Shown here: positions 1 through 33,568 of the stretch, one piece after another
Position numbering within the stretch: the first letter of the stretch is position 1
How the letters are laid out: each line of letters opens with the position of its first letter
Assembly (NCBI GenBank): GCA_040003695.1
Contig: JBDUCB010000332.1
Location: forward strand, 1-33,568
Reading direction: 5' to 3'
DNA length: 33,568 bases
Source: a bacterium
GTDB taxonomy: Bacteria; Acidobacteriota; Blastocatellia; Pyrinomonadales; Pyrinomonadaceae
The notes under the pieces: model-generated
Seen by the model: only the letters and a program-made list of their open reading frames with translations
The model's database searches: none
Told to the model about the DNA's origin: nothing
Translations under genes and position numbers: made by a program

Positions 1-316
1 GTTGGTAGCTTGCGAATCGTCTAAAGCGTCTCGAACACTGGTTCGCGGAGCAATGCTTATGCCATTTCGCTCAATCTGTAATTAGGGCCGCGTAAAGGTT
101 AATAAATGAAGCCGTCCGGAACGTCATGGTCCACAGGTAATCCGCGTCCCCAGTTGCTTGCATGCATTAGAACCGTTCGCTTCCGGTTTAGCGCCGAACA
201 AATAATCGTGCGGATTTGGTTCAAACACTCGGCAAAGGCTGGCGCCGGATAGGTTAGTCAACATCGGAGAATCGCCGGCTAAGCCGTTTTGATGGCGTTA
301 ACAATGCAGACAGCTC

Positions 317-345
317 TTGACAAAAAGCTCAACTGTAACTATATT
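317..345 (+). promoter_or_regulatory. Candidate sigma-70 promoter of the Rrf2 gene (TTGACA, 17 nt, TATATT)
   Basis: TTGACA at 317-322, a 17-nt spacer, then TATATT at 340-345, about 30 nt upstream of the ATG at 377. Sequence match only. Confidence 0.5.
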
Positions 346-353
346 TGTTACAG
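333..353. promoter_or_regulatory. Perfect palindrome CTGTAAC-N7-GTTACAG overlapping the -10 box; candidate Rrf2 operator
   Basis: CTGTAAC at 333-339 and GTTACAG at 347-353 are exact reverse complements. The 7-nt centre TATATTT covers the -10 hexamer. Confidence 0.45.
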
Positions 354-376
354 ACAATTCCAAGGGTTTTTCGGTT

Positions 377-883
377 ATGTCAACCAGCAGCAGATTCGCG
401 GTGGCGGTTCACGTTCTCACGCTCATGGCGTGGGCAGAGGAAGAGCCGCTGAAATCTGAACAGGTAGCGGAAAGTGTTAATACCAACGCGGTTGTGATCC
501 GCCGAATGCTGTGCGAGTTGGCGGAATCGAACCTGGTGATTTCGCAGACAGGATCCATGGGCGGGTCAAAGCTTGCCCGGCCGCCTGAGAGCATCACCCT
601 TCAAGATATTTATCAAGCCGTTGAAAGTCGCGGCGTCTTTTCGTTACATCGACATCCACCTAACCCGGATTGCCCGGTCGGCGTAAACATTGGTGCGGTG
701 CTCAACGATGTGTTGGACGAAGTGGACGCTGCCGTCCAAGGTGTGCTGGCAAACATGACATTGAGAGATGTCGTTTCACGATTGAAGCCGTGTATGAGTA
801 CTGCGAGCGGCAAGAGGGTGAGCGCCACCAACGGCAAGAGAAAGCAGGTAGCGAGAGTGCAGTCGGTATCTGCGAGAAACTAG
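377..883 (+). CDS. Rrf2 family transcriptional regulator
   Basis: The N-terminus SRFAVAVHVLTLMAW...SEQVAESVNTNAVVIRRMLCELAESNLVISQTGSMGGSKLARPPESITLQDIY is a typical Rrf2 winged helix. The ORF track opens at TTG 317, but that TTG is the -35 box, so ATG 377 is preferred. It lacks the 3-Cys cluster of Fe-S Rrf2 members. Confidence 0.85.
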   Translation: MSTSSRFAVAVHVLTLMAWAEEEPLKSEQVAESVNTNAVVIRRMLCELAESNLVISQTGSMGGSKLARPPESITLQDIYQAVESRGVFSLHRHPPNPDCPVGVNIGAVLNDVLDEVDAAVQGVLANMTLRDVVSRLKPCMSTASGKRVSATNGKRKQVARVQSVSARN

Positions 884-986
884 AGAACGCGCCGTTTCGT
901 AATATGAATAGCGTTTCGAGAGAGACAACGTCGCGGGGCTCTCTCCTCAACGAAAAAACAAACTCGCGCGAAAGGACGGTCTGAAA

Positions 987-2702
987 TTGGCTAGGCTTCC
1001 AAAAGATCAGGATGGGGTTGAGCCGATGGATTCGGTTAAACCAGATTTTTCCAGCGCCCACGAAGAGCTGCTGGACGACACAGTTTCGATCGAAGATATC
1101 GATGAGGTTTTGGAAAAGCTCGCCACCGCGGGCATCGCAGGAACTGAAACCGATGAGCCCGTGATGGGTGAGCCATCTTCCGCTGCTGCGCGCGTCGAAG
1201 ATGATGACAACGCTCCCGAAGAGATGGAGCTTGATTTATCGGCAGGTGAACTGGACAAAACGTCGGATCCGGTTCGCGTGTATATGCGCGAAATGGGCGT
1301 AGTGCCACTACTTAAGCGCGAGCAGGAAGTATCGATTGCCAAGCGGATTGAATGGGGACAGAAGCGTGCGCAAAAAGGTATCAGCCGTTCGCCGATTGCC
1401 GTTGCTGAACTCTTGAAGATAGGCTCGGAGCTTGAAGCCGGCACGATTGGCATTCGTGATGTAATCACTTTTTCCGATCAGACGGAAACGGAAGAACACG
1501 AAGACAAGACGGAAGAGTATTTTCAGTGGACCATCGAAGGCATCCAAAATATTCGCAAGCTCTACAAGCGTGGCCTTAAAGAGCTGGTGCAGCTCAACAC
1601 TGAACAGAAAGCTAAGCGCGGTAAGACTTCGAAAAAGTTAACACGGTTGCGCCGCAAGGTGGCCCGCACGCGACTCGAGATCGTACAGGAAATCAGCGTC
1701 CTTCATTTGAAGGAAGCCGTCCGCCAGCGCCTGATAAATTCTATCGCGACGATTCATCGTGAGACGCGGACGCTCGAGCGCGAGATCGAAACGTATAATG
1801 CGAAACTTACCAAGAAACGAATTAAGGCAGACGACGCAAAAGAGTTTCGGAAGCACGTTTCCGCCGCCAAGCGCCGGCTAAAAGAGATCGAAGCCGAACA
1901 TCATGTGTCGCCGCTGGAAATCAAACGATCGCATCAGATGATTGTGACTGGCGAAGCCCAGGCCGCGCAGGCCAAGCACGAGTTGACCGAAGCAAACCTT
2001 CGTTTGGTGGTCTCAATCGCTAAGAAGTATCAGAACCGTGGTCTTCAGTTTCTGGATCTGATTCAAGAAGGAAACCTCGGTTTGATGAAAGGCGTGGACA
2101 AGTTTGAGTGGCGCCGGGGTTACAAGTTTTCTACATACGCGACGTGGTGGATTCGCCAGGCGATCACACGCGCCATCGCGGACCAGGCACGCACCATTCG
2201 CATTCCGGTGCACATGATCGAGGTCATCAACAAGCTGCGCAACACGTCGCGCGAGCTGGTTCGCGAGCTGGGTCGTGAACCGACGACGGAAGAGATTGCC
2301 AAAAAGATGGGCATGTCGGTCGAGAAAGTCAGCAAGGCGCGCAAGCTCGTGCAGCAACCAGTTTCGCTGGAAACACCCATCGGCGAGAGTGGCGATTCGC
2401 AGTTAGGCGATTTGATCGAAGACAAGTCGAGCACGAGCCCGGCAGAAAGAGTGATCACTTCGAACCTGCGTGAAATCACCGGCGATGTTTTGCAAACACT
2501 GAGTCCGCGCGAAGAGCGTGTCATTCGTATGCGCTTTGGTCTCGACAGAGAAGGACACGAGCGTACGCTGGAAGAGGTTGGCCAAGACTTTAACGTGACC
2601 CGGGAGCGCATCAGGCAGATCGAAGCGAAGGCGCTTAGGAAACTTCGGCACCCATCGCGGGCCCGCGTGCTGAAGAGTTTCATCGAAGGCCAGCGCCAGT
2701 AA
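987..2702 (+). CDS. rpoD: Primary RNA polymerase sigma factor (sigma-70, RpoD)
   Basis: It has an acidic region 1.1. Regions 2 to 4 are canonical: [75 protein letters not shown] and [30 protein letters not shown]. The start is ambiguous between TTG 987 and ATG 1026. Confidence 0.97.
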
Positions 2703-2831
2703 AACTGGGAGCGCGGGCGTCTCGCTCGCAACTGAGCGCGAAGCGCGAACAAGTCAGAAACCAAAAAGCGACCCGGAAGAGAAGAAGTCAGATCGGGTAG
2801 GTTTCTAAATCGAGGAGCAAGGAAGAAACAA

Positions 2832-3176
2832 ATGAGTGAGAAAGTAAGATACGTAACGGACAATTCTTTTGAAAAAGATGTGCTGCAATCAACTAAACCA
2901 GTGTTGGTAGATTTCTGGGCCGAGTGGTGCGCGCCGTGTCGTATGATTGCGCCAACCATCGAGGCCATTGCGGAACAGTACAGCGAGACCGCTGAAGTCG
3001 TGAAAGTAAATGTCGATGACAATACTGGAACAGCCCAGCGCTACGGCATCAAGGGCATTCCAACTTTGATTCTGTTCAGCGGCGGCAAAGAAGTGGAACG
3101 TGTAGTCGGCGCCACGAGCAAAGACTCGCTCTCCCGCATGATCGATAAGCAAGTTAAGGTCGCGGCAAGCGTCTAG
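2832..3176 (+). CDS. trxA: Thioredoxin
   Basis: 114 aa with [18 protein letters not shown]...[11 protein letters not shown], the thioredoxin fold signature. The active site is WCAPC (2925-2939) rather than WCGPC. Confidence 0.95.
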
Positions 3177-3204
3177 AGGCTGACCAGCGTGTGAGACCTT
3201 TAAC

Positions 3205-3232
3205 AAAAGGGGACTAGAAGGTCCCCTTTTTC
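3205..3232 (+). terminator. Rho-independent terminator after trxA
   Basis: AAAAGGGGAC (3205-3214), loop TAGAAG, GTCCCCTTTT (3221-3230). The GC stem is followed by a T run, 29 nt after the trxA stop. Confidence 0.7.
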
Positions 3233-3430
3233 TGAAGCCGGGAAGTTGCTCCGCCAACGGTTGAACGCCAATCATGATTTTCCTAATAAGACCCCCATAC
3301 GTTAAACGTTGAGGTTCTATCTCACCCTCGCTTATTCTACTAGTTGCCCTACTCTGAATTGTCGTCAAAGAATCAGATCGTTTCCAGATTCTCTTGCCGG
3401 CAGATCCTCCTCACTCCACTGAGGACGCTG

Positions 3431-4375
3431 GTGAAAGCGAAAACCCAGAAGAAAAAGTTCGTGGAGAAAGTTTCACGCGAGCACCGGCGTGTACTCGTAA
3501 TTACCGACGAGCCAGATACTCCACTCATTTCGCCGCTTGAGTCGGCCGGATTCAAAGTGCTGGACGTATGTGCCGCTGCCGCGGCGCCGATATCTTTGAG
3601 GCGCACTCGCCCGCAGCTCGTTATAGCCAGCACAGCGCTCAAGGGTCTGACGATCCAGGAACTCGCGCGAATGCTAAACCAAACCCAGGATGGTGTGCCG
3701 CTAATCTTGATGGGAACCGAAGCGGCAACGTTGAAACAGCGTCAGGAAGCAATGTCAGCCGGAGCGTTTGACTACTTCCAGATACCAGCAGAGATCGAAC
3801 TACTAACGCTGCGCGCTAATCAATTGGCCACATTACGACACACTATGGAACAGCTTCGGGGCGAGGCTGACTTGGACCACTTGACCGGGCTAGCGAATCG
3901 CAGGCGTTTTCGTGTGGCATTGTCGCGGGAGGTTGAAAGGTGGCGTCGCTATGGAGTGCCGTGCGCATTGCTCCTGCTTGATATCGATCACATGAAGTCA
4001 ATCAATGACACGTTTGGACATCCTTTGGGCGACGCCGTCATCCGAGAGGTTGCCGACACGCTGTCCAGAGTTTCTCGGGACAACGACACTGCAGCACGGT
4101 TGGGCGGCGAAGAGTTTGCCCTGTTATTTGCCGGGATCGCCGCGACGAAAGCGGAGTTAGCCGCGAAACGCCTGCTTGAAATTCTGGCCGAGCAACACAT
4201 TGAGGGGGTTGGAAGCTTTACAGTGAGCATTGGCGTTGCCGCGTGTCCTGACCACGCGAATTCAGAGCGAGCGCTTTATGCCGCGAGTGATGAAGCGCTT
4301 TATGTGGCGAAGAATCAAGGCCGCAATCGCGTGGCCGTAGCGCCTCTGGTACAAGAAAAACTGCCCGGTGCCTAG
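3431..4375 (+). CDS. Diguanylate cyclase (GGDEF) with an N-terminal receiver-like domain lacking the phospho-acceptor Asp
   Basis: GGEEF active site (RLGGEEFALLF) with an RxxD I-site (RDND) five residues upstream. The REC-like segment is RVLVITDE...PQLVIASTALKGLTIQEL. The ORF is open from TTG 3344, but GTG 3431 follows a GAGGA at 3421-3425. Confidence 0.9.
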   Translation: MKAKTQKKKFVEKVSREHRRVLVITDEPDTPLISPLESAGFKVLDVCAAAAAPISLRRTRPQLVIASTALKGLTIQELARMLNQTQDGVPLILMGTEAATLKQRQEAMSAGAFDYFQIPAEIELLTLRANQLATLRHTMEQLRGEADLDHLTGLANRRRFRVALSREVERWRRYGVPCALLLLDIDHMKSINDTFGHPLGDAVIREVADTLSRVSRDNDTAARLGGEEFALLFAGIAATKAELAAKRLLEILAEQHIEGVGSFTVSIGVAACPDHANSERALYAASDEALYVAKNQGRNRVAVAPLVQEKLPGA

Positions 4376-4400
4376 GTTTTGCATGCGGCACCTGTTTTAT
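4367..4400 (+). terminator. Possible intrinsic terminator overlapping the GGDEF stop codon
   Basis: GGTGCC (4367-4372) pairs with GGCACC (4387-4392), with a 14-nt loop, followed by TGTTTTATTT. Confidence 0.4.
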
Positions 4401-4806
4401 TTCATTCCGAATGATTGATGAGAATTTACCGTTCAAATAACATGGCCGTATTCGCCCGACTGTTGCGCGTGGGTACCAACGTGAGACATTGGGGGAAAAA
4501 CAACGGCGCGATGTTATAGGGCGATCCCCTCTTGCATTGCGCTGTTTGTTTCTTTCGATTTCAGGTTTTCGTGCACCAGGTGGGGAAATTTTCTGAGGTT
4601 TCATACCAAAACTTTATGTAGTAAAGAATTTTATTGCGTACGCGCGCCCGGCTCGCTAGTATTCAGCTAGCCCCGCCTAGTCAGTCGGCAGTAACCGGAA
4701 GCGGACAGCTAACAAGGTTTTCCACAGTCTCACCCAAACGTCGCTCAAGTAGTCTCACATAACACTTGCCCTAGATCGTGTTTGGAATTGCAGGGGAGGT
4801 GTCTTT

Positions 4807-5538
4807 ATGAGAACGGGAAAGGGGACAGGAGACCGGGCGAAGGGATGGGTTGCGCGTTTTCGCCTCGTTGGGTTACTCGAGCTTGCGATCGCGCTGCTTC
4901 TGATCGGTCTGGGCAGCGCTTACGTTCCGGATCGAACTTTTGGTCAAAACGCTATTGTCTATGGGCAGGCTTCCGGTCCGGAGACCGTTTCGAATCAGGC
5001 TATAGTAACTGGCCATGATGGAGCCTTAAACCAGTGCAGCGATACTGCGCCGCAGACTTCGGGCTCTTACAAATTCCAGCGGCAGGGCGAGAGCTTTGAC
5101 ATCCCACTCAACGGAACTGATTGTCAAGCAGTTGAGCTCGAGTTGCGCTGGTCTAACGGCCGAAACAATGGCAGCAACTTTCGCGTGATCTTTCTCGACA
5201 GCGATAACCAGCCCATTTATACAAAAGAACTTTCAGGTTTTCTGACCGGCAGTTTCCGCTTCCCCTTGGCAACGCTTGAGGCTCAGCCCTGGCTTAGCTC
5301 CAGTTCGATGATGTCAGTTGTTTCGGTGCCGGCAACCGTAGTGATCGAGACGGTTCGACCCTTTGCTTTTCCAGCCAACATCGCATACACGGTCATGCGC
5401 TCCACTGGCCAACGGCGTCAGCAACAGCCGGTCGTGAACAGCGACTCAGGAACCGTGAACACGGGAAAGGCGCTGCGTTTAAAAGTGGAATCCACAGATT
5501 TCGCAAATTGCGCAGCGGGGAAAGCGCGTTGGCCGTAG
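4807..5538 (+). CDS. Hypothetical membrane-anchored or secreted protein
   Basis: GGAGG RBS 8 nt before ATG 4807. It has an N-terminal hydrophobic segment (LVGLLELAIALLLIGLGSA) and then a beta-rich region. I recognise no family. The last ~25 codons may be read-through into junction DNA. Confidence 0.6.
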   Translation: MRTGKGTGDRAKGWVARFRLVGLLELAIALLLIGLGSAYVPDRTFGQNAIVYGQASGPETVSNQAIVTGHDGALNQCSDTAPQTSGSYKFQRQGESFDIPLNGTDCQAVELELRWSNGRNNGSNFRVIFLDSDNQPIYTKELSGFLTGSFRFPLATLEAQPWLSSSSMMSVVSVPATVVIETVRPFAFPANIAYTVMRSTGQRRQQQPVVNSDSGTVNTGKALRLKVESTDFANCAAGKARWP

Positions 5539-6021
5539 GGCGATCATCTCCACTTTTTCGGCAAGGAAGTCCGCGACATTAACATCCGTCGCATCGGTTT
5601 TGTAGCGGCTGAGATAGTGCGCCATGGAGGGGCCGTGATTTGCGCAGCCGTTAGTCCCTACCGAGCGACCCGAAATGAATGTCGCTCCATGATTGGGAGT
5701 GATCGATTTATGGAGGTCTACGTCGATACTCCTCTCGAAGTTTGCGAGCAGCGCGATCCCAAAGGGATGTACGCGCAGGCACGTGAAGGGCAAATCACTG
5801 GATTCACTGGAATTGATGATCCATACGAACCGCCAAACAGTCCGGAGATCGTTCTCGAAACAACACAAACAGCGGCTGAGTTGAATGCTCAGCGAATTCT
5901 CTCCTACCTTATCGAACGGAGTCTTGTCGAAAATTTCCCGCCGGTCGAACGCGAGATGGATGAAGAATGGACAAGGTCCTATGAAGGCGATGGCGTGAAG
6001 AGTTTGTCCTTCAACATTTGA
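5539..6021 (+). pseudogene. cysC: Adenylyl-sulfate (APS) kinase remnant, 5'-truncated (no P-loop)
   Basis: KEVRDINIRRIGFVAAEIVRHGGAVICAAVSPYRATRNECR...FMEVYVDTPLEVCEQRDPKGMYAQAREGQITGFTGIDDPYEPP matches the C-terminal two thirds of APS kinases. The GxxGxGKS/T P-loop and the LDGD segment are missing. The longest start-capable ORF is GTG 5617, but homology begins right after the TAG at 5536-5538. Confidence 0.75.
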
Positions 6022-6169
6022 TCGCGATCAGCAATCCACACCCTACCGAATCGCAGCTTGTTTGTGTTCGAAGGTCAGGAAAGAGAAATACCAGATCTGA
6101 AAATAGTCGAATCCGCGGCACTTTGCGGCGCGTCGGGCAAAAGTCTTAGATGCGCCGCGGCTTTCCCGG

Positions 6170-6889
6170 TCAACCGAAATATTTGAAACCGATGCGTAGG
6201 CTTTTCAAGAGCGCGGCGGGCAGCGTCCAGACCAGCATAAGCGAGATGAGGCTGTGCGCGATCGCAAGCGCCACCAGATTTGGCACGCGCTGATAGACGT
6301 GTGCGAGCAGCAGTCCGCCCGCGAAGGTGATCAAGGTCAGCCACGGATTCGGCAGGTGAAGTAGGGCGAAGATACTGGCGACGAGCAGGACGCTCTGCCA
6401 GCCGCGTCCCCACAAAACTTGCGCGCGCCGGTTGATGAAGCCTTGCAGCGCGTACTGTTGCACGAGCGCCCACGCCGGCAGCCACAAGACCCATTGAAAC
6501 TGCTGCACCTTCTCCGAGTTAGCGTGCCCATAGAGTCGGCCCGCCAGAAAGATCAACCCGCATACGGCAGCGACCGGTAACACGAGCAAGCGCGCCGCAG
6601 CGTAGAAGTTGTCGAGCCGCCAGCCGACCGTGCGCGCCGACTCGCCGTGCGCGCGGTGCGAGATGAGCATCAAAAGAACGGCGAGCGCCAGCGGCAAAGC
6701 GCCTAGCAACTTGCTGTTGTCCGCGAGCGGGCGCACAGTCCACGCCACCAGCAGGAACGACAACGTGACCGAACTGATCTCCCACGCCGCCAGGGCGCGA
6801 CTGCCGACGACGTGCGCGTGTTCGCCAGCGTTCGTCTCTGCGACACTGCGTGTGTTGTCTGTTTCCTTCGGCGTTCGATCAACGTTCAT
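6170..6889 (-). CDS. CPBP (CAAX/Abi) family intramembrane protease-like protein with a degenerate motif 1
   Basis: Multi-TM protein. Motif 2 is FALLH and motif 3 is AIAHSLIS. Motif 1 reads QQYALQGFINRR where the family has EExxFRG. About 70% GC. Confidence 0.75.
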   Translation of the reverse strand: MNVDRTPKETDNTRSVAETNAGEHAHVVGSRALAAWEISSVTLSFLLVAWTVRPLADNSKLLGALPLALAVLLMLISHRAHGESARTVGWRLDNFYAAARLLVLPVAAVCGLIFLAGRLYGHANSEKVQQFQWVLWLPAWALVQQYALQGFINRRAQVLWGRGWQSVLLVASIFALLHLPNPWLTLITFAGGLLLAHVYQRVPNLVALAIAHSLISLMLVWTLPAALLKSLRIGFKYFG

Positions 6890-7010
6890 GCGCTAGTTCG
6901 ATCCTCTGGGGTACAATTTTTGGTTTGGGCTCGATAAAGACTCAACTCGCCATCGATGTTCAAATCTCAAATCTAATATCAGCAATCTAAAATTTTAAAT
7001 CACTTCGTCG

Positions 7011-7868
7011 CTATCTGCCCGTCGCCGGCGGGTCAAGCTTGACGTGGAAGCGCAAGGGTCGGCCGACTAGGAGCAACTGGCGGCCACCATCGTGCGTGCG
7101 TGCTGCATAGACGCGCGCCTCGTGCCCGCCCTCCGAGAGTTGCGACGTGAAGAAGAGGAAACCGTGTCGTTCGTCGCTCAGGAGCTTGCCTGCGTACAAC
7201 TCCGGGCGCGGGTAGTCGGCTGCGCGCTGCTCGATGAAGCGGCCGTCAATGTAGAGGTGAACTTCGACGCGCTCCGCGGGCACGTCGCGATTGACTACCC
7301 AGCCGCGCACGATTTGTTGATTGGCATCTTCGAGCCAGCCGCGATAGAAAGGATCGGCCGGCAGCGCTTCGGAGCGGAAGCGAGCGGGCGTGCCCAGCAG
7401 TTGCAGCGTGCGCAGACGCCCGCCGAAACTCGCGTGCACGACATAGACGCGCGCTTCGTGCTCACCCGCCTCGAGCGGCGGCGTGTAGAAGAAGAAGCCG
7501 TGCCGGGCGTCGGCGGCAGCGCCCGCGGCGACGATGTCCGGGCGCGGATAATCGGCCGCACGACTGTCCGCGAAGCGGCCGTCAATGTAGAGCTGCACCT
7601 CGACGGGCGCGTCGGGCGCGCGCTGGTTCACGACCCAGCCCGCGACCTGCTCCGGCCCCGCCTCGTCGAGCGTGCCCTGAAAATACGGATCAAAGGCGCG
7701 ATAGTAGAACCCGACCGCGACGACGCCGACGAATAGCACGTCGAGCATCGACTTGACGATGAGAAAGTTGATCAGCCGCCGGAATGCTGGCGAAGTGTGA
7801 CCCGTGAACATGCTCGTGTTTTCGCTGCCGCGCGCAATGGTGGCCAAAATGCTGAGCGTGACTGGCAA
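7011..7868 (-). CDS. Hypothetical membrane-anchored protein with two tandem ~112-aa repeats
   Basis: One TM segment (LDVLFVGVVAVGFYY), then two homologous modules (GWVVN..VEV.LYIDGRF...RAADYPRP...RHGF.F...EARVY). Start is TTG 7868 or ATG 7811. More than 70% GC. Confidence 0.7.
   Translation of the reverse strand: MPVTLSILATIARGSENTSMFTGHTSPAFRRLINFLIVKSMLDVLFVGVVAVGFYYRAFDPYFQGTLDEAGPEQVAGWVVNQRAPDAPVEVQLYIDGRFADSRAADYPRPDIVAAGAAADARHGFFFYTPPLEAGEHEARVYVVHASFGGRLRTLQLLGTPARFRSEALPADPFYRGWLEDANQQIVRGWVVNRDVPAERVEVHLYIDGRFIEQRAADYPRPELYAGKLLSDERHGFLFFTSQLSEGGHEARVYAARTHDGGRQLLLVGRPLRFHVKLDPPATGR
7014..7691 (-). repeat. Intragenic tandem duplication (repeat A 7356-7691, repeat B 7014-7355)
   Basis: Residues 60-171 and 172-285 align end to end with no gaps and roughly half the positions identical. 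Confidence 0.75.
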
Positions 7869-7885
7869 CTGCTGCCAGTTGCCGC

Positions 7886-8095
7886 TTAACGCAGTTCGCC
7901 GCGGCCGACCGTCGCCTCTGCGCCAGCTACCTTCTCGCGACGCCCAGGCTCTCCCGAGGTAGACGGGGCGCTGTTTTCGACCTCGCCATAGATGCGGCCG
8001 ATGTACTCGCCGATGATGCCGATGGTGACTAGCTACACGCCGCCCTTGAAGAGCACTGCGACGAAGGGCGACGCCCAGCCTCGCGTGTTTCCAGT
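7886..8095 (-). pseudogene. C-terminal remnant of a family-2 glycosyltransferase (polyprenyl-phosphate GT type) with an in-frame TAG
   Basis: The minus-strand frame reads GWASPFVAVLFKGGV*LVTIGIIGEYIGRIYGEVE. This is the conserved C-terminal TM and GIIGEYIGRIY motif of GtrB/ArnC-like GT2 enzymes. The stop is at 8033-8035, where relatives have Gln. No catalytic domain lies upstream. Confidence 0.55.
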
Positions 8096-8297
8096 CCCAT
8101 CATTACATAACATTCGCGAACAAGAATAATTGACTGCCCACAGATTTTGACATAGGATTCTGCCTGCTCAGACAACCATTTCGGCTGGTCGCAGGCCTGC
8201 ACTTGCGCGGCACTGCTCACCTGTTCTAGTCGTAATCCTATACAGTGTTGTTAAAGGTTCTAAGATACCTCAAGATTTCCTGAGTTAGCTCTTCCGT

Positions 8298-9440
8298 GTG
8301 GCGATGAGCATAAAAGAAATCAAAACTAGTCATAATCTACTGGACGAGATCGCAATCCTTTCCTCGCGTGGCGAGAGCGGACGGCTCCAGATCATAGCGG
8401 GATCAAGTCGAGGGGCATTCTTCTTCAGGCAGGGTAAGCTTGTGGACGCACGCATGGGTCCTTTCACAGGGGTTCCAGCGATCAACCTGGCGATTTCCAT
8501 GGGAGAAACTCATCTTAGCTTCGACCCCTTAATCCAGCCACCAACTTCAACTTTTAAACTACAAGACGAACGAACTCTCGTTAAAGAACGTTTTGGCATT
8601 GATACATATGAAGCAGAGGAGGCCGAACATCAATCCATCGTAGATGAAGCTGGAGATAACCTGGTCGACCCCAATCTCGAAGCAACGTTGCCTGAGAAGA
8701 CCGCAACCGTCCCCGCAAACGATCAACCAATCAGAGAATCCCACGATTTCAAAGAAGCATTCTATGCGTCAGTCGGGACGAATCAATTTTTGGCCCAGCG
8801 TGTCGCGCTGCCTTCAATGACGCAACCTCAGACGTCTAATAATATTCTGGTGGCCGATTCTGTGCCTTACCGGGTTAGGTTGAAGCAATCCCTCACGAAT
8901 CATGTGGGCTGGAAATTCGCTCGCAGGGCAAGTGTAATTCTCCTACTTCTTATCCTCGCCGCGATTGTCACTGCTTCGTATTGGAAGGGGAAGCGGATAC
9001 TACCGAGAGAGGCCGTGCGTGCGCCCATAGCCGAACCGTCGTTCGCTCCCACCCCATCCAACAATGCGGGCGGGAGCAGACCATCCACGCAAACGGTGCG
9101 AGAGGAGCCCTCACCATTCACGCCCAACAGTGAACGGCGGATAAAGGTTGAGGAAACTACTCCGGCCGAGGCTCGAGGCCGTAACATCAAAGCAATTACA
9201 AAGGCCGCGCCAAAGGTTACGCCTCCAGAGAGCAAGCCGGCATCTAAGCCTTCTTCGCGGACGGTTGCGGTGGTGCTACAAATTGAGCAGGGACACGTGA
9301 CTGAGGCGTACATACAAAACCCTCAGGTTGGTTTGGGAGCCTACGAAGCTACAGCGCTGCGTATTGCGCGTGAGCGTCGCTACCCAAAGGATGCCAAGCT
9401 CAGGGAAACTGTAATCTTGCGGGTGACTCCGGAACGATAA
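8298..9440 (+). CDS. DUF4388 (PATAN-like) domain, one TM, TonB_C-like C-terminal domain protein
   Basis: N-terminus LLDEIAILSSRGESGRLQIIAGSSRGAFFFRQGKLVDA...INLAIS follows the DUF4388 pattern. TM segment is VILLLLILAAIVTASYW, followed by a Pro/Ser-rich linker. C-terminus VAVVLQIEQGHVTEAYIQNP...ATALRIARERRYP is TonB_C-like. Start is GTG 8298 or ATG 8304. Confidence 0.7.
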   Translation: MAMSIKEIKTSHNLLDEIAILSSRGESGRLQIIAGSSRGAFFFRQGKLVDARMGPFTGVPAINLAISMGETHLSFDPLIQPPTSTFKLQDERTLVKERFGIDTYEAEEAEHQSIVDEAGDNLVDPNLEATLPEKTATVPANDQPIRESHDFKEAFYASVGTNQFLAQRVALPSMTQPQTSNNILVADSVPYRVRLKQSLTNHVGWKFARRASVILLLLILAAIVTASYWKGKRILPREAVRAPIAEPSFAPTPSNNAGGSRPSTQTVREEPSPFTPNSERRIKVEETTPAEARGRNIKAITKAAPKVTPPESKPASKPSSRTVAVVLQIEQGHVTEAYIQNPQVGLGAYEATALRIARERRYPKDAKLRETVILRVTPER

Positions 9441-9491
9441 AAGCTGATACGACTCATCAAACCCCTCAATGTTATCAGCGGGGAACAATAT

Positions 9492-11429
9492 ATGAAGAAA
9501 TTGACATTATTGGTCTGGCTCTGCTGGGTTCTTTTTAGCTTCGGGCCGTTGGCCCACGCACAAGAAGCCACGATGCGCAAAACAACTCACACAAAAAGCA
9601 GCGACAGGGAACAAGATGGTTTGAATGGGCCGGTGCGTCGAGTGCGCGTTGAGACCTCAAAAATAGTCGTAAAGGATGGAACGCCGACTGAAGGACCGAG
9701 AGTAGTGCGGGGAATTACAACCTACGATATTAACGGCCACAAGATTGATTCCGTCGCGCATCCGGTAGAAGGTAGCGCACCGATAGGAAAAGAACAGTAT
9801 CGCTATGATAACAAGGGTAATATTACAGAGATGGTTGTGCGCGCCGACGATGGATCGATTCTTAGCAAAGAGATATATCAATACGAATTTGACGAACTGG
9901 GAAACTGGAGAAAGATGACTACCTCTGTGGCAGTCTACGAAAACGGCACGCTCAGCGTCGAACCGGTGGAAGTCACTTTTCGAATGATTACCTATTACTA
10001 CGCCAACGCCATTAATAAAATAATGGCCTCGACATCGCAGCCCAGTTCTGTTTCAGCGCCCTCGCCACCTCTCATTTCCCGGGAAAGAATCTCGGGTTTG
10101 CAATCGACTGGGACGGTCACCGCAGCAGGCGAATCAACCACAAACAATAAAGAGACGGCGACCGTAGCAGTGCACAGAACTGATAACAGCATATCCGGGA
10201 ATAAGACTGCGAGTATCCCGTCCTCGTCTTTGCCAGACAATATTACAGCCGCTAAGAACGGCTCCAAGGCTGCCGAAACGGCATCTGCTTCCTTTGAAAC
10301 ACCGCCTGTCTCACCCGGTAACGTGCCCTTAAACCATATCTCAGAAGCAGCGCTGCGAACTGCCGCCATTCTGCTGCCGCAACCAGAACTCCCATCAGCA
10401 GCCGAGCTTAACGGACAGAACGGCAGAGTGGAGGTTCAAATAGTTATCGACGAGCAAGGCCGAGTAACGAACGTTAAAGGTGCGTCCGCTAATCAGCTTC
10501 TAAACAAAGCAGCTGAAGCGGCCGCGCTCAAGGCGCGCTTCTCTCCGGTCAAACTTTCTCCGACACCAGCAAGGCTCTTGGGCGTGATTACTTATTATTT
10601 TGCGCCGTCGAGCAAAAGCATGCCGGCCGTCCTGCCCTCGAGCCAGTCCGCAATGAAAAACCAAGTGGCGACTGTCCCCAAACGAGAAGAATCAAATTCG
10701 AACTCGCATACCGTTGCCTTGTCAGGTACTAACTCGGATGCTTCATCGGTAGTACCACGCGCTCCTTCTTCGGAAGAGTCCGGCCTCTTTTACAAGGAAG
10801 GACTCACATACCTTACAGCGCGCCGTTATACCGAAGCTGTCGGTGCACTTCGCCGAGCAGTCCTCCGCGATCCACAAGACGCGCTGGCCTATATCAAGCT
10901 CGGTTTAGCATATTCAGCACTTGGCCAGGATAAGGAGACCATTGCCGCGTTGAAGGTCGCTATTCGCCTTAATACACAGCTTGTAGGCGCGGAAGATTTT
11001 TACCGATTGGGCGAGGCATACACGGGGTTAGGTAAGCATTCGGAGGCGCTGGAAGCTTTTCAGCAAGCAATGTACAGCACCAGGGCTCAAGCGGAATCAG
11101 ATGGAAGCGAGATCCGTCAATCGCCCACGCTTGCCGAGTTGCACTACGGTCTGGGACTGGCCTACAACAACTTGAGCCGTCAGAAGGCTGCCGTAGAGGA
11201 ATTGAAGCAGGCCATCATTCTCGATCCAGGCTTCGCCAAAGCCTATTTTGGTCTGGCCCTGGCTTATATCGGACTCGGCGATTGGAATTCGGCACAAAAG
11301 CAAGAGCGCGTTCTCCGTTCTTTGAGTACCTCCTTAGCTGATCAGCTTGCCGGGGTCTTTGCCAAAGTTCGTAACGTAACAGCGGCCACACACACGGGCG
11401 TCACCATTGTAATCGGAAGGCGTCCCTAA
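9492..11429 (+). CDS. Secreted protein with a TonB_C-like domain and C-terminal TPR repeats
   Basis: Signal peptide MKKLTLLVWLCWVLFSFGPLAHAQ. TonB_C-like GRVEVQIVIDEQGRVTNVKGASANQLLNKAAEAAALKARFSP. TPR-type repeats such as AYIKLGLAYSALGQDKETIAALKVAIRLN and AYFGLALAYIGLGDWNSA. Confidence 0.85.
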   Translation: MKKLTLLVWLCWVLFSFGPLAHAQEATMRKTTHTKSSDREQDGLNGPVRRVRVETSKIVVKDGTPTEGPRVVRGITTYDINGHKIDSVAHPVEGSAPIGKEQYRYDNKGNITEMVVRADDGSILSKEIYQYEFDELGNWRKMTTSVAVYENGTLSVEPVEVTFRMITYYYANAINKIMASTSQPSSVSAPSPPLISRERISGLQSTGTVTAAGESTTNNKETATVAVHRTDNSISGNKTASIPSSSLPDNITAAKNGSKAAETASASFETPPVSPGNVPLNHISEAALRTAAILLPQPELPSAAELNGQNGRVEVQIVIDEQGRVTNVKGASANQLLNKAAEAAALKARFSPVKLSPTPARLLGVITYYFAPSSKSMPAVLPSSQSAMKNQVATVPKREESNSNSHTVALSGTNSDASSVVPRAPSSEESGLFYKEGLTYLTARRYTEAVGALRRAVLRDPQDALAYIKLGLAYSALGQDKETIAALKVAIRLNTQLVGAEDFYRLGEAYTGLGKHSEALEAFQQAMYSTRAQAESDGSEIRQSPTLAELHYGLGLAYNNLSRQKAAVEELKQAIILDPGFAKAYFGLALAYIGLGDWNSAQKQERVLRSLSTSLADQLAGVFAKVRNVTAATHTGVTIVIGRRP

Positions 11430-11725
11430 TCCGAAAGTACAAGTTTACACCGGCGATGTCGCTATTCTCAGTTACAACTACGTCGGTTTGACGAAGGACA
11501 AGAATGCCAAGACAGAACCTAGTTCGTGGAGTGTTGACTCGCGTCAATAAGAAGCAAAACAGAAAGTGGATGCTGATCCATGCCAACTTCGGCGCCGACC
11601 CGCTACCTAAAATAATCAACGTACATTTGGTTGAGAGAAAACATTTGCCATGTAAACTGTTTCTGAGTTAAAAGCACTAGTTCGCGACAAGCTTTTCCGC
11701 TTCTTGATTCATTCTTACGGCCTAA

Positions 11726-14700
11726 TTGCCTCCCAGACTTTTTGAGAAAGCTGCTTACGTGACACAAATCACCTTCGCCGAAGAAATTCAGGGACGGCAA
11801 CAGAACGAGACCAGTTATAACCAGCCGTTGATAGCTGTAGGGCGCAACCCTGCGACCTGTCAGATTGTTTTTAATCAAAAACAATGGCCAACGGTTTCTC
11901 GGCAGCATGCTGAATTCCGGTTACAGAATGACCGCTGGTTGGTGTCAGACAGCGGTTCCACCTACGGTACATTTCTCGACGGGCAGCTGCTCAAAGAACC
12001 TGCGGCGCTAAGCGTGAATTCGCGAGTCCAATTCGGATCTGGTGGACCCGTCCTGGTGGTCATCAGAATGGGACAGAAAATGACGGGAATGGAAACGCTG
12101 GCGGAATCGCCCCGTCCATCTCCGTCGTTACCTCCTCGTCAAACATCAGCTTCACCAGCACCGAGTCTTCAATCAGCCCCACACAAGCAGCCTACTGGAA
12201 CAGCTCAGCGCAAGCCCGGCGAGCCTGCCTTTGCGGAATTGTCGGGTGCTGGAACGGGGAGCCTGAGGAGGATCGAACTCAACAAAGAACTCACTCGTTT
12301 CGGCCGCGATGCTGCGGTGGAGGGGGCAATTGACGCTGCCGCAGCGATGGTATCGCGCCGTCATGCCGAAATTCGAAGGCTGAATGGAAAGTACATACTG
12401 GTTGATCTTGGCAGCTTTAACGGAACGCTGCTTAACGGGCGGCGAATTGCCGCACCCGAGGTGCTCCAGCACGACGATAGAGTCGAACTGGGTTCTGGCG
12501 GTCCGACAATCCGGTTTGTTGATCCAGCTAACCCGGTGCCACGGCCGGCGCAGCAGCCTGCTCAATACGTTGATATCGTGGCCCCGGAATTGGTACCGGT
12601 GGTCTCAACTTCGAACAAGATGGGAACCATGGTGCTTGGTTCAGGGACGCCCCTGCAGATCAGCCATGCCAGTGTCGCGGATCGACCGCAGGTTTTTATT
12701 GAACAAGCATTTGGCAATAGCGGACAACTCACTATCGGCCGCAGCGAGGATTGCAATATTCGGCTCGATGGTCTCCTGATATCCAACCGGCATGCTTCGG
12801 TTTTTAATACCACTGCGGGTGTGGCGATCGAGGACCTGGGTTCATCAAACGGCACTTACATCAATGGCCAACGCATCACCGGTCGTAAATGGATCAAGCC
12901 GGAAGATCTGGTACAGATTGGCCCTTTTCTACTGAGAGTGCATCCGCAAAGGGGCGTCGCTGTCTTTGACAACCGGGCCAAGACGCGCATTGATGTTTTC
13001 CAGGTTACGAAGGAAGTACCAAACCGCTCAGGCCCAGGGAAGGTCAGGCTTTTAGACGAAGTGTGTTTGAGCATTCAGCCGAACGAGTTTGTCGGGATGC
13101 TGGGTCCATCGGGTGCCGGCAAGTCTACTCTAATGGACTCGCTCAACGGGATGCGCCCCGCATCTAGTGGCCAGGTTTTGGTGAACAATCTGGATCTTTA
13201 TCATCACCTCGAGTCGCTCAAGCAGTCGATCGGCTATGTGCCCCAGGACGATATCATTCACCGCGAATTGACTGTCTATAGCACGCTCTATTACGTGGCG
13301 CGCTTAAGACTGTCACGGGATATCTCGAGAAAAGAAATTAATCAGATCGTAGGTGAAGTGATGGACGTTACCGGACTTTCTGAACGGCGCGACGTTCCCA
13401 TCTCCCAACTTTCAGGCGGCCAACGCAAGCGTGTCTCCATCGCGGTGGAACTCATTACGAAACCGTCAGTCATCTTCCTCGACGAACCGACTTCCGGTCT
13501 CGACCCGGCGACAGAAGAAAAGGTCATGAAGCTTTTCCGCCAGATAGCCGAATCGGGCAGAACAGTAATTCTGACTACTCACGCGATGGAAAACGTCAAG
13601 CTCTTTGACAAGGTTGTTCTCCTGATGCGGGGCAAACTCGTCTTCTACGGTAAGCCATACGAGGCCCTCGCCCATGTGGGAGCTGAAAGCTTTAAAGACC
13701 TCTACGACAAATTGGAAGCGCCCATCAGTGAGCGCCTCGCAAAGACCAACGGGCAAATATCCAGGGAGCAGGCTGCTGAAGCAGTGGCGGAAGAATGGAA
13801 ACTCCGCTTCATGCAAACCGAGCAATTTGAAAGGAACGTCGCGGATCCGCTGACAGAAGTTTCGAGTACGCCGCGTCAGGCGGCGCCGGCGAAGCGGCGA
13901 ACAACACTTGGCGATTCGCTCCGACAGTGGGCCACGCTCTCGCGGCGGTATTTGGGCGTATTGGCCCGTGACAAGTTTAACCTACTCATACTTTTTGCTC
14001 AGGCGCCGATCATCGCGCTACTCACGTATTTGGTTGTTGGCGCTAACTCCCAGCGAGATTTCCCCTATTTTATCCTGGCGCTGGTTGCACTTTGGTTTGG
14101 CACATCTGTCGCTTCAAGAGAGGTCATTCGCGAACGGGCTGTCTATAACCGTGAGCGCATGGTCAATCTGCGGCTATTGCCTTACGTAGGTTTGAAACTT
14201 TTTGTGCTGATGATGATCGTGAGCTTTCAATGTCTTCTGCTCTTCGGCACGCTGAAACTGCTTGATGTTACAACGCTGATGAGTATGCCTGGTAAGTTTG
14301 GTGGCATTCCGCAACTGCTCGTCATGATTCTAACCGGGATGGTTGGTATCGCACTGGGTCTGTTTATTTCAGCAGTAGTAAAAACATCTGAGATGGCGAC
14401 GAGTCTTGTGCCGCTGATTTTGATACCACAGATTCTGTTCTGTGGCCTGGTTGGGGTTCCGGTTGGTTCGGCCAAAGTTGTCGGCGTCGTGATGCCGGCC
14501 ACTTGGTCATTTGATGAAATGAAACGTTTGTCAGGTCTCGATGTGCTGCGTGGTAAGGACGAGAATGCTCAGCCGGCCGCAAAGAATGAAGGGCGCGGGC
14601 TCTACAAGCAGATTGAACATGAGAACGATGCAAACATTGTGGATGCCAAGGCGAGAATCAACCAATACAAGTCCGACGCCGAAAAAGACTCAAAAGACTT

Positions 14701-14950
14701 TGAAAAGGCTATGGACCAATATCAGAAAGACCTCTTGAACAGAGGCTCTCCTACGAAACCAACTGCACCCAAACTCGGGCCTGCTCCGAAAATAGCTGAG
14801 GCAACTCGCATCCCAGACAATCTGAGCAATTCCGTCGATTTCTTACATCCATGGGGCGGACATTTGACCAATCTTGGAGTGCTCTTGACGATGCTCTTAA
14901 TCTTTCTCGGCGCTACCGGGATTGCTTTACGTGCTCAGGATATTGGCTAG
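11726..14950 (+). CDS. Triple-FHA domain, ABC ATPase and ABC-2 permease fusion (ABCG-type half transporter)
   Basis: Three FHA cores: VGRNPA..SRQHAEF..DSGSTYGTFLDG; FGRDAA..SRRHAEI..DLGSFNGTLLNG; IGRSEDC..SNRHASV..DLGSSNGTYING. Walker A GPSGAGKST, signature LSGGQRKR, Walker B IFLDEPTSGLD. Six predicted C-terminal TM segments. Start is ambiguous (TTG 11726 or GTG 11759). Confidence 0.92.
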   Translation: MPPRLFEKAAYVTQITFAEEIQGRQQNETSYNQPLIAVGRNPATCQIVFNQKQWPTVSRQHAEFRLQNDRWLVSDSGSTYGTFLDGQLLKEPAALSVNSRVQFGSGGPVLVVIRMGQKMTGMETLAESPRPSPSLPPRQTSASPAPSLQSAPHKQPTGTAQRKPGEPAFAELSGAGTGSLRRIELNKELTRFGRDAAVEGAIDAAAAMVSRRHAEIRRLNGKYILVDLGSFNGTLLNGRRIAAPEVLQHDDRVELGSGGPTIRFVDPANPVPRPAQQPAQYVDIVAPELVPVVSTSNKMGTMVLGSGTPLQISHASVADRPQVFIEQAFGNSGQLTIGRSEDCNIRLDGLLISNRHASVFNTTAGVAIEDLGSSNGTYINGQRITGRKWIKPEDLVQIGPFLLRVHPQRGVAVFDNRAKTRIDVFQVTKEVPNRSGPGKVRLLDEVCLSIQPNEFVGMLGPSGAGKSTLMDSLNGMRPASSGQVLVNNLDLYHHLESLKQSIGYVPQDDIIHRELTVYSTLYYVARLRLSRDISRKEINQIVGEVMDVTGLSERRDVPISQLSGGQRKRVSIAVELITKPSVIFLDEPTSGLDPATEEKVMKLFRQIAESGRTVILTTHAMENVKLFDKVVLLMRGKLVFYGKPYEALAHVGAESFKDLYDKLEAPISERLAKTNGQISREQAAEAVAEEWKLRFMQTEQFERNVADPLTEVSSTPRQAAPAKRRTTLGDSLRQWATLSRRYLGVLARDKFNLLILFAQAPIIALLTYLVVGANSQRDFPYFILALVALWFGTSVASREVIRERAVYNRERMVNLRLLPYVGLKLFVLMMIVSFQCLLLFGTLKLLDVTTLMSMPGKFGGIPQLLVMILTGMVGIALGLFISAVVKTSEMATSLVPLILIPQILFCGLVGVPVGSAKVVGVVMPATWSFDEMKRLSGLDVLRGKDENAQPAAKNEGRGLYKQIEHENDANIVDAKARINQYKSDAEKDSKDFEKAMDQYQKDLLNRGSPTKPTAPKLGPAPKIAEATRIPDNLSNSVDFLHPWGGHLTNLGVLLTMLLIFLGATGIALRAQDIG

Positions 14951-15018
14951 GTTAATAGGCGCGAAAGGCTTTGCACAGAAGGCCTACTTGGTCCAAATCT
15001 AAGACGCAGGAAATCACA

Positions 15019-15139
15019 AAGTCAGAACCGGGAGCAGTAGCGACCGGGTCTTGCAGAAAGCGATGAACTAGAATGCTCTTTTCGTCGAAGAATTTCTTAG
15101 TGCCATCAACCCGGTCGCTAGCGCTCCCGGTTCTGACTT
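15019..15139. repeat. 31-bp imperfect inverted repeat (29/31) with a 59-nt spacer; REP/MITE-like or large terminator hairpin
   Basis: AAGTCAGAACCGGGAGCAGTAGCGACCGGGT (15019-15049) against the reverse complement of ACCCGGTCGCTAGCGCTCCCGGTTCTGACTT (15109-15139). It lies 69 nt after the ABC stop. Confidence 0.8.
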
Positions 15140-15311
15140 CTCTACCATGCGTATCGCGTTCAATCGTTCGAACTTGGCAAAGCACGCTGGTTTTTGTGCA
15201 AAGCCGGGCGCGCAGCGCGTCGTGCCTATCCAATTCTCAACATTGACGTTGCTTGTCGCATGATGTACAAGCAGCGTGCAATCAAACACCAACAGGAGGA
15301 ACCACTCGATC

Positions 15312-16103
15312 ATGTTACGAAGCTTAACTGTCCCAAAAGTCTTGATGCTTGCGTTTTGCGGCTTCGCGGCGTTGGCATTAGCCACAACTACAACGACCAT
15401 CCCCAGCGCCGCTGCCGACTTTACAGGGCGCGAGATTCTAAGCGTCAGTCGCATCGCGCATGGCGGTGCTGACTATGCCAACATGCAAAATGTCACGGTC
15501 CAGGCCAGCGGTTTTGTGAACGCGGCCGCGTTTGGGGGGATAGGCGCCAATCCGCTGGGTGCCATGGCGGAGGTAAGACTTAAGATTACGGATTATCAGG
15601 ATAAGCTGATGCGCCGGAGACTTGATGTGGCGCCTAGCGCAACTCTTCCGGGCCGAACCTATTTGGTCTTTACCGGATCGCAGGGCGGGGGAATGATCTT
15701 CGGTAACGAGTTTCGCGTAAGTGAGACTGCAGCTTCGCGTCACTGGGGCATGATGGGTTTCGACACTCTCAATCGGGCCATCGAGGGCCAACTCGTCACG
15801 GCGCGGCAGAGAGATGAAGGCAATGATTACGTGGTGGAAGTTAAGTTTAATCCCCAAGACACTGTGCGTTACTGGATTAACATGCAGACTTTCTTGATCG
15901 ATAAAATCTCTACGCGCTACAACAGCCAGGTCCTTATTGAAGAGGAACGCAGCGATTATCGCCGAGCCGATTGCATGATGTTGCCCTTCCACATTGTCAC
16001 GCGTCTGCAGGGCCAGCGTTTCGCCGATCTCGCGATCGAGAACTACGATTTAAAAAGCAGAGTTCCCGCGGCAACCTTCACCATCACCACGGTCACCCCG
16101 TAG
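15312..16103 (+). CDS. Secreted hypothetical protein, possibly a LolA-like / outer-membrane lipoprotein-sorting fold
   Basis: AGGAGGA at 15294-15300 and ATG at 15312. Signal peptide MLRSLTVPKVLMLAFCGFAALALA. The overall pattern (AHGG...; SDYRRADCMMLPFHIV; final FTIT) resembles LolA-like sorting proteins. This is a weak call by eye. Confidence 0.7.
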   Translation: MLRSLTVPKVLMLAFCGFAALALATTTTTIPSAAADFTGREILSVSRIAHGGADYANMQNVTVQASGFVNAAAFGGIGANPLGAMAEVRLKITDYQDKLMRRRLDVAPSATLPGRTYLVFTGSQGGGMIFGNEFRVSETAASRHWGMMGFDTLNRAIEGQLVTARQRDEGNDYVVEVKFNPQDTVRYWINMQTFLIDKISTRYNSQVLIEEERSDYRRADCMMLPFHIVTRLQGQRFADLAIENYDLKSRVPAATFTITTVTP

Positions 16104-16349
16104 GAGCGCACGGGCGGCAATTTTGACCAAACTGCGTTTATTGCCGGGGCGCCTCATCCTTTGGGTGGGCACCAAAAGAGTTGACTGAGACTAAGTGGAA
16201 GTCGTTGTTTTCTTCTTAGATAATCTTCGCATACGACCGGCGTTCCTTCTCCCCACTGTTCAAGTTAGTGTGCGCGTGGTCCGTGAGGGTACACGAAGCA
16301 AGGACTTTGTTTCGCGCAAACGTAAGGGGCGCAGTTTGTGAGGACAACC

Positions 16350-19300
16350 ATGAGGAATTACTGCCTAAGGATTAGCACCGTTGGTCGCTTGGGAATAGTG
16401 ATGACCGTGCTCATCGTCTTGGCAAGCAATATGTTCGCCCAAACTCCAACGCCGACTCCCGATCAGCGCGGCCTGGGAATCCAAAGCGCGGGTAATGCAA
16501 ATAATTCTCAGGCTGAACAACAAGCACGAGAGGCTAAGCCGGAACTCGTGCTCCAAACGGGCTACAACAATTTGTTTGGCGCGACCCGGCTGGTCTTCAG
16601 TCCTGATGGACGCTTGCTCGCCACGACTAGCTTCCGCAGCAGCACCATCAAACTTTGGGAGACGGCGACCGGCCGCGAGCTGCGCAATCTCTCGAGCGGC
16701 ACACAAAGCGTGATGGCGACGTCTTCATTTGTTACCTTCAGCCCGGACAGCCGGCTGATTGCAACCGCCGCCGGCGACAACTCGGTCAAAATCTGGGACG
16801 TAACGAGTGGGCGCGAGTTGCAAACACTCGCCGGGTCGCAGGGGTCTCTTGCTTCGTCATTGGGAGTTTATTTCATTGCGTTCGTTGGAAACGGTCAGAT
16901 AGTGACCATCAGCGACGCCATAAAAGTTTGGGACGTAGCGAGTGGGCAGGAGCTGCGCAACCTGGGCTCGACCGGCATAAGCGTCACCGGTCTCACAGGT
17001 GGCGAAGGCGGCGCGGCACTAAGCCCGGATGGTAATCAACTCGCCATCGTAGTTACAGACTCATCGCGACCTCAGGTTAAATTTTTCGATGTGACAAGGG
17101 GCGGCGAGTTAAAAACAATCGACCTGCCTGACAAGGAGCTTGACAGCGCCCAGATCTCTTTCATGTCTGATGGCCGGGTGCTTGCGGCTGGGATCGTAAA
17201 CAAGCAGCTAAAGCTCTGGGACTTGAATGCGAAAACGAGTGAGCGCGATTTAGGTCGGACCACCAACGAGTACACTCCCATTAAATTCAGTCGCGACGGT
17301 CGCCAGGTTGCAGTGGTTGAAGGCTACACGGTCAGACGTTGGGACACCGCGAGCGGACAGGAGTTGCCGGCATTGAAAGTGCCGAACGGCGGCCTGCTCG
17401 CAATGCAGACTGGAACGTTCGTTAGCTTCAGTGACGATGGGAGACGATTTGCCACCGGTGGCTTTGATACGCCCACTGTCATCTGGGATACGGAAACCAG
17501 CAAACAACTTCTCAAACTGAACGGCCGCACGAACATGGCCTACAAGGTCAACTTCAGCGCGGATGGTACTCAACTGTCTTCCGGCGGACGCACTCGGTGG
17601 GACCTGCGTGCGGGTCGTGGACTGAGAATCACCACCGCGCCTGCCGACAGGATGATCACACTGCCAAGTCCCGACGGCTGGTTGCTTGCGGCCTACAGTC
17701 TGAACAGCAACGCGGTTTCAATTCTCGAAACTGCTACCGGACGCCAACTGCAAACACTCGCTCCCGCATCGGGCCGCAGCGTTGTGCAGCGGGCCAGTTT
17801 CAGTCCTGACAGCACAATGATCGTGGTAACTTACGGTCCCAGCGCCGACGACTTACAAAAAACTTCCCGCGGCCCACAGTCAGCGATGAGTGATAGTCCG
17901 ACAAAGATCTGGGAAGTGAAGTCCGGACGCGAACTTTCTACTTTGATGATGGGCGCGAGCGCCAACGATGCGGGCTTCAGCTCTGACGGACGCGTGGTGG
18001 CAACGCTCAGCTCAATGGGAACAATCTCGCTTTGGGACACTGCATCAGGAAACAAGTTACGAGATCTGAGTACTTCACCAATCGACAAAATGACTTCAAT
18101 CGGAAGCCTTGGCAACCTCGGCTCTCCCGGTTCAATGAAACCTGGCAAATCCGGTTCGATGCCGACCATGCCAAACATGTCGAATATGCCGAACATGACG
18201 AACATGCCAAACATGGCGGACATGATCTCGATGATTACGAACATGATGGGCTCAATGTCTGCGGGCACGATGGGACGCAGTGTAACTTCGCTGGCGTTTA
18301 GTCCTGACGGCCGCATCCTCGCAACGGGCGGTGTTGAGTCAAAGTCGAATTTTGATCTCGCCGCTATGATGAACGGTGGGGCGAACCAACCGGGGCAAAA
18401 GAAATCAAAGAACAAACCTCCGCCAGACCCGCAAGATGTCATGAAGGATATGAAGGTCGAAGCGGTGGGCCAGGTAGTGCTCTGGGATGTGGCCAGCGGC
18501 CGCGAACTGGGAGCACTCAAGGGACACGGCAAGGGTGTTACTCGAGTCGCATTCAGTCGCGATGGCCGGCTACTCGCATCGAGCGGTAGCGACAACACAA
18601 TCAAGATTTGGGACGTGGCCACTCGCAGCGAGCTGCGCACACTCAAGGGCCATACAACCAATATTGATTCGCTCGACTTCAGCCCTGACTCACGCCTGCT
18701 CGCTTCAGCCAGCGACGACGGCTCGACTTTTTTGTGGGACACCAATACAGGCGAACATTTGGTGACGCTTATCTCCCTCGACGATGGTGGTGAATGGATG
18801 GTGGTCACGCCGCAGGGTCTGTTTGACGGTACGCCGGTTTCCTGGAACCAGATTCTTTGGCGCTACAACCAGGACACTTTCAACGTCGCGCCCATCGAGT
18901 GGTTCTTCAATGAGTTTTATTATCCCGGCTTACTTGCTGACATTCTCGCCGGCAAGCGACCGCATGTGGCCCAGGATGTTTCCAAAAAAGATCGGCGCCA
19001 GCCACTTGTGAAATTATCACTCATTTCGGAAACCCCTGCGGCAGGCGGCGCCGCAGCCGACCCGACGGGGATAACTTCGCGCACGGCCAAAGTAAAAATC
19101 GAAGTAACCGATGCGCCAGCCGACAAAGATCATCTACAGGGCAGCGGCGCGCGTGATGTGCGTTTGTTTCGCAACGGTTCGCTGATAAAGGTTTGGCACG
19201 GCGACGTATTAGATGGGAAACCCTCCGTCACCTTGGAGGAAGAGATTACCGTCACCGCCGGAATTAACCGTCTGACGGCGTACGCTTTCAACAAAGATAA

Positions 19301-20285
19301 CGTGAAGAGTAAAGACGCGCAGTTGCCGCTTACCGGTGCCGAAACCCTCAAGCGTGCCGGCACTGCTTACATAATTGCTATAGGCATAAATGAGTATGCG
19401 AATCCGCAGTACAACTTGAAGTATGCGACGGCCGATGCGCAGAGCTTCAGTGAAGAGGTACGTCTCAGGCAAACACAAGTCGGAGCCATCCAGCGCATCG
19501 AGGTAGTCCCACTCATCAACGAAAATGCGACGAAAGCAAACATCCTTTCTGCCCTGCGGCGACTATCCGGTGCGCCTGAGCAGCCTACTCTCAAAGCGGG
19601 TAGTCTTAGTAACCTGCAGCGCGCCCAGCCCGAGGATACGGTCATTATTTACTTCGCCGGTCATGGCACCGCGCAAGCTCAGCGCTTCTATCTTATCCCG
19701 CATGATCTTGGCTACACGGGTGACCGTACCAAACTCAATGAAGCGGGATTGCGCACCATACTCGCAAACAGCATCTCTGATGAAGAGTTAGAGCAAGCCG
19801 TTGAAGGTCTCGACGCCGGACACCTGTTGCTGGTGATCGACGCCTGCAACTCGGGACAGGCATTGGAGGCTGAGGAGAAGCGCCGCGGGCCAATGAATTC
19901 AAAAGGTCTGGCCCAGCTTGCGTACGAGAAGGGCATGTACATTCTCACCGCCGCACAGAGTTATCAGGCAGCACTTGAAACCGCACAACTCGGTCATGGG
20001 TTGCTGACCTATGCCCTGGTCGAGGAGGGGCTCAAGACACTGGTTGCGGATAGCGGACCGAAGGATGGCGTGGTGAATGTGCGGGAGTGGCTCGACTTCG
20101 CGACGGAGCGCGTGCCGCAGATGCAGGAAGAAAAAATGAAACAAGCGCGCGGTATCGGTCTCGAGATCGCTTTCATTGAGGGTGAGCAAAACATCGCCGA
20201 CCCGCAGAAACGCAGCGTCCAGCGTCCGCGTGTTTTTTATCGCCGCGAGTTAGAGGCCAATCCCCTGATCGTCGCGAAGCCGTAA
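16350..20285 (+). CDS. Signal peptide, 14 WD40 repeats, beta-sandwich linker and a C-terminal caspase-like (peptidase C14) domain
   Basis: GAGGA RBS then ATG 16350. N-terminus MRNYCLRISTVGRLGIVMTVLIVLASNMFAQ. There are 14 repeats of type FSPDGRLLAT...IKLWD..TGRE. C14 dyad: YFAGHG (His codon 19662-19664) and VIDACNSG (Cys codon 19845-19847). Confidence 0.93.
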   Translation: MRNYCLRISTVGRLGIVMTVLIVLASNMFAQTPTPTPDQRGLGIQSAGNANNSQAEQQAREAKPELVLQTGYNNLFGATRLVFSPDGRLLATTSFRSSTIKLWETATGRELRNLSSGTQSVMATSSFVTFSPDSRLIATAAGDNSVKIWDVTSGRELQTLAGSQGSLASSLGVYFIAFVGNGQIVTISDAIKVWDVASGQELRNLGSTGISVTGLTGGEGGAALSPDGNQLAIVVTDSSRPQVKFFDVTRGGELKTIDLPDKELDSAQISFMSDGRVLAAGIVNKQLKLWDLNAKTSERDLGRTTNEYTPIKFSRDGRQVAVVEGYTVRRWDTASGQELPALKVPNGGLLAMQTGTFVSFSDDGRRFATGGFDTPTVIWDTETSKQLLKLNGRTNMAYKVNFSADGTQLSSGGRTRWDLRAGRGLRITTAPADRMITLPSPDGWLLAAYSLNSNAVSILETATGRQLQTLAPASGRSVVQRASFSPDSTMIVVTYGPSADDLQKTSRGPQSAMSDSPTKIWEVKSGRELSTLMMGASANDAGFSSDGRVVATLSSMGTISLWDTASGNKLRDLSTSPIDKMTSIGSLGNLGSPGSMKPGKSGSMPTMPNMSNMPNMTNMPNMADMISMITNMMGSMSAGTMGRSVTSLAFSPDGRILATGGVESKSNFDLAAMMNGGANQPGQKKSKNKPPPDPQDVMKDMKVEAVGQVVLWDVASGRELGALKGHGKGVTRVAFSRDGRLLASSGSDNTIKIWDVATRSELRTLKGHTTNIDSLDFSPDSRLLASASDDGSTFLWDTNTGEHLVTLISLDDGGEWMVVTPQGLFDGTPVSWNQILWRYNQDTFNVAPIEWFFNEFYYPGLLADILAGKRPHVAQDVSKKDRRQPLVKLSLISETPAAGGAAADPTGITSRTAKVKIEVTDAPADKDHLQGSGARDVRLFRNGSLIKVWHGDVLDGKPSVTLEEEITVTAGINRLTAYAFNKDNVKSKDAQLPLTGAETLKRAGTAYIIAIGINEYANPQYNLKYATADAQSFSEEVRLRQTQVGAIQRIEVVPLINENATKANILSALRRLSGAPEQPTLKAGSLSNLQRAQPEDTVIIYFAGHGTAQAQRFYLIPHDLGYTGDRTKLNEAGLRTILANSISDEELEQAVEGLDAGHLLLVIDACNSGQALEAEEKRRGPMNSKGLAQLAYEKGMYILTAAQSYQAALETAQLGHGLLTYALVEEGLKTLVADSGPKDGVVNVREWLDFATERVPQMQEEKMKQARGIGLEIAFIEGEQNIADPQKRSVQRPRVFYRRELEANPLIVAKP
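18168..18221 (+). repeat. Three tandem 18-bp coding repeats (ATGCCRAACATGNCGRAY) encoding MPNM(S/T/A)(N/D)
   Basis: Units at 18168-18185, 18186-18203 and 18204-18221. They sit inside a Met-rich loop (18135-18272) of the WD40 protein. Confidence 0.85.
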
Positions 20286-20430
20286 CGTGACTTTGGTTCA
20301 AAAATCTCACCGGGCGAAGGACCAGCTATTTGCTGCTTACCTTCCTCCTGAAGCTGTGTACATCATCCACAGGAGAAGGTGACACCCATGGGGATCCCGT
20401 TCTTCGAGACTACGTGCGAAGTCCGTGCAG

Positions 20431-20718
20431 CTAATTACATTTACAATCAGATCCTTTGCCACCGTGATTTTCTGCATAGTTGTCGGCGTCTGAGAGGTAG
20501 TCGAATTCGGCAAGCTGACAGACATTCGAGCCGCGTGCATTCTTTTCCTGCTCCAGAGTGCGCTGCTCGACCTCTATCTTGTTATTGGCACAGAAAACCC
20601 TGTACTTTGAGTCTTCGTGAATGGTCTTTGGCGCGGACGTCGGTGCGCCAAACACAGTAAACAAGGCAATAAGCAGAGTCAGTCCAATTCCTAATAGCAG
20701 GTGTACAGGCTTTTTCAT
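20431..20718 (-). CDS. Small secreted Cys-containing hypothetical protein (95 aa)
   Basis: AAGGAG RBS 6 nt before ATG 20718. Signal peptide MKKPVHLLLGIGLTLLIALFTVFGAP. Four Cys in the mature part, ending in CKCN. Confidence 0.6.
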   Translation of the reverse strand: MKKPVHLLLGIGLTLLIALFTVFGAPTSAPKTIHEDSKYRVFCANNKIEVEQRTLEQEKNARGSNVCQLAEFDYLSDADNYAENHGGKGSDCKCN

Positions 20719-20982
20719 AGGATGCTCCTTACCGAAAGAAATTGCCAATAGCGATTCGCGGTTTCTACCCTTGTTCGATGCCCCATGTCAACTACTTATG
20801 ATTCTGCTCAGGCGGCCAAGACAAACAGCACGAGTAACTGTGTGGGAGAGTAGAAGGTCGCCGGGATTATTTAAATGATCGATAGTCAAGTGAGTGATCG
20901 GCCGGGCGCTTCAATTATTATTTCATGAGATTGGAAATGCCGAAGAGGGATGGTTGATCTCGTCTCATACGCTGACAGATCG

Positions 20983-21489
20983 CTACGTAGTTGTTAACCA
21001 GCTTGTTCTTAGTGTTGGAGGCCGCATCAGGGTTCTCATGACAACACAGTACTGTTCCGTTTTCTCTTTCAGAGTCGCCAATTCTTCCGCTGAAGCATGC
21101 GGTGCGCTTATGTCGAATCTGGCACGAATGTCCTGGAAACCGACGGGCACATCTTTTGAAATTCCCAGAGTTCCTCGAAGATCCATCTCTCCTTCCACCT
21201 CTACCTGAATGTTCTCAACTGGGATTGCCATAGCAGTAGCGACGAGTTGACAGGTCAACTGCGCACAAGCTGCTAGCGCTCCCAGCAGAAGGTCACCCGA
21301 GCAAGCAGCAGTCCCCGATCCTCCGACGCCATGATGAGCTTGTGCGGCAAAAATCGCCTGCCCCACTTCGACAGAGCAGGCAACCGGCGTATCCGATTGA
21401 GAACTATTAGCTTTTAGTGTAATACGCGAGCTATTAGGGTCGCTACGGTATTTTTCTTTCAGAGGTTTCTGGACTGATCGAATATCCAT
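20983..21489 (-). CDS. OsmC/Ohr family peroxiredoxin-like protein
   Basis: GTAACSGDLLLGALAACAQLTC and EKTEQYCVVMRTL carry the two conserved OsmC cysteines in the usual context. Confidence 0.88.
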   Translation of the reverse strand: MDIRSVQKPLKEKYRSDPNSSRITLKANSSQSDTPVACSVEVGQAIFAAQAHHGVGGSGTAACSGDLLLGALAACAQLTCQLVATAMAIPVENIQVEVEGEMDLRGTLGISKDVPVGFQDIRARFDISAPHASAEELATLKEKTEQYCVVMRTLMRPPTLRTSWLTTT

Positions 21490-21494
21490 GGTTT

Positions 21495-21770
21495 CTAGTC
21501 CTCAGAGGTTGTCGGATCAATAATGGTCTTAACGCGGGCAACGTGATTAGCTGGGAACCCGCCCAGGCGAGCGTGCTCAAGCACCAGCTCCTCATTCGGA
21601 GCTACGTAGATGCAATAAATCTTATTGTCGGTAACATAACTCTGAATCCACTGAATCTGAGGTCCCAACTGATTCAGCACATTGCAGGATCGCACCGAGA
21701 GAGTTTTTAACTCAGAGGGCGTCATATTACTGGCGCCGGGCACTACACGCTCGATAACATACTTTGGCAT
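21495..21770 (-). CDS. DUF4242 domain protein
   Basis: MPKYVIERVVPGASNMTPSELK...GPQIQWIQSYVTDNKIYCIYVAPNEELVLEHARLGGFPAN is the characteristic DUF4242 pattern. It ends 5 nt before the OsmC start. Confidence 0.8.
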   Translation of the reverse strand: MPKYVIERVVPGASNMTPSELKTLSVRSCNVLNQLGPQIQWIQSYVTDNKIYCIYVAPNEELVLEHARLGGFPANHVARVKTIIDPTTSED

Positions 21771-21837
21771 TCAGGTTTCTCCATTCCATTTTTTGGGCGG
21801 TTGATTCCGCGAGGTTGGGCTGGTGGTTACGTAACTC

Positions 21838-24066
21838 TCACTGTAAGTCGGCCACCAGTTGTTGAAACTCTACCTCACCGCGCATCCCATCAAACGAGCT
21901 GTCAGTTTTCGCCCATTGTGCTACGGTTCTGAACCCGCTTTCAAAAGCGCGCCGAAGTGAAATGAGCGCCGCAGGTTTTTCGCCGAGCAGCGCATAGGCA
22001 CAAGAACAATTGTAGATTGCCAGCCCATCATTCGGCTGCAGCTCCAAGACTCGTTTGAGCGTTGCATGAGCTTCCTCCTTACTTCCGAACCGAGCGTATG
22101 CTTCGGCAAGTCTGCTCATTACGTTAATGTCATCAAGACTCGCCTCGAGCTTTCGAGAAGTAACCTCGATGACCTTTAGCGCAGCTTCTTCGGCCGCTTT
22201 AATGTTTGCCAGCTTTCGATGAACGCCGACAAGAAATCTCCACGGGTCTTCATCGTAAGGCTTTAATTCTGTCGCCCTACGATAATACTTCAGTGCGCAA
22301 TCCAAGTCGCCCGAGAGTTCTGCAATCATTCCCAGGCGGAGGAAGCCAGGGTAGAACTTAGAGTTCTCTTTCAGAATTGCTTCGATTGTGCGTTTCGACT
22401 CGGAGAACCTTCTTTGATGGAAATAAAGCATCGCGATGCCAAACTGAGCTTCTATTGAAGTAGGATCCAGCATCAAGGCTTTCTGATTCATCTCTATGGC
22501 TTTGGCCAGCCAAATAGAGTTCCCATCGTACCATTCGTACATCTGCGAGTACGCTTCGGCCAGGCCGGCGTATGAAGAGGCAAAGTGGGCGTCGATAGCG
22601 AGAGCATCCTGAAACATTTGGATTGCGCTCTCAGTATTCGTCTTTCCCTTTAGAAACAAAAGCTCTCTGCCGCGCATGTACAAATCATAGGCTCTCAAAT
22701 CATCTGTAGGTTTCCTGTTAAGCAGTTGTCTCTCCGCATCCGTCAGGGAAATCTTTAGCGCATCAACGATTTTTTGCGAAACTTCATTTTGCAGATCGAA
22801 GATGTCGTCGACCAGACGATCAAAACGTTCAGCCCAAAGCTGATAACCATCTCGAAGGTTGATGAGTTGTGCCGTGATACGGATCTTATTACCTGCCTTC
22901 CGAACACTTCCCTCCAAAATGTAGTTTACGCGAAGCGCTTCACCCACGTGCCGTGTATTTACCTCCTTATTCCGGAAAGGAAGCACGTCAGTTCGCGAGA
23001 CCACTTTCAATTCATTAATCTTTGAGAGGTCCGTAATAATGTCCTCGGTCATGCCCGCACAGAAGTAGTCGCTGTCGTTTTCCGAGTTCATATTTTCAAA
23101 GTAGAGTACGGCAATCGACTTCTCGGGAATCGGCGATGACTTTCCCGAATCCTGTGTTGTATTGGTGGTTACCTTTTTAAGAGAAACCGTAGCAGATTCT
23201 TCCTTCAGATAGCTCTTCAGGTCTTTGAGGTCGATAAACAAGTCCTTGACAGTCTGGTACCGTTCCTCGCGGTCCTTTCGCAACGCGCGGTAGACAATAC
23301 GTTCAAACTCGCGCGGTACTTCCAGCATGGGAGATGCAAGTGAATCAGGATCACGATTCAGGATGTCTGATAGCACATCCAGGGGCGTTGCACCCGGAAA
23401 CGCCTGACGGCCCGAAATCATTTCGTACAGGACACAGCCCAGACTCCAAATGTCTGTGCGGGCATCTACAGCAATTCCCCTGGCCTGTTCGGGTGACATG
23501 TACTGAGCTGTGCCAAGAATGACACCTCCCTCAGTCTTAAAGAAGCCTTGCGTTGGCGCCTGCGAGTCCGAATGAGCACCCCACCGATCTCGAGCAAGTT
23601 TGGCTAGACCAAAGTCCAGGACTTTCACAATGCCATCGCGGCGCAGCATGATGTTCTCTGGCTTAATGTCGCGATGCACAATGCCGACGCTATGAGTCAC
23701 ACACAAAGCACCGGCTACTTGAATAGCGACATCGATCGCGTCGCCAGGCTTAACCGGCCCGCTCCTTAGCAGGTCGCGCAGCGTCTCGCCGTCGATGAAC
23801 TCGGTCGCGATGAAATTCTGTGAATCTATCTCGTCGATTTCGTAGATCGTGAGAATGTTTGGATGGTTCAGTGCGGAAGCAGCCTTCGCCTCTTGAATGA
23901 AACGACGCACCAGATCATGGTTTCCGACGTCGGCCGGCAGAATCTTTAAAGCGACTTTGCGATCCAGCTTCGTATCATGCGCGAGGTAAACCTCACCCAT
24001 TCCACCTGCTCCAAGTTTGGAGTGGACTTCGTAGCGGCCAATTCTTTTGCCTGTAAAAATCGCCAA
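21838..24066 (-). CDS. Ser/Thr protein kinase, TolB_N-like domain, TPR repeats (no TM segment)
   Basis: GAGGMGEVY, VALK, HRDIKPENIM, DFGLA and YMSPEQ. Then IAVLYFENMNSENDSDYFCAGMTEDIITDLS...YILEGSVRKAGNKIRITAQLINLRDGYQLWAERFDR. Then about 7 TPR-like repeats. Start is TTG 24066. Confidence 0.93.
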   Translation of the reverse strand: MAIFTGKRIGRYEVHSKLGAGGMGEVYLAHDTKLDRKVALKILPADVGNHDLVRRFIQEAKAASALNHPNILTIYEIDEIDSQNFIATEFIDGETLRDLLRSGPVKPGDAIDVAIQVAGALCVTHSVGIVHRDIKPENIMLRRDGIVKVLDFGLAKLARDRWGAHSDSQAPTQGFFKTEGGVILGTAQYMSPEQARGIAVDARTDIWSLGCVLYEMISGRQAFPGATPLDVLSDILNRDPDSLASPMLEVPREFERIVYRALRKDREERYQTVKDLFIDLKDLKSYLKEESATVSLKKVTTNTTQDSGKSSPIPEKSIAVLYFENMNSENDSDYFCAGMTEDIITDLSKINELKVVSRTDVLPFRNKEVNTRHVGEALRVNYILEGSVRKAGNKIRITAQLINLRDGYQLWAERFDRLVDDIFDLQNEVSQKIVDALKISLTDAERQLLNRKPTDDLRAYDLYMRGRELLFLKGKTNTESAIQMFQDALAIDAHFASSYAGLAEAYSQMYEWYDGNSIWLAKAIEMNQKALMLDPTSIEAQFGIAMLYFHQRRFSESKRTIEAILKENSKFYPGFLRLGMIAELSGDLDCALKYYRRATELKPYDEDPWRFLVGVHRKLANIKAAEEAALKVIEVTSRKLEASLDDINVMSRLAEAYARFGSKEEAHATLKRVLELQPNDGLAIYNCSCAYALLGEKPAALISLRRAFESGFRTVAQWAKTDSSFDGMRGEVEFQQLVADLQ

Positions 24067-24344
24067 GCAGCAACTTCGGGGGATTTCTGGGTCAAGTGTT
24101 TAGAAACGCAGGCATTGTAGAGTAGTTCGCTGTTGCCGCGCTAGCATCGCTACTTTGTTCGACCAGTTTCGGGAGGTGCCTCTCCTCCAATCCTTTTCAA
24201 CTGCACGTCCTGCTTTATCTCCGCTGGCACCCTTGCCAAGCTGCGAGTATTGGTAGCATTGGCGCAGAGTCTTCGAATTCAAATGGAATGTGCCCTGTTT
24301 TAGCCTTCTATTAACAGTATTCGTAACGTAACAGGGGGGCACCA

Positions 24345-24590
24345 ATGCCTGAACTAGCTAATGAAAAAGTCCATGTCCGAAAATTGGCTCGCGCTTACAT
24401 AGCGCTCGCTTTGGCCCAGGACGAGGCGAAGCGCCACGTCTGGAAGCATTCCGCGCAAGCGGATTTTCTCCCACTTCTCACTAGTCTCGATATAGCGGCG
24501 GGTTTGTTGGAAGAAATATTAGAGAACTCTATGCCGGAACCAGTTCCATCGCCTTCGTCGTCGATAACATGTTCAAACATGCTGATGTGA
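24345..24590 (+). CDS. Possible small helical hypothetical protein (81 aa)
   Basis: ATG ORF with helical-looking composition and no recognisable family. It overlaps an equally long antisense ORF. Confidence 0.25.
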   Translation: MPELANEKVHVRKLARAYIALALAQDEAKRHVWKHSAQADFLPLLTSLDIAAGLLEEILENSMPEPVPSPSSSITCSNMLM

Positions 24591-24880
24591 AACAAAGAGT
24601 ACGAGCAGACAGTCTTTCGCCTGGTCACTCTAATTGCCCTCGACACACTTTCGACCAGGCAATCTCAGCAATCATTCTGAACGGACTCTCAGATTGACCG
24701 TTCATCTTGAATTCATTCAAATTCGTGCGCATCAATCAGCGAATGTACTCCGCCGCCTTTTGTCCGAATTATTCAACAAATTCGTGTTCCTTGTTTTTTG
24801 TGCATTGTGGTATGCGGGGTGATAAGGCTAACAAGCGCGCCGCCGACTTCTGCGGCATTTCAACGCTTAAGGAGAAAGAC

Positions 24881-25090
24881 ATGCGAATCATCTGCGACCA
24901 CTGCGACCGTCCAATCTCCGGAACAGTCAAGCAATTGGCAGGAAACCTTAACCTCCATCCTGATTGCATGGCTGAACTCTCTAAAGAGACAAAACACAAA
25001 CCAACCATGGTCTCATTGCTGGGTCAGGAGTCTTCAGTCAGCGCACTGGAGTGCAGCGCTGCGCCGAGCGTTTCGATGGAGATGGAGTAG
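24881..25090 (+). CDS. Small zinc-ribbon-like protein (69 aa; CxxC...HxxC)
   Basis: AAGGAG at 24869-24874, 6 nt before ATG 24881. MRIICDHCDRPISGTVKQLAGNLNLHPDCMAEL gives C6, C9, H26 and C29 as candidate Zn ligands. Confidence 0.55.
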   Translation: MRIICDHCDRPISGTVKQLAGNLNLHPDCMAELSKETKHKPTMVSLLGQESSVSALECSAAPSVSMEME

Positions 25091-25123
25091 CACTCGCCCC
25101 CGGTTGTACCGGAAAGAAATTGT

Positions 25124-25318
25124 ATGTTTGCCATAAGGATTTATGTCACCGGACTCACGCTGACCTTTCTTGTCGTCGCTGCTATGACGGTTGGAATCAG
25201 GGTTCTTGAAGGCACGGTAGTTGTCTGCCCACTGCTATACATGATTATGGACATCAGAGAAGAGTTACGAAGCTTAAGACAGCTTGAGGCTCGGGTTTTA
25301 TCCATTTCACGGCGATAA
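25124..25318 (+). CDS. Small membrane protein (64 aa) with a charged amphipathic tail
   Basis: The hydrophobic stretch IYVTGLTLTFLVVAAMTVGI and a second one, VVVCPLLYMIM, are followed by DIREELRSLRQLEARVL. It lies 33 nt after the previous gene and 27 nt before the next. Confidence 0.45.
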   Translation: MFAIRIYVTGLTLTFLVVAAMTVGIRVLEGTVVVCPLLYMIMDIREELRSLRQLEARVLSISRR

Positions 25319-25345
25319 CGTTCGCCGGCTTGGCGATTCAAAAAT

Positions 25346-25840
25346 ATGCACGCTTCCGCGATCAATATCATCTTGAGCTTTGCTGGCGCTCTCGTGCTTC
25401 ACGAAATGGGACACTTTCTTGCAGCTCGCGCTTGCTCTGTTCCCATCACCGAAGTGGGATTCGGTTGGGGCCCAAAGCTTTTTGGTTTCCGGGTTAATGG
25501 CGTTGACTATCAACTGCGTCTATTACCGCTCGGCGCCTATGTCCGGATGGACATGTCTGATTTACAGAAGCGTCCGCTGCTGCAACAGTTAATCGTCTTG
25601 CTGGCAGGCATTGCAGTGAATCTCATTCTCGCAGCCATCGCCTTGGGAACTTTCTTTGGTACTCTCAATCTCGTGCTGGCACTCGGTAATCTATTCCCGT
25701 TATACCAACAAGACGGATGGAAAAGCGGCATGGTGATCTTCCGTCGCGCCTTCAAGCGGCCCAGTCCACTCGTAGAATGGTCCTTCACGCTTTCTGCCGG
25801 ATTGGTCGGTTTGCTCCTACTTGTGCGCGCTCTCTTTTAG
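25346..25840 (+). CDS. Minimal site-2 protease (peptidase M50, RseP-like core, no PDZ domain)
   Basis: HEMGHFLAARACSVPITEVGFGWGPKLF...LRLLPLGAYVRM matches the RseP N-terminal HExxH region. NLFPLYQQDG corresponds to the NxxPxxxLDG motif. Only 164 aa with about 4 TM segments. Confidence 0.85.
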   Translation: MHASAINIILSFAGALVLHEMGHFLAARACSVPITEVGFGWGPKLFGFRVNGVDYQLRLLPLGAYVRMDMSDLQKRPLLQQLIVLLAGIAVNLILAAIALGTFFGTLNLVLALGNLFPLYQQDGWKSGMVIFRRAFKRPSPLVEWSFTLSAGLVGLLLLVRALF

Positions 25841-26194
25841 GAGACACTTTCAGCGAATCGATCCTATTCGCAATCGATGTTGTTAGCCACTAGCAAGGTC
25901 TGACCTGATCCCAGCCGCAGGATGATAAAGCTTGGCAAAGTCGCCCTTCACTTCATGAATCATGACGTCGTGAGAATTCATTAGAGACCTAGATGTACTC
26001 CGGTTATGGCCCCTGGTGCCAGCAGGATCTATGGTCAATCGAGAATATTGCTGCCCTGTTAGATTAACGATATAAGCGCAGCTCTCTCTGTCTCTCTCCT
26101 CTCGCCAGATGTAGCAGCGTCCGAACGTAGACGCGCATAGCCCTGCCGTGATAAAAGGCCCTTCGCGTTATTCGATTACGAGCGAGGCCAGCCA

Positions 26195-27460
26195 ATGGCA
26201 AGTGCCAACACTATTCTCTCCCAGAATTACAAATTTCTTGATCACAAAGCTGCATGGCTTGGCCTGTTGGCGATAACCCTTTTAGGTCTCGCGATCGTGA
26301 TTGCACCCGTTTGGATCATTCAACCATTCAAACCGCAGACTGCGCGCGGAGTGGAAGTCTCCTATGGGTTGCGCCGATGGTCACCGCTGGTGACTGTCAT
26401 CGCGGCGTCGGTTGCATTAATTCTCACTCTGTGGCTGTGGCGTAGCTTGCGCGGCTGGTGGCGAAAAGCGGTACTGGTATTAATCCTTGTACCTCTGCTG
26501 GCGTCCACCTGGTTCGCGCGCCAGAGCCAATTTGAGTGGATGTTTAATCCACTCGCCTATGCTACCTACGCAAAGACGAGCGCGGCGCAATTTGTTAATG
26601 ACGGCGACGTTGTTATGGCAGTTGAAAATAACGGCGAAGCCGCAGCTTATCCCGTTCGTCTGATGGCTTACCATCACCTGGTCCAAGACGTGGTTGGAGG
26701 CACGCCCATAGTCGCTACTTATTGAACGCTCTGTCACACCGGTCTGGTGTGGGAAACGACAGTAAACGGACGGCAACTTCACTTTCATCTTGCCGGAATC
26801 AATAACCAGAATTTCATCATGCGTGATGAAGAAACGGGCTCATGGTGGCAGCAGGTCACCGGCGAAGCTATCCAGGGGCCGCTCAAGGGCCAGCGCCTTC
26901 GTCCTGTTTTCCATGATGAGTTGACCTTCGGATTATGGAAGCGCGAGAAACCGGAGGGACGCGTGTTGCGACCCAACGAAGAGATTGCACGAGCAGGGAA
27001 GTATGCGCCGGCCAACTGGGAAGAACGAATGGACAAGGTGCCGGTTACAACGTCGGTTGCACTCGATAAATCTCTTGAACCCCGAACAATCGTAGTCGGT
27101 ATCACTGTTAACGGAATCTCAAAAGCATATCCATTCGACGCATTAGTCAAACAAAGTCTGATAATGGATGCCTTCGCCGGCAGTCCGATCTTAATCGTTA
27201 TCGGGGATGACAAGAAATCAGTTCGCGCCTTCGAAAGAATAGTAGGTGGACGCAAGCTGGAATTCTTTCTTAAACCGAATACCGCATCGCTAACTTTGCT
27301 TGATGCTGAAACAGGCAGCGAATGGGATTTCACTGGTAGGGCTGTCGCAGGCCCTCTCGGAGGGAAACAACTAAAGAAAGTCAGCGTGCTTAACGACTAT
27401 TGGTTCGACTGGACTACTTACCATCCGAACACAATCGTTTATGATCTTGGCCGCCGTTAA
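26195..27460 (+). CDS. Membrane-anchored DUF3179 protein with one in-frame TGA (26723-26725) at the first Cys of the conserved CxxC motif; either a selenoprotein or a pseudogene
   Basis: ORFs 26195-26725 and 26747-27460 share one frame. The junction reads GGTPIVATY*TLCHTGLVWE where the family has VTYCPLCGSG. Downstream, FIMRDEETGSWWQQVTGEAIQGPLKG is also typical of the family. Confidence 0.8.
26731..26762 (+). promoter_or_regulatory. SECIS-like stem-loop directly downstream of the in-frame UGA
   Basis: Upper stem CACACC (26735-26740) pairs with GGUGUG (26746-26751), with apical loop GGUCU. Lower stem CUGU (26731-26734) pairs with ACAG (26759-26762). The structure begins 5 nt after the UGA. 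Confidence 0.3.
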
Positions 27461-27529
27461 TTCGAACTCTCAACCCATCATCGTATGATGGATCTAGCGT
27501 CAGACTCCCAGCGCTCTAAAGGGAGCCTA

Positions 27530-27832
27530 TCAACCGGCCCAATTAAGCGGATACATCATGCGCAGTCGGGGCGGCAACGAAGCACTTTGTTTATGGATGG
27601 GCGAGGGAACGTAAATGTTCTCGAAATAGTCAATCGCCGCCACTCGCAACCCGGTATCGCGGCCAAGGCGTTCGCTGACATACCACTTGTGTTCCAGTAT
27701 GCGCGGCCACACCGCTTCTGCTTCTAACAGCGGCAGATTAAGCCCAGTCAGTCGCTTAATCGTTCGTTGCTCTCGCCAAGCAGTAGTGGCGACCTTTTCG
27801 ATGACGTAATCCAATTTGAATGGTATCGGCAT
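27530..27832 (-). CDS. Hypothetical protein, DUF4032-like
   Basis: WPRILEHKWYVSERLGRDTGLRVAAIDYFENIY resembles the DUF4032 core. It is divergent from the LysR gene. Confidence 0.55.
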   Translation of the reverse strand: MPIPFKLDYVIEKVATTAWREQRTIKRLTGLNLPLLEAEAVWPRILEHKWYVSERLGRDTGLRVAAIDYFENIYVPSPIHKQSASLPPRLRMMYPLNWAG

Positions 27833-27988
27833 AATAACCTCACTAAACTAAATAGGCCTTTACTCCTGACCGACCAAAGGAGTCAAAAGCTTTAGAGTTG
27901 TAATTCTAGCTACGCGCTGTCCTCCCGGCCAACTAATTATTATAATGTGAGTGATTAAAATTATTCATGACAGGAAACAGGGACGGAA

Positions 27989-28897
27989 ATGGAATTGGGT
28001 CAATTGCAAACATTTCGCGTAGTCGCGGAGACGCTTAATTTCACTAAGGCCGCCGAACGCCTTCATCTAACACAGTCTGCGGTGAGCCATCAGATCAAGG
28101 CTCTGGAAAGGGATTTGGGGGAACCCCTCTTTCTCCGATCGAAGCGAGGCGTCAAACTGTCTCAGATGGGCAAACTTGCGCTTGAACATGTAGAGCGCAT
28201 TCTCGATGAAACGCAGACACTGCGTGAGCATCTGTCTGGTCATGATAGTTCGCCCGTTGGCCAAGTGCGCGCAGCCGCGGGAACGCAAGCGTTCGTTCAT
28301 TTATTCGCAGGACTCTTTGAGTTGTTTATGCGCGAGCATCCGGGGGTCGAGCTGTCTTTTCGCACTACGGCGAGCACCGATCAAACGGTGACGGACATCT
28401 TGAACGGCGCCGCGGATGTTGGTTTTGCCTCGATGCCCGTCTATTCACCGGCTTTGAAGGTAACAGAACTATTTGAAGATGAGCTGGTATTAGTTGTGGG
28501 CCATAATCATCGCCTGGCGAAGAAGCATGAAGCTAAAGTTAGAGAAATAGAGGGTGAGCGTCTGATTCTATTTGAAAGAGGAGCTTCGATTCGCCGGGCG
28601 ACTGAGCTATTTTTTGAGCGAGTCAACATAAGTCCGAAACTGGCCCTCGAATCAAACGACACTTTCTTTATTAAGCTCATGGTCCAACACGGTCTGGGAA
28701 TCTCTCTTTTGCCGTCGTGGTCGGTGCGTGACGAAGTAACTGCCGGGACGTTGGCAAAACTGCGGATTGAAGGTCACAAATTGCGCCGGTCGGTAGCCAT
28801 GGTTACGTTAGCTAGTTTTCAACCCTCGCCCAAGCGTGCATTTGTGGCTTTTATCCTCGCTCACCGTAAAGAATTGCAGAATAGCGCGCGGGCATAG
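27989..28897 (+). CDS. LysR family transcriptional regulator
   Basis: The HTH region is MELGQLQTFRVVAETLNFTKAAERLHLTQSAVSHQIKALERDLGEPLFLR. A LysR substrate-binding domain follows. Confidence 0.95.
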   Translation: MELGQLQTFRVVAETLNFTKAAERLHLTQSAVSHQIKALERDLGEPLFLRSKRGVKLSQMGKLALEHVERILDETQTLREHLSGHDSSPVGQVRAAAGTQAFVHLFAGLFELFMREHPGVELSFRTTASTDQTVTDILNGAADVGFASMPVYSPALKVTELFEDELVLVVGHNHRLAKKHEAKVREIEGERLILFERGASIRRATELFFERVNISPKLALESNDTFFIKLMVQHGLGISLLPSWSVRDEVTAGTLAKLRIEGHKLRRSVAMVTLASFQPSPKRAFVAFILAHRKELQNSARA

Positions 28898-29012
28898 ACC
28901 CTAGATTGGCGCGGGAGATAGCAACGCGCACAAGGTAACGGTGGACTGTTCACCAACTCTGCACGGAGCGGACTCCCCTCAGCCTTTTGTGTTATTTGTA
29001 CCCCTGGGACTA

Positions 29013-29903
29013 ATGAAATTCGTAGGGAAAACTATCTGCAGAGCGAGCTGCATCACGCTCGTCAGCGCCTTAATCCTTATCGGGACGGCTGTCGCGCAAC
29101 GGCCACACACACTGACCGGCGACATCCGCGTGCACAAAAATTTTCACTCACAAATTCTAAACAATGATCGCGATGTGCTCGTCTACCTGCCGCCGGGCTA
29201 CGACGTCGCGAAGGCGAAGCGTTATTCCGTTTTTTACCTGCATGACGGGCAGAACCTGTTTGACGGCGCAACGTCTTTTATTCCTGGGCAGGAATGGCGC
29301 GTTGACGAAACAGCACAGAAACTGATCACTGACGGAAAGATCATGCCGCTCATCATCGTTGCCGTTTACAACACGAAAGACCGAATCGACGAGTACACGC
29401 CGGCGGCCGATGCCAGGCATAAGATGGGCGGCAAAGCGGATCTCTACGGCCGCATGTTAGTGGAGGAGTTGAAGCCTTTCATCGATGCTAAATATCGAAC
29501 GAAGAAAGATGCTGGGCACACAGGTGTGGGTGGCTCATCGCTTGGCGGGTTGGTTTCACTCTACCTGGCTTTGAAGTATCCAGGCGTGTTTGGCCGCGCG
29601 GCGGTAGTCTCGCCGTCGGTGTGGTTCGCGAACAAACAGATCGTACGTTACGTTGAGGCTCTGCCGGAAAAGACAAGTGTTCACATCTGGATTGACATCG
29701 GAACAAAGGAGGGCCATTCGGCAGAAGAAGCGCAGCAGACCGTTAACGATGCGAGGCTCTTGAAAGACGTGCTAGTAAAGAAGGGCTGGAAACTTGGAAA
29801 AGATCTCAATTACTTCGAAGCCGCAGGCGCTGAACATAACGAAGGGGCCTGGGCGGCGCGCGTCGAAGTGATCCTGAGATTCCTTTTTCCGCGAAAGATA
29901 TAA
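29013..29903 (+). CDS. Secreted alpha/beta-hydrolase, putative esterase family (esterase D / enterochelin-esterase-like)
   Basis: Signal peptide from ATG 29013. VLVYLPPGYD...YSVFYLHDGQNLF, the nucleophile elbow GGSSLGG, and a C-terminal HNEGAW. The ORF track opens at GTG 28941. Confidence 0.85.
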   Translation: MKFVGKTICRASCITLVSALILIGTAVAQRPHTLTGDIRVHKNFHSQILNNDRDVLVYLPPGYDVAKAKRYSVFYLHDGQNLFDGATSFIPGQEWRVDETAQKLITDGKIMPLIIVAVYNTKDRIDEYTPAADARHKMGGKADLYGRMLVEELKPFIDAKYRTKKDAGHTGVGGSSLGGLVSLYLALKYPGVFGRAAVVSPSVWFANKQIVRYVEALPEKTSVHIWIDIGTKEGHSAEEAQQTVNDARLLKDVLVKKGWKLGKDLNYFEAAGAEHNEGAWAARVEVILRFLFPRKI

Positions 29904-29974
29904 GATAATCGCGGTCGAGAGTTGCACATGCGTTGTCCGTTTCGTTTTGCGAATTTCACCAGGAGGAAATTGTC

Positions 29975-30493
29975 ATGAAAAGCTGGAGAAGATTTACGTT
30001 AACCGGACTCGCCGCGCTGGTTGTTTCATGTTCGCTGGCCTTAGTGGTGAGCGCCCAGGATCGCGCAATTGTGTTGACCGGAACAGACTTGACGCGGGTT
30101 GTACCGCCCGGGTTTTATTTTCAGGGTCTAACAGCGCCCACGCAGATGCGTAACTCGGCGGCCGCCCGTTTCGGCGCCGACCGTTACGTGATCGCGGGCC
30201 TGGTTGATACTTCCGGATACGCTGCCGACGTGCGCGCAAAATATGAAGGGTTTCTAATCACTGATTCGCCTATCATGATTAATGGCTCGGAGCTCGGGAC
30301 GGGCGCCTATGGGTTTGGTTTTACTAATGATGGCAAGCTTAACGTGCTCGATCTCTCGGGTCACGAAATCCTTTCTGTCTCCACAACTAAAGACACGGCG
30401 TTGAAGCGTCCACGCCCATTAATGATGAGTAAATTTGGAAATGACATTCGCCTCTACAACGGAAAAGACTACGCGGTAATCGCAGCGAAGTAA
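29975..30493 (+). CDS. Secreted hypothetical protein
   Basis: AGGAGG at 29961-29966 and ATG at 29975. Signal peptide MKSWRRFTLTGLAALVVSCSLALVVSAQ. Its stop overlaps the next start (TAATG at 30491-30495). Confidence 0.7.
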   Translation: MKSWRRFTLTGLAALVVSCSLALVVSAQDRAIVLTGTDLTRVVPPGFYFQGLTAPTQMRNSAAARFGADRYVIAGLVDTSGYAADVRAKYEGFLITDSPIMINGSELGTGAYGFGFTNDGKLNVLDLSGHEILSVSTTKDTALKRPRPLMMSKFGNDIRLYNGKDYAVIAAK

Positions 30494-32298
30494 TGCGTCT
30501 ATCTTTAATGTGCGTAAATCGTTTCCGCTTATCTTCGCTAGCTCTGCTTTTACTTGTTGCTTTAGATCCGCTCGCGGTTATTTGCCAACAAGCGACGTCC
30601 TCTCCGACCCCGCAGCGTGTGGGTAAATCTTATAGTGTTGAAGCTCCCACGAAGAAGCCGCTTCCCCCGATCCCGCAGGCACAGTCTCCTGTCACGTTCA
30701 CCGACATTACAGGTTCCTCACGTAGTAATTTTAAGCGCGCCCCATCTTTAACTTCCATGAAGTATCTAATCGAAGCGATGGGTGGAGGCGTCGCGATGTT
30801 TGACTATGATAACGACGGTCGGATGGATCTATTTTTCACTAATGGCGCGGCTCTAAAAGATCCGATGCCGAAAGCAGAAATGCCTGACAAGCGGGACGCG
30901 AAATATTGGAATCGTCTCTACCGGCAAAAGGCTGATGGCACGTTTACTGATGTTACTGAAACAAGCGGACTAAAGGGCGCGGGCTACAGTATGGGAGTAG
31001 CGGCTGCCGATTATGACAACGACGGCAATACGGATCTTTACATCACCGGGTACGGCGTTAATTATCTGTATCACAACAACGGCGACGGCACATTTACGGA
31101 CGTAACGAAAAAGGCGGGCGTGGGCTCCAGCGGCTGGTCCACCAGCGCGGCCTGGCTCGATTATGATCGCGATGGACGGCTCGACCTTTTCGTCGGGCGC
31201 TATGTTGAATGGGACTTCGACGCCGGATCTGTGTACTGCGGCGAGATTCGTCAAGGTTACCGCGCCTATTGCCACCCCGATAATTTTAGAGGCGCGACGA
31301 ATGTTCTTTACCACCAGGGCGTCGATGGATCGTTCGAAGATGTAAGCGGCAGAACGGGAATCGAGGAACCTGGCGGCAAGGCGCTAGGCGTGGCGTTGGC
31401 GGACTTTGACAACGACGGATTCACGGACATCTTTGTCGCTAACGACAGCGTGCGCCAGTCGCTTTATCACAACAAGGGTGACGGTACGTTTGAAGACGTT
31501 GCTATTTCGTCAGGCGCCGGCTATGACGAAAACGGAAAAACTTTTGCGGGAATGGGAATCGATGCAGCCGATTATGACAACGACGGCTACATGGACATCT
31601 TCATCACTACCTTGTCAAACGAAACCTACCCGCTTTATCACAACGATCGCGACCTCAGCTTTACATATACAACCAACTCGGCGGGCGTCGGTCAGATAAC
31701 ACTCCTTTATTCCGGGTGGGGTGCACACTTTATCGACGCCGACAACGACGGCCTGCGCGATCTCTTTGTATCGCAGAGCCACGTGCTTGATACGATTGAG
31801 AAGACGAACCCTTACCTGAAATACAAACAGTCGCCGTTATTGATGATCAATACCGGAAAGGGATTTACGAATGTTTCGGCCACCGCGGGACCTGTCTTTA
31901 ATACTTCACTGATCGGGCGTGGCGCTGCGTTTGGCGACTTGAATAACGATGGGCAGATTGATGTTGTGATCGCAGCGCTTGATGGTTCTCCCGTTTTACT
32001 AAGAAACAATGGCACAAAGAACCATTGGCTGGGCTTGTTCCTGGTCGGATCAAAATCGAATCGCAACGGAATCGGCGCTCGCATAATTGTTACCGACAAC
32101 GCGGGCAAGAAACAGATTTTCGATGCAAATACTGCGGGAAGCTATTTGGCTTCGAATGATCCCAGGATCATCGTCGGTCTGGGCCCGAGCGCGACTGTGC
32201 GGACGGTTGAAGTGAAATGGCCCAGTGGAACAATGCAAGTGATTACTGAGCCGCAGATTGACCGATATCTAGTTGTCAATGAGCAGAACGCGCGGTAA
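30493..32298 (+). CDS. CRTAC1 family protein (FG-GAP/VCBS repeats plus ASPIC/UnbV C-terminal domain)
   Basis: Repeated FDYDNDGRMDLFFTNG / DYDNDGNTDLYITG / DYDRDGRLDLFVG / DFDNDGFTDIFVAN motifs. C-terminus is NRNGIGARIIVT...GSYLASNDPRIIVGLG...VEVKWPSG. Confidence 0.9.
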   Translation: MRLSLMCVNRFRLSSLALLLLVALDPLAVICQQATSSPTPQRVGKSYSVEAPTKKPLPPIPQAQSPVTFTDITGSSRSNFKRAPSLTSMKYLIEAMGGGVAMFDYDNDGRMDLFFTNGAALKDPMPKAEMPDKRDAKYWNRLYRQKADGTFTDVTETSGLKGAGYSMGVAAADYDNDGNTDLYITGYGVNYLYHNNGDGTFTDVTKKAGVGSSGWSTSAAWLDYDRDGRLDLFVGRYVEWDFDAGSVYCGEIRQGYRAYCHPDNFRGATNVLYHQGVDGSFEDVSGRTGIEEPGGKALGVALADFDNDGFTDIFVANDSVRQSLYHNKGDGTFEDVAISSGAGYDENGKTFAGMGIDAADYDNDGYMDIFITTLSNETYPLYHNDRDLSFTYTTNSAGVGQITLLYSGWGAHFIDADNDGLRDLFVSQSHVLDTIEKTNPYLKYKQSPLLMINTGKGFTNVSATAGPVFNTSLIGRGAAFGDLNNDGQIDVVIAALDGSPVLLRNNGTKNHWLGLFLVGSKSNRNGIGARIIVTDNAGKKQIFDANTAGSYLASNDPRIIVGLGPSATVRTVEVKWPSGTMQVITEPQIDRYLVVNEQNAR

Positions 32299-32517
32299 TC
32301 ACACGTTCTAGTTTTCTAGCTGCACGAGCAAGGTGGATTAAGAGTGGGATTGCTGTGTAGGTTGTTTGCTCTGCCGAGAAGACGTGAGACGTTGAAGCTG
32401 TAAGATGGCCGGGTGTTTTCGGGCGAGTTTTCTAATGGCTATGATTTCAAGTTCTCGTTAGCATGACAAGCCGGTCTTTCCAATCAACCGAACTAGGTCT
32501 GAGAATGTCTGGTGAAA

Positions 32518-33568
32518 ATGTTCCTTAAAGAGTATCGACGTGTGAGGCCGCTTAGCTTGATTTTTTCGCTCGCCTGGCTGACCGGGTGCGCTCTTGTTCT
32601 AGGTCAAACTCCTCAGAAGAAGCCCGAGCCACAAGGTGGCGTTTCAACCGGAACTCCGGTGAACTACTCATCCCGCCGCACTGTCGCTGTGACGGATCCA
32701 ACTGCACCCGTCGTGTTTGAAGACGTGACTGATAAAACGGCGATGGCAAACTTCAAACATCGTTCCGGTAGTCCCGAAAAGAACTACATTTTTGAAACAA
32801 CTTCGGGAGGAGTCGCGATTTTTGACTATGATGGGGATGGCCTGCCAGACATCTATTTGATCAATGGGTCCACGATTGCGGCCCTGGAGGGAAAGGAAAA
32901 GCCGCCGCGTGCAGCGCTCTATCGCAACCGCGGCAATTGGAAGTTCGAAGATGTAACTGACAAAGCAGGCGTCGGAAACGATCGTTGGGGAATCGGTGTC
33001 GCGGTAGGCGACTACGACAACGATGGCCGGCCCGATATGTATGTCACTAATTTCGGAGTGTCACGTCTTTACCACAACAACGGCAACGGAACATTTACCG
33101 ACCTTGCGGAGAAGCTTGGTGTCGCTCGCAAGGGATGGAGCACCGGCCCCAGTTTTGGTGACTATGATGGCGACGGCCGCCTAGATCTTTTTGTTCCCGG
33201 CTACGCGGAGATCGATATCAACAATTTGCCTCCCAGCCCTCGCGAGGCAATGAAAGCAGGCGGTGTGGGCCAAAATTTTTGCCAGTTTCGTGGCGTGCCC
33301 GTCATGTGCGGCCCGCGCGGTCTTCCGGGAGAAACCGACACGCTCTATCATCAAAAGTCCGATGGCAGCTTTGAAGATGCCAGTGTGAAGGCGGGCGTCA
33401 ATGATCCGCAAAAGTATTACGGCTTTACTTCGGCCTTCGTCCATGCCGACGACGATAAACTCCTCGACTTAATCGTTGTAAACGATTCCACGCCGAAGCA
33501 ACTCTACATTAATAAGGGAGACGGGACGTTTGAAGAGGTCGGCTATCCCTCGGGTGTAGCGCTAAATG
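32518..33568 (+). CDS. Second CRTAC1 family lipoprotein (5' partial; runs off the window)
   Basis: The frame is open from ATG 32518 to the window end. It has a lipobox LTGC, then FDYDGDGLPDIYLING, DYDNDGRPDMYVTN, DYDGDGRLDLFVPG and FCQFRGVPVMCGPRGL. Confidence 0.85.
   Translation, partial: MFLKEYRRVRPLSLIFSLAWLTGCALVLGQTPQKKPEPQGGVSTGTPVNYSSRRTVAVTDPTAPVVFEDVTDKTAMANFKHRSGSPEKNYIFETTSGGVAIFDYDGDGLPDIYLINGSTIAALEGKEKPPRAALYRNRGNWKFEDVTDKAGVGNDRWGIGVAVGDYDNDGRPDMYVTNFGVSRLYHNNGNGTFTDLAEKLGVARKGWSTGPSFGDYDGDGRLDLFVPGYAEIDINNLPPSPREAMKAGGVGQNFCQFRGVPVMCGPRGLPGETDTLYHQKSDGSFEDASVKAGVNDPQKYYGFTSAFVHADDDKLLDLIVVNDSTPKQLYINKGDGTFEEVGYPSGVALN

Follow-up and report, generated by a model that had tools for sequence, protein, structure and literature searches.

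The stretch of DNA analysed here (the window, 33,568 nucleotides) carries a gene for a large protein combining tandem WD40 propellers with a caspase-like protease domain. According to the ORF listing of the window, the reading frame (16338..20285, forward strand) starts with GTG. We prefer the ATG at 16350, the start chosen in the earlier note on this DNA, because a GAGGA motif lies 5 nt upstream; it gives a protein of 1311 aa, which consists, from the N- to the C-terminus, of a Sec-type signal peptide, a Pro/Thr-rich linker, 14 WD40 blades, a conserved linker, an Ig/FnIII-like sandwich and a Peptidase_C14 domain (Table 1).

Table 1. Features of the WD40-caspase gene and its product (nucleotide positions in the window).
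Feature	Residues (aa)	Position (nt)	Strand	Basis
Shine-Dalgarno-like GAGGA		16340..16344	+	5 nt upstream of ATG at 16350; read from the sequence
WD40-caspase gene	1311 in total	16350-20285	+	ORF
Predicted signal peptide	1-30	16350..16439	+	hydrophobicity and charge; homologous N-terminus in orthologs
Pro/Thr-rich linker	31-62	16440..16535	+	ortholog N-termini, alignment consensus
First WD40 propeller, blades 1-7	~63-389	16536..17516	+	Pfam WD40/beta-propeller, 28 AF2 strands, Foldseek
Second WD40 propeller, blades 8-14	~390-815	17517..18794	+	Pfam, AF2 model, Foldseek
Met-rich insertion between blades 11 and 12	577-637	18078..18260	+	Tandem Repeats Finder, model
Conserved linker	816-905	18795..19064	+	near-invariant alignment columns
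Ig/FnIII-like beta-sandwich	~906-1000	19065..19349	+	AF2 model, Foldseek
Peptidase_C14 (caspase-like) domain	1001-1311	19350..20282	+	PF00656, invariant columns
Catalytic His (YFAGHG)	1105	19662-19664 (codon)	+	motif, conservation
Catalytic Cys (IDACNSG)	1166	19845-19847 (codon)	+	motif, conservation
Stop codon		20283..20285	+	ORF listing

The signal peptide was called by n/h/c rules together with conservation among orthologs. Its n-region (MRNYCLRISTVGR) has a net charge of +3, the h-region (LGIVMTVLIVLA) contains a 12-residue core (mean Kyte-Doolittle value 2.97; Sec/signal peptidase I substrates have 7-15 residues), and the c-region reads SNMFA|Q, with the predicted signal peptidase I cut between A30 and Q31. 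The N-terminus of the 1311-aa protein possesses neither a lipobox nor a twin-arginine motif, and a hydrophobicity scan of the whole protein revealed no further hydrophobic segment beyond the signal peptide. Position -1 is occupied by Ala and position -3 by Met, the latter being atypical for signal peptidase I. A basic-hydrophobic-(A/V)x(A/G/S)|Q N-terminus is kept in 72 of 73 full-length orthologs: the -1 residue is A, G or S in 72/72 and the -3 residue is A or V in 54/72 (A, V, T and L are found at this position), followed by an invariant Gln. The basic n-region, hydrophobic core and MFA-Q site read from this one sequence in the earlier note thus have homologous counterparts in the orthologs. 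In the wider family, 136 representatives are 1000 aa or longer, and of these 107 (~79%) start with a basic-hydrophobic N-terminus, most of the others being visibly truncated; an AxA|Q-type site is present in 77 representatives, and six have a lipobox Cys and are predicted to be lipoproteins. The protein is thus very probably exported from the cytoplasm.

The signal could also stay uncleaved and tether the protein to the inner membrane, with the catalytic body in the periplasm and a lipid tether in the lipobox relatives. Met at -3 is poorly suited to signal peptidase I, the six lipobox representatives show that membrane tethering is used in the family, and the hydrophobic segment is followed by a long flexible Pro/Thr-rich linker, as in tethered proteins. 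However, an h-region of only ~12 residues is short for a transmembrane helix, and the small -1 residue, the mostly A/V -3 residue and the invariant Gln form the pattern of a cleaved signal, so we regard such an anchor as unlikely and favour a cleaved signal peptide. The Pro/Thr-rich linker carries a conserved D-(Q/K)-R-G-(L/I)-G motif and ends at REAKPELVLQ; its modelled part (aa 56-62) has a pLDDT < 50.

The 14 blades, enough for two seven-bladed propellers, had been proposed from the sequence, and the structural model agrees with this count. Fourteen 'FSPDG'-type motifs are present, and the AlphaFold2 model of aa 56-820 (pLDDT 74.3) contains 56 strands in 14 four-stranded blades, plus one extra strand. 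The best Foldseek matches of this model are tandem WD40 propellers (2YMU, Utp/Pwp2, the Apaf-1 WD region), with E values of 1e-35 to 1e-23 across about 750-810 columns. The most canonical WD40 repeats are blades 13-14, and the strongest Pfam WD40 stretches were found at aa 707-810. The insertion between blades 11 and 12 is unusually rich in methionine (15 Met in 70 aa). It contains an in-frame 9-nt tandem repeat (ATGCCGAAC, x7.3, 18159-18224; Tandem Repeats Finder) followed by a conserved helix (MADMISMITNMMGSMSAGTMG), and is disordered, then helical, in the AF2 model. Among orthologs, the helix is kept and the loop varies in length.

Downstream of the propellers, the conserved linker is marked by the motifs EWMVVTPQGLFDGTP...WRY...FNVAPIEWFFNEFYYPGLLA...KKDRRQP, which are shared family-wide, including diverse representatives. 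It is poorly modelled, and a profile search of aa 816-905 gave no Pfam match. What had been described as a beta-rich spacer turned out to be a confidently modelled beta-sandwich (aa ~912-996, pLDDT 82-93, seven strands), whose Foldseek matches are FnIII (3pe9), SoxZ (2ox5) and the MG domain of alpha2-macroglobulin (2p9r), that is, Ig-like folds (TMt 0.56-0.67, prob 1.0).

The protease domain was matched by PF00656 (Peptidase_C14) at aa 1009-1227 with 44.8 bits (cut-off 21.4, E=1.6e-11); the same profile matches all 22 of 22 diverse family members (best E=4.3e-14). As the match lies above the curated threshold, the protein is assigned to peptidase family C14, clan CD. Both the Peptidase_C14 and the WD40 domains named in the earlier note were thus recovered in profile searches. 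The match to NCBIfam caspase_w_EACC1 (52 bits) is below the 140-bit cut-off, and the PADLOC 'caspase' model (37-43 bits) covers only the generic caspase domain. The His/Cys dyad had been reported as intact, and indeed the motifs YFAGH(1105)G and IDAC(1166)NSG are near-invariant: among 149 representatives, 127 carry [FY]AGHG and 113 carry IDACNSG. In the AF2 model the element order is the canonical beta-alpha-beta-alpha-beta(H)-alpha-beta(C), with His and Cys at the ends of two consecutive predicted strands, VIIYFAG and LLLVID, respectively. The C-terminal half of the domain has a pLDDT < 50, and Foldseek gave only Ig-like matches for that model. Sequence links to solved metacaspases (Yca1, TbMCA2) are weak (E~0.5, His motif only), and the hhalign match to caspase-3 is not significant. 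The only cysteines of the protein are C5, inside the signal peptide, and the catalytic C1166; the mature part has a single Cys in 57 of 72 orthologs, which fits a thiol enzyme in an oxidising compartment.

Asp1029 and Asp1164 are invariant in the family alignment, as is the loop K1177-R-R-G-P-M-N-S. From motif comparison, these two residues may correspond to the acidic residues of the metacaspase/orthocaspase S1 pocket. Because they are invariant and typical of this pocket, cleavage would most likely occur after Arg or Lys. Characterised non-caspase members of C14 all prefer a basic P1 residue, owing to an acidic pocket (PMC5756287).

The protein is no singleton. Orthologs are present in at least 80 Pyrinomonadaceae/Blastocatellia genomes and are 77-87% identical in the C-terminal module, and at E<=1e-30 a total of 1,568 cluster representatives match the caspase domain. 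Among the top 150 matches, which include one member from Gemmatimonadales, nearly all have the propellers first and the caspase domain last, and most possess a signal peptide or a lipobox; the caspase domain lies at the extreme C-terminus in 139 of 149 representatives. Across the family the C-terminal module is conserved extremely well and the propellers vary. The architecture, which had been considered unusual, is therefore that of a very large, already auto-annotated family. According to a 2012 survey, prokaryotic caspase homologs are combined most often with WD40 and frequently have N-terminal transmembrane helices or signal peptides (PMC3501461). The earlier note knew of no characterised example, and we also found no characterised member in the searchable literature; the protein belongs to a large but uncharacterised family of soil Acidobacteria. 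About half of the orthologous loci (at least 80 species) share synteny with metabolic genes. Between genome pairs, the WD40-caspase gene diverges (66%) to the same degree as the neighbouring metabolic genes (66-85%). The gene is vertically inherited and evolves at an ordinary rate.

The gene at 15312-16103 had been called LolA-like and linked functionally to the protease. It gave no Pfam, NCBIfam or PDB sequence match, and tblastn found no homolog within 10 kb of the WD40-caspase gene in any of 80 orthologous loci. Only the closest relative, whose WD40-caspase is 90% identical, keeps this neighbour, in the order FHA-ABC / 263-aa secreted protein / WD-caspase (263-aa protein 98% identical), so the neighbourhood conservation and the proposed link both fail. 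Together with this link, a ligand-triggered enzyme of the envelope had been suggested. In such a model the propellers would sense a ligand and switch on the caspase, and the protein would act in conflict or cell death with the 'LolA-like' partner. In Apaf-1 the ligand sensors are WD40 propellers, and its WD region is one of the tandem propellers matched by the WD model; furthermore, the gene order is retained in the relative just mentioned, and the caspase domain weakly matches defence-associated caspase models. However, Pfam and NCBIfam searches detected no NACHT, NB-ARC, AAA or other P-loop domain in any part of the protein, and the searches place the protein in no known defence system, the PADLOC match being generic and the NCBIfam match being far below its cut-off. 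In addition, the chromosomal context is stable and the evolution housekeeping-like, whereas conflict genes are sporadic or hypervariable. As there is no NTPase switch, no defence match and no fast evolution, the NLR-like, ligand-triggered reading is unsupported, and we consider the sensor quite improbable. The gene neighbourhood as such gives no hint of function.

Transamidases and the T9SS sortase PorU also belong to clan CD, and a fixed C-terminal module with variable propellers would suit one chemistry applied to varied clients. The domain might then, like PorU, GPI8 or legumain-type ligases, work in transpeptidation or sorting, cutting a signal off envelope proteins and joining them to another molecule; or it might be a catalytically silent scaffold. 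We regard both as highly improbable: the surroundings of the gene encode neither a partner nor a substrate motif nor a sorting system, C14 rather than C25 or C13 gave the best profile match, and the intact dyad speaks against a silent scaffold.

We therefore consider it likely that the protein is a Sec-exported, multi-domain C14 cysteine endopeptidase of the Pyrinomonadaceae-type envelope, periplasmic or envelope-attached, which carries out constitutive proteolysis. For such an enzyme we infer the following course, from signal-peptide cleavage and catalysis to P1 specificity, the roles of the propellers and the Met-rich helix, and the physiological role. The signal peptide would direct Sec translocation, and signal peptidase I would cut it off at A30|Q31. 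The mature protein of ~1280 aa would then fold into two seven-bladed WD40 propellers, the linker, the Ig-like sandwich and the C-terminal caspase domain. The propellers, together with the conserved Met-rich helix of propeller 2, may form a platform which binds substrates or partners, and the His1105/Cys1166 dyad would cleave the bound polypeptides, most likely after Arg/Lys. This activity would most likely be constitutive, with envelope or imported polypeptides being processed, turned over or scavenged, and would involve no cell-death or immune switch. A more elaborate version, which we put forward tentatively and regard as unlikely in full, is that the Acidobacteriota and Gemmatimonadota possess an as yet undescribed class of envelope protease. 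Here the tandem propeller would feed a caspase-fold enzyme of the periplasm that cuts specifically after Arg/Lys; the Met-rich helix of the propeller may capture unfolded or hydrophobic polypeptides or bind Cu(I), and the enzyme may mature by cutting itself at two invariant sites, RR|Q (882-884) and RR|G (1178-1180). It would be a caspase-fold counterpart of DegP, Tricorn and the prolyl-oligopeptidase-type machines, and bacterial caspase homologs would then play a mainstream part in housekeeping outside the cytoplasm.

The nearest known counterparts are found among several groups of proteins. Orthocaspases (Microcystis aeruginosa MaOC1 and the WD40-bearing ones of Trichodesmium and Gloeobacter) share with the present protein the Peptidase_C14 domain with a His-Cys dyad, an Asp two residues before the catalytic Cys (D-x-C-x-S-G), frequent WD40 fusion and an expected basic P1 residue. 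In contrast, their accessory domains are commonly located C-terminal to p20 (PMC5756287), whereas in the present protein, with the caspase domain at aa 1001-1311, these domains are N-terminal. Furthermore, the orthocaspase motif is usually D(A/S/C)CHSG rather than DACNSG, and the present protein adds a conserved signal peptide, the family-specific linker and an Ig-like domain. Caspase-NACHT/NB-ARC-WD40 STAND proteins and Apaf-1 likewise join a protease of the caspase type to tandem WD40 propellers, but they possess an NTPase switch and an N-terminal effector and are cytoplasmic. The present protein lacks the switch, has its effector at the C-terminus and is predicted to be exported; it also differs in being vertically inherited at an ordinary rate and in matching no defence-system model. 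S9 peptidases (POP/DPP), Tricorn and TolB resemble it in having N-terminal propeller(s), in the peptidases a C-terminal catalytic domain, and an envelope or periplasmic location. A shared logic with S9 POP/DPP and Tricorn, in which the propeller selects or gates substrates, is plausible by analogy; the S9 enzymes, however, use the Ser triad of an alpha/beta-hydrolase, as opposed to the caspase fold with a Cys-His dyad deduced here from sequence. Finally, gingipains and PorU (C25) and clostripain and PmC11 (C11) are cysteine proteases of clan CD that are exported, cut after Arg/Lys and bear added Ig-like domains. The present protein has an Ig-like domain as well, and export and Arg/Lys specificity are predicted for it, but the other proteins belong to C25 or C11 rather than C14, have T9SS CTD signals and lack WD40 propellers.

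Discussions of caspase homologs from bacteria nearly always treat them as cytoplasmic effectors of cell death or immunity. The family described here is large (1,568 representatives), common in abundant soil Acidobacteria, propeller-first and conserved in a housekeeping-like manner. If its members are indeed exported and active, a substantial share of the prokaryotic "caspases" would be ordinary envelope proteases, and the evolutionary arguments tying bacterial caspase homologs to programmed cell death would have to be tempered. The family would also open a way into the envelope biology of Acidobacteria and their scavenging of proteins, both of which are poorly known. In genome annotation, a dedicated family model is warranted for the conserved linker and for the module formed by the Ig-like and C-terminal caspase domains. 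Note that family members are named "caspase family protein" by NCBI, and that some homologs carry the JGI auto-label 'dipeptidyl aminopeptidase/acylaminoacyl peptidase'.

The longest reading frame of the WD-caspase (the signal-peptide, WD40 and Peptidase_C14 protein of the window) opens with GTG; we took the ATG as the start because GAGGA lies 5 nt upstream of it. Scans for promoters and terminators near the gene did no better than shuffled controls. The earlier note had read the product as a signal-peptide-like N-terminus, 14 WD40 blades sufficient for two propellers, a beta-rich spacer and a C-terminal C14 domain with an intact His/Cys dyad, and this architecture was borne out.

Features of the window and of the WD-caspase encoded in it (nucleotide positions unless marked aa)
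Feature	Position	Strand	Content
GC-rich patch	7011-7868	-	66% GC vs about 52% in the window; encodes a 285-aa membrane-anchored protein without a Pfam match
FHA-ABC gene	11726-14950	+	1074-aa polypeptide: three FHA domains, ABC ATPase, ABC-2 permease
263-aa protein gene	15312-16103	+	own signal peptide (MLRSLTVPKVLMLAFCGFAALALA...)
Longest WD-caspase frame	16338..20285	+	GTG start (ORF listing)
GAGGA	16340-16344		read from the sequence
WD-caspase gene	16350-20285	+	ATG start; 1311 aa
9-nt tandem repeat	18159-18224	+	in-frame ATGCCGAAC x7.3
Met-rich insertion	aa 577-637		separates blades 11 and 12; 15 of 70 residues are Met
Dibasic motif	D881-R-R-Q-P		invariant; directly before the Ig domain
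Dibasic motif	K1177-R-R-G-P		invariant; 11 residues past the catalytic Cys
Peptidase_M50 (site-2 protease) ORF	25346-25840	+	164 aa; match confined to profile positions 1-100 (of 221)
DUF3179 ORF, first	26195-26725	+	profile positions 11-64
DUF3179 ORF, second	26747-27460	+	profile positions 74-292; adjacent to the first

The N-terminus consists of an n-region (MRNYCLRISTVGR, net charge +3), an h-region (LGIVMTVLIVLA, mean hydropathy 2.97) and the c-region SNMFA-QTPTP (here and below, a hyphen before Q marks the predicted cleavage site); all 19-residue hydropathy windows elsewhere in the protein are below 1.6. Neither a lipobox nor a twin-arginine motif is present in this N-terminus, and identity as a lipoprotein (no Cys at +1) or as a Tat substrate is ruled out for the window protein. 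The same anatomy was found in 72 of 73 full-length orthologs, beginning with Met, basic residues and a hydrophobic core (12-residue mean 2.0-3.3). Position -3 is occupied by A (31), V (23), T or L, and position -1 by A (51), G (16) or S (5); the site is followed by an invariant Gln, a P/T/S-rich linker, the motif D(Q/K)RG(L/I)G and then REAKPELVLQTGYNN. As is typical of signal peptides, the signal-peptide residues are the least conserved stretch of the protein (64% identity to the closest relative, GCA_025452075.1, vs 90% for the whole protein).

Pfam matches to WD40 and beta-propeller families cover aa ~80-810 and peak at aa 707-810, and 14 FSPDG-type motifs recur at intervals of about 42-50 aa except at two insertions. 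AlphaFold2 modelling of aa 56-820 (39 sequences, pLDDT 74.3) gave 56 beta-strands grouped by four plus one extra strand. The best PDB matches of this model in Foldseek are tandem WD40 propellers (E 1e-35 to 1e-23 over 750-810 columns), e.g., 2YMU (a 14-repeat Nostoc protein), Utp12/13/21, Pwp2 and the Apaf-1 WD region. The model thus supports fourteen blades forming two propellers, for which we infer a 7+7 split. One loop of the second propeller is rich in Met. Its first part, encoded by the 9-nt repeat and translated as (M-P/S/T-N)n, is disordered in the model, whereas the second part (MADMxxMxTNMMGxMSAGTMG) is conserved and helical according to the model and the ortholog alignment. Where this loop could be delimited in orthologs, it comprises 61-89 aa with 9-16 Met, so the repeat copy number is possibly altered by slippage. 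Longer proteins of the wider family also carry comparable helical inserts rich in Met, Lys and Glu. Possible roles of the insertion are client binding through a hydrophobic surface, Cu(I) binding and service as an oxidant sink.

The C-terminal part was modelled separately (aa 806-1311, pLDDT 62.6, a shallow alignment of 34 sequences at least 67% identical). Here the spacer forms a seven-stranded sandwich at aa ~912-996 (pLDDT 82-93) matching FnIII, SoxZ, MG and Ig domains in Foldseek (TMt 0.56-0.67, prob 1.0), while Pfam searches of aa 806-1003 and of the first 83 aa matched no family. Scanned by themselves, the C-terminal 309 aa matched Peptidase_C14 (PF00656) at aa 1009-1227 with 44.8 bits (gathering score 21.4, E=1.6e-11); the clan mates CHAT and C13 matched more weakly, and the NCBIfam model 'caspase, EACC1-associated type' reached 52 bits, below its cut-off of 140. 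In the model, YFAGH1105G follows the strand VIIYFAG and IDAC1166NSG follows the strand LLLVID. The modelled order beta1-alpha1-beta2-alpha2-beta3(His)-alpha3-beta4(Cys) is as expected for a caspase-type domain. Model quality was low in the second half of the domain (pLDDT <50), and Foldseek therefore retrieved Ig-like domains only and no caspase. PDB profile and sequence searches matched Yca1 and TbMCA2 weakly over the His motif (E about 0.5-0.8), and hhalign of the family profile with an approximate caspase-3 sequence aligned 22 columns, which is not significant.

Asp1029 and Asp1164 (Cys-2) are invariant in the family; in metacaspases such as TbMCA2, the motif positions that probably correspond to them form the acidic S1 pocket. 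As the Asp pair is invariant and characterised non-caspase C14 enzymes all cut after Arg or Lys (PMC5756287), a basic P1 specificity is predicted by analogy. If the enzyme were Arg/Lys-specific, the two dibasic motifs would be candidate autoprocessing sites, such processing being required in the orthocaspase MaOC1 (PMC5756287); they could equally be purely structural. The catalytic C1166 is the sole cysteine of the mature protein (the other one, C5, lies in the signal peptide), and a single Cys in the mature part was found in 57 of 72 orthologs. This pattern would suit a thiol enzyme whose compartment is oxidising and contains DsbA.

The window gene is one ordinary member of a large family. 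More than 900 homologs of the C-terminal 507 aa were found, the top ones sharing 75-88% identity; those that carry a name are called 'caspase family protein [Pyrinomonadaceae bacterium]'. Scanning one genome per GTDB species revealed 475 stretches encoding the C-terminal module (linker, Ig-like domain and caspase domain); the best 80 are 77-87% identical over this module, all come from Pyrinomonadaceae, Blastocatellia or Acidobacteriota MAGs, and full-length orthologs have ~1270-1330 aa when ORFs are read through. With only the caspase domain as query, exhaustive HMMER searching matched 15,118 cluster representatives at E<=1e-3, of which 1,568 reached E<=1e-30. Almost every one of the top 150 representatives is 1000-1700 aa long and carries the caspase match at its extreme C-terminus. 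Among the 136 of them with at least 1000 aa, a basic-hydrophobic N-terminus is present in 107, of which 77 have an AxA-Q-type site and 6 a lipobox Cys; most of those lacking such an N-terminus begin within a WD repeat and are therefore truncated gene calls. In many representatives the start of the first blade, (K/R)PELVxQTGH, directly adjoins the cleavage site. In P0294, P0300, P0305, P0309 and P0356 a lipobox Cys replaces the AxA-Q site, and these members are predicted to be lipoproteins that share the propeller-caspase architecture.

Across clusters the C-terminal module retains 53-70% identity, with the nearly invariant stretches DGLFDGSP, FNEFYxPGLLA, DRRQP, RLFRNGSL, AYAFNxDN, AGHG, IDACNSGQALEAEEKRRGPMNSKGLAQLAYEKG and QRPRVFYRRE, whereas blade number and blade sequence differ. 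PF00656 was matched by all 22 diverse members tested. Named members belong to Pyrinomonadaceae, Terriglobia and Acidobacteriota, plus one Gemmatimonadales. In one representative, P0243, a 340-aa beta-rich extension (residues ~1195-1536, ending ...LQKARAF) follows the caspase domain; an outer-membrane anchor and an artefact of gene fusion are both possible readings of it, and an outer-membrane barrel is unsupported, as a Pfam search of the extension gave no match.

WD40 is the commonest partner of prokaryotic caspase homologs, of which 15% had N-terminal TM helices or signal peptides in 2012 (PMC3501461). Reviews place accessory domains C-terminal to p20 (PMC5756287); in contrast, the family described here is propeller-first, with its accessory domains N-terminal, and differs from known homologs also in its conserved export signal, its dedicated linker and Ig module and its invariant DACNSG...EEKRRGPMNS active-site region. 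In line with the earlier note, which knew of no characterised example, we found no description or characterisation of an exported WD40-caspase family in the open-access literature.

The window is ordinary chromosome, with genes for Rrf2, an rpoD-like sigma-70, a GGDEF response regulator, TonB_C-TPR, the 3xFHA-ABC transporter, OsmC, an SCO4226-like protein, a Ser/Thr kinase-TPR, LysR, an esterase and an FG-GAP/ASPIC protein. The label 'LolA-like' given previously to the 263-aa protein encoded upstream found no support, as Pfam, NCBIfam and PDB sequence searches matched nothing, and its adjacency to the WD-caspase is not conserved: no homolog lies within 10 kb in any of the 80 orthologous loci. 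The order FHA-ABC/263-aa protein/WD-caspase is kept only in GCA_025452075.1, with synteny breaking downstream. The 263-aa protein is 98% identical there but its DNA only 88%, which implies strong purifying selection. The FHA-ABC protein, next to the same genes in that relative (91% identical), looks like a phospho-threonine-regulated exporter.

In ~40 of the 80 loci, of Pyrinomonadaceae type, the ortholog adjoins a purine-catabolism-like cluster, with an NCS2-type permease upstream and xanthine-dehydrogenase-like Mo, FeS and FAD subunits and an allantoinase-like gene downstream; this arrangement is rearranged in the window's genome. The synteny is stable, with no obvious functional link to the WD-caspase. 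When the same pairs of genomes are compared, identity is 66% for the WD-caspase, 66-68% for the FAD subunit and allantoinase-like gene, and somewhat higher (81-85%) for the Mo subunit and permease; the evolution of the WD-caspase is ordinary and vertical.

Taken together, the results agree best with an exported C14 cysteine endopeptidase that resides in the envelope and whose tandem propellers and Ig-like domain would recruit substrates or partners; propeller-plus-peptidase machines such as the S9 family and Tricorn resemble it in layout only. A membrane-tethered variant with an uncleaved anchor is possible, since the residue at -3 is Met in the window protein and some relatives are predicted lipoproteins. 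A transpeptidase or sortase-like role of the caspase domain is conceivable but has no specific support. A cytoplasmic NLR-like conflict protein is rejected, as no NTPase domain was found, the conserved signal peptide speaks against a cytoplasmic location, PADLOC returned a generic caspase-domain match only and no system, and the divergence is ordinary.

Elsewhere in the window, the Peptidase_M50 ORF may represent a truncated gene or a wrong ORF call, and the DUF3179 pair points to a gene that is frameshifted or interrupted, or else to a sequencing error. The 285-aa protein of the GC-rich patch contains an internal duplication, in which GWVVN...VEVxLYIDGRF...RAADYPRP...RHGFxFxT...GxHEARVY occurs twice.

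Follow-up and report, generated by a model that had tools for sequence, protein, structure and literature searches.

A DUF3179 gene with a conserved in-frame UGA and a putative SECIS hairpin as a probable membrane-anchored selenoprotein gene in Pyrinomonadaceae

Concerning DUF3179 proteins in which selenocysteine (Sec) is used, some information can be taken from published surveys. The family figures on the lists of UxxC/T selenoprotein families given by Zhang et al. 2022 (PMC9312934) and by a 2026 AEM review (PMC13188914), both of which credit Zhang & Gladyshev 2007 (PMC1976440) for it. The proteins described there belong to Pfam PF11376, carry Sec as the first residue of a CxxC motif, are encoded with a stem-loop after the in-frame UGA and have Cys homologues, all of which holds for the gene described here, whose U177-T-L-C180 sequence conforms to the published UxxC/T pattern. 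In contrast, the source credited for the published family is a marine worm-symbiont metagenome whereas the present gene stems from soil Acidobacteriota (Pyrinomonadaceae/Blastocatellia), and the N-terminus of the present protein, outside the Pfam domain, contains a membrane region of three helices. The first-pass annotation of this DNA did not regard DUF3179 as an established selenoprotein family; since the family is on the published lists, and since NCBI names the relatives "DUF3179 domain-containing (seleno)protein", the novelty that was assumed is absent. DUF3179 is an already known, computationally defined selenoprotein family, and the assignment of Sec to this gene is sound but not new.

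In the current study, the gene was analysed within a stretch of 33,568 nucleotides of Pyrinomonadaceae DNA (contig JBDUCB010000332.1), which is referred to here as the window. Its elements are as follows:

26195 to 27460, plus strand: complete DUF3179 gene, probably encoding a selenoprotein, with an ATG start, 421 codons, Sec as codon 177 and a TAA stop at 27458-27460

26184 to 26187, plus strand: Shine-Dalgarno-like GAGG, 7 nt 5' of the ATG at 26195, read from the sequence

26723 to 26725, plus strand: UGA codon 177, read as Sec, the U of U-x-x-C (TGA conserved in orthologues, Cys in homologues)

26732 to 26734, plus strand: TGT codon of Cys180, the C that ends U-x-x-C, no other Cys being present in the protein

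Retranslation of positions 26195-27460 on the plus strand bore out the first-pass description of a single frame of 421 codons, interrupted by one stop only, the TGA at 26723-26725 (GGTPIVATY*TLCHTG). The list of open reading frames splits the gene into 26195-26725 (176 aa) and 26747-27460 (237 aa, GTG start). When the protein was searched against Pfam with Cys put at the internal stop, it matched PF11376 DUF3179 (E 6e-66, score 223.3 bits, cut-off 27) in one unbroken alignment across the TGA, from residue 124 to 413 and from profile position 11 to 292 of 292, and the family similarity initially recognised on both flanks was thereby confirmed. The NCBIfam models returned no match for the protein, and no database record was found for the exact sequence of the 237-aa frame. 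Among the 120 closest database proteins, 105 are post-TGA fragments of 231-241 aa, from which it follows that in soil metagenomes and metagenome-assembled genomes (MAGs) the gene is systematically mis-annotated as two open reading frames. Many representatives of 50%-identity clusters likewise begin just after the UGA codon or finish just before it, indicating that gene callers split the gene at this point in many lineages.

Orthologous and metagenomic loci were retrieved by peptide patterns that did not include the codon-177 site. TGA occupies this position in all 80 species-level orthologues from Pyrinomonadaceae/Blastocatellia (61-78% amino acid identity) as well as in 79 of the 80 relatives from soil metagenomes, a pattern that is far beyond chance. 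Codon-position entropies follow a coding pattern both upstream of the TGA (H1 0.89, H2 0.60, H3 1.54) and downstream of it (H1 0.65, H2 0.44, H3 1.44), which points to purifying, protein-coding selection on either side, and the orthologue flanks are free of secondary stops and frameshifts with the exception of one low-coverage MAG (L058). A conserved UGA is therefore combined here with coding selection on both flanks. The first-pass annotation had offered, as an alternative, a very recent one-base change from TGY to TGA, that is, a nonsense mutation (or a sequencing error) in a fresh pseudogene. TGA is indeed a single base away from TGC or TGT, and one metagenome relative (L152) has TGC at the site in an otherwise identical context; in that sequence the hairpin described below is intact, and it looks like a reverse event in which Sec was replaced by Cys. 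A recent mutation is refuted by the conservation of TGA across 80 independent species-level genomes and 79 metagenome contigs and is at odds with the selection on the flanks, so that its probability is practically nil.

More distant full-length homologues (45-57% identity) show the same motif with Cys, ATY[C]TLCHTGLVW; Cys was found in ATYCTLCHTGLVW in 15 full-length homologues, and in the six of these 15 for which the codon was checked in the DNA it is TGC. The comparison of orthologues by which the Sec reading was initially proposed to be checked has thus yielded TGA-containing members aligned to Cys, and the gene forms the Sec/Cys pair that is looked for in bacterial selenoprotein genes. 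In a survey of 101 diverse full-length DUF3179 representatives, Cys stands at the position aligned with U177 in 94 and at the +3 position in 93, and YCPLCGSG, the family motif given in the first-pass annotation, occurs together with YCPLCGTG among the motifs seen.

The nucleotides following the UGA were found to be under a constraint of their own, which is described by two elements:

26720 to 26752, plus strand: frozen synonymous block, codons 176-186 (TAT TGA ACG CTC TGT CAC ACC GGT CTG GTG TGG)

26735 to 26751, plus strand: putative bacterial SECIS hairpin (type A), CACACC[GGUCU]GGUGUG, present in the MFE and centroid folds

Synonymous entropy across codons 176-186 averages 0.08 bits, compared with 1.35 bits for the 107 conserved codons outside the block; the block is the lowest 10-codon window of the gene in this respect, and none of 20000 permutations reached 0.08 bits. 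The type-A hairpin begins 9 nt after the UGA (nt +13 to +29) and is predicted to consist of a 6-bp stem (CACACC/GGUGUG), to which a closing U.G pair (26734/26752) is added, and of the apical loop GGUCU at 26741-26745; the predicted structure thus has the G(U) that is conserved in SECIS apical loops. It was recovered under a strict definition in 154 of 160 TGA forms, the remaining six being one-mismatch or loop variants. In a sister clade with the peptide TLCHTALVWER, the changes break the type-A hairpin, and a second one (type B, CCGCUCU[GGUCUG]GGAGCGG) is found shifted 5 nt downstream, its loop again opening with GGUC. In six Cys forms the peptide TLCHTGLVW is unchanged, while seven synonymous sites vary among them and the hairpin is lost in four; synonymous freezing is confined to the TGA forms.

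The folding of any single sequence contributes little to this argument. A GGUC-loop hairpin arises in 7.9% of random synonymous recodings of the peptide, making its presence in one sequence weak evidence, and the case consequently rests on the comparative data. Stability relative to shuffled sequences is not unusual (z -0.3 to -1.3) and is uninformative because the authentic SECIS of Escherichia coli fdhF is itself non-significant (z -0.94). Classical base-pair covariation is absent because the stem is invariant, and Rfam contained no SECIS or other relevant family, either for the whole window at gathering thresholds or around the site at E up to 10. The sequence of the fdhF element, confirmed by 5413 records at 100% identity, allows a comparison. 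Both hairpins are part of the coding sequence and follow the UGA closely on its 3' side, and in both genes the apical loop GGUC(U) is encoded by GGU CUG (Gly-Leu). The distances from the UGA are similar: counted from its U, the GGUC of fdhF occupies nt 22-25, and the DUF3179 loop begins at nt 19 in type A or at nt 24 in type B. The DUF3179 hairpin differs in having another stem sequence, no obvious bulged U and an upper stem of 6-7 bp, with no conserved lower helix. The proteins differ as well, since the Sec of FdhH ligates molybdenum whereas that of DUF3179 belongs to a UxxC motif.

The same nucleotides could be viewed as the signal of a conserved split gene, in which a 176-residue membrane fragment and a 237-residue C-terminal part starting at GTG 26747 are coupled by termination and reinitiation. 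Gene callers do annotate two frames in most databases, and the frozen block, which covers both the TGA and the GTG, would on its own be compatible with a translational-coupling signal. Against this, a motif resembling a Shine-Dalgarno sequence precedes the post-TGA GTG in none of 81 sequences, and in the sister clade the GTG is replaced by GTC (Val), abolishing the start while TGA and hairpin are kept. Moreover, the TGA aligns exactly with the conserved family Cys, the Pfam model is continuous through the site, and splitting would cut a beta-hairpin inside the first repeat of the domain, and TLCHTGL, which completes the most conserved motif of the family, would go untranslated. We consider such a split gene highly improbable.

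No selA, selB, selD or tRNA-Sec gene was detected in the window or in approximately 2 Mb of related DNA: ARAGORN reported no tRNA-Sec in the window or any of the examined loci, and tblastn of the window and the related DNA with approximate E. coli SelA, SelB and SelD probes gave only two weak SelB matches, both identified by Pfam as LepA. This is expected if the Sec genes are encoded elsewhere in the genome. A search of the same DNA for other selenoprotein genes (an in-frame TGA followed by a GGU-loop hairpin) gave nothing convincing. At the level of the phylum, Sec use has been documented in some Acidobacteriota; a literature search on Sec in Pyrinomonadaceae or Blastocatellia returned nothing relevant.

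It is conceivable that the UGA is read through as an amino acid other than Sec, by an opal-suppressor allo-tRNA(UCA), a SelC*-type tRNA-Cys(UCA) or a lineage-wide reassignment. Unusual allo-tRNAs of Acidobacteria have been described as possible missense or nonsense suppressors, and a SelB-compatible tRNA-Cys(UCA) is known in other phyla (Mukai et al., PMC5389517); the SelC* tRNAs, however, were reported from anaerobes of those other phyla (PMC5389517). TGA terminates three of the 15 Pfam-supported open reading frames in the window, so that there is no global reassignment of UGA, and the window and the related loci yielded no allo-tRNA or other tRNA with a UCA anticodon. The UGA replaces a Cys of CxxC, and the conserved hairpin after it has a GGUC loop like that of fdhF; these are features specific to SelB-dependent decoding, and read-through as another residue is accordingly regarded as improbable.

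Based on these findings, the gene is best explained as encoding a SelB/SECIS-recoded, membrane-anchored DUF3179 selenoprotein of 421 residues with a single U177-x-x-C180 centre, a reading to which we assign a probability of about 0.88. The Sec (UxxC) interpretation proposed at first pass is thereby upheld by the Sec/Cys pair, the invariance of TGA among the 80 orthologues together with the coding pattern on its two flanks, a SECIS-like hairpin whose synonymous sites are frozen only in TGA forms and the use of TGA as an ordinary stop elsewhere in the window. Direct observations are the conserved UGA, its pairing with Cys, the coding selection on either flank, the TGA-specific synonymous constraint on the hairpin and the domain architecture, from which SelB binding, the actual insertion of Sec, the side of the membrane and the chemistry are inferred. 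During translation, UGA177 would not be read as a stop; the mRNA hairpin at 26735-26751, 9 nt downstream, would work as a bacterial SECIS element, SelB with Sec-tRNA(Sec) would bind its GGUC apical loop and deliver Sec to the UGA, and the ribosome would carry on to the TAA at 27458. The product would have Sec177 and Cys180 as its only Sec and Cys residues, a short distance along the chain from His160, His161 (His or Glu) and Asp165, which are conserved in the family.

The architecture of the protein was characterised by hydropathy, sequence comparison and modelling, and comprises:

26264 to 26524, plus strand: three transmembrane helices predicted by a hydropathy scan at residues 24-42, 63-81 and 92-110

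26609 to 26908, plus strand: DUF3179 repeat 1 (residues 139-238), which has His160, His161, Asp165, Sec177 and Cys180

27089 to 27382, plus strand: DUF3179 repeat 2 (residues 299-396), homologous to repeat 1 but lacking the HH and U/CxxC residues

An AlphaFold2 model of a Cys homologue (P0001) likewise displays three long N-terminal helices, followed by a fold of two beta-rich repeats. Membrane topology is ambiguous, and the side on which the domain resides is only inferred. The two repeats share 34% identity over 100 residues (E 3e-18, internal BLASTP of the halves), and repeat 2 is also supported by the secondary-structure pattern. Across the 101 representatives, His is conserved at position 160 in 92, His or Glu at 161 in 92 and Asp at 165 in 96. 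In the model, Sec177 and Cys180 would be placed at the tip of a beta-hairpin of repeat 1. The U177/C180 pair most likely has a putative role as a redox-active selenenylsulfide centre, metal binding together with the His and Asp residues being the alternative.

Thiol/selenol oxidoreductases with UxxC/CxxC motifs (thioredoxin-fold, AhpD/CMD-like and OsmC-like) share with DUF3179 the use of Sec for the first Cys of CxxC, and the UxxT found in some DUF3179 members (PMC9312934, PMC13188914) is a pattern typical of redox motifs; in contrast to these enzymes, neither a thioredoxin, AhpD or OsmC fold nor a corresponding Pfam match was found in DUF3179. A thioredoxin-fold oxidoreductase was rejected for this protein in view of its two beta-rich repeats and of the lack of any thioredoxin-like match in Pfam or PDB, and a search of PDB by sequence profile gave no match. 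No conserved redox partner gene was found near DUF3179 loci. CMD (AhpD-like) genes adjoin two Cys-form DUF3179 genes. A c-type cytochrome CXXCH heme site, an idea taken from an Idiomarina table, was rejected as a trait of the family: the present clade reads U/C-T-L-C-H, but the residue after the second Cys varies in the family (R in 40, H in 15 and N in 14 of 101, among others), so that His is not required, and the protein gave no cytochrome Pfam match.

The only structurally coherent Foldseek matches to the model were Rieske [2Fe-2S] (ISP) domains, with TM-scores on the target of 0.65 for PetC3 (5cxm_A, probability 0.99), 0.52 for BphF (1fqt_A) and 0.58 for BphA3 (2e4p_A), all at E of at least 0.05. 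In hhalign comparisons (probability 0.2% with repeat 1, 15.6% with repeat 2), a resemblance is seen between the repeat motif ETGSxW...G...GPL and CHGSxF...G...GPA of Rieske domains. Membership of the Rieske domain family was rejected, as the CxH...CxxH ligands are absent and no Pfam Rieske match was obtained at E up to 10. The notion that H-H-x15-U-x-x-C mimics the Rieske CxH-x15-17-CxxH was likewise abandoned, given the hhalign probability of 0.2% and the alignment of box II elsewhere than with U/CxxC. The model-based Rieske resemblance would therefore constitute a lead at the level of the fold only. A more far-reaching proposal, which we hold to be unlikely, is that DUF3179 is a redox or metal enzyme built of two Rieske-fold-like repeats, in which Sec177, Cys180, His160, His161 (His/Glu) and Asp165 form a new selenium active site. 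If this were true, the near-universal occurrence of the Sec form in Pyrinomonadaceae would mean that an abundant and largely aerobic group of soil Acidobacteria needs selenium for a membrane-associated function, and the two GGUC hairpin registers would define the SECIS rule of the acidobacterial SelB.

The DUF3179 gene with its in-frame TGA should properly be annotated as one selenoprotein gene and not as two open reading frames. The two hairpin registers represent a natural experiment on recognition by the SelB of this lineage, while the H-H/E...D...U/C-x-x-C set of residues, being confined to one of two repeats, narrows the search for the function of DUF3179. The findings indicate that Sec decoding has apparently been kept in Pyrinomonadaceae/Blastocatellia, a widespread soil lineage, and the fixation of Sec rather than Cys in at least 80 species implies that selenium is selectively advantageous at codon 177.

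Translation of positions 26195-27460 on the forward strand gave one frame of 421 codons that closes with TAA and whose sole internal stop is the TGA at 26723-26725, in the context ...GGTPIVATY*TLCHTG..., and with Cys substituted at the stop the product matched the Pfam family DUF3179 (PF11376) continuously across it, over residues 124-413 (E 6e-66), so that the single interrupted DUF3179 frame described in the first-pass annotation is confirmed as written. The ATG at 26195 is preceded, at a distance of 7 nt, by a Shine-Dalgarno-like GAGG. The ORF listing cuts the gene in two (26195-26725, 176 aa; 26747-27460, 237 aa with a GTG start). There is no general reassignment of TGA, since three of the 15 ORFs with Pfam support in the window end in it. 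The selenocysteine (Sec) reading proposed for this TGA is supported by its conservation, its pairing with Cys, selection on both of its sides and a hairpin associated with the TGA forms, and we place the probability that it codes for Sec at about 0.9.

The alternative considered previously was a very recent nonsense mutation (TGY to TGA). A GTDB scan using one genome per species, with peptide patterns that exclude the TGA site, returned 427 relatives, and in the best 80 of these (61-78% identity; all MAGs of Pyrinomonadaceae, Blastocatellia or unclassified Acidobacteriota) the aligned codon was TGA without exception, in the context ATY*TLCHTGLVW. When the Cys-form homologue P0076 was used to seed a scan of metagenomes, 80 further loci were obtained, of which 79 carry TGA and one (L152) TGC. 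Among the 120 best protein-database hits, 105 are 231-241 aa long, and therefore only the post-TGA ORF had been called in these, the remaining 15 being full length (at least 400 aa); among the representatives of a 50%-identity cluster library, many start at the residue right after the motif and seven end in ...ATY or similar, directly before it. Judged from these sequences the in-frame stop is ancient and shared, and a TGA of such age and distribution refutes the recent mutation.

At the position of the TGA, every one of the 15 full-length relatives (45-57% identity) carries Cys, within an identical motif, ATYCTLCHTGLVW, and TGC was confirmed in the fetched DNA of six of them, so that the search for TGA/Cys pairs among orthologues suggested at the outset was positive. 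Across 101 diverse full-length family representatives Cys occupies the TGA position in 94 and the +3 position in 93, and the family motif YCPLCGSG, given in the first-pass annotation, does occur among them.

When the window gene and 80 orthologues were aligned by codon, positional entropy at codon positions 1, 2 and 3 was 0.89, 0.60 and 1.54 bits upstream of the TGA and 0.65, 0.44 and 1.44 bits downstream, a pattern that bears the signature of purifying selection on an in-frame protein on both flanks. Restart at the post-TGA GTG would offer another route to the downstream part; a Shine-Dalgarno-like motif precedes this GTG in none of the 81 sequences, and a sister clade (loci L081-L087, L089, L090, L092, L093, L096-L098, L112, L122 and L159) has GTC in its place while keeping the TGA, and therefore the hypothetical restart codon is gone. 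That the UGA is conserved and that the 244 codons beyond it are under selection in 80 species provides strong indirect evidence that the codon is decoded.

Over 81 species there is almost no variation in the 30 nt that follow the TGA, even at synonymous positions. Mean synonymous entropy in codons 176-186 is 0.08 bits, versus 1.35 bits at 107 conserved codons elsewhere; this block is the lowest 10-codon window of the gene (the next lowest being 0.84), and none of 20000 permutations reached its value. The frozen block is predicted to fold into CACACC[GGUCU]GGUGUG (26735-26751; type A), which begins 9 nt after the UGA. The six Cys forms keep the peptide TLCHTGLVW, vary at seven synonymous sites and in four cases have lost the hairpin. 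L152, from the metagenome, and L162, the locus of protein P0001, are the Cys forms nearest the Sec clade and carry TGC, yet retain the exact type-A nucleotides; each resembles a Sec form recently converted to Cys, the opposite of the mutation considered previously. In the codons just after the TGA of the sister clade (peptide TLCHTALVWER), substitutions weaken the type-A stem and take GG out of its loop, and create 5 nt downstream a 7-bp hairpin, CCGCUCU[GGUCUG]GGAGCGG (type B), whose loop again opens with GGUC. By a strict definition a GGUC-loop hairpin is present in 154 of 160 TGA forms; of the other six, one has a variant loop (GGGCU) and five have a type-B stem with a single C.A mismatch.

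The SECIS of Escherichia coli fdhF likewise presents GGUC in its apical loop, located at nt 22-25 counting from the U of UGA and thus between type A (nt 19) and type B (nt 24); as a query this element was matched at 100% identity by 5413 records, which carry the annotation "fdhF, selenocysteine-containing". In E. coli the loop G and U are contacts of SelB, as established by Hüttenhofer, Böck, Engelberg-Kulka and others. Compared with shuffled sequences the hairpin shows no excess stability (z about -0.3 to -1.3; -0.94 for the authentic fdhF element), random synonymous recoding with the peptide fixed yields such a hairpin in 7.9% of cases, classical covariation is absent because the stem is invariant, and neither the hairpin region nor the window matched a SECIS or other relevant Rfam family. 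The case for a putative recoding signal rests on the comparative pattern rather than on folding energy. As a separate observation, locus L058 shows a short deletion and frameshift ~25 nt after the TGA, directly beyond the hairpin (...GGTGTGAGGC...), which probably reflects misassembly and not a pseudogene, because coverage of this MAG contig is only ~1.25x.

No sel genes and no tRNA are encoded in the window; Aragorn detected no tRNA-Sec in ~2 Mb of related loci, and tblastn of the fetched related DNA with rough SelA/B/D probes matched only LepA. Use of Sec is documented in the literature for some Acidobacteriota, and a literature search on Sec in Pyrinomonadaceae or Blastocatellia returned nothing relevant. 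Besides a sigma-70 factor, an Rrf2 regulator and a GGDEF response regulator, the window encodes:

5617-6021, forward strand: APS kinase-like ORF, C-terminal half of the profile only (positions 72-151 of 152)
11726-14950, forward strand: FHA-ABC transporter, 1074 aa, three FHA domains, ABC ATPase and ABC-2 membrane domain fused
16338-20285, forward strand: WD40-repeat protein, 1315 aa
20983-21489, reverse strand: OsmC-like protein gene, full uninterrupted ORF
21838-24066, reverse strand: Ser/Thr kinase with TPR repeats
25346-25840, forward strand: M50-like peptidase ORF, 164 aa, HEMGH motif, 355 nt upstream of the DUF3179 gene
27989-28897: LysR regulator, between the DUF3179 gene and the downstream set
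28941-32298, forward strand: downstream set of esterase, 186-aa ORF and FG-GAP/ASPIC-UnbV protein

The FHA-ABC fusion and the WD40-repeat protein are large, unusual proteins. The OsmC-like family has known Sec (UxxT) members, and the window copy is presumably a Cys form because its ORF is uninterrupted. The Peptidase_M50 profile was matched over its first 100 of 221 positions only, with no M50-like in-frame continuation past the stop; the APS kinase-like ORF, with a stop directly upstream in frame and no visible P-loop half, may be a truncated or pseudogenised cysC. The downstream set is partly conserved over 21-41 loci (esterase 21, 186-aa ORF 32, FG-GAP/ASPIC-UnbV protein 41), the 186-aa ORF has no Pfam match, and these neighbours yield no clear functional clue. 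CMD/AhpD-like proteins are a thiol-redox family with known Sec members, and their genes closely follow two DUF3179 genes of the Cys form (L165, 2267-2839; L166, 3115-3720), which faintly hints at a redox context.

Apart from Sec177 and Cys180 the protein contains no Sec or Cys. It has three predicted N-terminal transmembrane helices, also seen in the AlphaFold2 model, of ambiguous topology by the positive-inside rule. This model was built for P0001, a Cys form of 58% identity, with high confidence (pLDDT 89.7, pTM 0.84), and displays two beta-rich repeats; the DUF3179 domain is internally duplicated (26609-26908 and 27089-27382; 34% identity, E 3e-18), with the HH...U/CxxC residues in repeat 1 only and the ETGSxW...G...GPL motif in both. 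Conserved across the 101 representatives are His160 (92), position 161 (His 62, Glu 30) and Asp165 (96), as well as Thr175, Cys/Sec177, Cys180, Thr/Ser182 and Gly183; His follows Cys180 in just 15, which speaks against reading CXXCH as a family-wide heme site. The PDB holds no sequence relative, and Foldseek of the model against it gave no significant match, the only coherent matches being Rieske-type domains (TM up to 0.65 on target, E at least 0.05); a comparison by hhalign with two Rieske ORFs found in the loci was not significant and did not pair UxxC with the Rieske ligand boxes. The chemistry would most likely be that of a U-x-x-C redox (selenenylsulfide) centre, the alternative being metal binding with the conserved His/His(Glu)/Asp.

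The novelty implied for DUF3179 as a selenoprotein family does not hold, as it is listed with the motif UxxC/T by Zhang et al. 2022 (PMC9312934) and a 2026 AEM review (PMC13188914), both of which credit Zhang & Gladyshev 2007, and NCBI names relatives, one Pyrinomonadaceae among them, "DUF3179 domain-containing (seleno)protein". In every feature tested the window gene agrees with the published family, and it is a correct identification of an already known kind of selenoprotein. What this study adds is the fixation of the Sec form across Pyrinomonadaceae, a synonymous freeze specific to TGA forms, two hairpin registers that each present GGUC, an internal duplication with the active site on one side only, and the scale on which DUF3179 genes are mis-annotated as split ORFs.
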